The notes under the pieces are model-generated. The model was given only the letters and a program-made list of their open reading frames with translations. It ran no database searches and was not told the origin of the DNA. A program made the position numbers and the translations under genes. Below, piece after piece: positions 1-64,000 of a stretch of DNA of 64,000 nucleotides. The stretch lies in NCBI GenBank assembly GCA_021513695.1, contig CP084166.1, positions 2,464,001 through 2,528,000 of the forward strand, written 5' to 3'. Position 1 is the first letter of the stretch. The number at the start of each line of letters is the position of its first letter. The DNA is from Candidatus Heimdallarchaeum aukensis. Its GTDB lineage: Archaea > Asgardarchaeota > Heimdallarchaeia > Heimdallarchaeales > Heimdallarchaeaceae.

Positions 1-669
1 AAAGAAATAAGCGGATTAGTAGTTGCTTCTTTTCCTGTAAGAGATTTTGATAGAATGCAATCTTTTGTTAATGCAGGAAAAGAAAATGGTAGAGAACTTG
101 TAATAAGTACACGTCAAGCTTTTGCTTTGGATGTTTTAGAAAAAGAAAAAATAGATGATGTTCCTAATCTTGACGAAGTAAGAGTTTTTCTCCCCAGTAA
201 AAGTTGGGGAATATATGATAATCCTAACTATCCCATTGAAATTCAAATGCAAGATTATTCCACATGGGAAAGAAAAATAATTGAAAAGTCATCTACAATT
301 ACTGCTAATGAAATAAGAGAAGAGCAAGAAAGTTATATATTGAGAGTAGAACCTACAGAATTAAAATATTTGCTTGATATTAATCCAAAGATTGGTTCAA
401 GATACATTCGCTCTTTGACAGAACCTGTTGATGAAGAAATGGAAATACAGCAACAAAAAATGGATAATTGGTTAAAATTCTTCAGTCTTTATCCTTACAA
501 ACAACTACATTGCTCTGGTCATACATCTAGAAAAGAATTATTAGAAATGATAAATAAGATTAACCCCAAAAAAATTGTTCCAATACATACAGAGAATGCA
601 AAAGATTTTATGAGTGCATTTGAGAAAGTTATGATAGTAGAAGAAGGAGTGAAAATAACTTTAAAATAG
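1..669 (+). CDS. C-terminal fragment of an MBL-fold beta-CASP family nuclease/ribonuclease. The gene begins upstream of the window.
   Basis: The frame is open from position 1, and the first Met at 55 is internal. The C-terminal motifs HCSGHTSRKELLEMI and KKIVPIHTE match beta-CASP motifs B and C (SGH...VHGE-like). Confidence 0.6.
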   Translation, partial: KEISGLVVASFPVRDFDRMQSFVNAGKENGRELVISTRQAFALDVLEKEKIDDVPNLDEVRVFLPSKSWGIYDNPNYPIEIQMQDYSTWERKIIEKSSTITANEIREEQESYILRVEPTELKYLLDINPKIGSRYIRSLTEPVDEEMEIQQQKMDNWLKFFSLYPYKQLHCSGHTSRKELLEMINKINPKKIVPIHTENAKDFMSAFEKVMIVEEGVKITLK

Positions 670-783
670 ATTTGATTGAACTTTTCTTAATAATTTTTTT
701 CTTTTCGTTTTTAATATTCTTTTAAAAGATCTTCTATTAAATTTCTGCAAAAAAGTAATAAATGAGAAGTAATTTTTTCTTAT

Positions 784-2310
784 ATGACAAACCAATATGA
801 TATTATTGTTGTTGGTTCCGGATTAGGGGGTTTAGTTGCAGGAGCTAAGCTAGCTAAGGAAGGAAAAAAAGTATTATTGATTGAACAACATTCCGTTGTG
901 GGAGGTTGTTCTACAACCTTTACTCGAAAGGGATTTACAGTTGACGTTGGTTTGCACCAAATCGACGGAATAGATGAATATGATGAAAAGATGCATTATT
1001 TCGAGGAACTAGGCGTTTATGAAAGTATTGAGTTTGTTAAACATGGTGATGAGTTCTATCGATTTGTTAATGATAGGGTAGATATTATTGTCCCTGATAA
1101 TGTCGAAAAAGCAATTAAAGTTTTAACAGAACATTTTCCAGAAGATGAAAAAGGAATTAATAATTACTTCGAGACTTTGCTTGCACTATACAAAGAGATA
1201 CACTCTCTCCCCAAAAGGAAACTGAAATTTTTCCTAATTATGCCGTTATTTCCTCTGCTATATCCCTCAATTGTTAAGTGGTCTAAAAAAACTGTAGGAG
1301 AATTCATTGATAGTCTAGAAATAAAAAATGAAGATCTGAAATTGGTATTACTTGGAAATATTCAATATTATTCTGATGATCCATATAAATTATCAATGCT
1401 TTACTATTCTGCGGCACAAGGATCATATTATGTAAAAGGAGCTTATTATCTGAAAGGAGGATCACAAAAACTATCAAATCATTTTGCTAAAGTAATTACT
1501 GACAATAATGGTGAAATAATCCTTTCTCATATGGTAGATAAAATAATTGTCAAAGGAAAAAGAGCTATAGGTGTGGAATATTACCCAAAAAGAAACCCAG
1601 AAGAAAGAAAACAAGCATTTGCAAAACATATTGTTGCTAATGCAGCAGTACCTAATGTTATAAAAATGTTGCCTGAAAAACAAAAGAAGGTTTTGGAAAA
1701 AATTTTCGGTGGCATGGAAATTGCACAATCACATTATTCTCTTTATCTTGGATTCAGTAAACCATTGAAAGAAATTGGCAATAAATGCTACGCAACAATG
1801 ATATGGCCACCAGATATTAAAACACCCGCAGATATAAGAAAAAGTCTAGAGTGGTCTTTCACTAAAAGAAGAATGAGTATAACTGATTACAGTCAATTAG
1901 ACAGTGGAATGGCCGTTCTTGGAAAAAGTGTAGCAATTATCTCTGGAACAGATATACTAGAAGACTGGGAGAAACTTCCTGAAGAAGAGTATAAGAAAAG
2001 AAAAGAGCAAGCCACTGAAGAGCTAATTGAGAGGTTGGAAAAATTAATTCCTGGAGCAAAAGATCACATTGAATGGAAAAACTTTGCTACTCCTAGAACC
2101 ATTAAGCATTTCACTTTAAATCCAAATGGGACATCTTATGGATATTCTCAACTTCCTTCACAATCAACAAATAAAAGACCAGGAAATAAATCTCCAATAA
2201 AGGGTCTATGGTTTGCAAGTGCATGGGTTTTCCCAGGTGGAGGGTTTACGCCTTCAATGACTTCAGGATATAATTGTGCACTTAAAATTTTAAAAGAGAT
2301 GAAAAAATAA
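784..2310 (+). CDS. FAD/NAD(P)-binding oxidoreductase of the phytoene desaturase (CrtI) / amine-oxidase type
   Basis: N-terminal Rossmann dinucleotide motif IIVVGSGLGGLVAGAKLAKEGKKVLLIEQ...GGC. Length of 508 aa and layout are typical of the CrtI family. Confidence 0.7.
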   Translation: MTNQYDIIVVGSGLGGLVAGAKLAKEGKKVLLIEQHSVVGGCSTTFTRKGFTVDVGLHQIDGIDEYDEKMHYFEELGVYESIEFVKHGDEFYRFVNDRVDIIVPDNVEKAIKVLTEHFPEDEKGINNYFETLLALYKEIHSLPKRKLKFFLIMPLFPLLYPSIVKWSKKTVGEFIDSLEIKNEDLKLVLLGNIQYYSDDPYKLSMLYYSAAQGSYYVKGAYYLKGGSQKLSNHFAKVITDNNGEIILSHMVDKIIVKGKRAIGVEYYPKRNPEERKQAFAKHIVANAAVPNVIKMLPEKQKKVLEKIFGGMEIAQSHYSLYLGFSKPLKEIGNKCYATMIWPPDIKTPADIRKSLEWSFTKRRMSITDYSQLDSGMAVLGKSVAIISGTDILEDWEKLPEEEYKKRKEQATEELIERLEKLIPGAKDHIEWKNFATPRTIKHFTLNPNGTSYGYSQLPSQSTNKRPGNKSPIKGLWFASAWVFPGGGFTPSMTSGYNCALKILKEMKK

Positions 2311-2359
2311 AATTTTTTAAAAAAACTTTATTTACTTTTTTATTTTTTTTATTATAAAA

Positions 2360-3373
2360 TTAGTAGTCTTCGAATTTTAGTTTATATACTGTTAAGAAGT
2401 TATTTTCGCTTAGAAAACTGATTATTTCAATAAAATCGGCGAAGTTATCGACAGAATTTTGATCAATATATATATCTTTTATCGTTTTTGTAATGTTGTT
2501 TAAGCATAATTCTAATATTGTTCTTTGCTTTTTCACATCAAGAATATCGTTACTGTCCATTTTTTGATAACTTGTTTCAATATATTTAATGTAGTTCTGA
2601 ATCTGTTCTTCGTTACTTATTGGTAGTGATATTGTCATATTGAGAATGAGAGCTTGTTTTAATAAAGACATTTCATCAGGTTTTGTAGTGATATTAATGT
2701 CCAAGTAATCTGCAATATATGGCATTATTTCTTCATCTAATGTTACAACACTTTCTAATTCATTAGCTAGTTCCTGTATCCATCTACGTACGTCATCATA
2801 GGGAAAAGTACGAATTTTCTCTTTTTCCTTTTTCCTTCTCCACTGATTATAAACTTCTTGTGCAGTTTTCTTCTTGAGATATAAGTCGACTTCAACAAAA
2901 CCTAATCTAGATATTACATGTATTTGTTTGTCTCCTTCTTGTTTTGCAATTTTAAAAATTGTGTTTCTTAATCTGTCTTTGATTGTTAAGCCTTCTATTT
3001 TCTGAAAAGTAGACAAAAATGTTTTTACTACTTTTTCAACAAAAGTCTTTGATTGAGGTAGTGGAATATTGAAGAGAACAAAAGGATTTTCTCCATTATT
3101 TTTTTCTGTAAGATCTCTATCTGGTTCGTAACCAGCATGAGTGGCTTTTACACGTGCTTGAGAACGAACAACAAGATTGTTATCAATAAAGCAAATAATA
3201 GACGAAAATTCATCATTGATACAACGATGAATGTCAATATACTGAGTAAGTGCACCCTCTTTATTACTTTTAATTAGGAGTTTAGGAATTATTAATTTCC
3301 TTCTCTTTTGACAGTAGTTACATTGATAATGAATTAAGGTAATTGTTTTTGAAGCTTGATTCAATATTATCAA
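2360..3373 (-). CDS. hypothetical protein (337 aa) with an N-terminal Cys/His cluster CNYCQ...HRC
   Basis: Long ORF with protein-like composition and no recognisable catalytic motif. Confidence 0.45.
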   Translation of the reverse strand: MIILNQASKTITLIHYQCNYCQKRRKLIIPKLLIKSNKEGALTQYIDIHRCINDEFSSIICFIDNNLVVRSQARVKATHAGYEPDRDLTEKNNGENPFVLFNIPLPQSKTFVEKVVKTFLSTFQKIEGLTIKDRLRNTIFKIAKQEGDKQIHVISRLGFVEVDLYLKKKTAQEVYNQWRRKKEKEKIRTFPYDDVRRWIQELANELESVVTLDEEIMPYIADYLDINITTKPDEMSLLKQALILNMTISLPISNEEQIQNYIKYIETSYQKMDSNDILDVKKQRTILELCLNNITKTIKDIYIDQNSVDNFADFIEIISFLSENNFLTVYKLKFEDY

Positions 3374-3538
3374 TCAATTCTATATGACATTTATTTAAAA
3401 TTTTTTGGAAACTTTCAGCTTCATAACTTTTTATGACAAAAAAGCACTAGTTCATATAAAATCTCTCAATAAGTTTGGACGAAACGTGTTCTTGCAATAA
3501 TTGGAAAGAATTTTAAAAGATTAATTCTGTTCTTGTTT

Positions 3539-3676
3539 ATGTTTTGCCCTAGATGCAGAAAAGTTGAAAAAAAGATAATAAAGATGCAAGCTGTTAAACG
3601 AAAGGGTGGTTTTCACAAACATACAAAGTACATATGTCCTTCTTGTGGGCTTGTTCGTATGAAACAGAATAAATAG
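3539..3676 (+). CDS. small zinc-ribbon protein (45 aa), not in the supplied ORF track
   Basis: Hand translation gives MFCPRCRKVEKKIIKMQAVKRKGGFHKHTKYICPSCGLVRMKQNK, with two CPxC pairs 22 residues apart. It lies in the gap between two minus-strand genes. Confidence 0.4.
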   Translation: MFCPRCRKVEKKIIKMQAVKRKGGFHKHTKYICPSCGLVRMKQNK

Positions 3677-3740
3677 ATTTTAAGAACTATTTAAGAATAA
3701 GAAAAAAAGAGAAAAATTATTCTTTTTGAATTTTTTTTAT

Positions 3741-4469
3741 TTATCTTATAACTTTTCTGAACCAGTCTGGCATTATATATCCTAGATAGCCACTAGCCAA
3801 ACCAGCCAAGGCAAAGAACCACGATAAATAATAAAATGGAGAGTAACCTTTTCCTGTTCCTGAAACTATTGCAAGATCAATTCCAAATGATAGAAATAGT
3901 AACAAGATAAAAATCCCATATAGTGAAATTAGTAAGAAACCAGTTCGAGGAATAATCTCTTTTGTTTTCTTTCTCTCTTTTAAAGAAAGCCAGATAAGTA
4001 TTACCATTATTATTATTGAATTGAAAGCATGATAGAGAACAATTAAGAAAGCGTTTGCATAGCTCCCTTGTCTGATACTGATTTTTGGAATAAATAGCCC
4101 AATTGAAATACTGTTTAATATAGTTATAGGAATAAGGTACTTTAATTGATTTTTAAGAAATATTCCGTTTATAAAAGCAAAAAGAAAAACGTTAGATAGA
4201 GCCGTGAAAGTGTAAGCTAGTAAGATAAAAAAGTCTGCATAAGAAGTGACTTCAGGATCAATATCTACACTAAATTGTAACCATTTTCCTATTGCTGTGA
4301 GCAACATTCCTGTTGCATAAGTTGTAAAGCAAATAGCTAAATGAGCTGTTGCTTCTCTTTTTCTTTTTATATATCTCTGCCAGACACTAAAAACTAATAT
4401 AAACATTAAAGTAGCTACTATTGTTTCTACTATTGGTGCAAGAATAGGAACATTATTACGTGAAAGCAT
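3741..4469 (-). CDS. polytopic integral membrane protein (about 7 predicted TM helices), function unknown
   Basis: Repeated 20-25 aa hydrophobic segments. The stop is 12 bp upstream of the Roadblock gene start, so they form an operon pair. Confidence 0.55.
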   Translation of the reverse strand: MLSRNNVPILAPIVETIVATLMFILVFSVWQRYIKRKREATAHLAICFTTYATGMLLTAIGKWLQFSVDIDPEVTSYADFFILLAYTFTALSNVFLFAFINGIFLKNQLKYLIPITILNSISIGLFIPKISIRQGSYANAFLIVLYHAFNSIIIMVILIWLSLKERKKTKEIIPRTGFLLISLYGIFILLLFLSFGIDLAIVSGTGKGYSPFYYLSWFFALAGLASGYLGYIMPDWFRKVIR

Positions 4470-4480
4470 ATTATTTCATT

Positions 4481-4924
4481 TTACCAAAGCGAATCTCTTA
4501 AACGTTTTGTAGCTTCGGAGGTACTAAGAATTTGTTCACAATTATCTATAAACTCATCTGTAAGCTTATTTAGTATCATTTCTTCATTTCTGAGAAGGTT
4601 AGCATCAACAACATCTTTTATTTCAAAAGAGACTCTTGTGGTAAACCGTGTTAATTCTTCTCTTAATGAGATTTTATCACTTTCAATACATGGATCAATA
4701 ACAACGATTACTGCAAAACTAGTAGCTACTTCAAGCAGAATATCGTAAGCCTTAGTGGAAACTTCTGTAGCTTCTCCTATTTTCATATCTTTCAGCAAAC
4801 TTTGAATAGCAGAGATAACTCCTGAAAATAGAGTGGCTCGAGTTATGTCACTAGAATTCTCTTCTTTTTCTCTAAAGAAGAGAGGAATTCCAGAACGATC
4901 TATAATGTAAATTGCATGTATCAT
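4481..4924 (-). CDS. Roadblock/LC7 (MglB-like, longin-like) domain protein
   Basis: The N-terminus MIHAIYIIDRSGIPLF follows the Roadblock/LC7 pattern (h-h-h-D-x-x-G-x-P-h), and the size is about 150 aa. Confidence 0.55.
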   Translation of the reverse strand: MIHAIYIIDRSGIPLFFREKEENSSDITRATLFSGVISAIQSLLKDMKIGEATEVSTKAYDILLEVATSFAVIVVIDPCIESDKISLREELTRFTTRVSFEIKDVVDANLLRNEEMILNKLTDEFIDNCEQILSTSEATKRLRDSLW

Positions 4925-5017
4925 TATTTCAAAATATCATAGTAAAGGTAACATTTGAATTTTCCTATACATAAATTATAACCAAGTCAATTTTTGGACT
5001 ATCACTAGTTATATAAA

Positions 5018-8000
5018 GTGTGGAGAATGCAAACACATATAATGAGAAAATTTGTTTTTGTTTTTAACTTTATAATTATAATCATTTTTAGCAGTTTAAA
5101 TCCTTCAGTAAATGCTGTGAAAAATGATTATTATACAAAATCTTCTATTGAGGGAGAAACAGTTTCTATTACTTTCTCCGTTACAACACCATATGAAGTG
5201 TCTTCTTTAGAAATACAAATTTTATATCTAATAGACCCCTATTATTATTATAGTTATCAACTGTCAAAAAATAGTCAAGATCCAAACGTTTTCGAAATAA
5301 GTTTAGAGCTGACTGAAGGAAAACTTTTACGATATCGTTATAGTTTAGGTGGAAATCAATGGGAATATCTTTCAGATAAAAATCCTTCATTCAGAACAAT
5401 AGTTATCTCTAAAGGCAATACAAACATCGAAGATAATATTGTGGGTTTTTGTCCTTCTTTTGACCCTTCTACTATTACACGATTAAACGTGACTGGTAGA
5501 GTAGTGGAGCAGGAAACTGATAAACCCATAGAAGATGGTTTTGTTGCTATTGGTGGTGTCATAACTCCTTTAAGAGCTAATGGTTCTTTCTATGCACAGA
5601 ATGTTTTTTCTGGTTATCAACACATACTCGTTTTTTCTTATTCTCATCTGAATTTACAATCAATACAAAATTTGTCTCCAGATACAGACGATGATCCTTT
5701 AGAAATTGATTTAGGGACTTTTAGTCTTGAAAAAACTAGACTTATAAGAGTCACTTTTATTGTAAAAACACCTGAGAATACACAAGACAAACAAGTAAAA
5801 ATAGTAGGCGATCTTCCTCAACTAGGTTATATTTATCCTTATATGGTCTCAACCAGAAATATTCTATTACAACATGTCAAAGATAATTGGTTTATTCAAA
5901 CATTAGAAATTCCAGAACATGTTCCGTTTAACTATTTTTACACTTTAGGTTCATATAACACATATTATGAGGTTGATTCACCCAATCCAAATCCTTTTGT
6001 CCGTTCAATTTATCCAGAAAACAATTCAGTAATAGTTGATGAAGTAGGTGCATGGAAAAATAATGGTTATGTTCATATGAAATTTACAGTAAATGTGCCG
6101 GAAAATACTCCTCAAGAATTTGGAGTCTCGCTCGTAACTAGTAATTCTTTCCTCAAAATGAATAAATTTAGTTCAACAGAATGGTACACAGAACTTGACT
6201 ATCCCGAAGGTTGGGAGTTTAATTATTATTATGCTGTAGGACAAGTAGATCATTCAATTTGGGAGAGTGAATATAATAATTCCAATCCTAGAACTAAGAC
6301 TGCCTCAGAAGGAGAATTTGTGGATACAGTTTCTAAATGGAATTACATTAAAACTCCTCAAACATCTACAGAAAGCAGTGTAAATGTAAGTTTAGTTTTT
6401 ACTGTTCCTTCTTATACTCCAGACGTCTCACTTTATCTAGCAGGAGAACTGTTTGATAATTGGGTAAATCCGCAAGGACAATTATTGCAGAAACTTGACG
6501 CCCACTCTTATCGTACATTCATAGTTTTAAACAAAGATATTGAAACAAGTTTTACTGTAACTAGAGGAACATGGGCTAGTTCTGCAGAAAAAAACTTTAC
6601 TCTTATCCCCAAATTTGAGGGAGAAGAATTTTACTTTTCAGTTGATTCGTGGATAGATCTCTCTTCTCCTTGGAATAGAACTTCATTAATTACTGGAGTT
6701 ATGCCTATAGATTATTGGTCTTCTGATATGCGCACATCTTTAGATCCAGCATTTAAACACTTTGCAGAACTAGGTGGAAAATGGATAGAATATAGCCCTA
6801 TCTGGAATTATGATAGATTGAAACCCTTTCCTTATTTATCCTCTACGACAGGAGTATATACCCCTGATGAAGATCTGGCTTTTATAGTAGAAACAGCAAA
6901 AAAGTATGGTTTGAGAGTAGGTATATCTCTTCAGATAAATACAGAACAAACAGCAGATTCTTCTCAATGGGGAGATTTTACAGCTGAAAAAATTGATGTT
7001 TTGCTTGAAGGATTAAGAACATTCTATTTCCATTATGCAGAACTATCACAGAAATTAGGGATAGAATTCATGACCTTTGCACGTCTAAGTGGAGACTGGA
7101 TAAATGATGCTTATGATACATTTATGATTAACTTAATTCCAGAAATTAGAGAAATATATTCTGGAATGCTCACAACTCACCAAGGTTGGACAGATGATTT
7201 TCAATACTATGGATTACTTGATTTCATAGGTTTTTATTTCTGGGAATCAGTGTTAGCTGGCACTCCTGACCCTACAGTAGACGAATTAACTACTGCATTT
7301 GAAGAAGTTATTGATACACACTATAGGCCCTTTTATGTGAAGTATCAGAAACCAATTATCTTCACTCAAGTGGCTTATGCAGCAATGGAGGAAGCCAACG
7401 GCCAACCCACTATTCCGAGTATTTACGAGGGAACAACTGTTGAATATAGACCTGATATTCAAGCTAGAATCTACGAAGCACTATACAGAGCAATAGCTAA
7501 CAGAACATGGATTGAAGGACTATTTAGTTTTGGCTGGAAATATTGGCCTTCTCATTTTCCAGAATATTCAATCAGCTACACTCCTGCAGAAACAGTTGTT
7601 GCTAAATGGTCAAATATGGTTAACTACGGAAATGGTGTGATTGTTAATAATGAAAACAAAGTAAAAGTAGAACAAGAAGACTTTATTCTTCACCTTGAAG
7701 AATCAGGTTTTTACACTGATATAAGATTAAGAGATTCAGAAGGAAACAACTGGTCTTCTTGGAATATATATCAAACTACAATTGATCTCTCTACTATTCT
7801 CCCGGAGATAAGTACTGAAAAACAGTATGTAATCTGGTTACAAGCAAAAAATTCGACTTTTACAAGTAATCCTACAGCTGTTAAGGTTATAGTAGATTCT
7901 ACAGCTCCTAAAATAAGCACTCAACCAACAAGTTACAATTTTAATCTTAGTAGTTTTAACAGTCTTGGAAAAATAGTGGAAGAAACTAGTTTAAACTTGT

Positions 8001-8884
8001 TAACTTTTGTATTTGATGACACTAGCTCAATTAATGTTGAAGCTCAGGTTACAGGGGCAGAGAATTATACAATAAATACAACAGGAAACGTTTTCACGCT
8101 ACCTATAATATTGTTTACTGAAGGAGATTGGAAAATAAAGTTGAATGTCTATGATGAGTATAATCACTTAACAACTACGACTTTTGAGTTTAGCATTTTT
8201 TCTATAGAATCGACCACTCCTCCGAAATTTACTTCCATTCCCGATGATCTTATTTTTGAAGAAGGTTCGACTGGGCACACTTTAACTTGGATAGTTACAG
8301 ACACCAATCCTTCAACTTATACTATTTATTCAAACGGCACTGAAGTTACCAGCGGTTCTTGGTTATCTGATCAAGCTATTAGTTTCTCTGTAGATGATTT
8401 AACTATAGGTTCTTACAATATTACTATTTTAGTTAAAGATTCGACAGAATTGTCTGCAACTGACACTACATGGGTGGTCGTAAATAAGCCAGAACCACCG
8501 AAATTTACCTCTACTCCTGATGATCTTACTTTTGAAGAGGGTTCGACTGGGCACACTTTAACTTGGATAGTTACAGATACTAATCCTTCAACTTATACTA
8601 TTTATTCAAACGGCACTGAAGTTACCAGCGGTTCTTGGTTATCTGATCAAGTTATTAGTTTTTCTGTAGAAGATTTAGGCGTTGGTTCCTATAATATTAC
8701 TATTTTAGTTACGGATACAACTGGATTATCTACGACTGACACTGTAAATGTGACTGTATTGTCGTCAGACAACAATAGTAGTGGTGATACAACTAAAAAC
8801 CCATTTTCGCTATTTTCACTAATTATATCTTTGCTTGGAATAAGTTTTGTTGCTTTATGGGTGATAAAAAGGAAAAAAAGCTAA
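5018..8884 (+). CDS. large cell-surface protein (1288 aa) with signal peptide, central degenerate glycoside-hydrolase-like TIM-barrel region, C-terminal tandem Ig-like repeats, Ser/Thr-rich linker and C-terminal TM anchor
   Basis: - The N-terminus FVFVFNFIIIIIFSSLNPSVNA is a signal peptide, and the true start may be the Met at about 5042.
- The C-terminus FSLFSLIISLLGISFVALWVIKRKKS is a TM anchor with a basic tail.
- An internal region is similar to the 10497..11666 product (WIEGLFSFGWKYWP versus WIAGLYWWNWE). Confidence 0.8.
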   Translation: MWRMQTHIMRKFVFVFNFIIIIIFSSLNPSVNAVKNDYYTKSSIEGETVSITFSVTTPYEVSSLEIQILYLIDPYYYYSYQLSKNSQDPNVFEISLELTEGKLLRYRYSLGGNQWEYLSDKNPSFRTIVISKGNTNIEDNIVGFCPSFDPSTITRLNVTGRVVEQETDKPIEDGFVAIGGVITPLRANGSFYAQNVFSGYQHILVFSYSHLNLQSIQNLSPDTDDDPLEIDLGTFSLEKTRLIRVTFIVKTPENTQDKQVKIVGDLPQLGYIYPYMVSTRNILLQHVKDNWFIQTLEIPEHVPFNYFYTLGSYNTYYEVDSPNPNPFVRSIYPENNSVIVDEVGAWKNNGYVHMKFTVNVPENTPQEFGVSLVTSNSFLKMNKFSSTEWYTELDYPEGWEFNYYYAVGQVDHSIWESEYNNSNPRTKTASEGEFVDTVSKWNYIKTPQTSTESSVNVSLVFTVPSYTPDVSLYLAGELFDNWVNPQGQLLQKLDAHSYRTFIVLNKDIETSFTVTRGTWASSAEKNFTLIPKFEGEEFYFSVDSWIDLSSPWNRTSLITGVMPIDYWSSDMRTSLDPAFKHFAELGGKWIEYSPIWNYDRLKPFPYLSSTTGVYTPDEDLAFIVETAKKYGLRVGISLQINTEQTADSSQWGDFTAEKIDVLLEGLRTFYFHYAELSQKLGIEFMTFARLSGDWINDAYDTFMINLIPEIREIYSGMLTTHQGWTDDFQYYGLLDFIGFYFWESVLAGTPDPTVDELTTAFEEVIDTHYRPFYVKYQKPIIFTQVAYAAMEEANGQPTIPSIYEGTTVEYRPDIQARIYEALYRAIANRTWIEGLFSFGWKYWPSHFPEYSISYTPAETVVAKWSNMVNYGNGVIVNNENKVKVEQEDFILHLEESGFYTDIRLRDSEGNNWSSWNIYQTTIDLSTILPEISTEKQYVIWLQAKNSTFTSNPTAVKVIVDSTAPKISTQPTSYNFNLSSFNSLGKIVEETSLNLLTFVFDDTSSINVEAQVTGAENYTINTTGNVFTLPIILFTEGDWKIKLNVYDEYNHLTTTTFEFSIFSIESTTPPKFTSIPDDLIFEEGSTGHTLTWIVTDTNPSTYTIYSNGTEVTSGSWLSDQAISFSVDDLTIGSYNITILVKDSTELSATDTTWVVVNKPEPPKFTSTPDDLTFEEGSTGHTLTWIVTDTNPSTYTIYSNGTEVTSGSWLSDQVISFSVEDLGVGSYNITILVTDTTGLSTTDTVNVTVLSSDNNSSGDTTKNPFSLFSLIISLLGISFVALWVIKRKKS
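8216..8773 (+). repeat. two tandem copies of a 279-bp (93 aa) repeat, about 92% identical at nucleotide level, inside the surface-protein gene
   Basis: ccgaaatttac...ggttcgactgggcacactttaacttggatagttacaga...caaacggcactgaagttaccagcggttcttggttatctgatcaag occurs at about 8216-8494 and again at about 8497-8773. Further upstream there are more diverged copies at the protein level. Confidence 0.8.
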
Positions 8885-9101
8885 GCCTATTTCTCTAATT
8901 TTTTTACATCTAAATAGTTATAGGATTTGGTTTCGCTTTTTCTATTTTTTTGTATAACTCTTTTGTAATATCCTCTCTCCACTTAAAAAAAGTAAAACTA
9001 TCATCAGCATTTTTGATTTGATTTTACAATATCTTTTATGTATTCATAAGAAAAAATGTTACAAACAATTAATCTTTTAAATAAGTATTAGTTTAAATTT
9101 T

Positions 9102-10166
9102 TTGATGAAGGAAGGACTACTCAAATACTACTTCGCAAACATACAACAAAACCTTTCAAATGTAAAAGATTATTTTCAACCTTATCTAGTTGAATTTAGA
9201 GATCATGTAGAAAAAACAAAATTTGAAGGAAAAGCAATATATATGCTGGATTTTCTTTTTATTCTATATTTATTTGTTATAGCACTGTTGGGTAGAGTAT
9301 TTGTAGTAAGAATAAATATTATGACCATTTTATTAATATTTGGTATACTAATTATTTCAGTTATAATGTACAAAGTAGAGCCTATCAAATTTAAGAAACC
9401 ATTTTCTTTATTGCTAGACTTTAGTCCTTTTATTTTTATTTGGCTGAGTTATGATTCTCTGGCAATTGTACAAGAAAAACTCATTTATCCAAGAGTGCAT
9501 ACAACTGAATTATATAACCTCGATATGAAGCTTTTTTCTTGGATGCTTAGAGGATTATCACCTAATGAATGGTTTGCAACTACTTTCTCCTCTTTAACTG
9601 TGGATGTGTTTTTTGGCTTTACTTATATTCTCCATACAGTAATCCCGTTTATTATTATTGTTTTAATGCTCCTTGGAAAAGATAGAAAAAATATACGGTT
9701 TACAGTTTTGTCATTTTCAATTGTTTCACTGATCTCGTTTATCACCTATGTTGTTTTTCCTGCAGCAGCTCCGTGGTATATAGCACAATATGGGTTTAAT
9801 TCTCCCTCTCCAAACATTTCCTACAGTGAAAGTGTGACTGCAGGTTTAAGTAGAATAGATGAGTTATTAGGAATAAGTTTGTTTCAAACAGTTTATAGCT
9901 TTGAAAGTAACTCTTTTGCAAGTTTACCAAGCGTGCATGCAGCTTATGCTATGTCAGCAGCTCTTTGCGCATATAATAAGTGGAAGAAAAAATCCTTGAT
10001 ATTTACTGCTCCTTATGTTTTTGCTATTCTCTTTGGAGCAATTTATTTCTATCACCATTTTGTGATTGATTTAATAGTTGGAGTAGCATATTCTCTTATT
10101 GCTCATTTCCTAACCCAAAAAATTGTTAAAAAAGCTAGTAATAATGAAAAATTATTCCTAAAATAA
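9102..10166 (+). CDS. PAP2-superfamily (phosphatidic acid phosphatase type 2 / IPC-synthase-like) integral membrane protein
   Basis: The protein is polytopic. PSVHAAYAMSAA matches the PSGH-like motif, and YHHFVIDLIVG matches the SRx5Hx3D-like H...D motif. Confidence 0.5.
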   Translation: MMKEGLLKYYFANIQQNLSNVKDYFQPYLVEFRDHVEKTKFEGKAIYMLDFLFILYLFVIALLGRVFVVRINIMTILLIFGILIISVIMYKVEPIKFKKPFSLLLDFSPFIFIWLSYDSLAIVQEKLIYPRVHTTELYNLDMKLFSWMLRGLSPNEWFATTFSSLTVDVFFGFTYILHTVIPFIIIVLMLLGKDRKNIRFTVLSFSIVSLISFITYVVFPAAAPWYIAQYGFNSPSPNISYSESVTAGLSRIDELLGISLFQTVYSFESNSFASLPSVHAAYAMSAALCAYNKWKKKSLIFTAPYVFAILFGAIYFYHHFVIDLIVGVAYSLIAHFLTQKIVKKASNNEKLFLK

Positions 10167-10227
10167 GTTAAAGAAAGAAGAATACCAATAAAGTTAAAAA
10201 ACACCAATAAATAAAAAAATGGTTTAA

Positions 10228-10389
10228 ATGGAAAGTTTAATTTTGTTTGAGTTATCAAGAGAAGAAGCAATTACTTTGCACAAATTTCTTTTAAGAATTA
10301 ATAAACAAGGATCTATTATTTTTCAAAATCAGAAAGAAAAAGAGCTAATCTCAGAGCTAAGCAATCTATTAGAACAAGAGCTTAAGTAA
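10228..10389 (+). CDS. small hypothetical ORF (53 aa), not in the supplied track
   Basis: Hand translation gives MESLILFELSREEAITLHKFLLRINKQGSIIFQNQKEKELISELSNLLEQELK. It sits intergenic between the PAP2 gene and the GH-like gene. Confidence 0.2.
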   Translation: MESLILFELSREEAITLHKFLLRINKQGSIIFQNQKEKELISELSNLLEQELK

Positions 10390-10496
10390 GATTCATTTTT
10401 ATTTTGTTAAGAGCAGTTGTTAATTTCTTGAGCTTAATTGCTGATTTTTTAAATACGAAACAACTTTTATTTGTAAAAAGTTTCTAAATAATATGT

Positions 10497-11666
10497 ATGC
10501 AAAAAAGAAAGCCTTTTTCTTATGTCTTAATTATAATTTTACTTTCTTATAGTAATCCTACTTGCCAAATAAGTAAAAAAGTCTTATCCTTAAATGAGAA
10601 TAATTCCTTTCAACTGCTATCAAGTATACAGAAAGGTTTTTCTTTTACTCCTTGGGAAGAAAACTCCCTGAAAAAAATAGAAGCAAATAATTCGCTGTTA
10701 GAACTTAAAGAGACTGGAACAGAATGGGTAGTACTTTGTTTCTGGTATTTTCAAGATGAAAGAACTTCTACAGTTATAGAACCTGATTATAATCTATATA
10801 GTGTAAATATTTCAGATGTTATTTCTTACATTGACATAATTCACGAACAGAATATGAAGGTTGTATTAAAGCCGATGCTAGACCTTAGAACAGGAGAGTG
10901 GAGAGCTTATATAGAACCTTCTGAAGAATGGTTTAAAGCATACACCGAATTTATAACTTTCTGGGCTGAAATAGCACAAAGTAAAGGAGTAGAATTTTTT
11001 GTTGTTGGTTGTGAACTTGACGGCACAATTTCAGATACAAATAATTGGATAAAAACGATAAATGCTGTAAGAGAAGTTTACAAAGGACCAATAACTTATG
11101 CTGCAAACTACGATATTTACGAACAAATAGAATTTTGGGACTATTTAGATTATATTGGTATAAATGCTTATTTTCCTTTGTCAGATACAACTAATCCCAC
11201 TCTTGAACAATTAAAACTAGGGTGGGACAGTTATATTCCCCAACTACATTCATTTTCAATCCAACATAACAGAAGTATAATCTTTACAGAAATAGGTTAT
11301 AGAAGCTTAAACGGAGCGAACAAGGATCCTTGGAATTGGGAAAGAAAAGGGATCAAGGATGAAAGAGAGCAATATCTTTGTTACGAAGCAACTTTTGAGA
11401 CAATAGCAAATTTATCTTGGATAGCTGGTCTTTATTGGTGGAATTGGGAAGTTAACCCTGAAGATGAAAGTGCAACTGGTTATAGCCCCCACAATAAACT
11501 AGCAGAAAAAATTTTGAAACATTGGTATAAAGGAGAACCTCTTAAAGATCTTCCTAAAAGGAATGTCTATGTGTGGGTGATTACAGGTTCTGTGTTAATA
11601 ATGGCTGCTTTTTTTGTTGTTTTTCTCAAATATAGACGTAAACTATCTTTGTCTAAAAAAACATAA
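10497..11666 (+). CDS. secreted, membrane-anchored glycoside-hydrolase-like protein (TIM-barrel, clan GH-A-like) with signal peptide and C-terminal TM anchor
   Basis: FFVVGCELDG is a candidate acid/base Glu, and IIFTEIGYRS is a candidate nucleophile Glu in the hhTEhG context. The C-terminus VWVITGSVLIMAAFFVVFLKYRRK is a TM anchor. It is paralogous to part of 5018..8884. Confidence 0.5.
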   Translation: MQKRKPFSYVLIIILLSYSNPTCQISKKVLSLNENNSFQLLSSIQKGFSFTPWEENSLKKIEANNSLLELKETGTEWVVLCFWYFQDERTSTVIEPDYNLYSVNISDVISYIDIIHEQNMKVVLKPMLDLRTGEWRAYIEPSEEWFKAYTEFITFWAEIAQSKGVEFFVVGCELDGTISDTNNWIKTINAVREVYKGPITYAANYDIYEQIEFWDYLDYIGINAYFPLSDTTNPTLEQLKLGWDSYIPQLHSFSIQHNRSIIFTEIGYRSLNGANKDPWNWERKGIKDEREQYLCYEATFETIANLSWIAGLYWWNWEVNPEDESATGYSPHNKLAEKILKHWYKGEPLKDLPKRNVYVWVITGSVLIMAAFFVVFLKYRRKLSLSKKT

Positions 11667-11812
11667 TAAAAATATGGAAATTGTTAGTCAGTAAAAGAAA
11701 ATGTAAAATATTTATTCCTTTTTCTGATTTATTAGGAGCTCTTTAGAAAGCCTTTTATTACAAGTATTTTTTTTCTGTCATCAGATTATTGTTTATTAAA
11801 GAAGGCTTGTGA

Positions 11813-12568
11813 ATGGACTATTGGCTACTACTATTACTTACAGGTTTGATAGGTTTATTTTCAGGATTGCTCAGTGGGATGTTAGGAATAGGGGGAGGTT
11901 CAGTAAGAATACCTCTACTTTATCTTATTGGGATCCCTTTAATTAATGCTTATGGAATAAATTTGATTACAATTCCTCTAACATCTGTTTATGGAGTTTT
12001 TTTACATCGAAAAAATATAAAAGTTAAACAAGGCACATCCTTAATTATTGGCGGTATAGGTGGAACTGTTGCAGGAACTTTATTAGCCTTGCATTATTCA
12101 ATGGACACGCTAATTCTCGCTGTATTATTTGTCATTGTTTCAATACTTACAGTTATGGGATTAAATATGTACAAATTTGCGCCTAACCTTGCAGAAAAAT
12201 TCAATCCTACTCCCCTATCATTAATTGGTGGAGGAGCGATTATAAACTTTATTACTGGTTTAAGAGGAGGATCAGGGGGTTCATTATTTCCTCCCTTTCT
12301 TCGTTCGTTAAAATTTGATATTAGAGATGCAATAGGAACTTCTTTATTTGCAACAATTTTTACTTCCACAATTGGAGCATTAATATTCTGGAAAAGTGGA
12401 GATATTCTTTGGATAGAGAGCTTAGTTGTATTTTTAGGTTCTTTTATTGGCGTGAGAATAGGTAAATTAGCATCAATTAATACAAAATCTCGTATGCTTG
12501 AAATAATACTCTCCATAGTAGTAGTCATTTTCGCTTTTGTCACTTTGATAAAAGCATTGTTAAGCTAA
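11813..12568 (+). CDS. TauE/SafE (DUF81) family membrane transporter
   Basis: Two internal repeats, each with a Gly-rich motif (GMLGIGGGS and GLRGGSGGS), and 7-8 TM helices. Confidence 0.65.
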   Translation: MDYWLLLLLTGLIGLFSGLLSGMLGIGGGSVRIPLLYLIGIPLINAYGINLITIPLTSVYGVFLHRKNIKVKQGTSLIIGGIGGTVAGTLLALHYSMDTLILAVLFVIVSILTVMGLNMYKFAPNLAEKFNPTPLSLIGGGAIINFITGLRGGSGGSLFPPFLRSLKFDIRDAIGTSLFATIFTSTIGALIFWKSGDILWIESLVVFLGSFIGVRIGKLASINTKSRMLEIILSIVVVIFAFVTLIKALLS

Positions 12569-12662
12569 AATATGTATAAGCAAAAATTACGCGAAATTGA
12601 AATAAATCTCAAATTTCTTGATTTTAGAATAATTATTTAAAGGTTTAATCTTTTTTTGAATT

Positions 12663-13448
12663 ATGTCATTTGATAGGAAAACAATTTTGAAGCATAGGCG
12701 AATTTTAAAAGTTTTTGACGAAGATATTGAAAAATTTCCAGAAGGATTTCAAACGGATCAACAAAAAGGCGTTCCCAATCCACCTTTAGAAAAACCATAT
12801 CCCAAAGATGGAAAAATAATAGACCTAGTTCAAATAGAAAATATTACCCTGGGTAAAAATTATAGTTTAATTGACCTTCTGAAAAAAAGAAAAAGTCACA
12901 GATCTTATACAGATGAACCATTGTCGATTGAAGAGTTATCCTATTTACTGTGGGCAACCCAAGGAGTATTAGAATTAACTAAACACCACGGAGCAGGAAC
13001 AAGAAGAGTTGTTCCGTCTGGAGGTATGCGTCATCCTTACGAGACTTACCTAATTATCAATAGAGTAGATGGATTAACACCTGGGATTTATAGATATCTT
13101 CCTATAGAGCACAGATTGCTCTTTATCAAAGAAAAAACAGAGATAAACGAAAACAAATTGAACAAGTTAGTGGGTCAGAAATTTATCTTGAAAGGAGCCA
13201 TAATCTTTCTCTGGGCTGCTATACCTTACAGAATGGAGTGGAGGTACAGTATAACTTCAACTAAAGTAATAGCAATAGAAGCAGGACATATATGTCAGAA
13301 TCTATATCTCGCTTGCGAATCAATCGATATTGGAGCTTGCGCTATTGCTGCTTATAACCAACAAGTAGCTGATGAATTGTTAGAGTTAGACGGTGAAGAT
13401 GAATTTGTTGTTTATTTAGCCCCTGTCGGAAAGATAAAGAAAAATTAG
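12663..13448 (+). CDS. nitroreductase-family / SagB-type dehydrogenase domain protein
   Basis: KRKSHRSYTDEPLS is the RxS-R-x-F/Y nitroreductase N-motif. The mid-protein PSGGMRHPYETYL and the C-terminal YLAPVGK are typical of SagB/nitroreductase proteins. Confidence 0.6.
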   Translation: MSFDRKTILKHRRILKVFDEDIEKFPEGFQTDQQKGVPNPPLEKPYPKDGKIIDLVQIENITLGKNYSLIDLLKKRKSHRSYTDEPLSIEELSYLLWATQGVLELTKHHGAGTRRVVPSGGMRHPYETYLIINRVDGLTPGIYRYLPIEHRLLFIKEKTEINENKLNKLVGQKFILKGAIIFLWAAIPYRMEWRYSITSTKVIAIEAGHICQNLYLACESIDIGACAIAAYNQQVADELLELDGEDEFVVYLAPVGKIKKN

Positions 13449-13749
13449 GCCTAAAATTCTTTTTTTTACATACTATCAAAATCAGAACTTTATTTAGAAA
13501 CAGTTTTTACTTGAGATAAGAAAAAATTTTTAACTCTGGTTATGAAAAGTCATTTACTTTATGTTAAAAAATAGTATTCTGACTATAAAAATGTAGTTCT
13601 GCCTTAAGATATTTGCATATAACGAGGAAGAAAACATCTACAATCATCTTCAAAATTTTTGTAAACTTGACAAAATTGCAGTTAATAATAACAAATGAAA
13701 TAAGTATAATAAAAGAAAAAGAAAGAAATTTTTGCTAATAGCCACTTTA

Positions 13750-14502
13750 CTAAATAGTGATATTGTGAGTTTCTTTACTCAAATTGTAAAATCCCTTCGC
13801 TAAAAGAACTTGAGAAATAAATAGTATAATTCCGGCGATTAAAATCCAGATTAGAAAAGAATCGTTGAAAGTGCCAGTAAAAGCCTCTGTAATCATTTCT
13901 TCTAAAAACTTAACTCCACCATAAGCATAAAGGAAAAAAGCTGCAACTACACCTGTCCTAGAATATAAAATAAGATTGGTAAACTCACCATTGTAGAACT
14001 GATGCTTGCTCAATAGGCTAAATAACCTCTTTATTTCCATAAATCCTAAAGTAAGAAAAATAAATGGGACTAGAAATATGCTAAGAAAGAAAGGTAAAAG
14101 AAATACAGCAAAAATAGCTAGGGGGAAAAGAAAAGTAACGACTAATTCACTGATTACGCCAATTTTAATATATTTACTAACGTCTTTAGTTGCACTAGTC
14201 TGTAAATTTTCAACAGAAGAAAACTCAGAAGCAAGGTAATCATAACCTCGAGAGAGTTTAAAAAAGTAAATAGACTTGAAAACCACAAGAAACATGTAAA
14301 TAAGCAAAACTAATACAAGCGAAACAAAATAAAAATCCCAAATTTCAAGATTGTAAATTGCAAAGAAACCAAGATAAAAAAGTATAGTGGCTACAAGAAC
14401 AACAATACCTATTAAAATATAGGCGATTCCTAAAACCAAAGATGATCTGGAAATTTTTTGTTTAGCAATTTCCAACATGTTTTGATGGTTATCAGAATAC
14501 AT
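13750..14502 (-). CDS. polytopic membrane protein, paralog of 17517..18653
   Basis: Shares FKLxxGYxxLxxExS...ATKDVSKYIK...FLTLGF blocks with the 17517..18653 product. Confidence 0.55.
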   Translation of the reverse strand: MYSDNHQNMLEIAKQKISRSSLVLGIAYILIGIVVLVATILFYLGFFAIYNLEIWDFYFVSLVLVLLIYMFLVVFKSIYFFKLSRGYDYLASEFSSVENLQTSATKDVSKYIKIGVISELVVTFLFPLAIFAVFLLPFFLSIFLVPFIFLTLGFMEIKRLFSLLSKHQFYNGEFTNLILYSRTGVVAAFFLYAYGGVKFLEEMITEAFTGTFNDSFLIWILIAGIILFISQVLLAKGFYNLSKETHNITI

Positions 14503-14822
14503 AACAATACACTAAAACTAATTTAGCATTCGCTAAAATAAAAACCTTCTCTAATTATGTTTGACATCAACAGAAGCTATAGAAAATTGTTTATAGCTAG
14601 TATATAAACTCTTCAAGTTTCTTCAGATAACCTGATTTCTTTACGCATAACTGTGAAACAATTAAAATGAAAACTTTCCTGAAAAAGTAATAGAAAAACT
14701 AACTGACAAAGTATACTTAATGCTCCTATAGTTTTCTCGTTTTCCTTTCCATTACGCAAATTAAAATCAACTTTGTTATATTCATTTTATTTCTCACTTT
14801 TGTAAAATTGAGTGTTGTATTT

Positions 14823-15533
14823 TTACACGCAGTTTCTTAAGTATCTCTTAAACCTATTAGAATTGACGGTTTTTAAGTCAAAGTATTCAGGATCAAAATC
14901 TTCTCCATACCAATGCATTAATTCTATGTCTTTGCTCTGAGGATCTTTAAGCATTTTAAGAAATTCCATATAAGCACCTGGTCCTCCACAATCTTCTGGT
15001 GGGCATGCTCGCTTACCGGCTATACAGTTTGGATAATGAGTATTGTTTTCACGTGGTAAAATCTTTTCTAGTTTAACTTCATGCTCAAACCAATCACCAA
15101 AATCGTAAATATATATTGCCACATTATTATCAGTGGAAAACCAATCTGATATCTTTTCTTTTCGCTCATCAAAAACTGGTTCGCTATTCTCCATAATCAT
15201 TTTGTGCATATGCAAAAAAATATTTTTTTGTTCTTCAGTTAAATTCTGTTTTTCAGCAATTCGCTTGAATCCTTGTTCAAAACTGAAGCTATCAAATGCT
15301 TCTTCATCAGGATCAGTTACTACTCGTGCTTCTTTGCCAGTTTTTGGGTGAACTATCTGAAACTCATGAAGATGATAACAATTCCACCCCATAGCAGCTT
15401 GAATTGCAGCATGTAGCTCAAAAAAAGTATAGCTTTCTGGAACTTGTATTCGACGCCAGATAGGAGGTTCAATATCTATCAATCTAATCTTAAATTGATA
15501 TACTTTTTTAAACGATTTAGAGACCATCGACAT
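14823..15533 (-). CDS. pRiA4b ORF-3-like family protein (domain of unknown function)
   Basis: VYQFKIRLIDIEPPIWRRIQVPESYTFFELHAAIQAAMGWNCYHLHEFQI matches the conserved core of the pRiA4b ORF-3-like family (I.L....PPIWRR..VP...TL..LH..IQ..MGW...HLH.F.I). Confidence 0.6.
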   Translation of the reverse strand: MSMVSKSFKKVYQFKIRLIDIEPPIWRRIQVPESYTFFELHAAIQAAMGWNCYHLHEFQIVHPKTGKEARVVTDPDEEAFDSFSFEQGFKRIAEKQNLTEEQKNIFLHMHKMIMENSEPVFDERKEKISDWFSTDNNVAIYIYDFGDWFEHEVKLEKILPRENNTHYPNCIAGKRACPPEDCGGPGAYMEFLKMLKDPQSKDIELMHWYGEDFDPEYFDLKTVNSNRFKRYLRNCV

Positions 15534-16099
15534 AAAAAAAAATTCTTAACTATTTTAAAGTTTCGAGACGAAAATCAAGGTCTGTTCATTCAGTAACATA
15601 AATCAGACTTTGTGTAATAGAAAAATGTGAGAGTGCTTCATAAATTTTCTCCAAGATGAAGAAGTAACGGGTTGATGAAAGCAGTTAAAATTATAGTAAG
15701 AATGGCAGAATGAGAGATCAAAGCTGTATCATCTTAGACCAAATCTTCTCATTTCTCTAATAAAAAAGTATCATCTTAAAAAATGTTTTTTGTTGAAATA
15801 ATTAAGTAACAGAGCCCAAACTTCTCTGTTTTTAAAAAAAAGAAAAAAGTTATTTTATCTTTCTTCTTAGTCTACTTCGGGTAATTGATAATAGTCCAAT
15901 AAGTGTTAAGGCACCCATGAAATACTTTTTTACGTAAAAAGCTAAATTTTTAGTTTGTGGAGTTATTAGACCAATAACAACCAGAAACACATTTGCATTA
16001 ATAAAGAATACACGATATTGGGGAGTGTCACAACTTTTCTGCTGTCTTTATATATTCAATTCTCATTTATCTAGTGTCTTGATCTATATGCTTAAAGAC

Positions 16100-16275
16100 G
16101 TAAGTTTCATTCCTACGACACCCGGTCTTCCATGTGGGAGTGATGAGTGCCCGGGCTCAGGAGATGAACCCCTTAGAGAACTCACTTAAGACTGTGTCTT
16201 TCATGTTCTCTTAACCCAGTCCTCACAACTTTCGCTATGTTTGTTGACTGGTTGGGTAGAGTCCTGAAGAAATTA
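16100..16275. ncRNA. GC-rich island in an AT-rich intergenic region with several local stem-loops; candidate small structured RNA of unknown class
   Basis: Local GC is well above the 30% background. Three local hairpins can be drawn:
- CCCGG...CCGGG at 16121-16156;
- TTAGAGAAC...GTTCTCTTAA at about 16164-16216;
- CCAGTC...GACTGG at about 16219-16250.
No coding frame is open here, and I could not fit a tRNA cloverleaf. Confidence 0.2.
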
Positions 16276-16289
16276 AGTAAAATTTCAAC

Positions 16290-17141
16290 TCATGAGAAGA
16301 AACCTGTAAAGTCTCCCATTGAGATCTCAACTTCTTTTTCGTTAGAAGAATGTCCTCTTTCTTCGTCTTCTGTTTCTTCATCTATCTCTTTTTCTCCTTC
16401 CGATTCTATCTTAACTTTCATAGCTAAAGCAGAATTGGGTTCTATGTATGGGAATTTGTGTATTCCTATATCTATCTTTAATTCTACAGGAGTGATAAGA
16501 GAATCATTTACTATTGCAAATTCGCCACTAGCGTAAATCCTGCTGGTGAAAACTCCGTCTGATGTTTCAATATTAAGTATATGGACTAAATTTCCTGAAA
16601 TGTTATCAGTGGTATATTCTATAGGTAGGAAATTGTCGAAAAGATATGTTTGGACAAGCTGATCTACTGATTCATTGTACATTCCGTCAGCGTCTGTATC
16701 GATATATTCAACAATATTAGAGATTTTGACCTTAAATTCTAATTCTATTTCTTGAGTGCTAGTGTCTGAAGAAAATTCTAGTTTGAACTCTATGTCATTA
16801 CCATCAGAGTTACTAGGAACTTCAAGTTCTATTTTAAATTCGTTTTCTGTATCTCCAAATTCTCTTCTAGATTTAATCTCAGCACTATGTGTAGAAACCT
16901 CTATCTCTACTTCTCGCTCGTTAATCTTTTCTTCTTCATCGTCTATACCGTCGTCATCTTCATCGTGATCCTCTTCTGTTTCTATTTCAGTTTCTTCTTC
17001 ATCTTCAGGGGGATCAGTTTCATCTTCATCGTCATCTTCATTGGCAATTACAGGTACAACTATTAGAAAACTAGTTACCATTAAGAATATAATTACGCCA
17101 CTTACAAGAATTCGTTTCTGAATTTTTTGACTGATTTTCAT
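16290..17141 (-). CDS. secreted, highly acidic low-complexity protein (283 aa) with N-terminal signal/anchor
   Basis: N-terminus KRILVSGVIIFLMVTSFLIVVPVIA, followed by DDDEDETDPPEDEEETEIETEEDHDEDDDGIDDEEE and repeated EFK/ELE blocks. Confidence 0.55.
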   Translation of the reverse strand: MKISQKIQKRILVSGVIIFLMVTSFLIVVPVIANEDDDEDETDPPEDEEETEIETEEDHDEDDDGIDDEEEKINEREVEIEVSTHSAEIKSRREFGDTENEFKIELEVPSNSDGNDIEFKLEFSSDTSTQEIELEFKVKISNIVEYIDTDADGMYNESVDQLVQTYLFDNFLPIEYTTDNISGNLVHILNIETSDGVFTSRIYASGEFAIVNDSLITPVELKIDIGIHKFPYIEPNSALAMKVKIESEGEKEIDEETEDEERGHSSNEKEVEISMGDFTGFFS

Positions 17142-17516
17142 TTTTGTTTGACCTCCATTTTTTTCTGAACTAAAATTGGAAACAAATTATATATTGTTTA
17201 AGTCATACTAAAGTAGAGGTCGCCAGTTAGGGACTTTTTAGAAAGCAAATAATTCACCTTTTTCAGAATTTTTTGACATATATTTTTCTGTAACTTTTTG
17301 GTTTTAGGACCTATTTCTTATCTTAAACAAATAACCTAATTGTCAACAATAAAAACAAAACTCTGAAATCCTCTATTAACTGCCTTTATATGTTTTTAGA
17401 GCAATTTGTTAACATATAAATTGGTGAATAATCTGTGATTTAATTATCAATCGAAGAAAAATCAGGAAAACTTAGGAAAATAGGAGAGATAGCTCAAATA
17501 TTCTTTACTTCTTCAT

Positions 17517-18653
17517 CTATCTATTTACAAAGGATTTTCCGCAATTAGAGCAAAATCTAGCATCTATATCATTTTGAAATCCACAATTAGGACAATATTT
17601 GAATAATGGACGGTTAGGTATAACATTTCTATAAGCATTTCTGTTAGCATTATTTCTGTTAGCATTATTTCTGTTAGCATTTAGAGGATTAACTTGGTCG
17701 ATTTTTTTATCCCTTACTTCTAAAACCATTGAGTTAGGATTCCCAGAAGTAGGATTTTTCTTGAAAGCAATCCGAGTCTCATTATCAGCATAGATAACTT
17801 CTTCTGAGATAGCTGGATTTGGGTTATCAGTTCGTAAATTATTAGGTTGTACAAAGCTGCTTTGCATAGTAGAAGTTCCAAAAGTAAGACCTATCTTCTT
17901 TGCATCACTACTTAAACCATAAAAACCACCTACAAAGAAAATATAGCCTATAAGAGCAGAAATACCAGCAATTAAAAACCAAATCAAGAATGAAGCATCG
18001 AAATAACCAGTTAAGAAACCTTCAAGAATAGCACTTATCATTTTAATTGATCCAAAAACGCTAGAAAAAACAGAAATAATAATAATGTATCGAGAGTATA
18101 AGAGCCAATTAGTATACTGATCATAGAAAAGATTCATTTGTTTTAATTGATCAAAAGTGGAAGAAAGAGCTTTAAAACCTAAAGTGAGAAAAATAAAAGG
18201 AAGAAGAATTAATATTAATAAGATAAATGTAAAAGAAGGTAAAAAGAAAATCAAAGGAAACAAAAAAGGAGAAATAAAGGCTATAATCATCTCAGAAAAC
18301 ATACTCACTTTAATGTATTTGCTCACATCTTTAGCAGAATTAGTGTGAAAATTGTAGTAAAAAGAAAGCTCAGTAGAAAGGTCATTAAAACCACCTGCAA
18401 GTTTGAAAAAGAAAATATAACGAAAGATAACAAGAATAATAGGAAAAATAGAAACTAAAAAAAGAGAAACAAGACGATTATCAAGTTTTAAAAATTTAAC
18501 AAAAAGAGCAAAGCCCGTGTATAAAAATAAATAAGAAATGAATCCAGATAAAGCAATAATAATATAAATTATTCCTAAAGCTTTAGAAGAGCTAGATATT
18601 TTGTTTTTTATTATAGATAGTCTGCTTTGAGCTGTGTTTAGATGCATTTTCAA
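17517..18653 (-). CDS. polytopic membrane protein (paralog of 13750..14502) with C-terminal Asn/Arg-rich repeat and a C4 zinc ribbon
   Basis: The C-terminus has NANRNNANRNNANRNAYRN followed by YCPNCGFQNDIDARFCSNCGKSF. The membrane core is homologous to the 13750..14502 product. Confidence 0.6.
   Translation of the reverse strand: MKMHLNTAQSRLSIIKNKISSSSKALGIIYIIIALSGFISYLFLYTGFALFVKFLKLDNRLVSLFLVSIFPIILVIFRYIFFFKLAGGFNDLSTELSFYYNFHTNSAKDVSKYIKVSMFSEMIIAFISPFLFPLIFFLPSFTFILLILILLPFIFLTLGFKALSSTFDQLKQMNLFYDQYTNWLLYSRYIIIISVFSSVFGSIKMISAILEGFLTGYFDASFLIWFLIAGISALIGYIFFVGGFYGLSSDAKKIGLTFGTSTMQSSFVQPNNLRTDNPNPAISEEVIYADNETRIAFKKNPTSGNPNSMVLEVRDKKIDQVNPLNANRNNANRNNANRNAYRNVIPNRPLFKYCPNCGFQNDIDARFCSNCGKSFVNR
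17639..17686 (-). repeat. 3 copies of a 15-bp tandem repeat (tctgttagcattatt) encoding the NANRN repeats
   Basis: Directly visible at 17639-17686. Confidence 0.6.
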
Positions 18654-19086
18654 ACCCTCAAGGAAATTTCAAAAACAAAATAAAAATTTTTTTTTAAAGA
18701 AAAAACAAGTTTAAATTTAAAATCTAAATAGAATTAAAAGAACAAAAAACCAAGAGTTAGAATTAAAAAAATTGAGCTGTAAAGTATCTGTTTAACATTA
18801 AACCTAGAATTAAAAAAGGTAACATAGAATATGATTGTATTTTGAGACCTTATTACAACATTAAGATAAAAGTGGTTTAATTTTTTTCATTTTTTACTTT
18901 TTTTTTTATTTTTTTCATTCTTAAGATTTTGATTTTTTGTTGTAACTGTATTCACTTTTTATTTGTAAACATTTATATGTCTTAGATAATAATAAATAGT
19001 TACAATGTTCATTTATAACATAAATCTTTTTGTTTATTTGAACATGGGTCTAGTAATAGAATAGCATGATTTAGTTTGGTGATTAT

Positions 19087-19676
19087 ATGAAAAAAATTCA
19101 GTTTTTTTTGTTTTGTTGATAGTTTTGTCTGCTTTTACAGCACGACAAGTTTTTTCATCTACTGATGAAAATGAAACAGATGTTCAAGAATATTTCTTTG
19201 ATTTAACCTTAATTTTTGTTGAAGATACTACTTTTGAGGATTATGCTCCATATATACAAAAATATCTCAAAGAGATAGGTATTAATGTATCAATTCTTCC
19301 TCAGAATTATTGGGATTTTTATTTTTCTGTTGTTTATGATCGCGATTTTGAGATTGCTTTAGCTGGTTATTCTAACTCTCCTGATGCATATCTCGATGAT
19401 TTGTTAATTGAAGATTCTAACAGTAACTATTGTTCATTTAATAGTTCAATTCCTTATTATAATGAAACAAATGATTATATTGAAAAAATTAAGACTACAG
19501 TCGATCCTGATACTAAGCTAACTTATTATTACAAATTACAAGAATTAGTAATGGACAAGGTTTTACCAGTTATTCCTCTCTTTACTTCAAATGAGTATAC
19601 TATTGCTTGGTCAAACTTGAAAGGTTACGATATGTCTTGGGGATTAGTAAACAGTTTACATTACATGGTTTTGTAA
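19087..19676 (+). CDS. secreted protein homologous to only the C-terminal lobe of SBP_bac_5 (peptide/nickel-type) solute-binding proteins; the 5' end is frameshifted in a T8 homopolymer
   Basis: - The ATG at 19087 gives MKKIQFFLFC and then a stop.
- One extra T in the T-run at 19102-19109 would give MKKIQFFFVLLIVLSAFTARQVFSS, a canonical signal peptide, joined to the body IGINVS...FEIALAGYSNSPDAYLDDLL...YYKLQELVMDKVLPVIPLF.
- The ORF track instead starts at TTG 19113. Confidence 0.5.
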
Positions 19677-19706
19677 AGTCAAAACTTAAAATTTTTATTT
19701 TATATA

Positions 19707-20714
19707 AAGCATGTCCAAAAATTAATTTTTATTAATGTGGGGGTTTATGTCGGAATTATGAGTTTCTTTCAGATCATAGACCCCCACAAACTAAGAGAAT
19801 TCATAATTATGAATGAACCTTTCCTTAAGAAATTGGTGGATGAGAAAACGAGAGAAAGCAAGAAAGGAAGAAAAAAATAGCAGAAAGATGGGTAATATTA
19901 GCAATAACAATCATTGCAAGAATAGAAGGGATAGCCTGGAGGAAGTTAGAAGAAAAGTTGCCTCTATGCGATTTTTTGATAGAAGAGGGGTGGATGAGGA
20001 AGATTCCTTCTAAATCTACTTTTCATGCAGTGTGGGAAGCAACAGAAATTAAAATTTTAGAGCAGTGGATAATAGATTTAGGGGGAGAAATAGTGAGAAA
20101 AAAAGGGTTGAAAGCTATGGCAGTGGACAGTTCAGGGTTTAAAATTCGTTAAGCTTCTGTTTGGCGTTTTCTCAAGTGGTCAAGAGGGACACTAAAGAAA
20201 TCCTCCCAACTAAACTTTTCTGGAAGATACACCTTATAGTTGGTTTACCCTCCAGAGCTGTAGTCTCTCTAGCTCATTCAGCTAGTAACACTCACGATAG
20301 TAAAGTCTTCGGTTTACTATGGCAGAAACTTCCTTCTGCACTCTTAAGACCGTTCTTGAGATTCTATGATGACTGCGCCTACTGGACAGAAAATATCGTC
20401 GGTCTTCTTAGCCAACATTCTTTTTTCCCTGTTATTCCCCCAAAAAGTAATGCTCGTTATCCCTCTCCTCCTCCCCTCGGACCAATAGTTCAAGCTCATC
20501 GTCTCTACCCTGGTCTCTATCGTCGTAATCATCACCCCGAGTATCGTAGTAGTATTGAACATGTCTTTGGTCTTCTCAAACTCTCTCTTCCGCCCATCCT
20601 TGATCGTTTACCCTCTACTATTCTTTCTACGCTTTACAGTTCTCTTCTCTGTTACAACTACCTTTTACTCCTTCGGACCGTTTAGTAGGTGAAAAAGAAT
20701 TTTTGGACATGCTT
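19707..20714 (+). mobile_element. IS element of about 1008 bp (IS5/IS4 superfamily, DDE_Tnp_1 transposase), copy 1, with a decayed transposase
   Basis: Terminal inverted repeats AAGCATGTCCAAAAATT and AATTTTTGGACATGCTT. It is flanked by TATATA on both sides. It is about 95% identical to the copy at 56260..57268, but in opposite orientation. Confidence 0.8.
19813..20685 (+). pseudogene. transposase of the IS5/IS4 superfamily broken into at least three frames (19813..20013, 19958..20152, 20161..20685)
   Basis: The fragments match orfA and orfB of the copy at 56.3 kb (AVDSSGFKIR, FYDDCAYWTENIVG, SSIEHVFGLLK). There are additional indels relative to that copy. Confidence 0.7.
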
Positions 20715-20783
20715 TATATAAAACGAAATTATCGACACTTTTGTATGCAATATTTTATAATTTGTTATTTTTTGTTTTAGTTA

Positions 20784-22421
20784 ATGAGTGAAAAAGTAAC
20801 AAAAAAGAAATTACGTGAATTAACACTTTGGGGAAAGGAAGAACCTGAAAAGCTTAGTGAAGGATTAGTAAAAGAGCTTAGTTTACTTATTCCTTCTTGG
20901 AAAATTAAGGAATTAAAAGAAGAAGAATTAGAACAAGAAGTGAGTATACCTCCTAACAGTTTGTCAGAAAAACAAATAGCAGAGTTAAAAGAAATTGTAG
21001 GAGAGAATAATCTAAATTTGGATGCTATTACTAGAATCATGTATTCTCATGGAGGAGCAGGAGAAGATTTAATTAGAGTTAGAACAGCTAATTTTTCTTT
21101 GTTAACTGAAGCAGTTGTTCATCCAGAAACAGAAGAACAAATTATCGCTGTGATGAAATTCTGTGAAAAAAACAATCTTTCTCTGATAGTAGTGGGAGGA
21201 AGAACAGGAGTTACACGGGCTACAAATCTATCAAAAAAAGGAATAACAATAGATTTACGTCCACATTTTACAAAAATAATTCACTTTGATAAAGAACAGT
21301 TATTAGTTAGAGTTCAAACAGGAATCTTGGGGCCAGAGTTGGAGGATTATTTACAGAGAAGAGGATGTACTCTAGGTCATTTTCCCCAATCTTTTGAACA
21401 ATCTTCTGTTGGAGGATGGATCGCTTCAAGAAGTGCAGGACAAAATTCTTCTTTAGTAGGAAAAATAGAAGATATGGTTATTAGCCTTCGAGTTTGCACT
21501 CCTCAGGGTATAGTAGAATCACACCTTTCTCCTGCTAGAGCTACTGGTCCCCAGTGGTTCAGATATTTTATTGGCAGTGAAGGAACATTAGGAATTATTA
21601 CTGAAGCTGTGCTTAAAATCAGGACCGATGAAACAAGAAACAGAAAATTTGCTAGTTTTATGTTTCCTTCTTTTCAAGATGGAATAAACGCAATGAGAGA
21701 AATATATCAAGGAGAATTTATTCCAGCTATCGGTAGACTTTCATGTGGAAATGAAACACAAGCCTATTTGCTCTTAAATAGGGAAGGAAAGGTGAGATTA
21801 AAAGATAAACTAATAGAATTTATATTGAAAACCCTCAAATTTTACCCAATGCGACGAGCAGTATTTCTTACTGTCTTTGAAGGAAGTAAAGAATATGTAA
21901 AAAAAGCCAAAAAGAGAGTAAAAAAGATAGCTTTAAGACATAAAGGATTGCCTGCTGGAGGGAGTTATTCTAAAAAATGGTTTGAAGATCGATTTGAACA
22001 TCCACATTTAAGAGACAGCTTGCTAGATAAAGGACTTATAGTAGATACTCTTGAGACAGCTAGTACTTGGGATAATGTTCCTATATTAGAGAAAAAAGTG
22101 AAAGAAGCAGTAAAAGATATTTGCCCACTAACTATTGCTCATCTTTCTCATAGTTATCCATCTGGTTCAGCAATATACTTTACTTTCTTCATACCTTTAC
22201 AGAAAAACAAAGGATTAGAACAAATTAGAGAGTTGCAGAAGAGAGTAATTACTACTTTTCAAAAAAATGGAGGAGTAGTTTCTCACCACCATGGTATAGG
22301 TAAAGCATTCAAAGAGTGGGGAAAGAAAGAGTGGGGAGAAACAGCTTTAAAAATGGCTGAAGGAGTAAAAAAAGAACTAGATCCTGATAATATTCTTAAT
22401 CCTGATAATTTTCCTTTTTAA
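20784..22421 (+). CDS. FAD-linked oxidase of the PCMH/FAD_binding_4 type with a C-terminal HHH loop; alkyl-dihydroxyacetonephosphate synthase (AGPS)-like
   Basis: FAD_binding_4-like core LSLIVVGGRTGVTRA...GGWIASRSAG...GSEGTLGIITEAVLKI. The C-terminus has VVSHHHGIGKAFKEW, the His-His-His loop characteristic of alkyl-DHAP synthases. There is also an N-terminal extension of about 100 aa. Confidence 0.65.
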   Translation: MSEKVTKKKLRELTLWGKEEPEKLSEGLVKELSLLIPSWKIKELKEEELEQEVSIPPNSLSEKQIAELKEIVGENNLNLDAITRIMYSHGGAGEDLIRVRTANFSLLTEAVVHPETEEQIIAVMKFCEKNNLSLIVVGGRTGVTRATNLSKKGITIDLRPHFTKIIHFDKEQLLVRVQTGILGPELEDYLQRRGCTLGHFPQSFEQSSVGGWIASRSAGQNSSLVGKIEDMVISLRVCTPQGIVESHLSPARATGPQWFRYFIGSEGTLGIITEAVLKIRTDETRNRKFASFMFPSFQDGINAMREIYQGEFIPAIGRLSCGNETQAYLLLNREGKVRLKDKLIEFILKTLKFYPMRRAVFLTVFEGSKEYVKKAKKRVKKIALRHKGLPAGGSYSKKWFEDRFEHPHLRDSLLDKGLIVDTLETASTWDNVPILEKKVKEAVKDICPLTIAHLSHSYPSGSAIYFTFFIPLQKNKGLEQIRELQKRVITTFQKNGGVVSHHHGIGKAFKEWGKKEWGETALKMAEGVKKELDPDNILNPDNFPF

Positions 22422-22559
22422 TACTTTTTTCTCTACTTAACACATCTAATTTTAATATTAAGAAAATAGGGTTCGTTTATAATATAAATTAATAGATTAA
22501 AAATAGCGCTCGCTTGAAAAATTAGCTGTTATGAATTAGAAAAAACTAAATAACCTTTT

Positions 22560-24212
22560 ATGCAATGCGAAATTATGCATAGAAATAGACAAATACAAAA
22601 ACTTCAGACAGAAATTTTTGATATTATCGTCATCGGTGGAGGGATAAATGGGTTAGGAGTAGCTCGTGATGCAGCTTTAAGAGGGTTAAAGGTTGCTTTA
22701 ATTGAAAAAGGAGATTTTGGTTCAGGAACAAGCTCAGCTAGTGCTAAGTTAATCCATGGAGGATTGAGATATTTAGAAACTTATCAGTTTAAAATAGTAT
22801 TAGAAAGTGTGAAAGAACGTAATATCCAATTAAAGGTCGCTCCTCATATAGTAAAACCTATTCATTTTGTTATTCCCACTTTTAAGGGTGATAGAGTAAA
22901 GAAATGGTTGATATTGTTAGGTTTATATGTTTATGACCTTTTTTCTATGTTTAAGAGACCTAGACATAAAAATCTAAGCAAAAAAAGGATTTTGGAACTA
23001 GTTCCATGGCTAAAAAAGGAAAAACTGAACGGTGGAGGGTTATATTGCGACGCTATAACCGATGATGCTAGATTGTGTTTGATTAATGCCCAAGCTGCTT
23101 ATGAAAATGGTGCAGTTATATTAAATTATATTCAAGCAAAGGACATAGTAAGAGAAAAGGATAATTGGTTGGTTTGTGCAAAAGATAAGATAGAAAATAA
23201 AGAAATAGAAATAAGAGGACGTACTGTTGTTTCTGTTGCTGGAGTATGGACAAAAAATCTTCTCTATAAAGAGGAAAAAGTACCAAGTATTTTATTTTCA
23301 AAAGGTTCACATTTGGTTTTTCCACAAAAATTCAAAGACTTTGGAATAACTTACAGTTATCAATCTAGAAAAGGAGGAGGATATATTATTCCATGGAAAA
23401 ATGTGACCCTTATAGGTACAACAGATAATATTTGTGACAATATTGAGGAAGCTAATCTAACACCAAAAGAAGATATTGAATTCCTTCATAAGGAAGTAAA
23501 CAGACTATGTGGTAAGAGTTCGTTCTTCGCTAAGGATCAAATACAAGCAACTTTTGCTGGAATAAGACCTCTCTTTATTGATAAAAAGGAGAAAGAAAAA
23601 GAGATAACTGATATATCTCGTGAATACAAAATTACAGAATTAGAAAAAGGGTTAATCGTTGTTATAGGTGGAAAACTCACTACATATAGATTACTCGCTA
23701 AAAAAGTAGTAGATAAAATAACAAAGAAACATTTGAAAATTAGAAGAAAATGTTTAACTCATAAAGCAAAGTTACCAGGGTCAGACGTGGAAAACTATGA
23801 AAAAGAAGAAAAAAGAATTCTTAAAGAATTAGAGTCAATGAATATAGAACCAATTTGCGCTTCACACTTAATAAACACGTACGGTACAAGAGTAGATAAA
23901 ATAATAGAAATAGCAAAAGAAAAACCATCTTTAAAGGATAGAATCTCACAAAATAAACCAATCATTAAGGCAGAAATAGAATATATGCTTGCTAATGAGT
24001 TTGTTGAAACACTAGAAGATATAATGATTAGACGTACATGGTTAAACCTTGAACAAGATCACGGTTTTGATTGTCTTGATTATATTTCCAATTGTTTAAG
24101 AAAAGAATACGAGAAAAAGCATTCAAAAGAAAAAGCTACAGAGATGATTAATCAGCAACTTATAAGCTATAAGGAATATATATCAAAAATGGAGAAAAGA
24201 ATAAATTATTGA
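22560..24212 (+). CDS. FAD-dependent glycerol-3-phosphate dehydrogenase (GlpA/GlpD family)
   Basis: N-terminal FDIIVIGGGINGLGVARDAALRGLKVALIEKGDFGSGTSSASAKLIHGGLRYLE is the DAO-family G3P dehydrogenase signature. The C-terminal region is consistent with DAO_C. Confidence 0.7.
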   Translation: MQCEIMHRNRQIQKLQTEIFDIIVIGGGINGLGVARDAALRGLKVALIEKGDFGSGTSSASAKLIHGGLRYLETYQFKIVLESVKERNIQLKVAPHIVKPIHFVIPTFKGDRVKKWLILLGLYVYDLFSMFKRPRHKNLSKKRILELVPWLKKEKLNGGGLYCDAITDDARLCLINAQAAYENGAVILNYIQAKDIVREKDNWLVCAKDKIENKEIEIRGRTVVSVAGVWTKNLLYKEEKVPSILFSKGSHLVFPQKFKDFGITYSYQSRKGGGYIIPWKNVTLIGTTDNICDNIEEANLTPKEDIEFLHKEVNRLCGKSSFFAKDQIQATFAGIRPLFIDKKEKEKEITDISREYKITELEKGLIVVIGGKLTTYRLLAKKVVDKITKKHLKIRRKCLTHKAKLPGSDVENYEKEEKRILKELESMNIEPICASHLINTYGTRVDKIIEIAKEKPSLKDRISQNKPIIKAEIEYMLANEFVETLEDIMIRRTWLNLEQDHGFDCLDYISNCLRKEYEKKHSKEKATEMINQQLISYKEYISKMEKRINY

Positions 24213-24355
24213 AAAGATAAACTTAATTTTGCACAAAGTAACTGTAATCCAATCTTGTTGTCAGTACGACAGAAGTAAATCAGTTTTATATAGTAAATTG
24301 AAATGTTTACTGATGTTTACTATATCTTTATTAAGTCATTAGCATAAATTTCTCT

Positions 24356-24901
24356 TTGATGAAAAAAGCAGTATATTTAACTAAGTTTGTATTTATAGTT
24401 TTAATTCTATCTTATTCAGCAATAATCACCTTTTCAGAAAATACAAATGAAAATGATTATTTCTTTTCTATAAACTTACTATCTCCTAATCCTTCTTGCT
24501 GTCCTAATGAATATGCCTACCAAATGGAAGAAGAATTACCAAAAATTGGTATTAATATTAGTCACCATGAATCAACCGGTTGGGGTAATATTATGCCCAG
24601 AACATGGGGTTATCCCGTTGGTGAAGAAGGTAAGTTTGATTATATACCCACCTATGAAGAAGGAGGATACGATATCCTCTTTGTAGGTTGGTGTTGGAAA
24701 CTAGATTGGGATCCAACAGGACTGTTTGATTCACCAAGTATAGTGCCGAACGGAGATAATGTATACCAATATAACAATCCTGAATTTGATACAAAGCTTG
24801 TTGAGTATACGACTGAACTAAATGATGAAGAACGTATTGAAAAAGCAAAAGAATTACAAGCTATTATTTATGAAGACCTGCCAGCTATAACCATGACTTA
24901 A
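24356..24901 (+). CDS. signal peptide plus C-terminal-lobe segment of an SBP_bac_5 solute-binding protein, truncated at an inversion junction
   Basis: - Signal peptide MMKKAVYLTKFVFIVLILSYSAIITFSE.
- IGINIS...DILFVGWCWKLDWDPTGLF...YNNPEFDTKLVE...KAKELQAIIYEDLPAI corresponds to the C-lobe and C-terminus of the family.
- It ends at LPAITMT*, about 30 aa short of the paralog at 19087..19676. Confidence 0.5.
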   Translation: MMKKAVYLTKFVFIVLILSYSAIITFSENTNENDYFFSINLLSPNPSCCPNEYAYQMEEELPKIGINISHHESTGWGNIMPRTWGYPVGEEGKFDYIPTYEEGGYDILFVGWCWKLDWDPTGLFDSPSIVPNGDNVYQYNNPEFDTKLVEYTTELNDEERIEKAKELQAIIYEDLPAITMT

Positions 24902-25417
24902 TGCACTTAAGGCGAAGCCATAAGGTTTTTTGAATTTAAATTCTACTGTATCATTATCTATCGCCTTAATTGAATCGTTATTTTCGAACAAGCTTGTTAG
25001 TTCTTTGTAAAATGGTGTGTTTAGCGCTTTTGTCATAAACAGTTCATACGTATAATCTACATCATAAGCTGTTACTTTATCCCCATTAGAGAAATAGGCG
25101 TTGGGATTAATATCTACTCTAATTACTTTCTTATCTTCGCTAATGGTGTAATTTTTAGCTATAACTGGTTCCATCAGATGAGTTTCCTGAGAACGTTCAA
25201 AAAGTCCATAATAGACACAATTCATCCATAGTTTATCATAATATGATTCTTGTATAAAAATGCTGTATTCTGTTAACTCTGCGGGGATAGTCCAACTAAT
25301 ATTATCTCCACCTATTTTTTCCCAATTTTCTGAACGATGAGCACTGTTAATTAATAAAGTAGGATCAATACCTTTGACACTCTTATTGCACAGATAAATT
25401 TCTTCGAAGTAAAGCAT
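24854..25417 (-). pseudogene. inverted segment encoding the N-terminal lobe of an SBP_bac_5 protein (no signal peptide)
   Basis: Minus-strand translation ...YYGLFERSQETHLMEPVIAKNYTISEDKKVIRVDINPNAYFSNGDKVTAYDVDYTYELF...TVEFKFKKPYGFA matches the SBP_bac_5 N-lobe, including the DG.x.TA.DV.ys.e motif. It lies between two plus-strand SBP_bac_5 pieces. Confidence 0.5.
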
Positions 25418-25516
25418 GGTATAATAAACAAAAAACTAGTAAGTCAATATATAGAAGAAAATGGATACAAACTTACAGTCCTAGATCAAGCTCTGGTAAC
25501 AAGCACAGGACCATAC

Positions 25517-26128
25517 ATGCTAAATGTTTCTGAGTTTAATACAAGTAAAAGTATAGTAACACTCAGACCAAATCCATATTGGTCTATTACAGAAAAAAAA
25601 CCAGTAAACAAACTAATATTCCAGTACATAAGTGGTAAAGATACAGCAATTAGTGCTTTAGCAAATGGTACAATAGATATAGTTGATTCAAGTTATTGCA
25701 CAAAAGAAACAGATTTTGAAAATGTAGAAGTGAATATCCTAATAGCTAAAAGTATGAATACAGAAGAAATGGCTATAAATATGAAACACCCAATAATAGG
25801 AACAGGAGAACTTACACCTCTAGGAACGGCAGAAGCAGCAAAAAAAATACGCCAAGCGATAAGTCATGCAGTACCAAGAGAAACACTAGTAGAAAAAATA
25901 TTTTATGGAACAGCTATCCCAGGAGTGACTCCAATGCCAGAAGGATGTATAGGTTTTGATTCGTCATTAGAACCCTTTACTTATGACATATATCTAGCTA
26001 TTCAACTAATTGAGGAAGCAGGATTTACAAGAAATATTACAACAGACACAACAGGAAATGCTACATTAATAGTAGTAACATTGATTTCTATTTGTTATGC
26101 TGTAATCTTAAAAAGGAAAAAGAAATAA
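25517..26128 (+). CDS. middle segment of an SBP_bac_5 protein with C-terminal TM anchor
   Basis: - TLRPNPYW...LIFQYISGKDTAISALANGTIDIV...AISHAVPRETLVEKIFYGTAIPG matches the central part of the family.
- The frame is actually open from 25358, and SBP homology starts near 25430 with KKLVSQYIEENGYKL.
- It ends in the TM anchor GNATLIVVTLISICYAVILKRKKK.
- It has no signal peptide and no C-lobe. Confidence 0.5.
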   Translation: MLNVSEFNTSKSIVTLRPNPYWSITEKKPVNKLIFQYISGKDTAISALANGTIDIVDSSYCTKETDFENVEVNILIAKSMNTEEMAINMKHPIIGTGELTPLGTAEAAKKIRQAISHAVPRETLVEKIFYGTAIPGVTPMPEGCIGFDSSLEPFTYDIYLAIQLIEEAGFTRNITTDTTGNATLIVVTLISICYAVILKRKKK

Positions 26129-26262
26129 ATTAAATCCTTCTATTAGATAACACAGCAATGAAACAATATCTCATATATATAAAGGGATTTAGGGATATTA
26201 TTCATAATTTCATATTTTCCTCTTCTATAAATATGCTCTATGTTTGTTGAACAATAAATCTA

Positions 26263-26988
26263 CTAATCATCATCTTGTAATTTTTTTTCATCTTTTTTTC
26301 TTACCCTATCTGTGAATTTAGCCAATCTGTTGTATATAAAATTGCCAAAAAGTTTCTCGATTATTGCTGGAGGAAGACCTTCTTTTTTCCTATTTAGTAT
26401 AAGTTGAGAATAGATATCATCAAAAGAATTAACAAAACCTTTATCCTCAACTATCCAGTGTTGTAAGACAACAAGGTCGTTTTTCCCATCCCAGTCAATG
26501 GTGGGAATTTGCTCTTTTGTTATTTTACCTTGTTTAAGCAAAGATTCATACAAAGCTTTGTCTAAAAGTGATTCACAAGAAATCCACAGGTTGTCCAAAA
26601 AACATTCACACCAAAAGTGGCTAGCTTGATTAGAAATTTTATTGTAAACAAAATTAGGAACAAGTGGTTTTAGAAATTCCTTTAAAGCTGATGATACTCT
26701 GAGCCTAGAAGGAATACCAACAGCTCGAAGAAAAGCCATATGAAGAGAAGTCTTATTTGCACATTCACCATAACCTTTTTTCAAAGTCCTAGAAGCTCGA
26801 GCATCAACATTTGAAATGCCAAACTTAATATTATCTCTTACCCAATAAAAAATCCTTAAAGCTTTATCAAGTTGAGTAGTTGCTCCCTCTACAATCTCAA
26901 TAACTTTATCTTGGATAACAGGATTGTTAAAATCACAACTTCGTGTGGGTTGGAGAAAAAGTTCTAGATCATTGTTAATTTTATGCAT
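26263..26988 (-). CDS. transglutaminase-like cysteine protease superfamily protein
   Basis: GYGECANKTSLHMAFLRAVGIPSRL matches the transglutaminase core G.C..fA.....lRa.GIPaR with the catalytic Cys. A downstream His (ASHFWCE) and Asp are present. Confidence 0.65.
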   Translation of the reverse strand: MHKINNDLELFLQPTRSCDFNNPVIQDKVIEIVEGATTQLDKALRIFYWVRDNIKFGISNVDARASRTLKKGYGECANKTSLHMAFLRAVGIPSRLRVSSALKEFLKPLVPNFVYNKISNQASHFWCECFLDNLWISCESLLDKALYESLLKQGKITKEQIPTIDWDGKNDLVVLQHWIVEDKGFVNSFDDIYSQLILNRKKEGLPPAIIEKLFGNFIYNRLAKFTDRVRKKDEKKLQDDD

Positions 26989-27247
26989 ATCTAGTCATCT
27001 TTTCTGTAAAAAAGTATGCGTTCCTATTCTTATATCTTTTGAAAAATTTAAAGATGTTTGGAAGGTTTAAAGAGACGCAAGCCTAAAAAAATTCTTCTGT
27101 GCTAATTTAAATTAAAATAAGAAGTCTTCTATAAATTTTTTTTGCCAATGGGTACTTTTCCGATTATCTCTCTTCGATAGCTGAAGTTTAAGTATTAAGT
27201 TTAAATTGATAAAATTGAAAAGAAAAAATGGAAAATACTATAAACAT

Positions 27248-27376
27248 TCATCTTTTATTTTTAGCTGCTGCACGTTGAGCTCTGGATTTAAAAGCTTGGT
27301 TTTTTCCTGTCTTATCTGCATGGCTTTGTATTCGTCTCGCAGCTTTACTGGTCATAGGTTTTGTTTTCTTTGTCAT
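27248..27376 (-). CDS. small basic protein (43 aa), hand-called
   Basis: Hand translation gives MTKKTKPMTSKAARRIQSHADKTGKNQAFKSRAQRAAAKNKR, and it overlaps a probably spurious plus-strand ORF at 27206..27406. There is no database support, so it could equally be noise. Confidence 0.25.
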   Translation of the reverse strand: MTKKTKPMTSKAARRIQSHADKTGKNQAFKSRAQRAAAKNKR

Positions 27377-27462
27377 GTTATCACCTTTTTAATAATGTCT
27401 TTGTAAAAAAAGTAAAAAAATATTCTCTCTTAAAGTAAAAATTGCTTTTTTATTATAAAAAT

Positions 27463-28110
27463 TTAATTTGCAATTGTAAAGTATTTAGCAGCGAATCTGC
27501 CTGCATTTGTTAATTTAATAATATTATTTCTTCCTTCTTTTTTATTTTCAATGAGATTCTCTTTTTCAAGTTTATTTATATAATAACTTACAAGTTGAGG
27601 TCTTATATTCAGAACATCACTGATCTCTGAATTAGCTGAACAAATTTTTCCTCCTCTTTCAAGTATGAGTGTAAGTATTTTTTTGGCATTATCTTTTATG
27701 TCATCTAATTGGACTTTTGGAATGGGAAGCTTAATTATTCTATCACTTAATGGATCATTATTTTTTGGTTCTTTAATATAATAAATCTCTGAACCAGAAA
27801 AAAATCCTGCTATTACACCAGCTGATGACATGATTTTTGTACCTCCTGTAATGTTTATGTGGATTCTATTACCAATGTTCTTCTTGATAATACTAAGAAT
27901 TTTAACTACAACATCTTCTAAATCAAATTTATCAACTTCAACTAATGTACAATTAATAAATAGTTTTTCAGTTAGTGCTCTAATTGAATTAGCCTCTGTT
28001 TTTGATCCTTCATTGTAAAGAAGAAATATATCATCAATTTGATATGCATTTATTCCTTCAATTATTGGTTTTGGTGTCAATCCAACTGTCATAATATGTA
28101 CATTTCGCAT
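27463..28110 (-). CDS. Csa3-like transcriptional regulator: CARF (CRISPR-associated Rossmann fold) sensor domain plus C-terminal winged HTH
   Basis: N-terminal MTVGLTPKPIIEGI...HINITGGTKIMSSAGVIAG carries the CARF D/N-x-T-G-G-T-K signature. The C-terminal wHTH is SEISDVLNIRPQLVSYYINKLEKENLIE. It is divergent from the viperin gene. Confidence 0.7.
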   Translation of the reverse strand: MRNVHIMTVGLTPKPIIEGINAYQIDDIFLLYNEGSKTEANSIRALTEKLFINCTLVEVDKFDLEDVVVKILSIIKKNIGNRIHINITGGTKIMSSAGVIAGFFSGSEIYYIKEPKNNDPLSDRIIKLPIPKVQLDDIKDNAKKILTLILERGGKICSANSEISDVLNIRPQLVSYYINKLEKENLIENKKEGRNNIIKLTNAGRFAAKYFTIAN

Positions 28111-28119
28111 GATTTAGAT

Positions 28120-28216
28120 AATGAAAAAATATTTAAAAATATATGGTTGTATAATACAAAATTTTTTTTAATTATAAAAATAAAATTTTTAATATTGGGT
28201 TATTATAACATTATCT
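28120..28216. promoter_or_regulatory. divergent AT-rich promoter region between the CARF-wHTH regulator and viperin; TATA-like box aattataaaaataaaa about 40 bp upstream of the viperin ATG
   Basis: Sequence only. TTTAWA-type elements sit about 25-45 bp upstream of both divergent starts. No experimental support. Confidence 0.25.
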
Positions 28217-29095
28217 ATGAATTCCGGATTAATCGATAGGGAAACAATAAGAATGCAATCTCGTAAGTTAGTAAGTGTTAACTGGCATCTGTGGCCAAGA
28301 TGCATGAATAATTGTTCTTTTTGTTTTGGAAGATTTAATGAGATTAAAACGACCTTAAATAGAGAAAATGCGCTAAGAATTTTAAGAATCCTAGTAGATA
28401 GTGGAACTGAAAAAATTTCTTTTACAGGAGGAGAACCATTATTATGCCCTCATTTGGGAGAGTTGATAAAAGAAAGTCATAATTTAGGCTTAACAACAAT
28501 GTTGATAACAAGTGGTACAATTCTAAATACAAAATTTATTGAAGAACATCATAGGTATTTAGATTGGATCGCCTTGAGTGTTGATAGTTCAAATGAGCAT
28601 ATCCAAAAACAATTAGGAAGAGGAAACGGAAATCATGTTCACAAGATTAAAAAATTATCAAAAGATATACATTCCTATAATATCAATTTAAAAATTAATA
28701 CAGTAGTAACAAAACTTAACTGGAATGAGGACATGACTGAATTTATAGAAGAAATTGCCCCTGTTAGATGGAAAGTTTTTCAAGTCCTAAAGATTGTGGG
28801 ACAAAATGATGGTACAATAGATCAGTTGCTTATTTCTGAAGAAGAATTCAATGTTTTCGTTAAAACCCACAATCATCTGAAACCAGTAGTAGAATCTAAT
28901 AAAGATATGAAAGGCTCTTATATAATGTTAGATGCATTAGGTAGATTCTTTCAAAATTCTAATGGTTACTTACAATATAGTCAATCTATATTGGAAATTG
29001 ATCCAATAAAGGCTATTATACAGGTGGGTTGGGATTATAACAAATTTATAAAAAGAGGTGGATTATACAATTGGAATATAAAAGGGGGAGGTTAA
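28217..29095 (+). CDS. prokaryotic viperin (pVip), radical-SAM antiviral nucleotide-modifying enzyme
   Basis: - Radical-SAM motif CMNNCSFCFG, CxxxCxxC.
- Strong identity to the viperin core: SVNWHLWPRCMNNCSFCFGRF...ISFTGGEPLL, KINTVVTKLNWNEDMTEFIEEIAPVRWKVFQVLKI (compare NPVRWKVFQCL in human viperin), and C-terminal FIKRGGLYNW. Confidence 0.9.
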   Translation: MNSGLIDRETIRMQSRKLVSVNWHLWPRCMNNCSFCFGRFNEIKTTLNRENALRILRILVDSGTEKISFTGGEPLLCPHLGELIKESHNLGLTTMLITSGTILNTKFIEEHHRYLDWIALSVDSSNEHIQKQLGRGNGNHVHKIKKLSKDIHSYNINLKINTVVTKLNWNEDMTEFIEEIAPVRWKVFQVLKIVGQNDGTIDQLLISEEEFNVFVKTHNHLKPVVESNKDMKGSYIMLDALGRFFQNSNGYLQYSQSILEIDPIKAIIQVGWDYNKFIKRGGLYNWNIKGGG

Positions 29096-29101
29096 ATATC
29101 T

Positions 29102-31888
29102 ATGTCAGTTCTTTATTATGAAAACCTGGAGGAAAAATTACCCGAAAAAGTAGTAGAATCAATTATGTGGTCTACTTTGCACGGTATTAAACCTTATTTA
29201 GAGTTTATTGATAGAATTGTCCGTTCTGCTATTGAAGAAAGAATTAGTATAGAAATAGAAAAGTATGATATAACTGAATTAATTTTAGAAGAGACAGAAA
29301 TTAACAAAAATATAGATAAAATTAATGAAGAAGTTATTGCGGATTATAAAGTATTACTGAAAGAAAAGAGATTAAGTAGGCAATTAAGAAAAGTTATTAA
29401 ATTAGTTGAAAAAGGTGTTGGTGTCTTATATCGCTTTGTTGAACCAAATAATGATATGGAATTGGAAAATTATGACCTAATCAAAGAACGTTTTTTGGAT
29501 GCTGATAAAGTTTTTCCACACAGAAAACTTGAATATCAGCATACTATTCGTGTTTTAGATACTTATCCTCCTCTTGATTTACTTGTGTTAAAAAAGAAGG
29601 ATATTAAAAAAAGCAAGCAGAAAATGAGAATATACCAAAGAGCAAATCTTTATCAGTATGGTGTAATAAAAGAATCGCTGGAACAACTATTAAACAGACC
29701 TTTAAAGCACAATAGAAATTTAATAAGATTATTTGAAAATGTCAAACATGTCCGTTTTGGTGATGTAATTCCTCACAAAATAAAAGAAGATGAGTGGTTA
29801 TTTCTTACGGATAAAAATCGTGTAGGAAGCCAAGATCAAAGAAAATTTGTTCAAATTGCCTTGGGGACGCCTGATCTGGCAATATTAGAAGGGCCTCCAG
29901 GTTCAGGAAAAACTACAACTATTTGTGAATTAATTTATCAAGGATTAAGACGTGGTTTAAAAATTCTATTGGTTGCATCAACTCATGTGGCTGTAGATAA
30001 TGTTTTAGAAAAATTAATGGATGAAAATTCTCCTATCTATGATGAAATAAAAAAAGTAGTCTTACCTGTTCGAATTGGAAAAACAGATAGAATATCTGAT
30101 CTAGCTACCATGTATCAAGTAGACACCTACTGGGAATCTGAAAAGGAGAAATTAAAAGATAAATTGCGTAAATTAAAAAATAAAACAGAATCTCAAAAAA
30201 TGCTGTTAGATCTATTAGATGATAAGGAAAAAGGCACATCTGATTATATGAAAAGAGTTTTCATAAAAGCTGCTAATTTAGTATGTGGAACAACAATAGG
30301 TATTCTTCGACATCCTGAAATAGAAAAAAGAAAAAAAGATAGAAAAATTACATCTACGAAACCTTATGACCTTCTTATTTTAGATGAAGCTAGTAAAACA
30401 ACCTTTCAAGAGTTTATTGTACCTGCTTTGTTAGCTAAGAAATATATTATAGTTGGGGATATTAGACAATTACCTCCTTATGTTGATGAGGATGGTATAA
30501 TTAGTAATATCCCCTCGATAACAGATTTAGAAAGCAAATTTGCTACATTGATTCATAATCTTAAAGAAGCTCAGAAGCGCAATTTATTCCCTGTTAAATG
30601 TATATTACAAATAAGTAATGACCTAAAAGATAATGATTTAGAAATAATTGAAAAGTTTACGATTAATAATGTACCATTTTATTATCTAAAAAAAGAGAAG
30701 AAAGTAGACTTATACAAACTTATGGGTTCCTCTTTGTTAATAGGAACGAAAGAAAATTTACAAAAACAAGAATCTCTGTTACCTTTAGGAATAAATTGTG
30801 TGTGCGAAGGAAACTCCTCTGCATTAGTTCCATTAAATGAATCTAAGACATTTGTAGATTTTACAATTTGGAAGAGAAAACATAATGCGATTTCATCTTT
30901 GAGGCAACCAATAAACTTACGATTTTACAATGATGAATCTTTAACTGAAGCAATAGGCTGGCGCTTAATAAGGGATTTTGAATTAAGATATGTTGATAAT
31001 GATAGATATTGGAAACAAATAGAAACATTTATCCCAGAGTACTGGGATGAAAAAAGAAAGAGAGATTTTATTAACAGACTATTTCAAATAAAGAGGTTAG
31101 CTTTTCCATCGATAATTGAATTATTGCAAAAAGGTTTCCAAAGAAGCAAAAAACAAAAAGAATTAGATATCGGTTTGATTATAACTGATGGATTACCTAA
31201 AAAAATATTACAAGAACGCCATGTTATATTAAAATATCAACAAAGGATGCATCCTGAGATATCTGCATTTCCTAGAAACAATTTTTATAATAATGAAGCA
31301 CTCCGTGATCTGCCTGAAATTGAGAAAAACAGAGTTTTTGAATATCCAAATTATAAAAATAGAACAATCTGGGTAGATGTTCGGTTAAACAAAGAAGAAC
31401 AAAAAGAAATGAAAAAAAATATGAATAGAAATAAAAAAGAGGCTAAAGTAATTATTGATGAGCTAAAAGATTTACTTGATTGGATGTCTAAAAATAGGAA
31501 ACGTGATGGAAAACCATGGATTATAGCTATTCTTCCGTTTTATAAAGGTCAAGAAAAACTAATTAGAAAAAAACTTCAATCTTATTTTAAAAGTAAACGA
31601 GTAAGAACATTTTATTGTATAGAAAAAAATGCAATAGTTGAGCTTTGTGCTGTTGATAGGTTCCAAGGGCATGAAGCTGATATTATTTTTCTATCTTTTG
31701 TAAGGAATCGTAGCACTGGTATTGGTTTTTTGGATACTCCAAATAGACTTAATGTTGCGCTAACAAGAGCTAAATATCAGTTGGTGATAGTAGGAGACAA
31801 ACAATACTTCGAAAAATTTCAAAAGAGATCAGAAATCTTGCAAAAACTTGCAGAAGAAACACCTCTAAAAGCAAAGTATAGGATCTGA
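29102..31888 (+). CDS. UPF1-like SF1 helicase (AAA_11/AAA_12, COG1112 type) with a 250-aa N-terminal region of unknown function; Mokosh MkoA-like
   Basis: Walker A ILEGPPGSGKTTTICELIYQG. Motif LLVASTHVAVDNVLEKL. Walker B LLILDEASKT. The C-terminal AAA_12 signature is VDRFQGHEADIIFLSFVRN...LNVALTRAKYQLVIVGD. Its start is 6 nt after the viperin stop. Confidence 0.8.
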   Translation: MSVLYYENLEEKLPEKVVESIMWSTLHGIKPYLEFIDRIVRSAIEERISIEIEKYDITELILEETEINKNIDKINEEVIADYKVLLKEKRLSRQLRKVIKLVEKGVGVLYRFVEPNNDMELENYDLIKERFLDADKVFPHRKLEYQHTIRVLDTYPPLDLLVLKKKDIKKSKQKMRIYQRANLYQYGVIKESLEQLLNRPLKHNRNLIRLFENVKHVRFGDVIPHKIKEDEWLFLTDKNRVGSQDQRKFVQIALGTPDLAILEGPPGSGKTTTICELIYQGLRRGLKILLVASTHVAVDNVLEKLMDENSPIYDEIKKVVLPVRIGKTDRISDLATMYQVDTYWESEKEKLKDKLRKLKNKTESQKMLLDLLDDKEKGTSDYMKRVFIKAANLVCGTTIGILRHPEIEKRKKDRKITSTKPYDLLILDEASKTTFQEFIVPALLAKKYIIVGDIRQLPPYVDEDGIISNIPSITDLESKFATLIHNLKEAQKRNLFPVKCILQISNDLKDNDLEIIEKFTINNVPFYYLKKEKKVDLYKLMGSSLLIGTKENLQKQESLLPLGINCVCEGNSSALVPLNESKTFVDFTIWKRKHNAISSLRQPINLRFYNDESLTEAIGWRLIRDFELRYVDNDRYWKQIETFIPEYWDEKRKRDFINRLFQIKRLAFPSIIELLQKGFQRSKKQKELDIGLIITDGLPKKILQERHVILKYQQRMHPEISAFPRNNFYNNEALRDLPEIEKNRVFEYPNYKNRTIWVDVRLNKEEQKEMKKNMNRNKKEAKVIIDELKDLLDWMSKNRKRDGKPWIIAILPFYKGQEKLIRKKLQSYFKSKRVRTFYCIEKNAIVELCAVDRFQGHEADIIFLSFVRNRSTGIGFLDTPNRLNVALTRAKYQLVIVGDKQYFEKFQKRSEILQKLAEETPLKAKYRI

Positions 31889-31892
31889 AATT

Positions 31893-32993
31893 ATGAAAAT
31901 ACTATTAAGAAAAAAAATATCTATAGAATCGTATTGTGTGCAAATGAGCGTTTTTGTTAGCGAAGAACGACCAGAAATAATCCCACTATTAAAAGGAGTG
32001 GAAGAAGCTGAGAAAAAAAGTGTTGAAACTGCAACTTATTTTGAAGAAAAACTTTTTCCCGGATTTTCTATGAAATTTGTTGAAAATATACTGGAAGAGT
32101 TACGTCTACTAGGATTAGTTGATAATGGACATAAATTAACACAGAAAGGAATAGAAACAATAGAAGAAGAAGATGTTACTGTACCAGATGAAGGAACTTT
32201 TGAAATACACGTTGTTAATGATGTTCTAATACCACAAGTTATTATTGATATCAAACCCCTTGAACCAAATTTATCAAGTGAACTAGCCATAAAAAGAAAG
32301 CAAGGTAAACAATCAAAATTAGAGTTACCTGAATTAATCTTAAAAACAAAGGGAAGCACATTTAACATTTTTGACGACAAAAGGCGTAAAGTTACAATTC
32401 ACGAAATACAAAAAGTAGGTTTAAAAAATAAAAATAATGAAAAATTAGACGTTGAATTAGCATTTGACGAAAAAAAATGGACACTCAAAGTTACTTTTAA
32501 TAAAGAAAAGTTTGATCTGCACTTACCACAATGGTTTAATCAAACTGATGTTGTTGATAAAGTACTTACGTTATTCTCAGCAAAGGCTGATTTAAAACAA
32601 TGGAGGTTACCGCAAGATCCGACTAAGCTAGAAAAAAAAGAAATTACTAGTTTTAATAAAAATTTCCAAAAAGATAATGTAAAACTTTCTTCATTAGGCA
32701 AATTTAACATAGTTAGACTAATTGGCGTTCCCATTTTTCCGGATAGTCAAAAAAGTGCAGAAAAATGGTCAAAGAAATTATTTATTGAAAAAAAACTTTC
32801 TAATTATATGACAACAAAAGATTTTGAGACTGAATGGCGACAAATGATCAAAGAATATAGTGGAAAGTTTGATAAGTTTGACCTACCACCTCCAAAAATT
32901 ATGGATTTGTTAGATGAGATAACTTATGCTTCACAAAAATATTGGTTTCTGCAAGCACCATTAGATATGAATATTGAGGAGTTTGTCATATGA
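31893..32993 (+). CDS. hypothetical protein (366 aa), possible N-terminal winged-helix; operonic between the helicase and the PLD nuclease
   Basis: The start is 4 nt after the helicase stop, and the stop overlaps the PLD start (ATGA). ILEELRLLGLVDNGHKLTQKG is wH-like. Confidence 0.45.
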   Translation: MKILLRKKISIESYCVQMSVFVSEERPEIIPLLKGVEEAEKKSVETATYFEEKLFPGFSMKFVENILEELRLLGLVDNGHKLTQKGIETIEEEDVTVPDEGTFEIHVVNDVLIPQVIIDIKPLEPNLSSELAIKRKQGKQSKLELPELILKTKGSTFNIFDDKRRKVTIHEIQKVGLKNKNNEKLDVELAFDEKKWTLKVTFNKEKFDLHLPQWFNQTDVVDKVLTLFSAKADLKQWRLPQDPTKLEKKEITSFNKNFQKDNVKLSSLGKFNIVRLIGVPIFPDSQKSAEKWSKKLFIEKKLSNYMTTKDFETEWRQMIKEYSGKFDKFDLPPPKIMDLLDEITYASQKYWFLQAPLDMNIEEFVI

Positions 32994-34522
32994 TTAAACA
33001 AAAAGAACAGACTAACACTTATTTAAATGATAAAGAAGTTCCATCGCATTGGAGAAGTTTAATAAAAGAACAACCTGTTTTTAAAGATACCAACAAAATT
33101 ATTCCAATAGATAAAAAAAATAATCGATTTCGTACTCTTTTATTGAACTCTATAAAAAACGCAAAACAAACGATTATGATGTGTTCTTTTATTCTTAGTG
33201 ATCCTGATATTATTGATTCGTTATTAAAAGCTTCAGAAAGGGGGGTTAGGTGTTATCTATTATTTTCTACAGAAGCTCAATTGTCAAAGGAATATAAAAA
33301 AGAACAATCAGAGTTTGATGAAAAGACCCTAGAAGAACATAAGCAGATGTTAGATAGACTTGCTGGAAAAATTTTAGCTAGAACGTGTGATCATTTACAT
33401 GCTAAATTTTTGTTAGTCGATTATGGCAATCCAGAACAGAAGGGTTTCATTTCAACTGCGAATTTTACAAAAGAAGCGCTTACAAGAAATCAGGAACTAG
33501 GTGTAATTCTTAGTGATTCTGAAATAAATTTTCTATTTAATTTCTTTGTATTAGGTTTTTGGGTCGAAAGTAAAAATGAACTAGTAAGAAAAAATAATTG
33601 GGACGCTGTTAAATTAATTAATCTTAAACCACTAAAAGGAAATAATCAAATTTTTTATACTACTAGTTCCAACCAAACCCTAAAAAACGAATTAGAAAAA
33701 ATAATCGAGAATGAAACAAAAGAATTAGTGGTCTCAAGTTATGGGTTTGATGATGAACATCCTATTGTAGAGTTACTAATAAATAAAGCACAAAATATTA
33801 ACTTGACCATAATTACAAGACCAAGAGAAAAAAATCATAAAGTCATAGAAAAATTTACAAATGCTGGAGCAAAGGTTGTTGCTTATGATTATCTACATGC
33901 AAAGTTTATTCTTTCGCCTTCAACAAATCAAGGAATAATTATGACTGCAAATTTAGAGAGTAAAGGTCTAGAAACTGGTTATGAGGTTGGTATTAAAATT
34001 ACAAGAAAATATTTTGATGAACTGTTAACAATCTCAAGAGTCTGGATCGATTCTGCACCATTAATTTGGTATAATAAGACTTCTATTAAAAATTTGGAAC
34101 CTGGTACAATCAAAATTCCTAAAGGGAAGGATTATGATACCATAGAAATTATTGATGAGTTTATAGATGAGCAAAAGATAGAGCCACAAGATTTGCATAA
34201 AATGGAGAAGTTATTAAAAGAAGAACCTAAATTAAAGAAAAATCTGGATAACAAACTTCCAAAAAAGATTATTGTTAAGAGAACAATTATTCCTCCAGTA
34301 CTTCCAAAGGATGCAGTAAAAGTAGAGTCTAAGCAACTATTTACTAGTAAGAAAAGTAGAAGAAGAGAAGCTGACGTAAAAGATAAGGAAATAAAGTTTC
34401 CCTTTGAAACTTATCGTTTAAAGAATATATATTATGTTGTTGTTAAGTCATTAAAAGATTTAGAAAAACTTAAGGAATTCCCTAAATTTAGACAAACTGT
34501 ACGTATTGTAACTAAAGGCTAA
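32990..34522 (+). CDS. phospholipase-D-family nuclease with two HKD motifs; Mokosh MkoB-like
   Basis: HKD motif 1 is DHLHAKFLLVDYGNPEQKGFISTANFT. HKD motif 2 is YLHAKFILSPSTNQGIIMTANLESKG. Confidence 0.75.
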   Translation: MIKQKEQTNTYLNDKEVPSHWRSLIKEQPVFKDTNKIIPIDKKNNRFRTLLLNSIKNAKQTIMMCSFILSDPDIIDSLLKASERGVRCYLLFSTEAQLSKEYKKEQSEFDEKTLEEHKQMLDRLAGKILARTCDHLHAKFLLVDYGNPEQKGFISTANFTKEALTRNQELGVILSDSEINFLFNFFVLGFWVESKNELVRKNNWDAVKLINLKPLKGNNQIFYTTSSNQTLKNELEKIIENETKELVVSSYGFDDEHPIVELLINKAQNINLTIITRPREKNHKVIEKFTNAGAKVVAYDYLHAKFILSPSTNQGIIMTANLESKGLETGYEVGIKITRKYFDELLTISRVWIDSAPLIWYNKTSIKNLEPGTIKIPKGKDYDTIEIIDEFIDEQKIEPQDLHKMEKLLKEEPKLKKNLDNKLPKKIIVKRTIIPPVLPKDAVKVESKQLFTSKKSRRREADVKDKEIKFPFETYRLKNIYYVVVKSLKDLEKLKEFPKFRQTVRIVTKG

Positions 34523-34568
34523 AACTGCAACTCAATAGATTTATAAATTGTAAAATGGAGCTAAAAAA

Positions 34569-35108
34569 GTGTCATACGATTTACTATATATTTCATTAAT
34601 GGGCTCATCAGAAAAAGCTGTAGCAAATTCAATATATGCTTCTTTAAAGAATTTAGTTAAAACTGATAAGAAAAATTGGGTTCTGGTGTTTGCAAAATCT
34701 AAATCAACACCAATAAATGGAGAAAGAATTGTTGAAATATTAGATGAGTATAAAAACACTTATACTAAAGCTAAATGGTACAACGCTCCTGTTGATTTTG
34801 ATGAGTTTGAAATTGAAGAATCCAACCTTCTTAAATCAATGGAACAGATAATAAATTATGTGGAAGAAACAGAAAAGAACTACTCTGACATCTTTATAGA
34901 TATAACACCAGGTAGAAAAGTAATGTCTGTTGCAGCCACTCTAGCCGCAATAAATCTCTGTAAATCATCAGAGTTCAATGATATCAAAATAATATACTAT
35001 TTGTTGAAAAATGTTGATGAACATAAAGATAAAGACGCACCTGAACTATATCCTGATGAGTACAAAGTGTCGAGTTGGTCTGTTAAAGATATAAGTAAAA
35101 GAATTTAG
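34569..35108 (+). CDS. standalone CARF-domain protein (179 aa)
   Basis: Core IFIDITPGRKVMSVAATLAAI is parallel to the Csa3-like HINITGGTKIMSSAGVIAG (the D/N-I-T-x-G-x-K signature). The N-terminal beta strand is LLYISLMGSS. There is no fused effector. Confidence 0.5.
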   Translation: MSYDLLYISLMGSSEKAVANSIYASLKNLVKTDKKNWVLVFAKSKSTPINGERIVEILDEYKNTYTKAKWYNAPVDFDEFEIEESNLLKSMEQIINYVEETEKNYSDIFIDITPGRKVMSVAATLAAINLCKSSEFNDIKIIYYLLKNVDEHKDKDAPELYPDEYKVSSWSVKDISKRI

Positions 35109-35118
35109 AGGAAAAAGA

Positions 35119-36219
35119 ATGTCTGAAAAGCCAGTAATTTTGGAGTTTAGTGAGTTTTTTGAGAGTTATTTGTCAGAAAAACCTTTCATTATTCGAGGTT
35201 GGGATGAAGATGAGAATCAAGAATTTAGAATTGAATATAATGAAGGTATTACAACATTTGATAAAAATTTAAAACCCTTAGATATAAAGAATTATCTCTT
35301 TAATATTGGTATCTTCCCTTCTGATGAAAAATGGTGGAGAGAAAAAGCATTTAAAAAATTGGAAAAACGATATAATGAAGCAATTGAAGAAGAAGAGGTT
35401 CCTGCTCTGGGTTTAGATACAAATATAATAATAAATGGCGTTTTTATCAACAGGTTAAGAGGATTATTAAAAAGGAAACTTAAATGGGAAAATCCTCTCC
35501 TTCTACTGTCTCTTGCTTCATCTCACGAGCTTCACTATGGAGCAGAATCAAAATATAATGACTCGTTTTATAACAAATCAAAATTGGACAATATATGGGA
35601 ATTTATTTTATCACTAGATTCTCAAACACAGGAACTAGCTAAGACTGTTTTTGGCACCTATAAACCTATAGAAAACAAAAACATTTTGAGTTCTTTACAT
35701 TGTAAAAGAGGAAGAATAGGGCTTATAGGTTCATATAACTATTATAAACATAAGAAACTACCAAATACTCTCATCATAAAATCGATTCATCCTTATAATG
35801 TTGCAAAGTTTGATTCAGATGGGCATAAATATAAAGGAATTGATGCAATTTACGACACTTTAATTGCTTATGAGTTCACTCAGTTTATGACCTTTACAAA
35901 TACAAAAGTAACGATTTTAACAATGGATAATTCTTTAGCAAGTTTATTACAAAATGCATCAGTGGATGTAGTTTATATACCACCTCCAAGTAAATTTCAA
36001 TTACCAAAAGAAATAATTATCCCTCAAAGAAATTGTTCTATCCTTCTGAGAGAACTATTAGTAAGATCTCCTTTTATCGTTATTGAGGATGAAAATAAAA
36101 AAATAGTATTATCAATGATTTGGATAGGACAAACAGATGAAGAAAAAGCAAAAGGAGTAATTCATGGAGTAGTGAAAGAAAAAAATAAAACTAGATATTT
36201 ATTAATAAAGAGCCAATAA
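35119..36219 (+). CDS. hypothetical protein with a possible PIN-like nuclease core
   Basis: ALGLDTNIIING is a PIN first-strand h-h-D-T-N-h-h motif. SSHELHY gives the downstream acidic residue and ILTMDNSLASLL the last (T-x-D). The spacing is longer than in a canonical PIN domain. Confidence 0.35.
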   Translation: MSEKPVILEFSEFFESYLSEKPFIIRGWDEDENQEFRIEYNEGITTFDKNLKPLDIKNYLFNIGIFPSDEKWWREKAFKKLEKRYNEAIEEEEVPALGLDTNIIINGVFINRLRGLLKRKLKWENPLLLLSLASSHELHYGAESKYNDSFYNKSKLDNIWEFILSLDSQTQELAKTVFGTYKPIENKNILSSLHCKRGRIGLIGSYNYYKHKKLPNTLIIKSIHPYNVAKFDSDGHKYKGIDAIYDTLIAYEFTQFMTFTNTKVTILTMDNSLASLLQNASVDVVYIPPPSKFQLPKEIIIPQRNCSILLRELLVRSPFIVIEDENKKIVLSMIWIGQTDEEKAKGVIHGVVKEKNKTRYLLIKSQ

Positions 36220-36305
36220 ATTCTTATCATCTTTTTGTAATTCGCTTAATTGCTTCTTAAGTATTGAATAGATAAATTAAAGCAAGCTGATGCTAAAATA
36301 TTTAA

Positions 36306-37127
36306 GTGAAAAACACTTTTACTGTTATGGAAAATTGCTCTCTTTCTTCTAAAGATATGATTAAATTATACCTAGAAGTTGAAAAGGTTGCACGGTTTTA
36401 TGGAAAAATAAGACTTGTAGTCAATGATAAATTAAAGGCTGATCTTAAGGGAGAAGAGAAGACGAATTGTGGGCAGTTTCCTGCAAATAGTAAAAAGTTC
36501 CAAAAGTATTGGGGACTATTTAAAGAATTAAATATGAATACAAAGAAAATAAACAAATCCTATAAAACAATTAGTATTCCTAAAGAAGAATATAATAATT
36601 TAAAGAATAACAATAATAAATTAAAATATCAACGTTTTAATGTTCTTCGAGACTATTTTGCAATAAAAAGAATTCAAACTCTTCCACCAGAAAAAAAAGA
36701 ACAAATAATAATTACACTAGGATATAGAGATATCTTGCCACCAAACGTAGAAATGAAAACTTCAAATGAAAACCTAATCAAAATAATTGAAAATACAGAA
36801 GATTATTTAATTTATTTTAATTTGGAATCAGAGTTTGCGTTTCGTATGATATTTAGACATTTTTTGTGTTCGTTTTTGTTTAATGAACTTAACCTTTTTC
36901 CTGATAAAGAGATTCATATTTTAAAAAGAAATAGTTTGAAAAGCAAAAATAAGAATAATAAAGCTATTTCTAATCGTCTAATTATTTATAAGAGTGACAA
37001 GAAAAACTTTGAACTTATTTCAGAAACTACTTATCAAAACTTATTGAAACTTGTGGATGATACACAACTACACCAAAAACTTATGAAAATTCATTTAGAT
37101 TTTGAAAGAAATAAAGAAGGAATATAG
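36306..37127 (+). CDS. hypothetical protein (273 aa)
   Basis: ORF with protein-like composition and no recognisable motif. Confidence 0.4.
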   Translation: MKNTFTVMENCSLSSKDMIKLYLEVEKVARFYGKIRLVVNDKLKADLKGEEKTNCGQFPANSKKFQKYWGLFKELNMNTKKINKSYKTISIPKEEYNNLKNNNNKLKYQRFNVLRDYFAIKRIQTLPPEKKEQIIITLGYRDILPPNVEMKTSNENLIKIIENTEDYLIYFNLESEFAFRMIFRHFLCSFLFNELNLFPDKEIHILKRNSLKSKNKNNKAISNRLIIYKSDKKNFELISETTYQNLLKLVDDTQLHQKLMKIHLDFERNKEGI

Positions 37128-37172
37128 GACTAAAGAAATTAGTTAACAAGTTTTTATCATTAGATAAAATCA

Positions 37173-37949
37173 TTAATAATCATTAATGCAAATATCTTTG
37201 ATTTTAAAATTCTCTTTGCCTTCTTTAATTGGATACAAAAACCACCAACGCTTTGACAGCTCTTTTTCAGATATATTCTCTATGAGATTCGAAATAAAGT
37301 AAGAAAATGACAAGTTCTCTATTTTGTAGATAGAATACACATCATTAAGTTTGTCTTGCATTTCTCTTTCTAGCCATAATTTAATAAATAGATTTTCACC
37401 CATGCAAATATGATTTACAAACCCTTGACTATTTTTTAATGCTGCAATAATGTGTCCTTGAATTAATCCTTCATTTAAACTATTAGATCCACTATAAGCG
37501 AAAATTCCATTAAACTTGCTTTTTCCAATTATTTTTCCATTAAAAGACGCATTATCCATAATTTCTTTAATGTTGCTATTGTTTACTTTTGTTTTGACTT
37601 CAATGATACCTTTAACATTATCTGGTGTTGTAATTACAAAATCTCCTTCTACAAATAACGCTGGATATGTATTATCGTATAGAATTATATCTATTTGTTT
37701 TGATATTTCAGTTCCGAAATTCTCACAATTATGTTTATAATTAATTATGAATCCTGTTCCTATGCTTATGTTAGAAGGCAAAAAACGTTTAATAACATTT
37801 TTTAATATAGCTTCCTTAAATCTTCCTTCTTCTCCCCAGTGTCTATTTCCTATAAGATTTCTTACTCTATTTTGAACAATTTTCAACTCTCTTGTAATAG
37901 AACTATGAAATTCTTTAGGGTTTATATCCCATCTATTCCTCTGATTCAT
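37173..37949 (-). CDS. hypothetical protein with a putative PD-(D/E)xK (restriction-endonuclease-fold) core
   Basis: QIDIILYDNTYPALFVEGDFVITTPDNVKGIIEVKTK follows the hhhD...hhE-h-K pattern. It lies downstream, on the same strand, of the helicase operon, but is separated from it by an IS6 insertion. Confidence 0.4.
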   Translation of the reverse strand: MNQRNRWDINPKEFHSSITRELKIVQNRVRNLIGNRHWGEEGRFKEAILKNVIKRFLPSNISIGTGFIINYKHNCENFGTEISKQIDIILYDNTYPALFVEGDFVITTPDNVKGIIEVKTKVNNSNIKEIMDNASFNGKIIGKSKFNGIFAYSGSNSLNEGLIQGHIIAALKNSQGFVNHICMGENLFIKLWLEREMQDKLNDVYSIYKIENLSFSYFISNLIENISEKELSKRWWFLYPIKEGKENFKIKDICINDY

Positions 37950-38346
37950 ATGATTTATTCTTTTTGATGTTGAGTATATATTATTTACTACGTGTAATGC
38001 TTTACTGCTTATTCTTCCTACATTGATAACAGATAAATAAGTGGTTATGAGAGCAAATGATGTAGAATGATTAATCTTAATCGTAGTCTAGTGAGACTAA
38101 GGAAAATGTAGTAAAAAACTTAGGAAGAAGAACAGGTAGATAACAAAGTGGATAGTTCACAAAAACACAGATCTATTGGTAAAAAATGAACTGTTAGGAC
38201 ATAAAAGAAAAAAAGATAAATTAAGTAATCCATGATGACGAAATAAAACGGTGATATTAAACATATTTAAAAAATATAATTTAAAGATATACAATAATGA
38301 TTCGATTCATGAATTCTCAAGCAAGAATAATAGTAATATATAAAGC

Positions 38347-39109
38347 GGTAGTGTCTAGTTTTTTTCCGACAAAAATATTTGTGGGGACTCTAATAGTAAG
38401 ATATGAAAACACAAAAACTATCTGCTCTTTTTAAGAGATGCAGAGTCCCCAAAAAAATAATAATAAAAGCTATTTATGAATATATTGGTTCAAAGAATGG
38501 TTTGAGGACAGTAGCATGGAAGAATGGTTTAACGCATCAAACATTATTGTATTGGGTAAAGAAGTTCAGGCTCTTTAGGGAAAGTTTACATAGAGTTGTA
38601 GCAGAGAGAGGGGGAATACCAGAGATTATAGTAGTAGATGAAACAGAGATTAGGACCTCTCAAGGCTCAATATATCTGTGGTTCGCGTTAGATCCTTACA
38701 ACAAGACTTTACTGGGTTTTAGTATTACTAAAGGACGGAGTAATCTTGAATGTTTACTAACTTTCCGTTATTGGCTCAAATGTTGGGGTTTTAAGCCTCG
38801 TATTGTCGTTACAGATGCAGGGGTATGGTATCCTGTCTTACTTCGTCTAGGTATCAAAATCTCCGTTATCAAAGGTGGTTTACGCTCCTATATTGAACGT
38901 TTTAATGCTACTCTTAAGAGTTATCGTTGGTTTCATTCTATTCTCCACTGCACTTGTCCTATCCGTGCCGTCTATGGCTCTACTCATCTTTCTGGTTTTC
39001 TTACTCTCTTTATGCTCCATTATAATTTCGTTCGTCCTCATCAGAGCTTGGGACATCCTCCCCTTAGTTCCTTTTTACCTAGGAGGTGGTATAAAAACTA
39101 GACACTACC
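38347..39109 (+). mobile_element. IS6-family insertion sequence (763 bp), copy 1, with 17-bp terminal inverted repeats and a 9-bp direct repeat
   Basis: Inverted repeats GGTAGTGTCTAGTTTTT at 38347 and AAAAACTAGACACTACC ending at 39109. It is flanked on both sides by ATATAAAGC, which looks like a target-site duplication. Confidence 0.85.
38403..39101 (+). CDS. IS6-family DDE transposase (232 aa)
   Basis: DDE triad in IIVVDETEI, RIVVTDAGVWYP and YIERFNATLK. Overall similarity to IS26-type transposases. Confidence 0.85.
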   Translation: MKTQKLSALFKRCRVPKKIIIKAIYEYIGSKNGLRTVAWKNGLTHQTLLYWVKKFRLFRESLHRVVAERGGIPEIIVVDETEIRTSQGSIYLWFALDPYNKTLLGFSITKGRSNLECLLTFRYWLKCWGFKPRIVVTDAGVWYPVLLRLGIKISVIKGGLRSYIERFNATLKSYRWFHSILHCTCPIRAVYGSTHLSGFLTLFMLHYNFVRPHQSLGHPPLSSFLPRRWYKN

Positions 39110-39408
39110 ATATAAAGCATTGGCAATAGTTTTATCAATAAATTTTACTGTACAATCAGCTGGAGGACAAAGTTGGGAAGCTAAAATGGTGACATAGATC
39201 ATATCGCTGTGGAAGATTGTTATTAACTCAATATTAAGCCTAATAGAAAGAAGAGATTCAATAGAAGTATAATTAAGATATCTCGTGATAATAATTAACT
39301 GTTTATTACGTACGAAGCAGTGTTACTTTATCAAAATTACAAATAAATTGACGCTTCAATATTAAATTCTTGACATTCGTGGAGAAAGATTGATTTATCA
39401 ATTGATTA

Positions 39409-41922
39409 TTATTTATCTCTATTTATGAAATTCATTAAAACCTTTAAGCAAGAATATTCTTCTAATTTACCAATATAAACATTCTTGAATTCACCATTGA
39501 TTTTTTCTCTTAAAATTAAATGTTTCTGTTTATTTATTATCAGGCGCCCACCAGTTGGTTTAAATTTTCTAAAAATAAACCACAAACTTTGAGCTTCTGG
39601 AAAAGTAATTTTTTCTGCTAATTCTTTTGGTTTGTTCAATAATAATTTTCCATTTGATTTAAAACTCAGAGTAATTATTGCTTTAGTATCTCCTAGGTAA
39701 AAATCTCCAATCTCTAGTTTTTGCAAATCTTCTTCTTCAATTTCCTCTTTTTTCTTATATTCCTTTTCTAGCGGCTTTTCTGATATAAACTCTCCAAATT
39801 CTGACCACAAACGATATTCAATATTGCTTTCACCAATCACCTCATTCCAATTTAATTTATAGAATATTTTTTCATCTGTTGTGTTTTTTACATAAATATT
39901 GAACAATGTTGTGTGAGTTTTTCCTTTTGCTTTTCGGAGTATTCTTCCCAAGGATTGAATTCTTTGTATTTTTGAAGACGATGATGCCATTATAATTCCT
40001 ATATTTGTTGAAGGGATATCTACTCCTTCAATTAGTGCCTTAGCTGATAATAGAACTCTGGTTATTCCTCTTCTATACAAAGTTAAACCAATCCTATTAA
40101 GTGATGAAGGAAATCCTGAATGATAAATGCTTACATAGGGAGAATCTAATTCAACAAAAACTCTATTTATCTCCCCTATAAGTTCATGAAATAAAATAAC
40201 TCTATCGTTTCTTGAAATTGTATATAAAGGACTAGTTTCATCGCTATATTCTTGAATATTTTTTGAAATCACTCTATTTAATATTTTTAATGTGAGTTTT
40301 TTTCTATTTTCTGACTGATATACTAAGTCCTTCCTTTCCTTTATTTTTTTGAAGTATTGGTTAATAAGTGGATCTTTTTTTTCTTTACTCATTTTCTGTA
40401 GAACGGGATAAATATTTATCATGTCAAGTGATAGTTGAGGATATTTGTAATTTAATGCATCAATAATTTTACTTATTTCTTTAGTTAAATTTTCATATTT
40501 TCTTTTTTCATGATTTGTAAGGACTACTCCATAGTTGTAAATATTGTATTTTGGTATTATTCCATCATCAAATGCATTTTTGTAAGTATAATTTCCTATT
40601 ATTTCTCCTAATTCTCGAATAATAACTTCATTAAAAGCATCATCCGATTCTCTTTCTGGTGTAGCTGATAGTCCTAAAGTGTAAGATCTCTTAGCTTTAT
40701 ATATCTCACGAAACTTCGGGGCGCCAGATTTGTGACACTCATCTACAATTAAAAGATTTGCTTGTAATTTTTCTGTAACTTTTCCTATTAGATTGTTTTC
40801 TATTGCAGAATTAATGACAAAAATGAAAATTTCTTTTTGATCAAAACTGTCTGAATAATCACCACCTTTTAATGCAATTTTTGACGGTTCAACGTGTAGT
40901 TTTTCTATAAGATTATCATACCATTGTTCTAGAAGTACTATTGTTGGGACAACTATAGTAACTGTCAAATTTGGTTCAATTTTCTTCATTTCTTGAATAA
41001 TTGCCATGGCTAAGTGTGTTTTCCCAGCTCCAGTAACTACTTTAGCAATACCTCTTTTCTGTTTCATCCATCGTTCAAGGAATTTTGATTGCCATGAATA
41101 AAGAGAATCTTGCAATTGCCATTCTAGTCCTTTAGTTTTTTTTATCTCTTTTTTCATGTCAATAATTGGGTTTTTCATGAATTCATCAAAATCGTTTTGA
41201 TGTTTAAGTATTTGATATCTCCACTTTCGATTAGGGAGATGGGCTTTAATTGTTAAGTGATATAGTTTTCTCAATTCTCTTATTGGTACATCTCTTCTAT
41301 TTAGTTTCTGTAATCGAGTAAGTAATTCTTTACTTAAATTGTGGGCGTAGGATAAAATTTCTTTTCTATCTCTCTCTCCTAAACTAATAGTTCCTTGATA
41401 GTAGTGGATCACTCCACATAAATCTAATACTTTCAAAATTTCTGACAAATATCTTCTGATTGTGTCTACATTCTCAATTTCATAATCATTTGCTTTAAGT
41501 AAGGTAATAAACTTAGAAAGTTTCAATCCTGAATTGTTTTTGCAAACGATATCATAAACATCTGGTAAAAAGTAAGCCCATTCTAAATTTCGACAAAGGC
41601 ATTTTAAAATATAGTTTTTATATTTAATTTTTCCGTCTAAATATTGGACAGAAAGATCAGAGAGAAAATAAAATTCATCTAAATATAGCATTTTATATGT
41701 AACTAAGCTGCCCAAATATCTTTTTGCCGTAGTGACTTTTATCTTTCCTTCTAATGTGTTACATAGTAGTAGCTTTGCTTCTTCTTCTGTAACTTTTTTA
41801 TCACGCAATTGCTTTAGAAAATTCTTCATTTTTTCTTCTGACTCAAGAATTGGATAAATTAGAGTCATATGGGGAACTTTCTTTTTTGTATCAATCAAAC
41901 CATCTGTCATAATTATCATCAA
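39409..41922 (-). CDS. SF2 DExH-box helicase (ResIII/DEAD-like core) with a 290-aa N-terminal unknown domain and a C-terminal repeat module shared with the two upstream genes
   Basis: Motif I VVTGAGKTHLAMAII, motif II LLIVDECHKSG, motif III LGLSATPER and motif VI QRIQSLGRILR. The C-terminus GDFYLGDTKAIITLSF...TGGRLIINKQKHLILREKINGEFKNVYIGKL is repeat-like. Confidence 0.8.
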   Translation of the reverse strand: MMIIMTDGLIDTKKKVPHMTLIYPILESEEKMKNFLKQLRDKKVTEEEAKLLLCNTLEGKIKVTTAKRYLGSLVTYKMLYLDEFYFLSDLSVQYLDGKIKYKNYILKCLCRNLEWAYFLPDVYDIVCKNNSGLKLSKFITLLKANDYEIENVDTIRRYLSEILKVLDLCGVIHYYQGTISLGERDRKEILSYAHNLSKELLTRLQKLNRRDVPIRELRKLYHLTIKAHLPNRKWRYQILKHQNDFDEFMKNPIIDMKKEIKKTKGLEWQLQDSLYSWQSKFLERWMKQKRGIAKVVTGAGKTHLAMAIIQEMKKIEPNLTVTIVVPTIVLLEQWYDNLIEKLHVEPSKIALKGGDYSDSFDQKEIFIFVINSAIENNLIGKVTEKLQANLLIVDECHKSGAPKFREIYKAKRSYTLGLSATPERESDDAFNEVIIRELGEIIGNYTYKNAFDDGIIPKYNIYNYGVVLTNHEKRKYENLTKEISKIIDALNYKYPQLSLDMINIYPVLQKMSKEKKDPLINQYFKKIKERKDLVYQSENRKKLTLKILNRVISKNIQEYSDETSPLYTISRNDRVILFHELIGEINRVFVELDSPYVSIYHSGFPSSLNRIGLTLYRRGITRVLLSAKALIEGVDIPSTNIGIIMASSSSKIQRIQSLGRILRKAKGKTHTTLFNIYVKNTTDEKIFYKLNWNEVIGESNIEYRLWSEFGEFISEKPLEKEYKKKEEIEEEDLQKLEIGDFYLGDTKAIITLSFKSNGKLLLNKPKELAEKITFPEAQSLWFIFRKFKPTGGRLIINKQKHLILREKINGEFKNVYIGKLEEYSCLKVLMNFINRDK

Positions 41923-42712
41923 TTGAGTAGATTATTTTGGGCTCTCTTGGTCTGTCAATTTGTATTTGATGCTCATATTTTCCCAGATAGATAGGATACC
42001 AACTTATTTCTTTATCTTTGTTTCGACGATCTTTTTGAGGTTTTGTATACTCATTTAACAAATTTTTTTGGAGATTAGAAAAATCACGCCATTGTTGATC
42101 AATTATATCGCTTTTTAATACATCTTTTTTTATTAGATACTTCATTCTATCTTGAGTAATGGCTGTCCACATGTGCCCATATTCATTTATCCAAATAGAA
42201 CCTGCATTAAGCCAATTATATGAATTCTGCATTCTTCCTCTTAATTGGCATATCCTTTTCAGAAAACTGTTATTAAAATTTTGTACATAATAAGTTATTG
42301 AAGTACTTTTTGTATTACTTTGAATTTTTTCTAGAAAATAAATTCGTCCTTCTCTAGAAAATTTATACTTTGAACCGTGCTTTCTTAAAAATCCTGTCCA
42401 TAAAGAGCCAATTTCTAGATTTCTGGGGTTAATCTCAATATCTTCAAAAACTAACTCCTTATTTAATTGTCCAACATAAACTGGCAACCATTCATTCTTC
42501 TTTTTTCTAATATAAGTAATAATCTCTCTTTCTTCATTAATTATTATTCGACCACTATTCTCCTTTCTGACATCAATTATGTCTTCTATAATCTTTGAGA
42601 CGTCAGTGGTTGTTGGAATTTTTATATCTCTATCTTTGTAGTAAATGCCATCAATATTATAAACATATTTTGACCCTCGAACATGCTTGTCATAAATATC
42701 TCCTTTTTTCAT
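41891..42712 (-). CDS. 273-aa protein made of two copies of the shared repeat module (possibly WGR-like)
   Basis: GDIYDKHVRGSKYVYNIDGIYY...NSGRIIINEEREIITYIRKKKNEWLPVYVGQL and GSLWTGFLRKHGSKYKFSREGRIYF...ISWYPIYLGKYEHQIQID. Both gene junctions in the operon overlap. Confidence 0.5.
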   Translation of the reverse strand: MKKGDIYDKHVRGSKYVYNIDGIYYKDRDIKIPTTTDVSKIIEDIIDVRKENSGRIIINEEREIITYIRKKKNEWLPVYVGQLNKELVFEDIEINPRNLEIGSLWTGFLRKHGSKYKFSREGRIYFLEKIQSNTKSTSITYYVQNFNNSFLKRICQLRGRMQNSYNWLNAGSIWINEYGHMWTAITQDRMKYLIKKDVLKSDIIDQQWRDFSNLQKNLLNEYTKPQKDRRNKDKEISWYPIYLGKYEHQIQIDRPREPKIIYSIDDNYDRWFD

Positions 42713-44403
42713 TTTAATACACCAATTCTCGATAAAAATTCATTATCATCTTCTTCTGACCATTCTTTCTCTAAATCATAAGGAGGTTTGAATTTTATAT
42801 TTCCTGAAAATTTACCTAAATAAATTGGAATCATTCCGTCTCTATCGGTTTTTTTCCTAATATCAATCAAATTTTTTTCAAAATTTGATAACTTTGATAT
42901 TTGGTTTAATATTCTTCTAGGATAAGGAGCAGAGTACATTAATGTCAATATTGCTCCATTCTCGTTTATTTTTATTCTTCCACCTTGTGGTTTAAATTGT
43001 AAAACTGTTTCCACTATCTTTTCATGCCCTTCAACAGCATAAAATTTCCTGCCAGATACTTTTATGAATAATTGTCGATTAGCATTAATTCCAAAAGTGG
43101 TTCCATCATATATACTTGGCCATAAATCTCCTTTTTTTAACTTTAAAGGTTTCCAGGAAATTTTATTTTCTTTGAAAATTATTTCTCCAGTTAACATTGT
43201 AACAAATATCTGTTTGTATTCGCCATTTACTTCTTTTTTAGTGATTATTTCTCCGCTTTCAGTGATACGAAAACTACCACCTAGTGGTCTACAATTAAGA
43301 AGTTTGTTTTTTACTCTATTATCAGAAAATTCTATCTCAAGTTTTGTGTCTGTACCACTCAAAGACCACCAAAAACGACCATCAGAATTAAAATGATATT
43401 TAGTTCCACGATAGATACTGTGGTAGGTTTCATTCTCTTTGGAGTCCAAAGGAGCTAACCAAAAATCAGAGCGATAAAGATATTGATCATGAGATTTTGT
43501 GGTGTTTATTTCTTCTCGTTTTTTTAATAGTTCTTTCCAGTTTTCTTGCAAAGATATTTTGCCGTCTTTTACTGTATTCACTAGTTTAAGTTCTTTTAAT
43601 GTTTCTAGCAATCTTAATCCGTTTTCTTCACCAATTAAAATCAAAATTTCATTTAATTTTAACTCCAGTTTATTATTGAATAAGAGCAAAATTAATTTTT
43701 CTAGTTCATATGGTGATGGATCAATAAGATCAATTTCATTGATTATATTTTGTAAAGTAAATTTGTTATCATCTTTTAAATTATCTATTTCAAATAGTTC
43801 ATCAATACTGTACTCAACTACGCCAAATTTTTCAATAATTAAAGATAGCTCTGATTGTTTAAAAACAAATTCATTTGATGAAGTATTAGATAAAAATTGA
43901 GTGAGATTAATTTCATTTAGAACATTAAACCATAGATGTTTATCTCTTTCAATTTGATTGGTATCGTAAGAACTATCTCCTTTAAAACAAACAATAGAAC
44001 TAATATGCCTAACTGGTTGTTGTATAAAGCGGGCTGAAATAGATTTTAATACTTCATTAATGTAGTTCATTAATTCATATCTCTGTGATCTAACTTGCCT
44101 GAAAATGTTTTTTCCTCCATTAATAGGCAATTTTTTATTTTGGTCAGTTACAACATACCATTCACTGTTTTCGGATCCAATTACTTTTCCTTCATAATTT
44201 TTGACTTCAACACTAATAATAGCTTTATCTTTGAGGATAATTAAGTCATACTGGTGTTTTCCAATAATATAATCTAAAATTATGTGAATTGTTTGCTTAC
44301 TATTTTGAAATTCATCATAGATATTTTTTAATATCTTAGTAATTTGTTTTTTTTCATTTTCTTCAAAATCTAAAAAACCTGAATAATATGCCTTCACAGT
44401 CAT
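42709..44403 (-). CDS. NERD (nuclease-related domain, PD-(D/E)xK-like) protein with a C-terminal tandem repeat module
   Basis: N-terminal HQYDLIILKDKAIISVEVKNYEGKVIG matches the NERD core (D-hhhh...hh-EVK-N-xxG-x-h). The C-terminal half has about 3 copies of the Y.G.kY.f...G.f + GG.hrI.e.GeIhT....nGE...hYhG module. Confidence 0.6.
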   Translation of the reverse strand: MTVKAYYSGFLDFEENEKKQITKILKNIYDEFQNSKQTIHIILDYIIGKHQYDLIILKDKAIISVEVKNYEGKVIGSENSEWYVVTDQNKKLPINGGKNIFRQVRSQRYELMNYINEVLKSISARFIQQPVRHISSIVCFKGDSSYDTNQIERDKHLWFNVLNEINLTQFLSNTSSNEFVFKQSELSLIIEKFGVVEYSIDELFEIDNLKDDNKFTLQNIINEIDLIDPSPYELEKLILLLFNNKLELKLNEILILIGEENGLRLLETLKELKLVNTVKDGKISLQENWKELLKKREEINTTKSHDQYLYRSDFWLAPLDSKENETYHSIYRGTKYHFNSDGRFWWSLSGTDTKLEIEFSDNRVKNKLLNCRPLGGSFRITESGEIITKKEVNGEYKQIFVTMLTGEIIFKENKISWKPLKLKKGDLWPSIYDGTTFGINANRQLFIKVSGRKFYAVEGHEKIVETVLQFKPQGGRIKINENGAILTLMYSAPYPRRILNQISKLSNFEKNLIDIRKKTDRDGMIPIYLGKFSGNIKFKPPYDLEKEWSEEDDNEFLSRIGVLK

Positions 44404-44800
44404 AATTTTTCCTCATTATGATAAATTAAGACAACTTAAAAATATTATATCTGAATTTCTTAAAAGCTTTGCTTTAAAAATGCAAAAAATTGCTATTTAT
44501 GTAGATCAAATAAAATTAATTTTTTAATAATGACGAAATTCTGTAAAAAAATAAGTTTATCCTCTCTTTAAATGATAAAATTAAATAATTCCTTTTGTTA
44601 TTTAAAGAGAGATTCAATTTAGTTTAAAAAAGGAATCCTAGAATTGATGTTTTACTGATAAAAGCACTTCCTTAATTCCAAGTTATATTATTTTAAACAA
44701 ATTTAATATAGATAATAATTAAAAAAGAATCTTGTGAGTTCGATATATTTATTCCTTCTTGATGACATTATTTTTATAATCTCTATTTAAATCATGAATT

Positions 44801-45994
44801 ATGGATGTTCTTCTTGCAATAGAATCTGTTCTTTTTGATGAGAAGAAAACTAGTACATACAAATTTGCTTTGGTAACTGCAATTATTGATTATGTCATAG
44901 AAAATCCAAACGAGTTTCCAGAAAACGGTTTTCACTATATACCAATTATTTATCTAGCAAAAAGGTGGTTATATTATTATTATCCATTGATGGTTTATGG
45001 GGAGAGAGGAGTTAGACAAGGATCAACACAGATATCTTTGCATCGATTTATTAGAGAATTTGTTGAAAAGCAAAGGGATAAGTCAATAAATTATTTTGAA
45101 CCTGAAGCAATTCTTAAAATTAAAGAAAGAATAGAAGATAATGAAATATTGGATAAGGAACTGATTTCTTTACTAATAAAGATAAGAAGAGTTATAATAA
45201 GCCAACCTTTACAATTCATTAAAATTGCCAGTAATAGTTTTATTCAAGAAGAGTTAGTAGAAGGAATAAAATTTAAAGATGAAACCTTTTCTCTCTTTGG
45301 ACTATATAACAGTTTACTAAAATATAATGAAAAAGAAAACTATCAAAGTATTAGATCGAAATCAACTAATTGGGAAGGAGAAAGAGGAGAACAAACTTGG
45401 TTGGAATTGGAAGCTGAAGAGACATTATTTATACAAATGGGACATTATACTTACAAAGAATTAGCAGAATCAAGATTTTTTATAAAAGATGCAATAATAA
45501 AAAGATGGTTAGAATATTCAGTAGAAAAGTATCTGCAAGCAGATGCTAAAGCAATTTATGCATTATTTTACGGACTAAAACTACATGAAAAAAGACTGGA
45601 AAGAGAATCAGGAAAAATACAGAAGATGAGAAAAATAGCCTTAACAGTTTTTAAACCGATGAAATGTATTTACTGTGGAAAAGAAATAAGAAAATTTGAA
45701 CTAGATCACCTAATACCTTGGTCAAAGTTTCCAGTTGATAGATTCTGGAATCTCTTTCCAGCATGCGAAAGTTGCAATAGAAAAAAATCAGATAAGATCA
45801 TAAGTATAGAAAGAAATATTCAAAGTAAAATAGCTGAATATTTAAAAGCGTGGCTGGAATATTTTATAGAAAATAAGGAAGAATTGGCAGTCCTAGGAGG
45901 AAAAGAAACTCACAATCTAAATATGGAAAATATAGAATCTTCAATTCATCTGTTATTAGAACAAATAAAAGAAATAAATCAGAATTTAATTTAG
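44801..45994 (+). CDS. HNH endonuclease with an uncharacterised N-terminal domain of about 280 aa
   Basis: C-terminal CIYCGKEI...ELDHLIPWSKFPVDRFWNLFPACESCNRKKSDK is the HNH His-Me finger with Zn-binding Cys pairs. The N-terminal region starts STYKFALVTAIIDYV. It is divergent from the NERD/helicase operon. Confidence 0.7.
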   Translation: MDVLLAIESVLFDEKKTSTYKFALVTAIIDYVIENPNEFPENGFHYIPIIYLAKRWLYYYYPLMVYGERGVRQGSTQISLHRFIREFVEKQRDKSINYFEPEAILKIKERIEDNEILDKELISLLIKIRRVIISQPLQFIKIASNSFIQEELVEGIKFKDETFSLFGLYNSLLKYNEKENYQSIRSKSTNWEGERGEQTWLELEAEETLFIQMGHYTYKELAESRFFIKDAIIKRWLEYSVEKYLQADAKAIYALFYGLKLHEKRLERESGKIQKMRKIALTVFKPMKCIYCGKEIRKFELDHLIPWSKFPVDRFWNLFPACESCNRKKSDKIISIERNIQSKIAEYLKAWLEYFIENKEELAVLGGKETHNLNMENIESSIHLLLEQIKEINQNLI

Positions 45995-46610
45995 ACAGAA
46001 GAATTCAGCTTGACTAATAGTCATCTGTTTCTTCTAAACAAATATAATTAAACAACTCAAATCCTTTTTCAGTTAAATTGTTGTTTGTTACCAGCTCTAA
46101 AGACAAAAGAAGATTCAGTAAATCAACAATTGCCTTTTGATTTAAAAAAGAATATTTTCTATGTAATTCAAGAAATAATCTTTTGTATATTTTTGCTTTG
46201 AGTATTTAGTGAGATTTTTGAAAATAAATAGCTAATAATATTTTATACTCTTCTAGATTGATACTAGCTGGAGAAAAAATTTGTAATGAACTTGTATAAA
46301 GATAATTCAATAGCTGTTCATTTTTGATTTTTATTTGATTCTTTTTTTCTATTTTCAAAAGCATTCTATTTTTGTAATTAAGAAAATTATACAAAAACAA
46401 AAGGAAATTTATGATATATGGTTAACTTTTTCCACCGAACTTCTACTTATAAAATATACCAGATAATTATCGTTCACAATAACATTAATGAAAATTTTAT
46501 CCTCTTACAAAAATTTGCTAAAATCTTTTTACAAAAATATTTTAAGGTATCACTGTATGTTTTTCTCATCTCTTTAATGTGTGGGAAAGAAATAGGGTAT
46601 ATAGAAAACC

Positions 46611-47372
46611 GGTAGTGTCTAGTTTTTATACCACCTCCTAGGCAAAAAGGAACTAAGGGGAGGATGTCCCAAGCTCTGATGAGGACGAACGAAATTATAA
46701 TAGAGCATAAAGAGTGTAAGGAAACCAGAAAGATGGGTAGAGCCATAGACGGCACGGATAGAACATGTGCAGTGGAGAATAGAATGAAACCAACGATAGC
46801 TCTTAAGGGTAGCATTAAAACGTTCAATATAGGAGCGTAAACCACCTTTGATAACGGAGATTTTAATACCGAGACGACGTAATACAGGATACCATACCCC
46901 TGCATCTGTAACGACAATACGAGGCTTAGAACCCCAACATTTGAACCAATAACGAAAAGTTAGTAAACATTCAAGATTACTCCGTCCTTTAGTAATACTA
47001 AAACCCAGTAAAGTCTTGTTGTAAGGATCTAACGCGAACCACATGTACATTGAGCCTTGAGAGGTCTTAATCTCTGTTTCATCAACTACTATAATCTCTG
47101 GTATTCCCCCTCTCTCTGCTACAACTCTATGTAAACTTTCCCTAAAGAGCCTGAATTTCTTTACCCAATACCATAGTGCCTGGTGTGTTAAACCATTCTT
47201 CCATGCTACTGTCCTCAAACCATTCTTTGAACCGATATATTCATAAATAGCTCTTATGATTATTTTCTTGGGGATTCTGCTCCCTTTAAAAAGGGAGTAT
47301 ATTCTTAGTTTGTTCATATTTTCACATTAGAATCCCCAATAATATTTTTGTCGGGAGAAACTAGACACCACC
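46611..47372 (-). mobile_element. IS6-family insertion sequence (762 bp), copy 2, inverted relative to copy 1, with its own 10-bp flanking direct repeat
   Basis: Ends are GGTAGTGTCTAGTTTTTATACCACC at 46611 and CTAGACACCACC ending at 47372. It is flanked on both sides by ATAGAAAACC. Confidence 0.85.
46619..47317 (-). CDS. IS6-family DDE transposase (232 aa), about 90% identical to the 38403..39101 product
   Basis: Same DDE blocks as the 38403..39101 product (VVDETEI, VVTDAGVWYP, YIERFNATLK). Confidence 0.85.
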   Translation of the reverse strand: MNKLRIYSLFKGSRIPKKIIIRAIYEYIGSKNGLRTVAWKNGLTHQALWYWVKKFRLFRESLHRVVAERGGIPEIIVVDETEIKTSQGSMYMWFALDPYNKTLLGFSITKGRSNLECLLTFRYWFKCWGSKPRIVVTDAGVWYPVLRRLGIKISVIKGGLRSYIERFNATLKSYRWFHSILHCTCSIRAVYGSTHLSGFLTLFMLYYNFVRPHQSLGHPPLSSFLPRRWYKN

Positions 47373-47423
47373 ATAGAAAACCATTAGAAAAAATTTTAAT
47401 ATGATAACGTAGGAAGAAAAGAA

Positions 47424-48245
47424 ATGAAAAAAGAGAAAGAGGACGCAATTAAAAAATTTGCGAATATTTTTTCAATGACAGCGGGAAATAGAAGTATATA
47501 TAAACACCTGGATTTTCTATTTAAAGATGATTATAATGGTTCAACAAAGAGAGATCAAATTATCTATTTATTAAAGAAATATTATCCTGATAATAAAAAA
47601 CTTATGTACATCTTAAGAGAGATTTTTGCAGTTCATAATGTTTCTTTTGTTAAACGTAATATTGATAAAATCAATGAATGCCTTATAAATTTTAATCTAT
47701 ATGTTGATGAAAATTTAAAACTTAATGTAATTGATTCTGTGATTATGTGTCTTAATGAGGCTGAATTCATAGTCAATTCTCAATTAGACAATATTCCGAA
47801 AAACTTACCCCAAATGCCAGAAGATATCCTGGAAAAAGGAAAAAATATGGCTTATGCATATTTACTTTTATATATCCTTGAAAATTATTTGAGGTTATTC
47901 ATAAGCCAAGCTAATAAGAATAAAAAATTAGAATACAGCGCTGGACAGAAAAAGAAAATAGAAAATAGAAAAAATCAAGAAGAAAAAAACACGTATCACG
48001 CTGTAAGAGGTACAAATGATCTCTTTTATCTTGATCTTAGTGATTTATGTTCTATAATTGTAAATAATTGGAATAGTTTTATTAAATATTTTCCAAATCA
48101 AAATTTCATCAAAACTAGGCTTGAGGAATTAGTAATAACACGGAATCACGTTGCTCATAATAGTATCATTTCTGACAATGATTTCAGGAGATTAATAACA
48201 TATTTTGAAGATATCCTTAATCAAATAGCCTTTTACTTTCATTAA
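47424..48245 (+). CDS. hypothetical protein with a C-terminal HEPN-like R-x4-H motif (Abi/Swt1-type)
   Basis: C-terminal ELVITRNHVAHNSIISDNDF. R-N-H-V-A-H matches the R-x4-6-H HEPN RNase motif. It is convergent with the HerA-like gene. Confidence 0.4.
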   Translation: MKKEKEDAIKKFANIFSMTAGNRSIYKHLDFLFKDDYNGSTKRDQIIYLLKKYYPDNKKLMYILREIFAVHNVSFVKRNIDKINECLINFNLYVDENLKLNVIDSVIMCLNEAEFIVNSQLDNIPKNLPQMPEDILEKGKNMAYAYLLLYILENYLRLFISQANKNKKLEYSAGQKKKIENRKNQEEKNTYHAVRGTNDLFYLDLSDLCSIIVNNWNSFIKYFPNQNFIKTRLEELVITRNHVAHNSIISDNDFRRLITYFEDILNQIAFYFH

Positions 48246-48317
48246 GATCTGTGTATGTTGTTTGATATATGTGTAGTCTAAGTTTAGATATTGAACAGAC
48301 TTCTTTTTGATTATTCT

Positions 48318-49919
48318 TTATTTCTCAAGTTCTTCTTTTATAGATGGAGTTACCCCCCCATGTTTCATTCTACGTTTCTTAATATTAACTAAAAGTGTAA
48401 AAGGAACAGATAATCCTGTAACCATAGCTTCACCAGTAGCTAGCCCTTTAATTGCTTCGAAATCTTCTTTTGTCATATGTTCTGCAATGTTTTGTACATA
48501 ATTTTGGTCTTTTGGATTCATCATTCTTAGTATAAAATGGGTGTTACATTGGCTTAAAATGTCTGCATCAACTTTAGAAGGTCTTTGTGATACAATACAC
48601 AATCCCATACCAAATTTTCTTCCTTCAGAAGCAACTCTTGCAATTATCTGTTTAGAAGCAGAAGGGCTTGTTCCTGGAGGAATGAAATTATGTGCTTCTT
48701 CAATAATTGTTAAAAATGGCTTTATTTTTGATTCATAACTTGTTTTCCTCAAATCAAAGAGTTTTCTTAGAATTAATCCTACTAAAGCTTGTTGATCAAA
48801 AGCTTCAATTCCTCCTAAGTCTAATATTGATATTTGCCCTTTCTTTACAAATTCTGAAACATCAGTTCCTTTTCCAAAAGTAAAATATGGTCTTTTCAAT
48901 AGTGCTCTCATTTTATTTTCAAGTGCTCTTCTTGTTCCTTTGTGTTCTATTCTTTCTATTGACTTTTCTATTAATTCCTCAATGCTGGTTGGAGGATTTC
49001 CATCAAGTGCTTCCATATGTATTTCATCCCAACCTCGATCTAATGATGCACTCTGAGCCTCTGAAATACCATAGTACTGTGAAAGTAAAGTCTTGATTTG
49101 CCATGTCTCTAACTCTGCTGGATGAAACTTAACACTAATTGTTACTCTTTTTCTTCCATGAACATCTTCAAACTTCTTTTCAAGTAAATAATTAAATTCT
49201 CCAGGAACAAATGTTAGTACTGACTTTGAGATTTCACGTGCTTCTCTTGAATCTTCATTAGGAATAAGTGTTGAAGAATATTCGCTATGAGGATCAATAA
49301 GAATGATGGGTAGTTTGAGATTATCTATTAAATATAATTCTTCGAGAATAACACCAACAGTATAACTTTTTCCTGCTCCTGTCATTGCTAAAACTGAAAA
49401 ATGATGTGTTACAAGTTTTTCATAATCTATATATGCTGGAACATTATGATTATCTCTCAAATTACCAATAATAATTGTTCTATCCTTAATGAAAAAAGAA
49501 GAAACAAATTCATCATCGGCCATATAAATAATTGTACCAGGATTAAGAGGGATTCGAGGTCTGACAAAGGCATTTCCTATTTTTCTTCCAATTATTAAAA
49601 CTGAAAATCCCATCATTCCAGCAATTTCAGAAGCTAATCCTAAATGTTCAATAGTCATAGAACTTGCCTCTAAGTCTTTTGTTCTAAGTTTTGGCATCAT
49701 ATTTTCATCTAATAGTAATCTGTTTTTTGTCCAAACAGATATAACTCTCCCTAGTAAAAATTCTTGTTTTTTATTTTCATCTAGATATTGTATTTTTACT
49801 AGTCTACCAATACCAATACTTGGCGAGTCTTTCAGAGCAATTGCTTCTACCAAGTATGGTGTTGTTTTTCCATAAACTATTCCAACAGGTATGTTTTTTT
49901 TCTCTCTATTTTGTTCCAT
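48318..49919 (-). CDS. HerA-like FtsK/HerA-superfamily ATPase (DUF87 type)
   Basis: Walker A HFSVLAMTGAGKSYTVGVILEEL. LPIILIDPHSEYSS matches the hDPHGEY HerA motif. Walker B FLTIIEEAHNFIP. Confidence 0.8.
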   Translation of the reverse strand: MEQNREKKNIPVGIVYGKTTPYLVEAIALKDSPSIGIGRLVKIQYLDENKKQEFLLGRVISVWTKNRLLLDENMMPKLRTKDLEASSMTIEHLGLASEIAGMMGFSVLIIGRKIGNAFVRPRIPLNPGTIIYMADDEFVSSFFIKDRTIIIGNLRDNHNVPAYIDYEKLVTHHFSVLAMTGAGKSYTVGVILEELYLIDNLKLPIILIDPHSEYSSTLIPNEDSREAREISKSVLTFVPGEFNYLLEKKFEDVHGRKRVTISVKFHPAELETWQIKTLLSQYYGISEAQSASLDRGWDEIHMEALDGNPPTSIEELIEKSIERIEHKGTRRALENKMRALLKRPYFTFGKGTDVSEFVKKGQISILDLGGIEAFDQQALVGLILRKLFDLRKTSYESKIKPFLTIIEEAHNFIPPGTSPSASKQIIARVASEGRKFGMGLCIVSQRPSKVDADILSQCNTHFILRMMNPKDQNYVQNIAEHMTKEDFEAIKGLATGEAMVTGLSVPFTLLVNIKKRRMKHGGVTPSIKEELEK

Positions 49920-49928
49920 TTTCCTTCC

Positions 49929-51053
49929 TCAATGTAGTAATTTTCTCATTTTTGAATTAATCAAATCTCTGGCAATATCTGGTGCAATATCTCGTATCTC
50001 ATAAATTAGTTGGGTAAAGACTTTGGATGAAAATGATTTTGTTACTCTTGTAAGTTCGTCTACAAAAACTAAAGGATAAGGATATCCAACAACAGGTGAA
50101 ATCCGACATAAGTCATTAAATAATTCAAATAGTGAGTCCAATTTGGATAAATCCCATTTTGGAAATTCTAGATATAGTGCATGAGATGAATTAGGATACA
50201 AATAATAGGTACTACAAACACCTTCTCTTTTTAAGATTGAAATTGGGATTTCACCATGGGTGATACCAGCGACTGAAACATCTAAAGGTTCAAAATAAGC
50301 TGGTTTATCAGGCGAATATTTTCGTATTATATGTTGTAAAGCTATTCTTTCTCTCCAAGATTCATTTTCAATTAAATTTCGAAGAATTTCTAACTTTTCT
50401 TTATTAATATTTAATTTATCCATTACTTCCTTATCACACTTTAAAGCTCTTAGATATTTAGCTCTTCTCGCATCTTTTGATACTGCAATTACACTCACTT
50501 TACTCTTTTTTAAAGCTAAATTAAAAAAATCATTAGCATTTTTTTGATACTTTAGGAAAGCATCTGACAATTCTCTTATGTTAGTAACATTTACAGAAGT
50601 ATCAGGAAATGTGATAGCTCCATCAAGTAAAACAAGAGTTGGAATATCATCATCTATTTCATTAATTGCTTTTTTTGCAACATAATATTCTAAAGACTTC
50701 ATGAAAGTGGATGAAACTATTGAAGCTATATCTGAAGCTGGAGTATCAAAAAGTTGAATATCATTAAAATCAGTAATTTTTGCCTTTCCAAGTGTAATCA
50801 TAAAGGCTCGAGCAGAAGCAACAGCAAATCCCACTCCTTCTAAAGATGTATGATCCATCCCCCCATCAACGGCTATAACTCTCCAATTTTCATCTGAAAA
50901 TGATTTATATTTTGGAATATTTATGATAAGATCTTTTAAAATTTTGAAGTTATTGGCCTGTCTTCTAACTTTTGCAACAAGTTTTGGTACTTCTATTCTT
51001 CTATATCTATCAATTTCTTTCATAATAAGATTGAAATTATCCATTATCTTCAC
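49929..51053 (-). CDS. NurA-like nuclease domain protein
   Basis: WRVIAVDGGMDHTS matches the NurA first motif h-A-h-D-G-S/G. TLVLLDGAITFPD, and VIAVSKDARRAKY matches the NurA GhSKDS motif. Its stop is 10 nt before the HerA start. Confidence 0.55.
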   Translation of the reverse strand: MKIMDNFNLIMKEIDRYRRIEVPKLVAKVRRQANNFKILKDLIINIPKYKSFSDENWRVIAVDGGMDHTSLEGVGFAVASARAFMITLGKAKITDFNDIQLFDTPASDIASIVSSTFMKSLEYYVAKKAINEIDDDIPTLVLLDGAITFPDTSVNVTNIRELSDAFLKYQKNANDFFNLALKKSKVSVIAVSKDARRAKYLRALKCDKEVMDKLNINKEKLEILRNLIENESWRERIALQHIIRKYSPDKPAYFEPLDVSVAGITHGEIPISILKREGVCSTYYLYPNSSHALYLEFPKWDLSKLDSLFELFNDLCRISPVVGYPYPLVFVDELTRVTKSFSSKVFTQLIYEIRDIAPDIARDLINSKMRKLLH

Positions 51054-51783
51054 ATTCTTTTAGCTTGTTATCTAATTCTGGCCATTTCAGCCTTAGTTGA
51101 TGTAATCTGTCATTAAAATCTGTAGCACATCCAATTTTTTCGTCTTTAATCTCTAAAATGCCTTTTTCAATAAAAATTTCCATCCATTCTGATATTTCAT
51201 CAATCTCAGCTAATCTGTAAAAATCGCTTAGGGATATTGATTCTCCGAAACTCATCAAAAAGGTTAATGAACGTTGAATTCCATCCCATACTCTTTTAGA
51301 GAATTTTGGAAATGCAGCTTCAGATACTGTGATATTTTTGAATATCTCTTTAAATATGTTTTTTATCAGTTCTGTTTCAAGTTTTCTGTGATACTCTGTA
51401 AAGTATGGCAAACAATAGATAAAGTTGTCTCGAATGATAGCAATAATGTGTTTTTGGAATTTAATTGTTTTGTCTTTAGCTTCTATTCCAACGTTTCCAA
51501 CTTTCAAGATTTCTCTCTGATTTTCAAATTTGATTGAATCTAAAGTAACCTCACAACTTTTTATCGTTTTACAAAAATGTTCAATATCTATTTTAGAAAG
51601 AGCGATTATTATTCCTATGCGGTTACTAGTTATTTCTTTTTTATAGTCTTCAATTAATGAGTAAGTAATTAAGATACAATTTGATTGTTTAATATCATCT
51701 GTTCTTGAAAATTCAGTGTCTTCTAAAATAAATTTTAGAGGATTATATATTTGAGGAGGAATGAACATCTTCATACTTAACAC
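51037..51783 (-). CDS. hypothetical protein (248 aa), operonic between the large NTPase and the NurA-like gene
   Basis: Overlaps the NurA-like start by 17 nt and abuts the NTPase stop. Confidence 0.45.
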   Translation of the reverse strand: MLSMKMFIPPQIYNPLKFILEDTEFSRTDDIKQSNCILITYSLIEDYKKEITSNRIGIIIALSKIDIEHFCKTIKSCEVTLDSIKFENQREILKVGNVGIEAKDKTIKFQKHIIAIIRDNFIYCLPYFTEYHRKLETELIKNIFKEIFKNITVSEAAFPKFSKRVWDGIQRSLTFLMSFGESISLSDFYRLAEIDEISEWMEIFIEKGILEIKDEKIGCATDFNDRLHQLRLKWPELDNKLKECEDNG

Positions 51784-54700
51784 CTATGTAGAAATTGTTT
51801 TAATAATTAGTTTTCTATTAATTAGATCTTCTATACAATTATCTACTTTATTTTTACCAAACTTTTCGTACAATTTTTCTAACTCTATTGCTCTCTTTGG
51901 TCCCTCTTTTCCTATCTCAAAGGCTATATCTTTATATTTAGTGAAATGTTCTTCTAAAAATTTATCTGTTACTTGTTTAAGATTGTACAAATCGTCAATA
52001 ACATTAAAAGATATTTCACGTTTTGAATCAACTTTATTAAGTAAACTAGGGATTTCATTAATACTTTTTACATCTTGATTTGATAGGATTAGATCTATAT
52101 TTCGTTCCTTTATCCAATTAAAAAAATTTGAAATTTGATTTAGAATTTTTTGTACATTGCGAAGCAGTATAGTTTGAATATCCTTATAAAAAGTTTCAAT
52201 TTCAGCACAAATTCGTGCAAACCAATCTAAGTATTTGTTAGCAAAAAACGGATCCTCTGGTAGTTCTGCTTTTAAGACATCATTTTCTAATTCTCTAAAC
52301 TCTCTCTCACCAATTTTATCTATGATTGATGAAATTTCAGTACTATTCTCAAAAACATAATCCCATTTTTTAATATCAACCAATTTTAGATTTTTTAAAG
52401 TGCTTAAGTATTTGTTAATAATTTCTGTTTGTTTTTCTAGTTTGGAATACAATGAAGATATTTGACTTTTAGCTTCAATGTGCTTGTTAAGTTCCTTCTT
52501 TATATTCTCAATTTTTACAATAGCTTTGTTTATTTCATTAATTTTCTTTATTGAATTTAATACACTAATGATTTTTTGAACAATATTATTAATTTTCGGA
52601 TCTGATTTTTTACTATGTTTATTACATTCTGCACTTATCTGTTTTAACAAAATTCTTAAGCTTTCTAGCTCACTTGTCACTTTTGAATAATCTTCTTCAT
52701 ATGCTTCAACTACTTCTGAAAAATCCCTCAATTTTTCATGTAATTTGCTTCTTTCATTGTAAATTTCAACTAATAATTCTCCTGTAATGTCAATAAAGTT
52801 TTTAGGTACTATTTCTTCAATATCTTTAGCATTTTTCTCAATTTCAGAAAGTTCATTTTCTAAATTCTTCAACTCTTGTAAAGTTTCAATTTCTAAATTG
52901 ATTGTGTGAGTATTTTCAGAAAAATCGACTCTAATAGTTTCTAACTCTGTAAACTTCTCAACTAAATTTAAATATTGTTTGGTTACCTCGTTAAGGTAAG
53001 TTCTATCCAATTTAGGATTGTAAAAATCAAATTTAAATTTCTTTTTTGCCTTTGGTGCTTGATCTATTAGAATACCTTTTACTGTTAGGAGTCTGAGGAT
53101 CTCTATTTCTTCTAAAATTGAACATGAAAGAGCATATCGTCTTCTTAATCTTATTCTTGCCAATTCAGGATCAATAGAATGAGCAAAAACAGAAAACAGT
53201 TCTATTATATCACGTTCTATTAAACTTAATTTTTGTACTTTATTGAACTTGAAAAGGCTACCAAAGCGTTCAAGTTTAGTTTTTAATTCGTTTATTTTTT
53301 GGTTGTTGGGTTCTTCTGAAACAATTTCTTCCCATAATTCATAATAAGTATCTAGTAGATCGTTAAAATCTCTTTTTTGGAAAATTCTATTGTCAAGAGG
53401 TATTCTATCCATTTTGTCAAATTCAGTTCTTATTTCCTTTTGAGTGTTGGTAAGCCAAGTAATGAAATTGTTTTTTATATCATCATGATTTTTCTCTTGA
53501 TGTGTTTCTTTTGGATATAAAATGTGAATTAGATCTTTTTTAGGAATTCCATACACTTTAATTAAAGGACTGTCTCTAGGTTTTAAATCCACTATTCCAG
53601 TTAATTCTTGTGATAGTTTTTCATGTTTGATTATTTCGTCTGTTTCTTCAGGCACCAAAAATGTAATTGCTTCAAAAAGTTCTGAACTTTTTACACATAA
53701 CTTTAGGTAGGTTTTAAGAATATCTTTTATATCCTTCTCTATTGATGGCTTAGCAAGCATGATTGCATTTTTTGGAGAGTCAATTGCACATACCAAATCG
53801 TTAATATTCTTATCTTTAGTTCCTAAAACGGAAATATAATGCATTTTTAGTATTTCTTTTAGATTTTTTGAGAATTTAACTGATATTTTTCTAGAAGATT
53901 CATTATCAAATTGCTGTAATGCTTTTCTCTCACCACTTATTTCTATACCTCTTATCTGTTTTTCTTTAATTTCATTTTTCCATCTTTGTTCAGAAATAAG
54001 TATATATGATTTTGCTTTGTTTTCAAACAATTCTCTTAATTCTTCATTTAACGTTTTCAGATTTTTTTTCTTAACTGCAATATAAGTGTTATATTCGCTA
54101 ACTGGAACTGTAGTAGGATCGTAATTATTCTTTACTAAATCATTATCAATATATGTTGCATACTTTTTAATAAGTCTGATATTTCTGTATTGACTGTCTT
54201 TTTCGCTGTATTCGATGTCTTTAACTATTTCTTCGTAATTTTCTATATTATCTTCATAATTAATAATTAATAAATCATCAACAAGACCTGAATCGATTAA
54301 CCGGTTTTTAAAGAATTCTACCAAATTTTGATCGATGTAATTTTTAAGTTCAGCATCAGAAATTGCAGAGTGGTCAAAATAAATTCGAAAAAGTAATTTG
54401 TAGATTGTTTCTTCATTAATGTTTATTTCTTTTGCAAACTTTCTTGCTACCTCAATTAACGAGGAATTAATCTTTCTTAACGCATTTTCAAAATTCTCAT
54501 TATTTAATCCTAAGATTTCAGGTTTTTTTATTATCTCTTCAAAATGTTCTAAGGTGAATTGAATTATTATTTCTTCTTTTCTTTCTAAGGTTTTTTTTGC
54601 TAAATACACCACTAGTCTATCCATCAATTTTATTAACATTCTTGTATTAACATAGGTATATTCATGTACTAAGGCAGAAAGCTTAGCTAAAGCTAAAGCA

Positions 54701-55458
54701 GTTCCTTCACTAAATGGATAATAAGGGTTTTTTAAATTAATTAAATTCCTTAAATCTTGATTTGCGTAAAAGTAAATGTAGCGACGAACTAATCCAGCCA
54801 TCTTCCAATCTTCAGGCTCTGGAATTATTATTTTGAATCCAATTAATCTATTATCACTTATATCCGGGTGGTAACTTAAGACATAATTCCAAGATGGAAC
54901 ACCAAAACCTAAAACTAGCATAATATTTTTGAAATCACTAAACCTATCATTTCTTTCTAAAAATCTCCTAAAATCTTTAAAGAATCGATCCGCATCGTTT
55001 CTTGATATCTGATTATTTGAAATCATTCTAGGAATATCATCTATTTCATCGATAAAAATAATAACTCGTTTTGAGGTATTTTCATCTTTTAAATTTCTAG
55101 ATAATTGTTTTTTTAAAAAAGAGTATAAATTTAGTGTGTCTCTACTAAATTGAGTGAAAATTGATATTATACCTATACTTTTAGTATATCTAGCAAGATA
55201 TTTCATAAGTTCAGATTTTCCTGAACCATATTCACCAATTACTGCTAAAGCAATATTGTCCCTATAATTAGTTGATTCTTCTAGTTTTCCGATAGCTCGT
55301 ATTAAAGCATTTCTTACCCCTACTGGAGGTGGAACATCTTCGTCCAATCCTTTAGTAACCCCCATTGGATTAAAAGGATTACTTGTAAAACCAACCTTTT
55401 TGAATAAATTCATTTCGTTACTCATATTTAAAATCCTCCTTAATTTCAGTAATCCCAT
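51784..55458 (-). CDS. large (1224 aa) P-loop NTPase: N-terminal AAA_16/STAND-like NTPase domain followed by about 900 aa of alpha-helical, coiled-coil-rich sequence
   Basis: Walker A IALAVIGEYGSGKSELMKYL and Walker B RVIIFIDEIDDI 60 aa later. The C-terminal half is rich in heptad-like K/E/L/I runs, for example LENELSEIEKNAKDIEEI...LESLRILLKQISAECNK. Confidence 0.75.
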   Translation of the reverse strand: MGLLKLRRILNMSNEMNLFKKVGFTSNPFNPMGVTKGLDEDVPPPVGVRNALIRAIGKLEESTNYRDNIALAVIGEYGSGKSELMKYLARYTKSIGIISIFTQFSRDTLNLYSFLKKQLSRNLKDENTSKRVIIFIDEIDDIPRMISNNQISRNDADRFFKDFRRFLERNDRFSDFKNIMLVLGFGVPSWNYVLSYHPDISDNRLIGFKIIIPEPEDWKMAGLVRRYIYFYANQDLRNLINLKNPYYPFSEGTALALAKLSALVHEYTYVNTRMLIKLMDRLVVYLAKKTLERKEEIIIQFTLEHFEEIIKKPEILGLNNENFENALRKINSSLIEVARKFAKEININEETIYKLLFRIYFDHSAISDAELKNYIDQNLVEFFKNRLIDSGLVDDLLIINYEDNIENYEEIVKDIEYSEKDSQYRNIRLIKKYATYIDNDLVKNNYDPTTVPVSEYNTYIAVKKKNLKTLNEELRELFENKAKSYILISEQRWKNEIKEKQIRGIEISGERKALQQFDNESSRKISVKFSKNLKEILKMHYISVLGTKDKNINDLVCAIDSPKNAIMLAKPSIEKDIKDILKTYLKLCVKSSELFEAITFLVPEETDEIIKHEKLSQELTGIVDLKPRDSPLIKVYGIPKKDLIHILYPKETHQEKNHDDIKNNFITWLTNTQKEIRTEFDKMDRIPLDNRIFQKRDFNDLLDTYYELWEEIVSEEPNNQKINELKTKLERFGSLFKFNKVQKLSLIERDIIELFSVFAHSIDPELARIRLRRRYALSCSILEEIEILRLLTVKGILIDQAPKAKKKFKFDFYNPKLDRTYLNEVTKQYLNLVEKFTELETIRVDFSENTHTINLEIETLQELKNLENELSEIEKNAKDIEEIVPKNFIDITGELLVEIYNERSKLHEKLRDFSEVVEAYEEDYSKVTSELESLRILLKQISAECNKHSKKSDPKINNIVQKIISVLNSIKKINEINKAIVKIENIKKELNKHIEAKSQISSLYSKLEKQTEIINKYLSTLKNLKLVDIKKWDYVFENSTEISSIIDKIGEREFRELENDVLKAELPEDPFFANKYLDWFARICAEIETFYKDIQTILLRNVQKILNQISNFFNWIKERNIDLILSNQDVKSINEIPSLLNKVDSKREISFNVIDDLYNLKQVTDKFLEEHFTKYKDIAFEIGKEGPKRAIELEKLYEKFGKNKVDNCIEDLINRKLIIKTIST

Positions 55459-56176
55459 AAGTGCCAGGTATGATGTTCTCGACTCCTACACCAAATTTAA
55501 ATTGAATCTGAAGATCATCTTTCAGTGTTTTTAATAGATTAAAAGCAGTTTCTAACGTCATTACTTTATTTGATTCTAGCACCTTCTGGGTAAAGCACTC
55601 TATGATGTCATATGTTCTCAATTGCTTTATTTTGGCTTCTTTTGAGATAATTCCTATACATTTTTTAAACAAACTAACATATGTTCTTGTTGTCATCTTG
55701 CTTTCATAATAAATTCCTTCTGATTCCTTTTTTAGTAATGAGCTCATTATTGCTAATGCTGTTAAAGTGTTAAATGTAGGTTCAGGAAGATTCCAACCAT
55801 AACTGAACTGTTTCTCCTTGATTAAATTAAAAAGGGATTTTTTACTTTCAAAAAATTTATCACTACTTTCATCTAAAAAATCAGTTAAAACTCTATATTG
55901 AGGTATCTGACTCATTAAAATGTTATGAAGCAAATCTGAAAACTTATCTTTTTCATTACGAAATTCAAACAATTTTTGACCATTTTGTGTGAATTTTAGA
56001 TATTTATTTTTCTCTTCTTCAATAATTCCAAGCTGTTTCATGAGTCTTCTAACATCATTACCTGATGTATCAAATTGTTTAAACTGTTCTACTGGAATTT
56101 TCCCTTTATATAGACCTATGGCTGTTAAACACCTCATAAATGAACCTTCAGTAACTTGAGGTAATGATTTAATCAT
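55418..56176 (-). CDS. hypothetical protein (252 aa), first gene of the five-gene operon
   Basis: Overlaps the NTPase start by 41 nt. Its start is 84 bp downstream of the IS insertion. Confidence 0.45.
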   Translation of the reverse strand: MIKSLPQVTEGSFMRCLTAIGLYKGKIPVEQFKQFDTSGNDVRRLMKQLGIIEEEKNKYLKFTQNGQKLFEFRNEKDKFSDLLHNILMSQIPQYRVLTDFLDESSDKFFESKKSLFNLIKEKQFSYGWNLPEPTFNTLTALAIMSSLLKKESEGIYYESKMTTRTYVSLFKKCIGIISKEAKIKQLRTYDIIECFTQKVLESNKVMTLETAFNLLKTLKDDLQIQFKFGVGVENIIPGTYGITEIKEDFKYE

Positions 56177-56259
56177 CGAGTGTTTATTTAATTTTTATTA
56201 TATTTATTTTATGGAAAAAGTATGTTTTTTTTAAAAAAATATTATCTCTTTTAAGAAAA

Positions 56260-57268
56260 AAGCATGTCCAAAAATTCTTTTTCACCAACTATACAGTCCG
56301 AAGGAGTAAACGGTAGTTATAACAGAGGAGAGAACTGTACAAGGTAGAAAGGATGGTAGAGGGTAAGCGATCAAGTATCGGGGGAAGAGAGAGTTTGAGG
56401 AGACCAAAGACATGTTCAATACTACTACGATACTCGGGGTGGTGATTATGACGATAGAGACCAGGGTAGAGACGATGAGCTTGAACTATTGGTCCAAGAG
56501 GAGGAGGAGAGGGATAACGAGCATTACTTTTTGGGGGAATAACAGGAAAAAAGGAATGTTGGCTAAGAAGACCGACGATATTTTCTGTCCAGTAGGCACA
56601 GTCTCCATAGAATCGCAAGAAAGGTCTCAAGAGTGCAGAAGGAAGTTTCTGCCATAACAAACCGAAGACTTTACTATCGTGAGTGTTACTAGCAGAATGA
56701 GTAAGAGAGACTATAGCTCGAGAGGGTAAACCAACTATAAGGTGTATCTTCCAGAAAAGTTTAGTTTGGAGGTTTTCTTTAGTCCTCCTCTTGCCCACTT
56801 GAGAAAACGCCAAACAGAAGCTTGACGGATTTTAAACCCTGAACTATCCACCGCCATAGCTTTCAACCCTTTTTTCCTCACTATTTTCCTACCTAAATCT
56901 ATTATCCACCGCTCCAGCAACTCACTTTCTGTCGCTCTCCACACTGCATGAAAAGTAGATTTGGAAGGAATCTTCTTCATCCACCCCTCTTCTATCAAAA
57001 AAGCGCATAAAGACAACTTTTCCTCTAACTTCCTCCAAGCAATTCCTTCTATTCTAGCAATGATCGCTAAAGCCAGTATCACCCATCTTTCTGCTATTCT
57101 CTTTCTCCCTCTCTTGCTTTCTCTCGGTTCCTCTTTCACCAGTTTCTTAAGGAAAGGTTCATTAATGATTATGAATTCTCTTGCTTTGTGGGGGTCTATG
57201 ATCTGAAAGAAATTCATACTTCCGACATAAACCCCCACATTAATAAAAATTAATTTTTGGACATGCTT
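56260..57268 (-). mobile_element. IS element of about 1009 bp (IS5/IS4 superfamily), copy 2, with orfA/orfB arranged for a -1 frameshift and flanked by an 8-bp direct repeat TAAGAAAA
   Basis: Same terminal inverted repeats as the copy at 19707..20714 (AAGCATGTCCAAAAATT). TAAGAAAA sits immediately on both sides, at 56252-56259 and 57269-57276. Confidence 0.85.
56289..57238 (-). CDS. IS5/IS4-superfamily DDE transposase encoded as orfA (56735..57238) and orfB (56289..56813) with a 79-nt overlap in the -1 frame
   Basis: orfA has MAVDSSGFKIR (first D). orfB has FYGDCAYWTENIVG (second D) and SSIEHVFGLLK (E). The overlap contains cta aag aaa acc. Confidence 0.75.
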
Positions 57269-57282
57269 TAAGAAAATTTAAA

Positions 57283-58515
57283 TTAGTTTATTTTGTTTAT
57301 ATCTTCATTTTCTAAATAGTAATCTTGAATTATGTCAGAAAGATTGTAATTTTTAAAATATCCATTATTTAACTCTATTATGAATGGAATATATTTTCTT
57401 AATGGAGAGGTCTTTAAATACGTTTTTAACTGTTCTAACTTATCGCTAGTAAAGGGTAACATATTTTTTATTCGTTCAAATTCGTTTAAATAAACGTAAG
57501 CATTATGTAAAGCTCTTAAGTTAAAGCTTTTATCTAAATTCTCTCTTGTATGAGGATTCACTCCGCATTCGCATTTTAAAAATTCTTCTTCATGTTCTTC
57601 TTCGAGAACTTTTCTTGATTTATTTTTTCTAGGAAATAGAAATCTATCTGACAGTCCTGGTAATTGTATCGCGCCATGAGCAGCTTTTAATCTCCATCCA
57701 ACAGAATCAACAGAATCAGCTCCCGCTCCATAAATGAGATTCATTGTTGTAGTTCCTCCAATGCCAAATACATGAAGTTTACTTTTAGGAAACAATTTTT
57801 TGACTAATGCCGTTGCAGCAAAAACGAACATTGGGGCATTTAACCTTTTATCTTTTGAATGTGTTGGAATATTCTTTGAACCTTTGCTATATTTTAATAA
57901 TGGAACCATTGAACCTAATCCTATCCACTTTGGATACGAATTAGTATAATCTTTGTAAATCTCTAGGATTTTTTTAGAATAATTAATAATTTTTCTAAAT
58001 GAATGACCGTGAACGACAGGTATTAACGTTGTATCCAGATTTGCTTGTAACATCTTTTCTAAATTATCTAGTGTTTTTTTTTGCCTGTAATAGTTTTTGG
58101 AATATGTGGCTGTAGGATCTAAAGGATGATCTAAAACTACTGCATAATCCGGTGATGCCTTATTATACAATTTTATTAGATCTTCAACTTTAATTGAGAT
58201 ACCTTGTTTTTTTTGAAAAATAAAACCTCCACTATCCATCATAACATTAGAATTAATTTCTAAAAAATTTTTTAATCCTTTTTTCTCAATTTTTTCTCTA
58301 ATTTTTGGCTTGAAAATAATTTCTGCTCCATTTACTAAAATTCCTACATTTTTTGAAGTAAACTTGGCTATACTTTTGACTTTAGGTTGTGGATTTATAG
58401 GTGTTCCAAACCAAAAAAAAAGGTCATTTTTACCAGAGTTATTATCGAATATGTCACTTACTATCTGTTGCTCAGTTTTTTCATCATCAGAAGAAATTTT
58501 ACATGTAGTAATCAT
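57283..58515 (-). CDS. tRNA-guanine transglycosylase (TGT) superfamily protein of 410 aa without a PUA domain; possibly a DpdA-like DNA 7-deazaguanine transglycosylase
   Basis: - NVMMDSGGFIF is the TGT LxxDSGGFQ motif with the catalytic Asp.
- VVLDHPLD.
- HVFGIGG is the hhMGVG block.
- The zinc site is CECGVNPH...LRALHNAY (CxCxxC...H). Confidence 0.7.
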   Translation of the reverse strand: MITTCKISSDDEKTEQQIVSDIFDNNSGKNDLFFWFGTPINPQPKVKSIAKFTSKNVGILVNGAEIIFKPKIREKIEKKGLKNFLEINSNVMMDSGGFIFQKKQGISIKVEDLIKLYNKASPDYAVVLDHPLDPTATYSKNYYRQKKTLDNLEKMLQANLDTTLIPVVHGHSFRKIINYSKKILEIYKDYTNSYPKWIGLGSMVPLLKYSKGSKNIPTHSKDKRLNAPMFVFAATALVKKLFPKSKLHVFGIGGTTTMNLIYGAGADSVDSVGWRLKAAHGAIQLPGLSDRFLFPRKNKSRKVLEEEHEEEFLKCECGVNPHTRENLDKSFNLRALHNAYVYLNEFERIKNMLPFTSDKLEQLKTYLKTSPLRKYIPFIIELNNGYFKNYNLSDIIQDYYLENEDINKIN

Positions 58516-59122
58516 TTATGACCCAACAAGTTAGTTGTTAATTGGTAATATAATAAATCTTACTTAGATACTTTCATTCATACAATAATAAATATTTTTA
58601 TCTATAATAGTACTTCCGCAATAAGTTGACTGATTTCTATAGGTTAAAATTATAGGAGTTCATACTATCATTGGCGTGTTCTCAATTCATACTTTTTGAG
58701 ATAATTCGGAAGTACTACTATAAATCAAAAACGTTTTGTTTTTATTTTTTCTTCTATAGGTGAATTTGCTAAAATTGTTAGTTTTTTCACAGTAGAATTG
58801 GGTTACGCTTTTGTATGATTGAAGCATAAGGCTGATTCTTAATTTTTTTATATTCTATAAGCGTAAGTCAAAGCTTTTGAGTTATTATTTATTAATGAAT
58901 TATAAATTATACTGCATAAATAACCAGTACTTGCTGTAACAATACAAGCAATATGTTAATAAATAACAAAATCATAAATTCAAAAAAATAAAGTAGATTT
59001 AAAAACCTGTATAATAAATAAACTTAAGGAATAGAATTTAGATTAGGTTATTTTATAATAGGTATTTAATAATCATCAAATATTAACAAAACGTTTAAGT
59101 ATCGTTATTATTCCCTTTCTTT

Positions 59123-61267
59123 ATGGTTCAACCGAAGAAGCTTTATAGTTTTTTAGATTCAGAATTAAAAACTTATCAGTTTCCAGAATTTCAAAGACCA
59201 TATGTATGGGGCCAAAATGAGATATATGATTTAATTGATACAGTAGTAAGGGGATATTCTGTTGGATTGATACTACTTTGGGAAGGAGATAGTAATGCTC
59301 TGAATTATTCTCTTCGAGATTGGGTATCTCCTCCAAGCAATAGTGATCGTTTAAGACTAAAGTACATTCTAGATGGACAACAAAGAATAAAAACACTTTC
59401 AAGAACCTTCGGAATTGATTTTTTAGTCAATAATGGTTTTATGTCAGAAGTAAAAACTGATTCAATTCCAAGAGCACTCTCCAAATACCCATATTTTATT
59501 TTTCCATCTCGATCAAATTTCTTAAATGTTACAAAAAACAAAAAAAATCGCTGGGTTAGTTTCGATATTTTCTTAGATTTAGCTAAAGTTGACTTAAGTA
59601 AAGAAAAATGGTATGAACGCATATCTCCTGATTGCTGGGTTTCTTTATTGGATATTATGAGGATGAATTGGAAGAAGGAAGAAATAGCAGAATTTAGCAT
59701 ATTAACTGAGAAAAAAGGTCCACTTAATAATTTAGAATTTTTTATTGTTGAGTATAAAAATGGTAAAATTGAAAGAGATAACCCAAACAACAAGTGGTAC
59801 AAAAAACAAGAGGATGGTGTTCAAGATACAAACTTAGTAAAACCAATTAGATTCATTTACATTAACTCATTAGAAAATATAGAAGATATAATTAAATATT
59901 TTAGATTATATTACCAGTTAAACGGAAGTATTCAAATTTCTCAAGATAAAAATTTTCTACATTTAGAACTTAGGCGAGAATTGATTTCACTACTAAAAAT
60001 AAAGCCAACAGATATAGATTTATTATTTCAAGAAACAGAATCAGCAGAACTTACACAGTTAACGCATTACTTTTCTAGGTTAAATAGAGCTGGTGTGTTA
60101 CTGGATGTAGTTGATTTGCTTATAGCAAAAATTTATGGTGAGAGAAATGAGCCGTTTCCTTTGCGCAATATCTTACAGAACACCTTTAGCGATGATACTC
60201 TTCGAAATTTTTTTAATCTAAAAGATGATGATGACCCAAGTACAAAATTTAAACTATTATTACAAGTAGTTTCTCTTTACTTTTATAACAAACTATCTGA
60301 TGATGCAATATTAAAAATAACGCAGCAAAATTTGTTAGATTTTGAGTTTGAGAAATTCTCGATGACATCTATTCCAATAAATAAGAAAGTATTAATACGT
60401 GAATCATGGAGAAAAACAATAGAATTTTTGAGAGAGAAACTTGCTATAAATTCTATTTCTAAATTAAGGTATGACCGGTTGTTTGTTATATTAATGGCAC
60501 TTAATTATCATGTTTATAAAGAAGAAATACTAAACAAAAGCTATAGAGACTTATTTGAGAATGAGTTTGATGAGATTCTCAAAGTTTGGATACTAAGGGA
60601 ATCTATATCGTTCAATCTAGCAACTGGAAGTAATAAACCTCCTGAAAGATATAAAACATTTATAAATAAGAGTATACCTTCTATAATACGATGCATTGAA
60701 AATGAAGAAGAAATAAGTAGAAAAGAAATATTAGATGAAATATTCGTTCCCACTTTGTCAGATGAAAACTTATCAGATAAGGAGTTTGGAAAAGCTCTAA
60801 TGAGTATTTTGTTGAAAGAAAATGGGATTTACGATTTCTACGATAAAACATTGTCAAAAAAGATCACAACTTGTTCTCAAGTTATTGAAGATACAATAGA
60901 GCTACATCATATTTTTCCAAAAAATATGGTTAATGATGCCAATTTAAAGAGGGTATTTGATATAGGATTAAACTTGACACCTTTAAAGAAAAAGACTAAT
61001 AGTGATAAACTTGGTAATAAACACCCATTTAAATATATTCAAGAAATGATGGGGGAGATTCAAGATGAAGCTATATTCAACGAAATAATGAACTCTCATT
61101 GGTTGCCAGAATTAGAATGGTGGCGTGATATTATGCAAAAATACGATTATCCAGATAATGAAGATGCAATAAAAAATGTTGAGAAAATAAAAGAGCAATT
61201 TGATTTATTTATTGAAAAAAGAAAAGAAATTGTTTTAGATAAAATCAAACCCCTCTTATACTTATAG
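59123..61267 (+). CDS. DUF262 (ParB-like) plus DUF1524 (His-Me finger) protein; GmrSD-family type IV restriction endonuclease-like
   Basis: N-terminal YQFPEFQRPYVWGQNEIYDLIDTVVRGYSVGLILLW is the DUF262 (I/V)PxFQRxYxW signature. C-terminal IELHHIFPKNM...NLTPLKKKTN is DUF1524/HNH-like. Confidence 0.7.
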   Translation: MVQPKKLYSFLDSELKTYQFPEFQRPYVWGQNEIYDLIDTVVRGYSVGLILLWEGDSNALNYSLRDWVSPPSNSDRLRLKYILDGQQRIKTLSRTFGIDFLVNNGFMSEVKTDSIPRALSKYPYFIFPSRSNFLNVTKNKKNRWVSFDIFLDLAKVDLSKEKWYERISPDCWVSLLDIMRMNWKKEEIAEFSILTEKKGPLNNLEFFIVEYKNGKIERDNPNNKWYKKQEDGVQDTNLVKPIRFIYINSLENIEDIIKYFRLYYQLNGSIQISQDKNFLHLELRRELISLLKIKPTDIDLLFQETESAELTQLTHYFSRLNRAGVLLDVVDLLIAKIYGERNEPFPLRNILQNTFSDDTLRNFFNLKDDDDPSTKFKLLLQVVSLYFYNKLSDDAILKITQQNLLDFEFEKFSMTSIPINKKVLIRESWRKTIEFLREKLAINSISKLRYDRLFVILMALNYHVYKEEILNKSYRDLFENEFDEILKVWILRESISFNLATGSNKPPERYKTFINKSIPSIIRCIENEEEISRKEILDEIFVPTLSDENLSDKEFGKALMSILLKENGIYDFYDKTLSKKITTCSQVIEDTIELHHIFPKNMVNDANLKRVFDIGLNLTPLKKKTNSDKLGNKHPFKYIQEMMGEIQDEAIFNEIMNSHWLPELEWWRDIMQKYDYPDNEDAIKNVEKIKEQFDLFIEKRKEIVLDKIKPLLYL

Positions 61268-61699
61268 TTTCATTTTCATTTTTTTATACTTTATAAGATC
61301 AGTGTTTACTCAATAAAACTGTGTTACAGTTTTTTGCATTAGATAAACATCCTTTATTAGCTTGAATATAAGTTTTCATTTTCTTTAAATTTGAAGAATT
61401 ATTACCTAATAAAGGTTTTTTCACTTTTTACATGTGATCTTTTAAATATCTCTATTAAATGTTTAAAATAATATTTTTGAAGCTTTGCAATTCTTTGTAA
61501 ATGATTTTATTTAATCCTTCATTTATTTCAGTTTTAAAAATTCAAAACAATACTATTCTTGGTGTAAGCGAAATATAAAATTGAAAAAGCAGACTCTTTA
61601 ACTTGTGTAACCACATCTTAAAATCAATAGATGTAACTGTATACATATGAAATTGCTCTATACAAATCCAAAAAGAAGGATAATATGGATGCTTTTAGA

Positions 61700-62275
61700 C
61701 TATGCAAAAACGCTGTTAGGCTGTTTTTTATGTTGTTCGTATACACTTGGTAGAGTCTTTAATAGCCATTGATATAATTTCAGGAATTCTTTTGCCTCTG
61801 TTTCAATATATTCTATTATTTCATCATATTTTTTATCTTTATATAAATCAAGTATATCCTCTCCTGTTTTCTTTTTTTTGGTAAAAGTATCTAATCTAGC
61901 ACCTTTAAATGATCCTTTATTTAGTATAAATAAGGTAGAACTAATATCTACGTGGGGATGAGTTAATAATTTCTCTAATTCAATATTTAGACCATATTTT
62001 TTAGCTCTTTTAGACAATACGATAAAATCATATTTTAAATTGGAACCAACAGGTGTAAAATTCCATTTATCTTTTATGTTTAATTTTCTAAGAAATTTTT
62101 TTATTATTTCTTCTTCAGAATTTTCCCAACTTTTAAGAATAGTTAAAGGCTCTCCACTTAATTTTTTTCCTGTTTGCTGCAATATTTTTTGGTATTGTAT
62201 AGTGATAATTTCATAATTGTAAGAATCTTCTTCTTTTTTACCATATGTTTCAATATCAAAATAATATGTTGTCAT
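61700..62275 (-). CDS. DnaQ-like (DEDD, RNase-H-fold) 3'-5' exonuclease domain protein
   Basis: YYFDIETYG is Exo I D-x-E. GSNLKYDFIVL is Exo II. YKDKKYDEIIEY is an Exo III Y-x3-D candidate. Confidence 0.5.
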   Translation of the reverse strand: MTTYYFDIETYGKKEEDSYNYEIITIQYQKILQQTGKKLSGEPLTILKSWENSEEEIIKKFLRKLNIKDKWNFTPVGSNLKYDFIVLSKRAKKYGLNIELEKLLTHPHVDISSTLFILNKGSFKGARLDTFTKKKKTGEDILDLYKDKKYDEIIEYIETEAKEFLKLYQWLLKTLPSVYEQHKKQPNSVFA

Positions 62276-62499
62276 ATTATCATTATTTAATTTGAGAATA
62301 TTTAAATTAGTTGGTTTTAGTTGATAAACCTAGAAGAAAAAAGTAAATTTAACCTAAATTTAATAGAAAAGAAAGAATCAACAGAAGCAGAATTGGTTAG
62401 ATATAACTTATACTATAAAGGTTTGAATGTTTATTTTAAGTTAACACTGAAATTCAATTTTTCTTATTTCTCTTGTCTTTTATATTTTTCTTTATTTTT

Positions 62500-64000
62500 T
62501 CATTCTTCACAAGGCCCACCTACTATTTTTGAGTATGGGCAAGTTCTACATCTACTATACTCATCATCCTTATTTGGGTTTTTCACAAAGCCTTGTTCCA
62601 CATCAATTTTTATTCTGTTTTTAATAGCATCTTCAACTTGAGATTTGAAAGATTCAAGGTTATGATTTATTTTTACAACTTTGAATTGGGGATGTACAAA
62701 AACAATCAATGTTCCAATATCTTTGATATTTGGATAATTTTGTTTTAAAAGCCAAGCATATGTTGTTAGTTGATTCTCATACATTGTGTAGAGATCGCTG
62801 CTTTCATTTGGTGGATTTCCAGTTTTATAGTCAATGATTATCCATTTTTCTTCTTCAATTTTAAATAAAAGATCTATAGTTCCTGTTATTATAACGGGTT
62901 TATAATCATCGTAGGAAAATTTTGCTTGTAACTGATATTCTGTGAAAAAATCGGATGTTCTCTTATTGAAAAGATTTGAAATTGTTTTGTCTTTTAGATA
63001 AGAATTTATTATTTGTATAAGATGTTGTTTCGCATTATCAACTTGAATTTTACTAAGAATATTTAAAATAAGTTCAGAATCTATTTTTTCTTCTGAATTT
63101 ATTGCTTTATGAAATGATTCCATGAACAAATGGACTATATCTCCCCATTCTGCTGCTGAATTGATCCCCTTTGGAGGTGTTGTTCCTGGGGGTAAATGTT
63201 CCTCTCCAAATTTGCCAGATAAATAATAATTATCCACTTTATTTAAAACTGCATAGGCATATCTTCGGGGACAGAAAAGTAGATTGTAAAGTTCTTTTGC
63301 TGCAATAGATATGGGTACAAATTGTATATTTGCTAGTGTATTTAGTTTTTTAATTTTACTTCTTTTAACTTCTTTCTCATAATCTTTTTCTCTAAAAGAT
63401 AGAGGTTGATCTTCTTTAGGTGATGGCTTAATGATCTCTATTTTAATCTCTTCAACAATTTCTTTTTCTTCTAAACTATCGATAACTAGATTCTGTTCAT
63501 TCCAATTTAATGTTACATAAAAACAATCTCCTTCTGGGTTAAAATCTCTATTATTTAAAACTCCAAGTTTGTTTTGAATAGTATACATCCACCTAGTATA
63601 TTTATTTCCCTTAGGTTCTATAAGACCAAGATGAAAAATAAGATGATCTCTTGCTCTTGTAGTCGCAACATAAAAAAGGCGCCAAAATTCAGCAATATCT
63701 TTTTTGATAAATTGATTTAAAGGGTTGTTAAACTTAAAAACACCATTGTCTTCTCTTTTGTTACTAACCCAAAAGATTCCAGACGATAGATTACCAGGTA
63801 TTAATCTCTCTCCTGGGCCATTAATATCTTCTACTGTTTCTACATTAATATCAATTGGTTTAATAGCCACACCAATCTCTCTATCTAAAAATATTCTTTC
63901 CCTATAAGGGTCTCTTAATACATCTTTCACAAGCAGATCTGGAATAATTACTATTGGGAATTCAAGTCCTTTGCTTCTATGTATTGTCATTATTTTTACG
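62500..64000 (-). CDS. C-terminal part of a UvrD/PcrA-like SF1 helicase fused to a Cas4/AddB-type PD-(D/E)xK nuclease domain; the 5' end lies beyond the window
   Basis: - VKIMTIHRSKGLEFPIVII is helicase motif V/VI region, and LFYVATTRARDHLIF is motif VI.
- The nuclease domain has Cys in CPRRYAY plus a C-terminal CRTCPYSKIVGGPCEE cluster.
- The frame is still open at position 64000. Confidence 0.7.
   Translation of the reverse strand, partial: VKIMTIHRSKGLEFPIVIIPDLLVKDVLRDPYRERIFLDREIGVAIKPIDINVETVEDINGPGERLIPGNLSSGIFWVSNKREDNGVFKFNNPLNQFIKKDIAEFWRLFYVATTRARDHLIFHLGLIEPKGNKYTRWMYTIQNKLGVLNNRDFNPEGDCFYVTLNWNEQNLVIDSLEEKEIVEEIKIEIIKPSPKEDQPLSFREKDYEKEVKRSKIKKLNTLANIQFVPISIAAKELYNLLFCPRRYAYAVLNKVDNYYLSGKFGEEHLPPGTTPPKGINSAAEWGDIVHLFMESFHKAINSEEKIDSELILNILSKIQVDNAKQHLIQIINSYLKDKTISNLFNKRTSDFFTEYQLQAKFSYDDYKPVIITGTIDLLFKIEEEKWIIIDYKTGNPPNESSDLYTMYENQLTTYAWLLKQNYPNIKDIGTLIVFVHPQFKVVKINHNLESFKSQVEDAIKNRIKIDVEQGFVKNPNKDDEYSRCRTCPYSKIVGGPCEE

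Follow-up and report, generated by a model that had tools for sequence, protein, structure and literature searches.

Positions 24356-26128 of the window (the whole 64,000-nucleotide stretch of Candidatus Heimdallarchaeum aukensis DNA analysed here) very probably carry a surface-anchored, circularly permuted cluster-C solute-binding protein (SBP) gene that was recently broken by one clean inversion of 525 bp, and that is now a very young pseudogene. Three ORFs occupy the locus, as an earlier sequence-only reading had described for a gene in three pieces, and GenBank annotates the pieces as separate proteins (UJG40382.1, UJG40383.1 and UJG42154.1). The features of the locus are as follows.

24356-24901, plus strand: piece 1 ORF, 180-181 amino acids, with its TAA stop at 24899-24901
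24359-24892, plus strand: ancestral 5' part (codons 1-178), a signal peptide and then the canonical C-terminal third
about 24359-24436, plus strand: Sec-type signal peptide of piece 1
24854-25417, minus strand: piece 2 ORF, 187 amino acids
24854-24892, minus strand: out-of-frame tail of piece 2, GYSWQVFINNSL and a stop, antisense to the end of piece 1
24893-25417, minus strand: inverted 525-bp segment (ancestral codons 179-353), readable on the minus strand alone
24890-24895: left arm of the inverted repeat, ACCATG, with the crossover inside the hexamer
25415-25420: right arm of the inverted repeat, CATGGT
25517-26128, plus strand: piece 3 ORF, 203 amino acids, in a frame open from 25358 with its first ATG at 25517
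25418-26128, plus strand: ancestral 3' part (codons 354-589 and the stop), the canonical middle region (GIINKKLV...GPYML...LIEEAGF) and then the anchor
26039-26128, plus strand: Thr-rich linker, C-terminal transmembrane helix and basic tail TTDTTGNATLIVVTLISICYAVILKRKKK

Profile searches assigned each piece to a part of the binding protein. Against the 368 positions of Pfam SBP_bac_5 (PF00496, gathering cut-off 32.4 bits), piece 2 covers positions 3-92 (E 5e-19, 69 bits), so that the minus-strand piece is indeed an inverted SBP N-lobe, and the plus-strand stretch 25421-26128 covers positions 102-287 (E 8e-27, 94.7 bits), in line with the proposal that piece 3 combines the middle domain with a C-terminal transmembrane anchor. 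Piece 1 on its own gave no Pfam match at E<=1; its reading as a signal peptide followed by the canonical C-terminal part is borne out by the alignment of residues 102-198 to residues 375-476 of NikZ (4oet_A). A family HMM recognised all three pieces, matching piece 1 at positions 1-175 (E 1e-81), the minus-strand piece at 174-350 (E 1e-67) and the 3' piece at 347-592 (E 2e-90). In the inverted segment, the last residues of the canonical C-terminal part (MLYFEE...SENWEK) are followed by a short linker and then by the canonical N-terminal lobe (ISWTIPAELTEYS...FALSALSH). The 48-bp overlap between pieces 1 and 2 (24854-24901) is real, and the tail GYSWQVFINNSL, correctly taken to be foreign to the SBP, is a by-product of the inversion, produced by antisense read-through.

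Reverse-complementing exactly 24893-25417 (525 bp, or 175 codons) restores a single stop-free ORF of 590 codons, encoding 589 amino acids, and so puts a precise length on an inversion that had been estimated at about 530 bp. The same layout emerges when the orthologue P0001 (90% identity) is aligned to the DNA by tblastn: its residues 1-179 match 24359-24895 on the plus strand, residues 178-354 match 25420-24890 on the minus strand and residues 351-584 match 25409-26110 on the plus strand again. Both junctions are as sharp as had been claimed, with zero bases gained or lost, although the exact breakpoints lie at 24893 and 25417 and not near 24895 and 25428. Short inverted repeats, which the earlier reading had suggested looking for, are present at the junctions and are 6 bp long (24890-24895 and 25415-25420); a search for longer or imperfect repeats at the junctions found none above 6 bp, and complementarity stops on both sides. 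The longest inverted pairs of the region are chance matches with 70-88% complementarity that lie away from the junctions, and a 1.9-kb stretch holds 205 chance inverted-repeat pairs with 6-base seeds. In the un-inverted orthologues L001, L006 and L008, ACCATG is found at the same codons (ATA ACC ATG CTT), and CATGGT (AGT CAT GGT ATA) is found in all un-inverted orthologues, showing that the repeat predates the inversion.

P0001 and the rejoined protein share 90% identity, in an alignment that covers 100% of the latter. Syntenic orthologues that are intact and un-inverted are encoded by Ca. H. endolithica (UJG43104.1, locus L006) and by contigs L001 and L007, where the flanks carry a G3P-dehydrogenase gene or its remnant and a transglutaminase-like gene; contig L008, which is short and has little flank, holds a further intact orthologue. 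The un-inverted form expected in relatives thus exists, in Ca. H. endolithica and in three metagenome contigs. By blastn (about 92% nucleotide identity), block 24886-25423 alone is opposite in orientation to its flanks in L001, L005, L006, L007 and L008. Relative to the intact orthologues the reading frame of the aukensis copy is disrupted, which qualifies it as a pseudogene. Once re-inverted, the gene contains no further stops or frameshifts, and dN/dS gives no indication of relaxed selection: comparisons of the re-inverted gene with its orthologues yield 0.22-0.24 for the whole gene and 0.10-0.15 for the flipped segment, next to 0.26-0.33 among the intact orthologues themselves. On the aukensis branch there are 15 synonymous and 8 non-synonymous changes, which does not set it apart from the intact lineages. 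The lack of extra lesions, together with a dN/dS like that of a functional gene, indicates that the break is very recent. Of the suggestion that the locus is a decayed rearrangement made up of pseudogenes, the rearranged pseudogene therefore stands, given the intact syntenic orthologues, whereas decay does not, since lesions are absent and dN/dS matches that of a functional gene.

In the sequence of events that we propose, the ancestral gene would have belonged to a Heimdallarchaeia family of surface-anchored, naturally permuted cluster-C (SBP_bac_5, OppA/DppA/NikA-type) binding proteins, whose intact members probably bind solutes at the cell surface. A single clean, reciprocal 525-bp inversion would then have taken place between the pre-existing coding hexamers ACCATG and CATGGT. 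The exchange was presumably spontaneous and microhomology-mediated, for example by illegitimate recombination or replication template switching, and is unlikely to be reversible by design. The flip leaves a 180-aa product made up of the signal peptide and the C-terminal part, an antisense ORF for the N-lobe and a promoterless 3' piece that bears the anchor. As no complete binding protein can be made from these, the gene would be a very young pseudogene. An inversion mediated by an insertion sequence (IS) was considered and rejected, since the junctions hold no IS sequence and the nearby IS has its own terminal repeats and target duplication.

Multiple displacement amplification (MDA) produces inverted chimeras at short microhomologies, and the 6-bp microhomology at the junctions falls within the usual range for such chimeras. 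An artefact of assembly or amplification, for example an MDA chimera, could thus mimic the locus while the true genome kept an intact gene, and MDA was indeed used in the aukensis work, limited to the Nanopore libraries (PMC8813620). The contigs, however, are Illumina paired-end SPAdes contigs, for which the Nanopore data served in scaffolding alone (PMC8813620). The inverted arrangement is identical in the Logan assemblies of SRR15988954 (100% identity) and SRR15988958 (99.91%), so that the same two junctions were recovered from two runs independently assembled by another pipeline, although both runs belong to the same study and possibly share DNA or enrichment. Two matching chimeric junctions would also have had to dominate the coverage, and a 6-bp repeat is far shorter than any assembler k-mer, which means that the orientation could not have been mis-resolved. 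We therefore regard an artefact as very unlikely.

The inverted orientation is seen at the assembly level in all three assemblies (the published genome and the two runs). Surface proteins are a class that is often phase-variable, and inversions within genes are familiar both from Hin/Fim-type phase-variable switches and from the intragenic invertons of gut bacteria; the 525-bp segment could be imagined as a programmed, reversible switch within the gene, flipped by a recombinase to turn the product on and off or to recode it, of which the assembly would show the 'off' state. The gene does code for a surface protein, the inversion is clean, its length is a multiple of three and flipping it back gives a full ORF; the absence of mutational decay is equally compatible with a reversible flip, and mobile and defence-like genes lie in the neighbourhood. 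As in invertons, a DNA segment within a coding sequence has been inverted between inverted repeats, with a changed product. The repeats of invertons are, however, typically well above 10 bp, whereas those of the aukensis locus measure 6 bp without extended flanking symmetry, and five related contigs or genomes have the same hexamers and yet are un-inverted. The locus further differs from invertons in having no nearby recombinase among Pfam hits, a single observed orientation and no recurrence in homologues. Over a stretch reaching about 14 kb upstream and 10 kb downstream of the junctions, the recorded Pfam matches (precomputed hits plus scans of selected ORFs; several ORFs had no match) include no recombinase families, and their sole mobile-element match is a DDE transposase fragment from an unrelated IS. 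The un-inverted aukensis protein of 589 amino acids, looked up by its exact sequence, is absent from a collection of 15 billion proteins, so the assemblies give no sign of orientation heterogeneity. When metagenome_contigs was scanned twice for exact matches to conserved junction-flank sequences, to pick up near-identical contigs in either orientation, no match was returned; the known JGI contig L005 was missed as well, so these samples are probably not part of that collection and the scans carry no weight here. In 79 further loci of the family from species-representative genomes (L012-L090), no family gene carries an inverted or opposite-strand fragment. Taken together, these observations make a programmed switch improbable.

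It is hardly credible that the three ORFs work together as a split binding protein, or that they are fragments which are useful separately and kept by selection. All three are open and annotated as proteins in GenBank, and the window holds a stand-alone gene for a signal peptide and C-terminal part, described below, whose length is kept in close relatives. Against this, the end of piece 2 is antisense read-through, the arrangement is confined to the aukensis genome while the orthologues are single genes, and the substitutions record selection that acted on the un-inverted frame, there having been no time since the break for any other pattern to form. Pieces 2 and 3, moreover, have no signal peptide and so cannot meet piece 1 outside the cell. 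The earlier suggestion of an unusual split or permuted family maintained in this lineage consequently divides in two: the family is permuted and maintained, and the split fails, as inversion has split none of the 79 family loci. The preferred reading thus remains that of a permuted SBP gene broken by a recent inversion.

The circular permutation implied by the order of the pieces proved to be correct, being confirmed by alignments to PDB chains and to canonical-order SBPs and conserved throughout the family. The parts run from the signal peptide through the canonical C-terminal third, a linker of about 5 residues, the canonical N-terminal two-thirds and a Thr-rich linker to the transmembrane anchor. 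In a phmmer search of the PDB with the rejoined protein (NikZ, E 2e-17), query residues 242-560 aligned to chain residues 29-320, ahead of the residues matched by query 102-198 in NikZ. BLASTP against canonical-order Heimdallarchaeota SBPs placed rejoined residues 214-556 on residues ~25-385 and residues 34-213 on residues ~380-580, the latter block with 35-38% identity and E values from 1e-21 to 1e-41; over all these alignments, the canonical N-terminal block (chain residues ~25-390) corresponds to rejoined residues 214-560. Hundreds of intact Heimdallarchaeia proteins of about 590 amino acids are collinear with the re-inverted gene, and about 80 of the best 150 cluster representatives (50% identity) have the permuted domain order, while 37 close Heimdallarchaeota relatives are in canonical order. 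The aukensis copy is collinear with the family profile over its full length only once it is re-inverted, and a single intact frame is absent from it now. An AlphaFold2 model of the orthologue P0001 (pLDDT 93, pTM 0.87) ends in a terminal helix at residues 566-588, and its top 50 Foldseek matches in the PDB are all cluster-C SBPs with a probability of 1.0, a value reached for NikZ, OppA, DppA and MppA. The permuted order is thus a real feature of the family, conserved and maintained.

Most sampled family loci have no neighbouring Opp-type permease genes, and Opp/Dpp-type permeases (BPD_transp_1) are absent from the Pfam-annotated contexts of the window locus, L006, L009, L010 and L091. Fifteen of the 79 loci have, upstream, an unrelated cassette that contains a single ABC ATPase. 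The cassette near some members combines this single ABC ATPase, which has a zinc ribbon, with a polytopic membrane protein of 326 amino acids and a protein of 153 amino acids.

With canonical cluster-C SBPs (PF00496: OppA, DppA, NikA/NikZ and MppA), the permuted proteins share fold and sequence homology as well as the signal peptide. They differ from them in that the last third, of about 170 residues, has been moved to the front, directly behind the signal peptide, which makes the canonical N-terminus internal; a sequential fold alignment to canonical cluster-C proteins consequently spans only about 370-390 of the 589 residues, and no NCBIfam model scored above its own cut-off for the permuted protein. 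The closest non-permuted relatives are canonical-order, C-anchored SBPs of Heimdallarchaeota (for example P0213/MDH5403730.1 and P0237/MCY3415103.1), which are 30-39% identical in both blocks. These come from the same phylum and have the same signal peptide, Ser/Thr-rich linker, transmembrane anchor and basic tail as the permuted family, and are likewise orphans at the one locus looked at; they differ in that the N-terminal and middle part precedes the C-terminal part. In a rough neighbour-joining tree of the N-terminal and middle block, one split separates all 78 permuted representatives, joined by just 1 of the 33 canonical ones, from the rest, a pattern that, as far as such a sequence tree goes, is consistent with a single permutation event. 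On balance, we slightly favour the view that Heimdallarchaeia keep a large, essentially monophyletic family of naturally permuted cluster-C SBPs, the first reported for this cluster, which arose from canonical-order anchored SBPs by a block swap. Two internal blocks would have changed places while the signal peptide and anchor were kept, and an internal tandem duplication offers a plausible route; Asgard archaea still have proteins in which two or three modules stand in tandem (P0255 and P0266).

Our literature searches for circular permutation together with SBPs or Asgard archaea returned TpMglB-2 and engineered sensors alone, and we found in the literature no description of a permuted cluster-C binding-protein family. 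TpMglB-2 (Tp0684), from Treponema pallidum and relatives, has been proposed to define 'Type Ic / Cluster Bc' circularly permuted ligand-binding proteins, and its authors suggested tethering as a possible factor favouring the permuted topology (PMC4990184). Like the family described here, it is a natural circular permutation of an ABC-type binding protein that is membrane-tethered, and it keeps its fold and ligand binding (PMC4990184). Unlike this family, it is bacterial, belongs to cluster B (MglB type) and not C, and is held by an N-terminal lipid anchor instead of a C-terminal transmembrane helix. There is no detectable sequence relation between TpMglB-2 and the permuted family, whose matches are all cluster C.

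The window contains a second gene of this kind, which the sequence-only reading had placed at 19087-19676 and which does consist of a signal peptide and C-lobe only, at 19113-19676; an IS lies close to it.

19113-19676, plus strand: stand-alone gene, 187 amino acids, signal peptide and C-terminal part only, ending at the canonical C-terminus
19709-20712: IS near the short gene, with 15-bp terminal repeats and a 10-bp target duplication

The short gene is related to the family but strongly diverged from it: it matches the family HMM at positions 6-193 (E 1.5e-7) and Pfam SBP_bac_5 at positions 291-358 (E 2.9e-7), the latter with 30.4 bits and hence under the 32.4 cut-off. A homologue search with 19113-19673 found nothing beyond its own cluster (at least 90% identity). 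In close relatives the gene has the same length of 187 amino acids, including in the near-identical contig L011, which has no IS; truncation by the IS was rejected on these grounds. The gene may have arisen by truncation of a family member, or it may be a module that stands by itself.

For annotation, these results mean that UJG40382.1, UJG40383.1 and UJG42154.1 are fragments of one gene, for which a pseudogene label is due. The locus presents an unusually clean natural inversion at a 6-bp microhomology, caught before decay. In the family to which it belongs, the OppA/DppA/NikA-type fold occurs naturally in circularly permuted form; parent and permuted forms both survive in one phylum, with tandem-module proteins as possible surviving intermediates. 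Since parent, permuted and tandem forms coexist, these proteins would make a good system in which to study how permutations arise and whether anchoring geometry can drive them (compare TpMglB-2). Standard domain models see two-thirds of the permuted proteins, and the permutation is therefore invisible in routine annotation. Finally, this is an expanded family whose genes mostly do not neighbour classical permease genes; it occurs in the group of archaea most closely related to eukaryotes, and its members may serve in uptake, sensing or adhesion.

Between 24356 and 26128 of the window, a gene for an SBP_bac_5 solute-binding protein is broken into three open reading frames, listed here with their strands and Pfam matches.

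24356-24901, plus strand: piece 1, 181 aa, no Pfam match
24854-25417, minus strand: piece 2, 187 aa, SBP_bac_5 positions 3-92 (E 5e-19)
25517-26128, plus strand: piece 3, 203 aa, in a frame open from 25358

Plus-strand 25421-26128 matches positions 102-287 of the same 368-position Pfam model (E 8e-27), so that pieces 2 and 3 follow one another within a single domain and are encoded on opposite strands, as the sequence-only reading had claimed for an inverted N-lobe. Its claim of a gene in three fragments also holds, since pieces 1 and 3 share one reading frame, and the reverse complement of 24893-25417 (525 bp, 175 codons) joins all three into a single open 590-codon ORF, 24356-26128, with the junctions ...LPAIT/MLYFEE... 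and ...ALSALSH/GIINKK.... When the breakpoints were checked against an intact relative, tblastn with the closest homologue placed residues 1-179 on the plus, 178-354 on the minus and 351-584 on the plus strand, matching the inversion coordinates, with exact junctions at 24893 and 25417. The short inverted repeats suspected at the junctions are present: both breakpoints lie within a 6-bp inverted repeat (ACCATG, 24890-24895; CATGGT, 25415-25420), complementarity ends on either side, and a search of the region, which contains 205 chance inverted-repeat pairs with 6-base seeds, found none longer than 6 bp flanking the inverted segment.

The source genome is closed, and its GenBank entries for the pieces are UJG40382.1 (hypothetical), UJG40383.1 and UJG42154.1 (both ABC transporter substrate-binding protein). 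The un-inverted form was found intact in relatives at three syntenic loci (L001, L006 from Ca. H. endolithica, and L007), with the G3P-dehydrogenase gene or its remnant on one side and a transglutaminase-like gene on the other, and in a further orthologue on a 2.2-kb contig (L008). The closest intact orthologue, P0001 (589 aa), is 90% identical to the rejoined protein, and its cluster contains UJG43104.1 of Ca. H. endolithica; the aukensis genome itself also encodes an intact paralogue, P0002, which is 61% identical. In nucleotide alignments to the orthologues the flanks are co-linear at about 90-96% identity, and block 24886-25423 alone is reversed. Both hexamers already occupy the same codons in the un-inverted orthologues (ATA ACC ATG CTT and AGT CAT GGT ATA), and the window junctions are the exact outcome expected of reciprocal exchange within them, with zero bases gained or lost.

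The published contigs were built with SPAdes from Illumina PE150 reads, Nanopore reads serving for scaffolding only, and MDA was confined to the Nanopore libraries (PMC8813620). Logan assemblies of two runs, which are independent of the published assembly, carry the same inverted arrangement (SRR15988954, 100% identity over 9.3 kb; SRR15988958, 99.91%). Because the contigs are Illumina-only, the arrangement recurs in both runs and a 6-bp repeat cannot mislead an assembler, we treat the inversion, on the evidence of these assemblies, as real in the sampled DNA.

The re-inverted gene has no secondary stops or frameshifts. Its codon-level dN/dS against four orthologues is 0.22-0.24 overall and 0.10-0.15 in the flipped segment, compared with 0.26-0.33 and 0.09-0.36 between intact orthologues, where the upper value of 0.36 reflects five changes only, between two near-identical sequences. 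A parsimony reconstruction assigns 15 synonymous and 8 non-synonymous changes to the aukensis branch, compared with 15:8 and 13:14 in two intact lineages. These comparisons indicate that purifying selection acted on the un-inverted frame through essentially all of the gene's divergence, and the inversion is therefore very recent. A clean 525-bp microhomology inversion made this locus a pseudogene, and a very young one; of the suggested "decayed rearrangement", the pseudogene stands and the decay does not.

A programmed inversion of the 525 bp would likewise be clean and free of decay, but recency accounts for both features equally well. Moreover, the inverted repeat measures just 6 bp, the recorded Pfam matches from about 14 kb upstream to 10 kb downstream include no recombinase family, three assemblies show a single orientation, the exact un-inverted aukensis protein is not in the protein collection, and none of the family genes at 79 other loci from species-representative genomes has an opposite-strand fragment. 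We thus regard a programmed switch as very improbable; as a mutation, the inversion is nothing out of the ordinary. Following this mutational flip, the original promoter would yield a secreted fragment of 180 aa, made up of the signal peptide, the canonical C-terminal third (C-part) and three extra residues, while the N-lobe would be readable only antisense and without a signal peptide, and the 3' piece would have neither a signal peptide nor an obvious start before 25517. We infer that the inverted locus can no longer give rise to a complete binding protein.

The implied circular permutation is real, and the family shares it. In the rejoined protein, residues 242-560 align with 29-320 of NikZ (4oet_A) and residues 102-198 with 375-476, YliB (1uqw_A) gives the same swapped order, and canonical-order relatives, whose named members are likewise Heimdallarchaeota, concur: in BLASTP, rejoined residues 214-556 match about 25-385 (30-34% identity, E down to 1e-57) and 34-213 match about 380-580 (35-38%, E down to 1e-41). 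A profile search over 1.84 billion representatives returned 650 proteins at E<=1e-30. Domain order was classified for 144 representatives among the best 150 of these; 80 are collinear with the permuted order and 37 carry the same two blocks in canonical order, with profile positions 209-565 at residues about 30-390 followed by about 30-202 at about 395-580. Of the proposed "split or permuted family maintained in the lineage", the permuted part is thereby upheld and the split part is not (0/79 loci). Both groups share an N-terminal signal peptide and, at the C-terminus, a Ser/Thr-rich linker, TM helix and basic tail, so that the permutation exchanged two internal blocks without moving the ends that target and anchor the protein. 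A rough neighbour-joining tree built on the N plus middle block, drawn without support values, places 78/78 permuted and 1/33 canonical sequences on one side of a split, which is consistent with a single origin of the permuted order.

Three giant Asgard proteins, P0255 (1217 aa), P0266 (1524 aa; cluster member MFX1514882.1, Promethearchaeota) and P0234 (1695 aa), carry two or three SBP modules in tandem, with segments of the family HMM recurring as 497-562, 32-483, 492-555 and 25-483; we suggest these tandem-module proteins as candidate intermediates of an internal-duplication route to permutation. P0275 (624 aa, JGI) has a different apparent order (HMM 385-563 at residues 23-215, then 31-346 at 215-536); a second permutation point could explain it, as could truncation of a tandem protein or a mis-assembly. 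The family alignment also reveals a near-invariant motif, INMKHPxxGTGELTPxGTxxAAKxIRKAISHAVPR (P0001 residues about 474-507), in which GTGELTPxGT looks like a family-specific insertion relative to canonical SBPs, the stretch being gapped in the PDB alignments.

An AlphaFold2 model of P0001 built with 114 family sequences has pLDDT 93 and pTM 0.87, and the N-terminal C-part is modelled with the same confidence as the remainder. Foldseek against the PDB returned only cluster-C binding proteins (NikZ, OppA, DppA, MppA and others; probability 1.0) over about 370-390 aligned columns at TM about 0.4-0.45, a partial coverage that would be expected of a sequential aligner on a permutant. No NCBIfam model comes near its cut-off for the permuted family. 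Species-representative genomes contain 203 stretches encoding relatives, the best 80 of which all come from Asgard MAGs, Heimdallarchaeota by label in nearly every case, and there are several paralogues to a genome; in 20/79 loci, family genes form tandems of two or three. The Pfam-annotated contexts that were inspected contain no permease genes of the Opp/Dpp type. In 15/79 loci there is an ORF bearing ABC ATPase motifs; in most of these it is about 345 aa long, lies on the same strand about 700 bp upstream and comes with a polytopic membrane ORF (loci with this upstream cassette include L020, L023, L026, L028, L030, L031 and L032). One such arrangement was resolved in locus L010.

L010 7139-9767: 326-aa polytopic membrane protein without Pfam match, 348-aa ABC_tran ATPase ending in a zinc ribbon, and 153-aa protein

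This recurrent cassette, not of Opp/Dpp type, may be the cognate transporter of one subfamily; it is absent beside the window's own SBP gene.

Upstream of the broken gene lie a second C-part gene and an IS element.

17517-18653, minus strand: polytopic membrane protein, 378 aa, C-terminal zinc ribbon preceded by a short NANRNNANRNNANRN repeat; syntenic homologues in L006 and L011
19113-19676, plus strand: second gene, 187 aa, signal peptide plus C-part only, stopping at the canonical C-terminus
19699-19708 and 20713-20722: 10-bp target-site duplication of the IS, TTTATATAAA
19709-20712: IS element with 15-bp terminal inverted repeats (GCATGTCCAAAAATT)
20161-20685: 174-aa DDE_Tnp_1 fragment in the IS; the preceding frames look frameshifted

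The second gene matches family HMM positions 6-193 (E 1.5e-7) and, just under the cut-off, Pfam positions 291-358, in agreement with its earlier description as signal peptide plus C-lobe. Its length is stable in close relatives (178-187 aa), and no homologues were detected outside its own cluster (>=90% identity). Truncation by the IS was considered and rejected: the related contig L011, without the IS, is 100% identical to window 19000-19708 including this gene, and the FAD-oxidase gene follows directly there, so the adjacent IS is not the cause. The gene may be a relic or a functional module.

L011 keeps the empty IS site, with flanks 99-100% identical to the window, and Ca. H. endolithica carries a copy of the element (L006 12821-13859, about 90% identity). 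Compared with window 20531-24321, L006 8930-9708 and L001 2-965 have no FAD-linked oxidase gene, and little more than a DAO_C remnant is left of the glycerol-3-phosphate dehydrogenase gene. An IS-end remnant matching window 20531-20728 adjoins the deletion, which points to a deletion associated with the IS at the same locus. Downstream, 26263-28110 and beyond (L002 1-8170) encodes the transglutaminase-like protein, a Csa3/CARF-wHTH regulator (27463-28110), a radical-SAM protein, a 928-aa AAA_11/AAA_12 helicase and a PLDc_2 protein, and looks like a defence or mobile island.

The literature searched yielded a single ABC-type binding protein with a natural circular permutation, TpMglB-2 of Treponema pallidum. 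That protein belongs to cluster B; the study describing it put forward the name 'Cluster Bc' and speculated that the permuted topology is favoured by tethering (PMC4990184). The Heimdallarchaeia family differs in being cluster C, archaeal and C-terminally TM-anchored, and we found no description of it in the same literature. The disrupted gene is apparently a member of a conserved, circularly permuted and undescribed variant of a well-known protein family, and the interest of the locus lies mainly in that family and less in its broken copy.

Follow-up and report, generated by a model that had tools for sequence, protein, structure and literature searches.

A conserved, putative Asgard archaeal operon that combines a viperin with a UPF1-like helicase, a PLD-family nuclease and CARF proteins

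We found that a prokaryotic viperin (pVip), a UPF1-like SF1 helicase, a protein of a new family (X), a PLD-family nuclease, a small stand-alone CARF protein and a PIN-like protein (Y) follow one another on the plus strand of the Candidatus Heimdallarchaeum aukensis genome (CP084166.1:2464001-2528000, the whole 64-kb stretch analysed, hereafter the window), with a CARF-wHTH regulator transcribed divergently from them. Because the gene set recurs in about 20 distant relatives, we presumed that these genes make up one undescribed composite defence system, and we lean towards reading them as one co-regulated multi-effector antiviral operon whose modules are each able to act alone. The first-pass annotation did not recognise the combination as a described system, and we likewise found no paper in the literature that describes a pVip/helicase/X/PLD/CARF combination.

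On re-calling, all seven ORFs from 27463 to 36219 matched the first-pass annotation exactly. The Csa3-like CARF-wHTH transcription regulator (27463-28110, minus strand, 215 aa) is separated by a divergent control region (28111-28216) from the operon, which consists of pVip (28217-29095, 292 aa), the helicase (29102-31888, 928 aa), X (31893-32993, 366 aa), the two-HKD PLD nuclease (32990-34522, 510 aa; its C-terminal extension is conserved), the small CARF protein (34569-35108, 179 aa) and Y (35119-36219, 366 aa), all on the plus strand. From pVip to Y, the first two gaps measure 6 and 4 nt, X and PLD overlap by 4 nt, and gaps of 46 and 10 nt follow, the first three values being the tight spacing first reported and now re-measured. 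As read from the sequence, this gene spacing, the Shine-Dalgarno-like GGAGG/GAGG motifs internal to the operon and the lack of T6 or longer runs in the intergenic gaps from pVip to Y fit a single transcript that would extend from pVip through the PIN-like gene. On profile searches the domain identities first proposed were also right for the regulator, pVip, the helicase and PLD, and they appear right for the small CARF protein and, through a transitive profile link, for the PIN-like protein.

The first-pass annotation had named a gene order unique to this contig as something that would refute its reading, and this was clearly not the case. The order pVip, helicase, X, PLD on the same strand was kept in about 20 distinct loci from Heimdall-, Loki-, Odin- and Thorarchaeota MAGs (at least four Asgard phyla) and metagenome contigs, with GC contents of 27-58%, X identities down to 24% and unrelated flanking genes, and X sat between the helicase and PLD in every locus with all three genes inside the contig. 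The CARF-wHTH gene adjoined pVip in 15/16 pVip lineages with enough flank, compared with 2/16 lineages without pVip that carried it (Fisher p = 7e-6, ignoring phylogenetic relatedness). Moreover, the small CARF and PIN-like genes were adjacent as a pair in at least 8 lineages, at times on the other side or strand, and such rearrangement with linkage retained is a signature of functional association. Between 27 and 64 kb the window is a dense, IS-rich defence island, which holds the cluster, and pVip and the helicase–X–PLD triplet can each exist alone, as would be expected if independent systems (a viperin, a Mokosh-like pair and orphan CRISPR ancillary genes) only happened to be neighbours there. 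However, the recurrence of the combination across several phyla and this range of GC contents, with frames overlapping or nearly abutting, and the distribution of the CARF-wHTH gene strongly disfavour a chance neighbourhood, which we consider very improbable.

The viperin scored 286 bits on NCBIfam viperin_w_prok (NF038283), whose cut-off is 180, and matched the PADLOC pVip model with 1.5e-85, and it has the radical-SAM CxxxCxxC motif at C29/C33/C36 and GGE at 71-73. In addition, it was 100% identical to AsgVip01 (supplement of Shomar et al.), a radical-SAM enzyme which alone guards E. coli from phage T7 and which yields several ddh-nucleotides, being promiscuous for CTP, UTP and GTP (Shomar et al.). 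That this pVip is a ddh-nucleotide synthase with anti-phage activity is proven by these published experiments on the identical protein. AsgVip01 was earlier described and tested as a single gene, whereas in the window a conserved operon of six genes begins with it; a nucleotide kinase is the sole pVip neighbour that the literature discusses, whereas here pVip stands under a predicted CARF regulator and without a kinase. The first-pass annotation described a viperin operon fused to the helicase and nuclease genes; since AsgVip01 is active alone, "fused" stands in the sense of co-regulated and falls in the sense of obligatory coupling.

The helicase matched Pfam AAA_11/AAA_12 and the PADLOC MkoA models (5.4e-89 and 3e-66, reaching partly upstream of the helicase core), and its closest solved relative in a PDB search was UPF1 (1e-31), with IGHMBP2, DNA2 and Sen1 also found. 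Walker A (GPPGSGK270TT), Walker B (D428-E429) and motifs III, V and VI were intact, a helical insertion follows Walker A, and the N-terminal region (~1-240; 239 aa searched) had no PDB match. X, a new family with no PADLOC match, gave a confident AlphaFold model, which starts with a β-hairpin, continues with a winged helix and β-rich domains and closes with a helical domain that terminates in a KYWFLQAPxD motif; the winged helix was the only domain resembling any solved structure, and X is predicted to be an adaptor between the helicase and PLD. The PLD protein contained PLDc_2 twice (Pfam), matched PADLOC DrmC (3e-27) better than MkoB (2.8e-9), and its H137/K139/D144/N158 and H303/K305/N321/E332 were invariant among 22 aligned homologues. 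Its closest solved relative was FAM83B (PLD-like domain), followed by the nucleases Nuc, vaccinia nicking-joining enzyme, MitoPLD/Zucchini and NucT. Judged from their residues, the helicase, PLD and PIN-like proteins all appear to have intact catalytic sites.

A COG1112/UPF1-like SF1 helicase beside a PLD nuclease is common to this operon and Mokosh type I (Millman et al. 2022), and the helicase ATP site and PLD active site which Mokosh defence requires are both intact here. The name "Mokosh-like" in the first-pass annotation was apt for the domains, with the MkoA and MkoB matches given above. It was not apt for type I in the strict sense: the type I helicase gene carries a serine/threonine kinase domain, which the helicase here lacks (Pfam, NCBIfam), the helicase here is 928 aa compared with 1112-1607 positions in the MkoA models, the PLD matches DrmC models far better than MkoB, and instead of two genes there is a conserved X in between, plus viperin, two CARFs and a PIN-like protein. 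The missing kinase domain and the third gene X rule out strict Mokosh type I membership. By its described architecture, the CnuH–CnuE module of CoCoNuT type III-C (Bell et al., eLife 2024) appears to be a closer analogue than Mokosh type I: it has a UPF1-like helicase with a helical insertion after Walker A, as here, and CnuE joins a wHTH to 2×PLD, whereas here the PLD and the wHTH part are encoded separately, the latter by X, which has large extra domains without known fold. UPF1-like helicases typically precede wHTH-nuclease effectors, and CARF (RtcR-like) regulators accompany type II CoCoNuTs (Bell et al., eLife 2024), as RtcR-like ones do bacterial relatives of the helicase–X–PLD genes; this analogue speaks for the reading that we prefer. 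However, McrB/McrC (CnuB/CnuC) were not in the operon or flanks, the Hsp70-like CnuD was also absent, and CoCoNuTs are nearly absent from archaea, with no viperin reported with them; strict type III-C membership is ruled out, as there is no McrB or McrC family. The DISARM core shares the three-gene layout of helicase, partner and PLD, and the best family matches of the PLD were to DrmC, but DrmA (SF2, YprA-type) and DrmB (DUF1998) are homologous to neither the SF1 helicase nor X, and the DISARM methyltransferase has no counterpart here.

Across loci, the gaps between pVip and the helicase range from 6 nt to overlaps, and pVip is linked to helicase–X–PLD in at least five deep helicase clades (rough neighbour-joining tree). 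This very tight and deeply conserved adjacency speaks for a mechanistic coupling of the two arms, in which ddh-nucleotides would terminate nascent viral RNA/DNA, the helicase would load onto the aborted strand and dislodge it, X would recognise either the ddh 3' end or the complex that has stalled, and PLD would degrade the strand, or, as a variant, the host's own poisoned polymerases would be cleared. Among the helicase relatives are Sen1 (a transcription-terminating translocase) and UPF1 (RNA surveillance), and Zucchini/Nuc-type PLD nucleases cut single-stranded nucleic acid, both of which would suit such a role. However, AsgVip01 protects E. coli alone, and helicase–X–PLD is common without viperin (two large clades and a Pontibrevibacter conjugative plasmid). 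Moreover, pVip is on the opposite strand in L026 and a pVip-like gene is downstream of PLD in L067-L069, and strict translational coupling is therefore not required. We consider a mechanistic coupling, in either form, unlikely, and prefer co-regulation of modules that can act separately.

The regulator has the Csa3-type architecture of type III CRISPR ancillary proteins (N-terminal CARF Rossmann and C-terminal wHTH). It matched Pfam HFX_2341_N (64 bits, 1.7e-17), Csa3_N (30.5 bits, cut-off 27) and CARF_Card1 (also above its Pfam cut-off), PADLOC CARF3 over its full length (3e-55) and NCBIfam cas_HTH (55.1 bits, slightly below the 60.2 cut-off), and its wHTH lies at residues 140-210 with MarR/HTH_24 at the C-terminus. 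A perfect palindrome, TTGTATAATACAA (28147-28159), lies between two A/T-rich TATA-like boxes, one for the regulator (28129-28140) and one for pVip (28186-28195), and the palindrome is kept in L004. In addition, a TTTAATAT box about 20-25 nt upstream of the pVip ATG is kept in 6 loci, and further loci show repeats or palindromes of their own in that position. We infer a role of the palindrome and boxes in promoter control.

The small CARF protein matched PADLOC CARF_m1 (3e-10) and, on the CARF part, CARF_m1--CARF_PIN (7e-9); all its matches to Pfam CARF models were below cut-off. Y has an acidic tetrad of D100 (DTN), E137, D246 and D270 (TxD) and no direct family match; it was linked by profile comparison (95.1% probability, E 3e-8) to Y2 orthologues, one of which matched CARF_m1--CARF_PIN (9.7e-26) and CARF_PIN (1.3e-14) in PADLOC and PIN_4 in Pfam (1e-4), so that the PIN assignment of Y in the window is transitive, via Y2. 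A single-sequence AlphaFold model of Y itself reached a pLDDT of only 35. Together, the small CARF and Y would correspond to a CARF_m1–PIN fusion split into two genes, the small CARF being a candidate sensor half and possibly a ring nuclease too. The best solved match of both CARF proteins was the cA4 ring nuclease Sis0455. In the small CARF the R-K dyad is aligned and D-I-T-P-G-R116-K117 is invariant among 9 family members; the regulator has N-I-T-G-G-T-K92, whose lysine varies among orthologues. As the K (or R-K) and S/T residues with which Sis0455 contacts cA4 are retained in both CARFs, cOA-responsive control is plausible.

No source of such a ligand was found within the window: there were no CRISPR arrays or Rfam matches, and a scan that covered 57 ORFs of 100 aa or more gave no Cas10 or CD-NTase families; the first-pass remark that no CRISPR or cyclase was in sight thus holds for the window. 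No oligoadenylate cyclase was found in the ±10 kb flanks of the inspected related loci, and no cas genes or CRISPR arrays adjoin the CARF genes in the window or related loci; these CARFs are wired to a viperin/helicase/PLD operon. The lack of a cyclase at every inspected locus tells against the reading that we prefer and for CARFs which do not sense Cas10-made cyclic oligoadenylates, in an autonomous system that needs no cyclase. A σ54 activator gene lies downstream of bacterial helicase–X–PLD cassettes, including that on an alphaproteobacterial plasmid. The activator has RtcR as its best NCBIfam match (1e-30 to 9e-44, reaching the RtcR N-terminal region) and N-V-S-P-G-T-P where CARFs have N-I-T-G-G-T-K; such an RtcR-like regulator points to a different ligand, and the same idea has been proposed for the RtcR-like regulators of CoCoNuTs. 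However, the RtcR matches score far below the curated cut-off, and Pfam calls no CARF domain in the bacterial regulators. The archaeal CARFs resemble the cA4-binding Crn1/Card1/Csa3-type and not RtcR, the small CARF retains the R-K dyad of a cA4 ring nuclease, and Ca. Heimdallarchaeum genomes hold several CRISPR-Cas loci as a possible cOA source. In our view, CARFs that do not sense Cas10 products, in such an autonomous system, are rather unlikely.

Under the reading that we prefer, of co-regulated and separable modules, the divergent Csa3-like CARF-wHTH protein would bind the palindrome between the two promoters and switch the operon in response to a small nucleotide ligand, for which a cyclic or linear oligoadenylate from elsewhere in the cell is the likeliest candidate. 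The viperin turns CTP, UTP and GTP into chain-terminating ddh-nucleotides, as shown experimentally for the identical protein. From homology and gene order, the UPF1-like helicase may form, with the double-HKD PLD and with X as winged-helix adaptor, a helicase-driven nuclease that tracks along and cuts viral RNA or single-stranded nucleic acid, a role proposed for Mokosh and CnuH–CnuE modules, and the small CARF and PIN-like proteins may form a split CARF–PIN RNase which is switched on or tuned by the same ligand. The viperin and CARF genes would have been added onto an older, self-sufficient helicase–X–PLD cassette, and a single transcription unit would as a result combine inducible nucleotide poisoning with the degradation of nucleic acids. 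A bolder proposal, which we hold to be distinctly improbable, is that Asgard viperin is the first enzyme of a signal-induced pathway, with the helicase, adaptor and Zucchini-like PLD acting on ddh-terminated nucleic acids and the CARF ligand coming from the system or the infection and not from Cas10; if true, "induced viperin plus RNA-surveillance nuclease" immunity would have a prokaryotic forerunner in this operon. One relative, L004, has a Regnase/Zc3h12a-like RNase within its operon as well.

The cluster is variable between strains and absent from viral contigs, which, with its place in a defence island, speaks for the antiviral operon that we prefer. Downstream of Y, after 86 nt with a T5 run, lies a further gene, Z (36306-37127, plus strand, 273 aa), with no family match in Pfam, PADLOC or NCBIfam; among the related loci it is present only in the same-species contigs L001-L003, and it is probably outside the system.

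The cluster at 27463-36219 begins with a Csa3-like CARF-wHTH regulator (27463-28110, minus strand; HFX_2341_N 64 bits, Csa3_N and CARF_Card1 above cut-offs, PADLOC CARF3 3e-55), transcribed divergently from a plus-strand series of viperin (pVip, 28217-29095; NCBIfam viperin_w_prok 286 bits against a cut-off of 180), an SF1 helicase (29102-31888; AAA_11/AAA_12), a 366-aa protein with no match in any family library (X, 31893-32993), a PLD nuclease family protein with two PLDc_2 halves (32990-34522), a 179-aa small CARF protein (34569-35108; PADLOC CARF_m1 3e-10, weak but consistent, and under all Pfam cut-offs), and a second 366-aa protein with no direct family match (Y, 35119-36219). An ORF scan reproduced exactly the coordinates that the first-pass annotation had assigned to all cluster genes, with spacings from pVip to Y of 6 nt, 4 nt, a 4-nt overlap, 46 nt and 10 nt, and family scans agreed with its naming of CARF-wHTH, viperin, UPF1-like helicase and two-half PLD proteins. 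The closest solved structures of the helicase are UPF1, IGHMBP2, DNA2 and Sen1, and its Walker A (K270), Walker B (D428-E429) and motifs III, V and VI are all intact; its N-terminal region found no relative in the PDB. The alternative label of "PLuB system" for the helicase was rejected (141 bits against an NCBIfam cut-off of 999, and no literature). Both HxK(x)4D…N motifs of the PLD protein are invariant across 22 homologues, and its nearest solved relatives include the nucleases Nuc, the vaccinia nicking-joining enzyme, MitoPLD/Zucchini and NucT.

No T-run of six or more was present in the intergenic gaps from pVip to Y, the internal start codons are preceded by GGAGG/GAGG motifs, and a T5 run follows Y. 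The 106-bp divergent region carries a perfect palindrome, TTGTATAATACAA (28147-28159), flanked by two A/T-rich boxes; the palindrome is also present in the orthologous region of L004, a locus from a Heimdallarchaeota relative. In six loci, a TTTAATAT box lies about 20-25 nt upstream of the pVip start codon, and in others the matching place before pVip holds repeats of their own. This arrangement would fit an operator between two archaeal promoters, with a leaderless or short-leader pVip mRNA. Between the regulator and a transglutaminase-like gene, a very basic 42-aa ORF (MTKKTKPMTSKAARRIQSHADKTGKNQAFKSRAQRAAAKNKR, 27248-27376, minus strand) was predicted as a gene in each of the three contigs from the same species.

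The loci for comparison comprised contigs with PLD homologues (about 27 full-length homologues, identity 31-52%), one genome per species and metagenome contigs, all profile-searched with the orthologue groups of the window. Because the X alignments were too divergent for back-translated scans, the PLD alignment was used, and the sample is thus biased to relatives of the window's PLD. pVip, helicase, X and PLD occur in identical order and strand in about 20 distinct loci, in which GC ranges from 27 to 58% and X identity is as low as 24%; the named sources are Heimdallarchaeota, Promethearchaeota, Odinarchaeota and Thorarchaeota MAGs, and one MAG labelled Zixibacteria. On a rough neighbour-joining helicase tree (a quick distance tree), the pVip-linked loci fall in at least five deep clades. 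The CARF-wHTH gene adjoins pVip, usually divergently and sometimes co-directionally, in 15 of the 16 pVip lineages with enough flank, and is present in 2 of 16 lineages without pVip (Fisher p = 7e-6 for co-occurrence, ignoring phylogeny); a pair of small CARF and ~350-aa genes adjoins the cluster in at least eight lineages, located downstream, convergently or on the side of the regulator. The genes outside the cluster are unrelated from locus to locus. Its recurrence in these loci rules out a gene order unique to this contig. Such conservation argues that the gene set is one system. The alternative, that independent genes came to be neighbours by chance in a defence island, is effectively excluded, since the linkage has outlasted rearrangement across wide divergence.

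All seven genes are present, at 30% GC, on the contig of L009 / P0017 (GCA_035528535.1, labelled candidate division Zixibacteria), a near-identical counterpart of the metagenome locus L023. The bacterial label of this contig may stem from a binning error or else from a transfer. L004 (=L011) is without the small CARF and PIN pair; its operon opens, immediately before pVip, with the gene of a 156-aa NYN/Zc3h12a (Regnase-like) RNase (L004:4770-5240), and here one PIN-like RNase may functionally stand in for another. No PLD relatives were found in the viral contigs searched. The 273-aa gene after Y (36306-37127) was excluded from the system because it is not conserved beyond this species.

Viperin is among the few immune effectors common to prokaryotes and animals, and Asgard viperins have been argued to be the ancestors of eukaryotic viperins. 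At each of its 292 residues the viperin of the window agrees (100% identity) with AsgVip01 as tabulated in the supplement to Shomar et al. (bioRxiv 10.1101/2023.09.13.557418), who reported that AsgVip01 makes several ddh-nucleotides, one of them a guanosine derivative, and that it alone confers protection from phage T7 in E. coli. Therefore, ddh-nucleotide synthesis and stand-alone antiviral activity have been shown for the first gene of the operon, beyond inference from homology. As viperin neighbours, the same study discussed nucleotide kinases only, and the helicase, nuclease and CARF genes were unmentioned (bioRxiv 10.1101/2023.09.13.557418). Thus AsgVip01, which was used to argue for an Asgard ancestry of eukaryotic viperins, belongs to a conserved operon, the remaining genes of which had gone unmentioned, and these partners too have eukaryotic counterparts, namely UPF1/MOV10-type helicases, Zucchini/MitoPLD-type nucleases and PIN/NYN RNases.

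When X was searched by a word-indexed method, its sole match was itself, an identical hypothetical protein of the Asgard archaeon Ca. Heimdallarchaeum aukensis, and an exhaustive HMMER search was needed to find its homologues (248 representatives at E≤1e-3, 73 at E≤1e-10). In all contexts inspected, distant X genes have an AAA_11/AAA_12 helicase on one side and, where the contig extends, PLD on the other. Among 80 metagenome loci, the helicase–X–PLD triplet was found in each one whose contig spans all three genes, but two large clades are without viperin and CARF genes; the middle gene of one high-GC clade is X by profile comparison (94.9%, E 4e-8). In L067-L069, three loci of an otherwise viperin-less clade, a viperin-like radical-SAM gene is located about 250 nt downstream of PLD, not upstream of the helicase (e.g., L068:8439-9461, 340 aa, pVip profile 6e-63). 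In the alphaproteobacterium Pontibrevibacter nitratireducens, the helicase (3.6e-174), X (1.2e-65) and PLD (1.8e-90) genes lie on a conjugative plasmid (L101, NZ_CP049815.1, 3217-9780), with a σ54-type activator gene after them for which RtcR is the best match in NCBIfam. An RtcR-like σ54 activator also follows PLD in the related locus L040 and on the Klebsiella pneumoniae IncF plasmid CP052287.1 (L102, 6824-9804), where only PLD and the regulator are present, beside IS21 and IS26, in what looks like a remnant. From this distribution, helicase–X–PLD is probably an older, self-contained cassette, now defined as widespread in archaea and on bacterial plasmids, and since none of Pfam, NCBIfam and PADLOC includes X, the defence finders now in use will overlook or misname it.

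Same-species strain variants have a second triplet downstream (L001:12930-18313; L003:11645-14531), composed of a very divergent helicase (841 aa), a 467-aa gene and a PLD (539 aa), which occupies the place of the window's DUF6602 gene. Its helicase is about 25% and its PLD about 23% identical to those of the first triplet, and the 467-aa protein was rejected as an X homologue because homology was undetectable. Triplets of this kind would thus seem to be exchangeable as cassettes.

Y had been called PIN-like, and the support for this call is transitive. Its profile matches that of the 345-363-aa companions of the small CARF in other loci (95.1%, E 3e-8), one of which matches PADLOC CARF_m1--CARF_PIN (9.7e-26), CARF_PIN (1.3e-14) and Pfam PIN_4 (1e-4), and the small CARF matches the CARF portion of the same CARF_m1--CARF_PIN fusion model; hence the pair appears to be a split CARF_m1–PIN, transitively in the case of the window's Y. 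The acidic pattern of Y (D100-T-N, E137, D246, T268-x-D270) corresponds to the classic four-acid PIN signature. A word-indexed homology search of Y retrieved Y itself only, a PDB profile search found nothing, and a single-sequence structure model (pLDDT 35) was useless.

Among solved structures, both CARF proteins match the cA4 ring nuclease Sis0455 best. The small CARF family keeps D-I-T-P-G-R-K in 9/9 members, and its R-K dyad aligns with R105/K106 of Sis0455, the residues contacting and cleaving cA4; the CARF-wHTH regulator family keeps N-x-T-G-G-T-K, with the lysine replaced in several orthologues. Consistent with the first-pass annotation, which had claimed the absence of CRISPR and cyclase, there is no CRISPR array in the 64-kb window and no Cas10 or CD-NTase family match among its 57 scanned ORFs of at least 100 aa; an Rfam match in the window was not found either. 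A cyclase is also absent from all inspected loci, and the bacterial cassettes carry RtcR-like regulators, both of which would suit an autonomous system whose CARF domains do not sense cyclic oligoadenylates made by Cas10. However, the archaeal CARFs are Crn1/Csa3-like, and we regard this reading as possible, if rather doubtful. Ca. Heimdallarchaeum genomes contain several CRISPR-Cas loci.

In the mechanism, for which we infer co-transcription, complex formation, substrate, ligand and ligand source alike, the CARF-wHTH protein would regulate the operon's transcription on sensing a nucleotide ligand, as homology, gene order and conservation suggest. Ligand induction of this kind, if it occurs, would parallel in a prokaryote the induction of viperin by interferon. 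On the same grounds, helicase, X and PLD may act as a translocase-nuclease on viral RNA or single-stranded nucleic acid, an action also proposed for Mokosh (Millman et al. 2022) and for the CnuH–CnuE modules of CoCoNuT (Bell et al., eLife 2024), and the small CARF with the PIN-like protein could form a ligand-gated RNase, whose CARF half may degrade the ligand too. Because pVip and the triplet each exist or work alone, an operon that places several independent effector arms under shared regulation is the most economical reading, and we lean modestly towards it. Sen1 and UPF1 are surveillance or terminating translocases, which would accord with a mechanistic coupling in which the helicase-nuclease acts on ddh-terminated strands; we consider this coupling unlikely. 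The cluster would offer a defined case for asking how chain-terminating nucleotides combine with nucleic-acid degradation.

Among known systems, the proposed likeness to Mokosh type I holds for the UPF1-like helicase, whose best defence-model match is MkoA (5e-89), accompanied by a PLD nuclease, but not for the definition of that type, since the cluster has neither the kinase domain on the helicase nor the two-gene layout. The nearest analogue by architecture is CnuH–CnuE (CoCoNuT type III-C), in which a UPF1-like helicase precedes a fusion of a wHTH with two PLD domains, from a family often tied to CARF regulators (Bell et al., eLife 2024); however, the McrBC-like core that defines CoCoNuT is absent from the cluster. 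Likeness to DISARM is limited to the layout of helicase, partner and PLD and to DrmC-like PLD scores, and the CARF genes belong to type III CRISPR ancillary families, here detached from any cas gene. As the first-pass annotation had supposed, full-text literature searches found no description of viperin with this helicase/PLD/CARF combination. Judged from its genes, the cluster appears to be a new composite system of recognisable modules and one new protein family (X).

The cluster is located in a larger defence island. Convergent with the operon is a DUF6602 / PD-(D/E)xK gene (37173-37949, minus strand), which resembles CRISPR-associated PD-DExK and NucC nucleases (PADLOC 1e-23 and 1e-10) and was excluded from the system because other genes replace it in strain variants. 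Between two inverted copies of an IS6-like transposase gene (38403-39101, plus strand; 46619-47317, minus strand; 93-95% DNA identity) lie the gene of a ResIII helicase (39409-41922), a 273-aa gene, and genes for NERD (42709-44403) and HNH (44801-45994) proteins, a segment like a composite transposon with another candidate defence module. More defence-type genes lie across 47424-63990, including HEPN_Swt1 (47424-48245), HerA (48318-49919) and NurA (49929-51053), after which come a 248-aa gene and a 1224-aa AAA protein (51784-55458), a TGT-like protein (57283-58515), GmrSD_N (59123-61267) and a UvrD_C and PD-(D/E)xK protein truncated where the window ends (62500-63990). In addition, a 276-bp tandem repeat (8222-8743; 1.9 copies, 89% identical) lies inside the ORF 5018-8884, which encodes a 1288-aa GH113/CBM20 surface-type protein. 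At the island edge, SBP_bac_5 solute-binding genes occur in pieces on both strands, along with DDE_Tnp_1 transposase genes in truncated form (19113-19676, 24854-25417 on the minus strand, 25517-26128; 20161-20685; 56289-56813 on the minus strand), and all of these look like decayed genes.

What the first reader, a model, noticed from the sequence alone, without database searches (positions are those of the whole stretch)
27463..35108. Two orphan CARF sensors with no visible cOA source
- **What the sequence shows.** 27463-28110 is CARF plus wHTH (Csa3-like) and 34569-35108 is CARF only. Both carry the (D/N)ITxGxK signature. No cas genes, no CRISPR array, no Cas10 and no CD-NTase are present anywhere in the 64 kb.
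- **Inference.** The signal may be supplied in trans by a type III CRISPR or CBASS locus elsewhere, or may be a different ligand. A standalone CARF protein placed between a PLD nuclease and a PIN-like protein suggests a sensor supplied in trans to a separate effector.
Basis: partly seen in the sequence, partly recalled or inferred. Interest (0 to 1): 0.5.

Follow-up and report, generated by a model that had tools for sequence, protein, structure and literature searches.

The report
CARF regulator and CARF-PIN in viperin operon
The two "orphan" CARF genes are a signal-gated transcription factor and the sensor half of a split CARF-PIN RNase, both built into a conserved Asgard-archaeal defence operon that also holds the experimentally validated viperin AsgVip01 and a helicase-PLD nuclease system; the enzyme that would make their signal is not in the window.

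Summary
Both ORFs exist, both are CARF proteins by profile and fold, and no CRISPR array, Cas10 or CD-NTase is detectable in the 64 kb.

"Orphan" is misleading. The window comes from Ca. Heimdallarchaeum aukensis. The gene divergent from CARF1 is exactly AsgVip01, a viperin shown to be antiviral.

The same gene families recur together in other Asgard contigs in several different orders: CARF+HTH regulator, viperin, UPF1-like helicase, wHTH adaptor, tandem-PLD nuclease, small CARF and PIN protein.

- **Core.** The helicase-adaptor-PLD trio is widespread. In bacteria it is followed by an RtcR_PspF1 CARF-AAA-HTH regulator in 49 of 54 loci. In archaea every locus with upstream flank has a CARF gene next to it, nearly always a CARF+HTH protein.
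- **CARF2 plus the 366-aa protein.** This is a split CARF-PIN effector resembling cA4-binding SiRe_0806. Its relatives sit next to a CdnC-like CD-NTase or near Cas1/Cas2.
- **CARF1.** It probably binds a 13-bp palindrome between the divergent promoters.

The best reading is a cyclic-oligonucleotide-responsive regulator plus RNase attached to a viperin/helicase-PLD operon, with the signal made elsewhere. The ligand is not established. I rate this a new variant of known kinds.

The parts
27463..28110 (-). CARF1: N-terminal CARF domain (about residues 4-117) plus C-terminal winged helix (about 140-210). A Csa3-like, ligand-gated transcription factor transcribed divergently from the operon.
   Evidence: Pfam HFX_2341_N, CARF_Card1, Csa3_N, Cas_APE2256 and DUF6293_C all above gathering score. 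PADLOC CARF3 3.4e-55. NCBIfam Csa3 TIGR01884 55.1 bits against a cut-off of 60.2. PDB sequence hits down to E 0.03 are all CARF proteins; below that a wHTH regulator (PH1932) and Csm6 follow. Orthologues sit next to the helicase trio in 8 other archaeal loci.
28129..28139 (.). AT-rich TATA-like box (ATATTTAAAAA), conserved with L010. Candidate promoter element for CARF1, read on the minus strand.
   Evidence: Alignment of the intergenic regions. This is inference only, because the region is very AT-rich.
28147..28159 (.). 13-bp perfect palindrome TTGTAT-A-ATACAA between the divergent promoters. Candidate operator of dimeric CARF1.
   Evidence: Unique in the 64 kb. Identical in L010, whose CARF1 is 53% identical. 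Replaced at the same aligned position in L012 by a different perfect palindrome, TTTTAT-G-ATAAAA. Related loci with other regulators have their own repeated palindromes.
28173..28179 (+). TATAAAA, conserved in the window, L010 and L012. Candidate TATA box of the viperin operon, about 40 nt before the ATG.
   Evidence: Inference.
28217..29095 (+). Prokaryotic viperin, identical to AsgVip01.
   Evidence: PADLOC pVip 1.5e-85. NCBIfam viperin_w_prok 286.1 bits against a cut-off of 180. The sequence is identical to AsgVip01 (GCA_021513695) in the supplement of bioRxiv 10.1101/2023.09.13.557418. That paper reports anti-T7 activity in E. coli and production of several ddh-nucleotides.
29102..31888 (+). 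UPF1/DNA2-like SF1 helicase (HEL), the first gene of the conserved trio.
   Evidence: Pfam AAA_11 and AAA_12. PADLOC MkoA 5.4e-89, partial. About 50% identical to orthologues in other Asgard loci. 80 related loci found. The N-terminal 240 aa has no conserved catalytic residues.
31893..32993 (+). UNK: 366-aa adaptor with an N-terminal wHTH-like region, the second gene of the trio.
   Evidence: No Pfam, PADLOC or NCBIfam hit. Present between helicase and PLD in nearly all 80 loci. A 71-sequence alignment conserves only structural residues plus R26 and D358, so it is not an enzyme. It fits the 'elongated wHTH' partner of CnuH-type helicases described in PMC11090510.
32990..34522 (+). Tandem-PLD (two HxK motifs) nuclease, the third gene of the trio. 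Its start overlaps UNK by 4 nt.
   Evidence: Pfam PLDc_2 in two stretches, 2.6e-27. PADLOC DrmC 3e-27 and MkoB 2.8e-9. 47% identical to orthologues.
34569..35108 (+). CARF2: CARF-only protein, the sensor half of a split CARF-PIN effector. It could also have Crn1-like ring-nuclease activity.
   Evidence: It always lies immediately upstream of the PIN-like gene wherever the sequence held reaches upstream of it.
35119..36219 (+). PIN-domain nuclease with N- and C-terminal extra domains, the effector half of the split CARF-PIN.
36306..37127 (+). 273-aa ORF of unknown function at the end of the operon. Not conserved in related loci.
   Evidence: No family hit. No homologue in other loci.
37173..37949 (-). 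NucC-like PD-(D/E)xK nuclease (DUF6602), convergent with the operon. A possible third cyclic-oligoadenylate-responsive protein, not conserved with the module.
   Evidence: Pfam DUF6602 1.5e-19. PADLOC CAS-associated PD_DExK 1.1e-23 and NucC 1e-10. Best PDB hits are NucC proteins, 3.1e-4. Absent from related archaeal loci.

Best explanation
Region 27463-36219 is one defence module with three layers.

**1. Core (shown by comparative genomics).** A UPF1-like helicase, a wHTH adaptor and a tandem-PLD nuclease form a trio of the Mokosh/CnuH-CnuE kind. It is found across bacteria and archaea. In this lineage the viperin AsgVip01 sits in front of it.

**2. CARF1 (architecture shown, function inferred).** CARF1 is the archaeal counterpart of the CARF-AAA-HTH regulators (RtcR_PspF1) that close the bacterial versions of the operon. 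I infer that a CARF1 dimer sits on the 13-bp palindrome between the two divergent promoters. I further infer that ligand binding to the CARF domain changes transcription of the viperin-to-PIN operon, so that costly effectors are made only on infection.

**3. CARF2 plus the PIN protein (family shown, activity inferred).** Together they are a two-gene version of the CARF-PIN effector, CARF_m1--CARF_PIN in PADLOC's model names (from memory, the family of the Makarova 2020 CARF census), with SiRe_0806 as the solved example. I infer that ligand-bound CARF2 activates the PIN RNase, giving an abortive or dormancy-type back-up.

**Ligand (inferred, not shown).** It is most likely a cyclic oligoadenylate such as cA3 or cA4. 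It would be made elsewhere in the genome by a type III CRISPR Cas10 or a CD-NTase, because no synthase is encoded in the module or in the 64 kb.
For: **Module conservation.**
- All seven gene families recur in other Asgard contigs with a different gene order: PLD<-UNK<-HEL<-viperin | ->HTH-CARF->CARF2->PIN in L004-L008 and L093.
- Other variants are in L010-L012, L048, L057, L081 and L087.

**Regulator displacement.**
- The regulator is CARF-wHTH (CARF3) in the window.
- It is HTH-CARF (CARF_m5, 6e-19) in the second type of locus.
- It is another Csa3-like protein in L048 and L057.
- It is RtcR_PspF1 (E down to 5.8e-212) directly after the PLD in 49 of 54 bacterial loci.
- All archaeal loci with upstream flank have an adjacent CARF gene.

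**Operator.** A palindrome is conserved, or co-varies, at the same aligned position.

**Split CARF-PIN.**
- In L048 and L057 the two adjacent genes match the two halves of PADLOC CARF_m1--CARF_PIN (8.6e-28 and 6.7e-23).
- The window CARF2 matches the CARF half at 7.1e-9.
- The CARF2 profile also hits SiRe_0806 and Crn1.

**Cyclic-oligonucleotide context of the pair elsewhere.**
- Next to a CdnC-like CD-NTase: Pfam SMODS; PDB CdnC 2.4e-14.
- Near Cas1/Cas2/NYN/ThiF/JAB.

**No internal synthase.** UNK and the helicase N-terminus lack conserved catalytic residues.

**Literature and genome context.**
- Csa3 binds cA4 (PMC8699464 abstract, seen).
- The genome has CRISPR-Cas loci elsewhere (PMC8813620).
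- The operon genes are separated by -4 to 46 nt.
Against: - No Cas10 or CD-NTase was found in the 64 kb. None was seen in the related module loci whose genes carry precomputed Pfam annotation (L004-L008, L093). The loci from the genome scan were screened only with my own family models and for arrays. No CRISPR array lies within 10 kb of the module in any archaeal locus.
- Whether the genome has a signalling-competent type III system is unknown. The paper gives CRISPR types only in figures.
- The bacterial counterparts use an RtcR-type CARF. For RtcR itself the ligand is a 2',3'-cyclic-phosphate tRNA half, not cOA (PMC7790460). The regulator's signal could therefore be RNA damage.
- CARF2 is as similar to the ring nuclease Crn1 as to CARF-PIN sensors.
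- No binding, cleavage or transcription data exist.
- The palindrome lies in very AT-rich DNA.
- The CARF2 model has only pLDDT 66.7.
Confidence: 0.55

Rival explanations
1. The module is autonomous and cyclase-free. [quoted passage not shown]
For: The helicase-adaptor-PLD trio is tied to a CARF transcription factor in both domains of life. In bacteria this is RtcR_PspF1, in 49 of 54 loci. No locus shows a nearby array or cyclase. [quoted passage not shown] The CoCoNuT study proposed the same logic for RtcR-linked CnuH helicase systems (PMC11090510).
Against: CARF1 is Csa3/CARF3-like, not RtcR-like. It has no RtcR hit among its top PADLOC matches, and hhalign of the RtcR_PspF1 CARF against the CARF2 family is not significant. 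From general knowledge, not tested here, PLD and PIN nucleases leave 3'-OH ends, not cyclic phosphate. Relatives of CARF2-PIN sit next to a CD-NTase or CRISPR genes.
Confidence: 0.22
2. CARF2 is mainly a stand-alone ring nuclease (Crn1/Csx14-like) that degrades the signal and resets the system, not the activator of the PIN protein.
For: The best PDB sequence hit of the CARF2 family profile is Crn1 Sso2081, 2.9e-6 over the whole domain. NCBIfam Csx14 scores 4.2e-8 and Crn1 6.7e-5; Csx14 is placed in the Crn1 family (PMC12409355). At 179 aa it is the size of Crn1 (178 aa). S14 and K117 align with S11 and K106 of Sso2081, which from memory are its catalytic residues.
Against: The NCBIfam scores are far below cut-offs (33.5 against 90.35; 22.7 against 125). 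The best PADLOC match is CARF_m1, the CARF-PIN family. CARF2 always sits directly upstream of the PIN gene, often overlapping it, in more than 10 diverged loci. The serine position varies (T, N or A) across the family. The two roles are not exclusive.
Confidence: 0.12
3. The arrangement is chance juxtaposition in a defence island. The CARF genes, the viperin and the helicase-PLD system are independent neighbours, or the CARF genes are relics of a lost CRISPR or CBASS locus.
For: The window is a dense defence island: PbeA-like, HerA, HNH, DpdA-like, DUF262-like and NucC-like genes. An IS-type transposase lies at 38403-39101. The CARF2-PIN cassette is mobile and also occurs in other contexts.
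Against: The same families co-occur in at least eight arrangements across Heimdall-, Hod-, Hermod- and Promethearchaeota, Bathyarchaeia, Thermoplasmata and Thaumarchaeota, at 23-50% protein identity. The regulator is displaced by non-orthologous ones. Gene spacing is tight. Sequence motifs are intact.
Confidence: 0.07
4. A viperin-derived molecule (a ddh-nucleotide or 5'-deoxyadenosine) is the CARF ligand, so the viperin is the signal source.
For: The viperin is the only nucleotide-modifying enzyme in the module. It has joined the trio at least three separate ways: upstream of the helicase in Asgard, beyond CARF1 in Bathyarchaeia L081, and between the adaptor and the PLD in the bacterium L036.
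Against: CARF regulators and CARF-PIN accompany the trio without any viperin in L014, L028, L048, L057 and L087. From memory, known CARF ligands are oligoadenylates or RNA ends. AsgVip01 works alone in E. coli.
Confidence: 0.04

Closest known systems
Csa3 (Csa3a/Csa3b) CARF-wHTH transcription factors of Sulfolobales
   Same: CARF1 has the same CARF plus winged-helix architecture and a [DN]xTxGxK motif. It matches Csa3 models (Pfam Csa3_N above threshold; PADLOC Csa3/CasR). It has a palindromic candidate operator at a divergent promoter. Csa3a binds cA4 (PMC8699464).
   Different: It falls just below the NCBIfam Csa3 cut-off (55.1 against 60.2). Its best Pfam match is HFX_2341_N. It is not next to cas genes. 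The operon it faces is viperin plus helicase-PLD plus CARF-PIN, not CRISPR adaptation or interference genes.
SiRe_0806 of Sulfolobus islandicus (PDB 9jxw/9jxx), a CARF-PIN protein crystallised with cA4; PADLOC family CARF_m1--CARF_PIN
   Different: Here the CARF and PIN parts are two separate genes, and this split is conserved in more than 10 loci. Sequence identity is low (14-20%). The window PIN protein itself does not hit the PADLOC model. The genomic partner is a helicase-PLD/viperin operon. I could find no publication on SiRe_0806.
Crn1 (Sso2081) / Csx14 ring nucleases
   Same: CARF2 is also a CARF-only protein of about 180 aa. Crn1 is the best PDB sequence match, and residues align with Sso2081 S11 and K106.
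   Different: NCBIfam scores are far below cut-offs. CARF2 is always paired with a PIN gene. There is no type III locus nearby.
RtcR and the RtcR_PspF1 CARF-AAA-HTH regulators
   Same: They hold the same position in the system: a CARF-domain transcription factor attached to the helicase-adaptor-PLD operon, in 49 of 54 bacterial loci.
   Different: CARF1 has no sigma-54 AAA+ domain. It belongs to a different CARF family and is therefore an analogue, not an orthologue. The ligand of RtcR_PspF1 is unknown.
Mokosh type I (MkoA helicase + MkoB PLD) and the CnuH-CnuE operons related to CoCoNuT systems
   Same: The trio has a UPF1-like SF1 helicase followed by a wHTH-containing partner and a PLD nuclease. 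CARF/RtcR association has been noted for some CnuH systems (PMC11090510).
   Different: Matches to MkoA and MkoB are only partial. There are three genes instead of two. There are no McrB or McrC homologues, so this is not a CoCoNuT. The viperin and CARF-PIN additions are not described for either system.
Prokaryotic viperins (pVip)
   Same: The viperin gene is a bona fide, experimentally tested pVip (AsgVip01).
   Different: In the literature I could search, pVips are treated as single genes or as kinase- or TPR-associated. A conserved operon with a CARF regulator, a helicase-PLD system and a CARF-PIN effector is not described there.

Membership tests
CARF superfamily (CARF1) | Profile match to curated CARF families above their thresholds | tested here: met
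   Pfam CARF_Card1 32.0 (threshold 24.6), Csa3_N 30.5 (27), Cas_APE2256 27.1 (24.8), HFX_2341_N 64.4 (30). PADLOC CARF3 3.4e-55.
CARF superfamily (CARF1 and CARF2) | Conserved [DN]x[ST]xxx[RK] motif after strand 4 and a small-residue loop after strand 1 | tested here: met
   NITGGTK and DITPGRK. G12, T113, G115, R116 and K117 are invariant in the CARF2 family. N86, G89 and G90 are invariant in the CARF1 family.
CARF superfamily (CARF2) | Profile match above curated thresholds | tested here: not met
   All Pfam CARF hits are below gathering score (22.0 against 27; 21.8 against 23). NCBIfam hits are below cut-off. Uncurated PADLOC CARF_m1 scores 3e-10, and the family profile against PDB Crn1 scores 2.9e-6.
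CARF superfamily (CARF2) | CARF fold, as opposed to a generic Rossmann fold | tested here: met
   The top 19 Foldseek PDB hits are all CARF proteins (Card1, Sso2081, SiRe_0806, Can2, Cdn1). Model confidence is only moderate (pLDDT 66.7).
CARF superfamily | Binding of a cyclic oligoadenylate or other nucleotide ligand | not testable with these tools
   Needs binding assays.
Csa3 family | CARF + wHTH architecture and the NCBIfam TIGR01884 cut-off | tested here: inconclusive
   The architecture is met. TIGR01884 scores 55.1 bits against a cut-off of 60.2.
Type III CRISPR ancillary gene | Location in or next to a type III cas locus with cas10 | tested here: not met
   No cas10, array or cas effector genes in the 64 kb. 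No arrays near related archaeal loci.
CBASS effector | Operon with a CD-NTase | tested here: not met
   None in the window. It is met only in the relative L094: SMODS/OAS1_C by Pfam, CdnC 2.4e-14 in PDB.
CARF-PIN effector (CARF_m1--CARF_PIN; SiRe_0806) | CARF and PIN domains in one polypeptide | tested here: not met
   There are two ORFs in different frames with a 10-nt gap. The split is conserved in relatives.
CARF-PIN effector (CARF_m1--CARF_PIN; SiRe_0806) | Homology of both halves to the family | tested here: met
PIN-domain nuclease | PIN fold with four conserved acidic residues | tested here: met
Crn1 ring nuclease | NCBIfam Crn1 equivalog cut-off; catalytic Ser and Lys | tested here: inconclusive
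   NF040581 scores 22.7 bits against 125. S14 and K117 align with S11 and K106 of Sso2081, but the serine position varies in the family.
Prokaryotic viperin | NCBIfam viperin_w_prok cut-off; ddh-nucleotide synthesis; antiviral activity | tested here: met
   286.1 bits against 180. Identical to AsgVip01, reported as active.
Mokosh type I | Full-length MkoA and MkoB | tested here: inconclusive
   MkoA 5.4e-89, but only profile positions 460-835 of 1112. MkoB 2.8e-9. There is an extra adaptor gene. Bacterial orthologues give the same result.
CoCoNuT (type II/III) | McrB-like GTPase (CnuB) and McrC-like (CnuC) genes alongside CnuH and CnuE | tested here: not met
   No such genes adjacent. Only the CnuH/CnuE-like part is present.
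RtcR family | CARF + sigma-54 AAA+ + HTH | tested here: not met
   CARF1 has no AAA+ domain. The bacterial operon partners do meet it: PDLC01994, E down to 5.8e-212.

The most novel reading that the evidence does not exclude
The seven-gene module is a self-contained, cyclase-free signalling system. The CARF transcription factor and the CARF-PIN effector would respond to a ligand produced by the module's own action on viral nucleic acid. Candidates are RNA ends or oligonucleotides released by the helicase-PLD machine, or a viperin-derived nucleotide. [quoted passage not shown]
Probability: 0.15. Interest if true: 0.85.

Novelty: new variant of a known kind. Interest (0 to 1): 0.6.

Why it matters
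- **Viperin in context.** AsgVip01 is one of the few Asgard immune proteins tested experimentally, and it is used to argue that eukaryotic viperin descends from archaeal immunity. Here it is the first gene of a conserved operon that appears to be switched by a nucleotide-sensing transcription factor. The operon also holds a UPF1-like helicase, a PLD nuclease and a PIN RNase. That suggests signal-induced viperin expression in Asgard archaea, a parallel to interferon induction.
- **A concrete test system.** It gives a defined setting in which to ask how CARF signalling couples innate systems to each other, or to CRISPR or CBASS loci elsewhere in the genome.
- **A wider rule.** A widespread helicase-adaptor-PLD system almost always carries a CARF-domain regulator, of different families in bacteria and archaea. 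This points to an unidentified signal that controls that system.

Tried and rejected
- **Hidden synthase.** I tested whether the 366-aa adaptor or the helicase N-terminus could be a signal synthase. I rejected this: alignments of 71 and 19 sequences conserve no catalytic-type residues.
- **Frameshifted fusion.** I considered whether CARF2 plus PIN is a broken CARF-PIN gene. I rejected this: the two-gene form is conserved in more than 10 diverged loci.
- **Same CARF domain as the bacterial regulators.** Not supported: hhalign E 0.44, and no PDB hit for the RtcR_PspF1 N-terminus.
- **CRISPR types of the source genome.** The text and supplements of PMC8813620 give them only in figures. The presence of a type III system therefore stays unknown.
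- **Papers I could not obtain.** The CARF census paper (Makarova et al. 2020) is not held, so I could not check whether the RtcR_PspF1-helicase-PLD neighbourhood is already described there. I recall that it may be. No paper on SiRe_0806 was found.
- **Searches that failed or found nothing.**
  - A metagenome scan found nothing.
- **Literature searches.** Searches for viperin plus CARF found only reviews.

Full report
**Source and gene map.**
The 179-aa CARF protein is identical to a protein of Candidatus Heimdallarchaeum aukensis, an Asgard archaeon, and sits on a 3.08-Mb contig. Wu et al. 2022 closed that genome (PMC8813620).

Around the finding the ORFs are as follows:
- 27463-28110(-), CARF1
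- 28217-29095(+), radical SAM
- 29102-31888(+), helicase
- 31893-32993(+), 366 aa
- 32990-34522(+), PLD
- 34569-35108(+), CARF2
- 35119-36219(+), 366 aa
- 36306-37127(+), 273 aa
- 37173-37949(-), 258 aa

The plus-strand genes are separated by -4 to 46 nt up to the PIN-like gene. This fits one operon transcribed divergently from CARF1.

**Check of the observation.**
CARF1 is a solid CARF plus winged-helix protein.
- Four Pfam Rossmann-like families, three of them named CARF or CRISPR-associated, and a wHTH family score above their gathering thresholds.
- PADLOC CARF3 matches end to end at 3.4e-55.
- The NCBIfam Csa3 model scores 55.1 bits, just under its cut-off of 60.2.
- PDB sequence hits down to E 0.03 are all CARF proteins.

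CARF2 is weaker by sequence.
- All Pfam and NCBIfam hits are below their cut-offs.
- PADLOC CARF_m1 scores 3e-10.
- A profile of CARF2 with seven relatives (alignment A4) hits the ring nuclease Sso2081 at 2.9e-6 and the CARF-PIN protein SiRe_0806 at 1.3e-5.
- An AF2 model built from only two sequences (pLDDT 66.7) has CARF proteins as its first 19 Foldseek hits. Generic Rossmann proteins appear only from rank 20.

Both proteins carry the stated motif.

No array was found. PADLOC scans of all ORFs of at least 240 aa, except an evident glycerol-3-phosphate dehydrogenase, found no Cas10, CD-NTase or cas effector.

**The neighbours.**
- **Radical SAM gene.** It is a viperin: PADLOC pVip 1.5e-85, and NCBIfam viperin_w_prok 286 bits against a cut-off of 180. 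Its sequence is identical to AsgVip01 in the supplement of Shomar et al. (bioRxiv 10.1101/2023.09.13.557418). That paper reports protection of E. coli from T7 and production of several ddh-nucleotides.
- **928-aa protein.** It is a UPF1/DNA2-type SF1 helicase and matches MkoA only partially.
- **510-aa protein.** It has two PLD domains and matches DrmC, and more weakly MkoB.
- **First 366-aa protein (31893-32993), called UNK here.** It has no family match.

**A conserved module.**
Looking up homologues of the PIN protein gave Asgard contigs (Promethearchaeota, Hodarchaeota, Hermodarchaeota). There the same families are clustered in another order: PLD, UNK, helicase and viperin on one strand, and a 225-aa protein, a 191-194-aa protein and the PIN protein on the other.

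BLAST and my own HMMs confirm orthology:

| Gene | Identity to the window protein |
|---|---|
| Viperin | 47% |
| Helicase | 50% |
| UNK | 35-40% |
| PLD | 47% |
| CARF2 | 23-26% |
| PIN | 23% |

The 225-aa protein is not an orthologue of CARF1. It has the reverse domain order, HTH then CARF, and belongs to PADLOC CARF_m5 (6e-19). A CARF plus DNA-binding regulator is thus kept while its family is replaced.

**The core system and its regulators.**
A scan of one genome per species with the helicase alignment returned 80 loci. Nearly all have helicase-UNK-PLD in that order.

In bacteria the next gene is a full-length RtcR_PspF1 CARF-AAA-HTH regulator.
- PADLOC PDLC01994 matches with E down to 5.8e-212 in 10 of 10 tested.
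- A Sigma54_activat domain is present in 27 of 44 downstream neighbours.
- By my HMM it is present in 49 of the 54 loci that have room for it, and in no archaeal locus.

In archaea every locus with upstream flank has a CARF gene next to the trio.
- L010 and L011: CARF-wHTH facing viperin-trio.
- L012: the same, plus CARF2 and a divergent PIN-like gene (hhalign 9.6e-7).
- L014 (Thermoplasmata) and L028 (Thaumarchaeota): CARF-wHTH in the operon, without a viperin.
- L081 (Bathyarchaeia): viperin and CARF-wHTH facing the trio.
- L087: CARF-wHTH plus a CARF-only gene.
- L048 and L057 (Promethearchaeota): Csa3-like regulator, a 284-aa CARF_m1 protein and a 373-aa protein in front of the trio.

In L048 and L057 the two proteins match the CARF half (8.6e-28) and the PIN half (6.7e-23 and 3.1e-22) of the PADLOC model CARF_m1--CARF_PIN. 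This ties the window's CARF2-PIN pair to the known fused family.

One bacterium, Parabeggiatoa (L036), has a viperin inserted between UNK and the PLD. No archaeal locus has a CRISPR-like array within 10 kb.

The trio matches no named PADLOC or NCBIfam system in full. It fits the description in the CoCoNuT study (PMC11090510) of UPF1-like CnuH helicases followed by an elongated-wHTH partner carrying a nuclease, PLD included. That study also notes RtcR-type CARF regulators for some of these systems. There are no McrBC homologues here, so this is not a CoCoNuT.

**Where could the signal come from?**
Inside the module nothing looks like a synthase. UNK conserves only structural residues across 71 sequences, and the helicase N-terminus is similar.

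The CARF2-PIN pair occurs in other settings that are informative.
- **L094.** The closest homologue of the window PIN protein (35% identity) is preceded by a CARF2 homologue. It is followed by a 318-aa SMODS/OAS1_C protein whose best PDB match is the CD-NTase CdnC (2.4e-14). After that comes a protein with a weak E2-like match and, by eye, the start of a ThiF-type Rossmann motif. This layout resembles type II CBASS.
- **L099.** The pair lies near Cas1, Cas2, an NYN protein, ThiF and JAB genes.
- **L096.** The pair is next to an HTH-CARF regulator.
- **L090.** In another Heimdall MAG the pair follows an unrelated 495-aa gene.

The pair is therefore a mobile effector cassette of the cyclic-oligonucleotide type. 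The solved relatives of both halves bind cA4.

Next to the module the window also has a NucC-like nuclease. From memory, NucC is activated by cA3, the product of CdnC-type enzymes. This gene is not conserved with the module.

The genome has CRISPR-Cas loci elsewhere, but their types are given only in figures.

**The candidate operator.**
- The 106-bp intergenic region aligns with that of L010, whose CARF1 is 53% identical. They share ATATTTAAAAA, the perfect palindrome TTGTATAATACAA (28147-28159) and TATAAAA.
- The palindrome occurs once in the window.
- In L012 a different perfect palindrome, TTTTATGATAAAA, occupies the same aligned position.
- Loci with the HTH-CARF regulator have their own duplicated palindromes.
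- This supports a dimeric regulator bound between two divergent promoters. The DNA is very AT-rich, however, and nothing here shows binding.

**Mechanism proposed.**
- **Shown.** The domain identities, the conserved linkage, the split CARF-PIN relationship, the absence of a synthase in the window, and the identity of the viperin.
- **Inferred.**
  - CARF1 controls the viperin-to-PIN operon from the palindrome in response to a nucleotide ligand.
  - CARF2 transmits the same or a related ligand to the PIN RNase.
  - The ligand is a cyclic oligoadenylate made elsewhere by Cas10 or a CD-NTase.
- **Main rival.** The ligand is not a cyclase product, and the logic is RtcR-like. This is favoured by the bacterial RtcR_PspF1 partners and by the lack of any cyclase or array near any module locus. 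The RtcR CARF domain binds 2',3'-cyclic-phosphate tRNA halves (PMC7790460).
- **Other rival.** A ring-nuclease role for CARF2 is possible and is not exclusive of the sensor role.

**Comparison and novelty.**
Each part belongs to a known kind: Csa3-like regulator, CARF-PIN effector, pVip, and a Mokosh/CnuHE-like helicase-PLD system. In the literature I could search, I found no description of:
- their conserved union in Asgard archaea;
- the two-gene form of CARF-PIN;
- the cross-domain pattern in which the helicase-adaptor-PLD trio nearly always carries a CARF-domain regulator of one family or another.

The 2020 CARF census, which defined RtcR_PspF1, could not be read and may already describe the bacterial neighbourhood. 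I rate this a new variant of known kinds, of moderate to good interest. The reason is that it places a validated Asgard viperin under apparent nucleotide-signal control.

Noticed in passing
window 37173-37949 (-): DUF6602 protein whose best PADLOC and PDB matches are NucC nucleases. From memory, NucC is activated by cA3. It lies convergent with the module, making a third possible cyclic-oligoadenylate-responsive gene with no cyclase nearby. It is not conserved in related archaeal loci.
   Followed up: partly
window 24356-26128: Three ORF fragments at 24356-24901(+), 24854-25417(-) and 25517-26128(+). The last two carry precomputed Pfam SBP_bac_5 hits; the first has none on record and is assigned by eye. 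Together they look like a disrupted substrate-binding-protein gene with the middle piece inverted, just upstream of the module.
   Followed up: no
window 38403-39101 (+): 232-aa ORF that I judged transposase/integrase-like from reading the sequence alone; no family match (no PADLOC hit, not scanned against Pfam). It separates the module from the next defence genes. The source paper reports many multiplied transposase families in this genome.
   Followed up: no
window 39409-44403 (-): PbeA-like helicase (PADLOC 8.5e-62), followed by a 273-aa ORF and a 564-aa protein matching the N-terminus of PDC-M16A. Probably another defence system.
   Followed up: no
window 44801-55458: A run of further defence-type genes: an HNH protein (PtuB/PDC-M01B-like), PDC-M34B, a HerA ATPase (4.3e-56) with two unknown partners, and a 1224-aa protein with a weak LmuB/SMC-like match.
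   Followed up: no
window 57283-63990: A DpdA-like transglycosylase (2.3e-8), a 714-aa protein with an N-terminal match to PDC-M55C, HEC-05 and SspE models (a DUF262/GmrSD-like reading is mine, unverified), and a 496-aa protein with a UvrD-type C-terminus fused to a Cas4-like nuclease domain.
   Followed up: no
window 8222-8743, inside ORF 5018-8884: A 276-nt tandem repeat (1.9 copies, 89% identical) inside a 1288-aa ORF. This fits the intragenic tandem repeats reported for this genome.
   Followed up: no
L094 1-3784 (Logan SRR31660269): A CBASS-like cluster in which a split CARF-PIN pair, rather than a SAVED or other usual effector, sits next to a CdnC-like CD-NTase and a protein with a weak E2-like match and a ThiF-type motif seen by eye. 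GC is 30%, so it is probably a related archaeon.
   Followed up: partly
L036 5661-14226 (Candidatus Parabeggiatoa communis): A bacterial helicase-adaptor-PLD-RtcR_PspF1 operon with a viperin-like radical SAM gene inserted between the adaptor and the PLD. This is an independent union of a viperin with this system.
   Followed up: partly
L006 11086-11565; L004 20689-21047: An NYN-domain gene lies directly after the PIN gene in one related module. A ThsB-type TIR gene lies about 10 kb from another.
   Followed up: no
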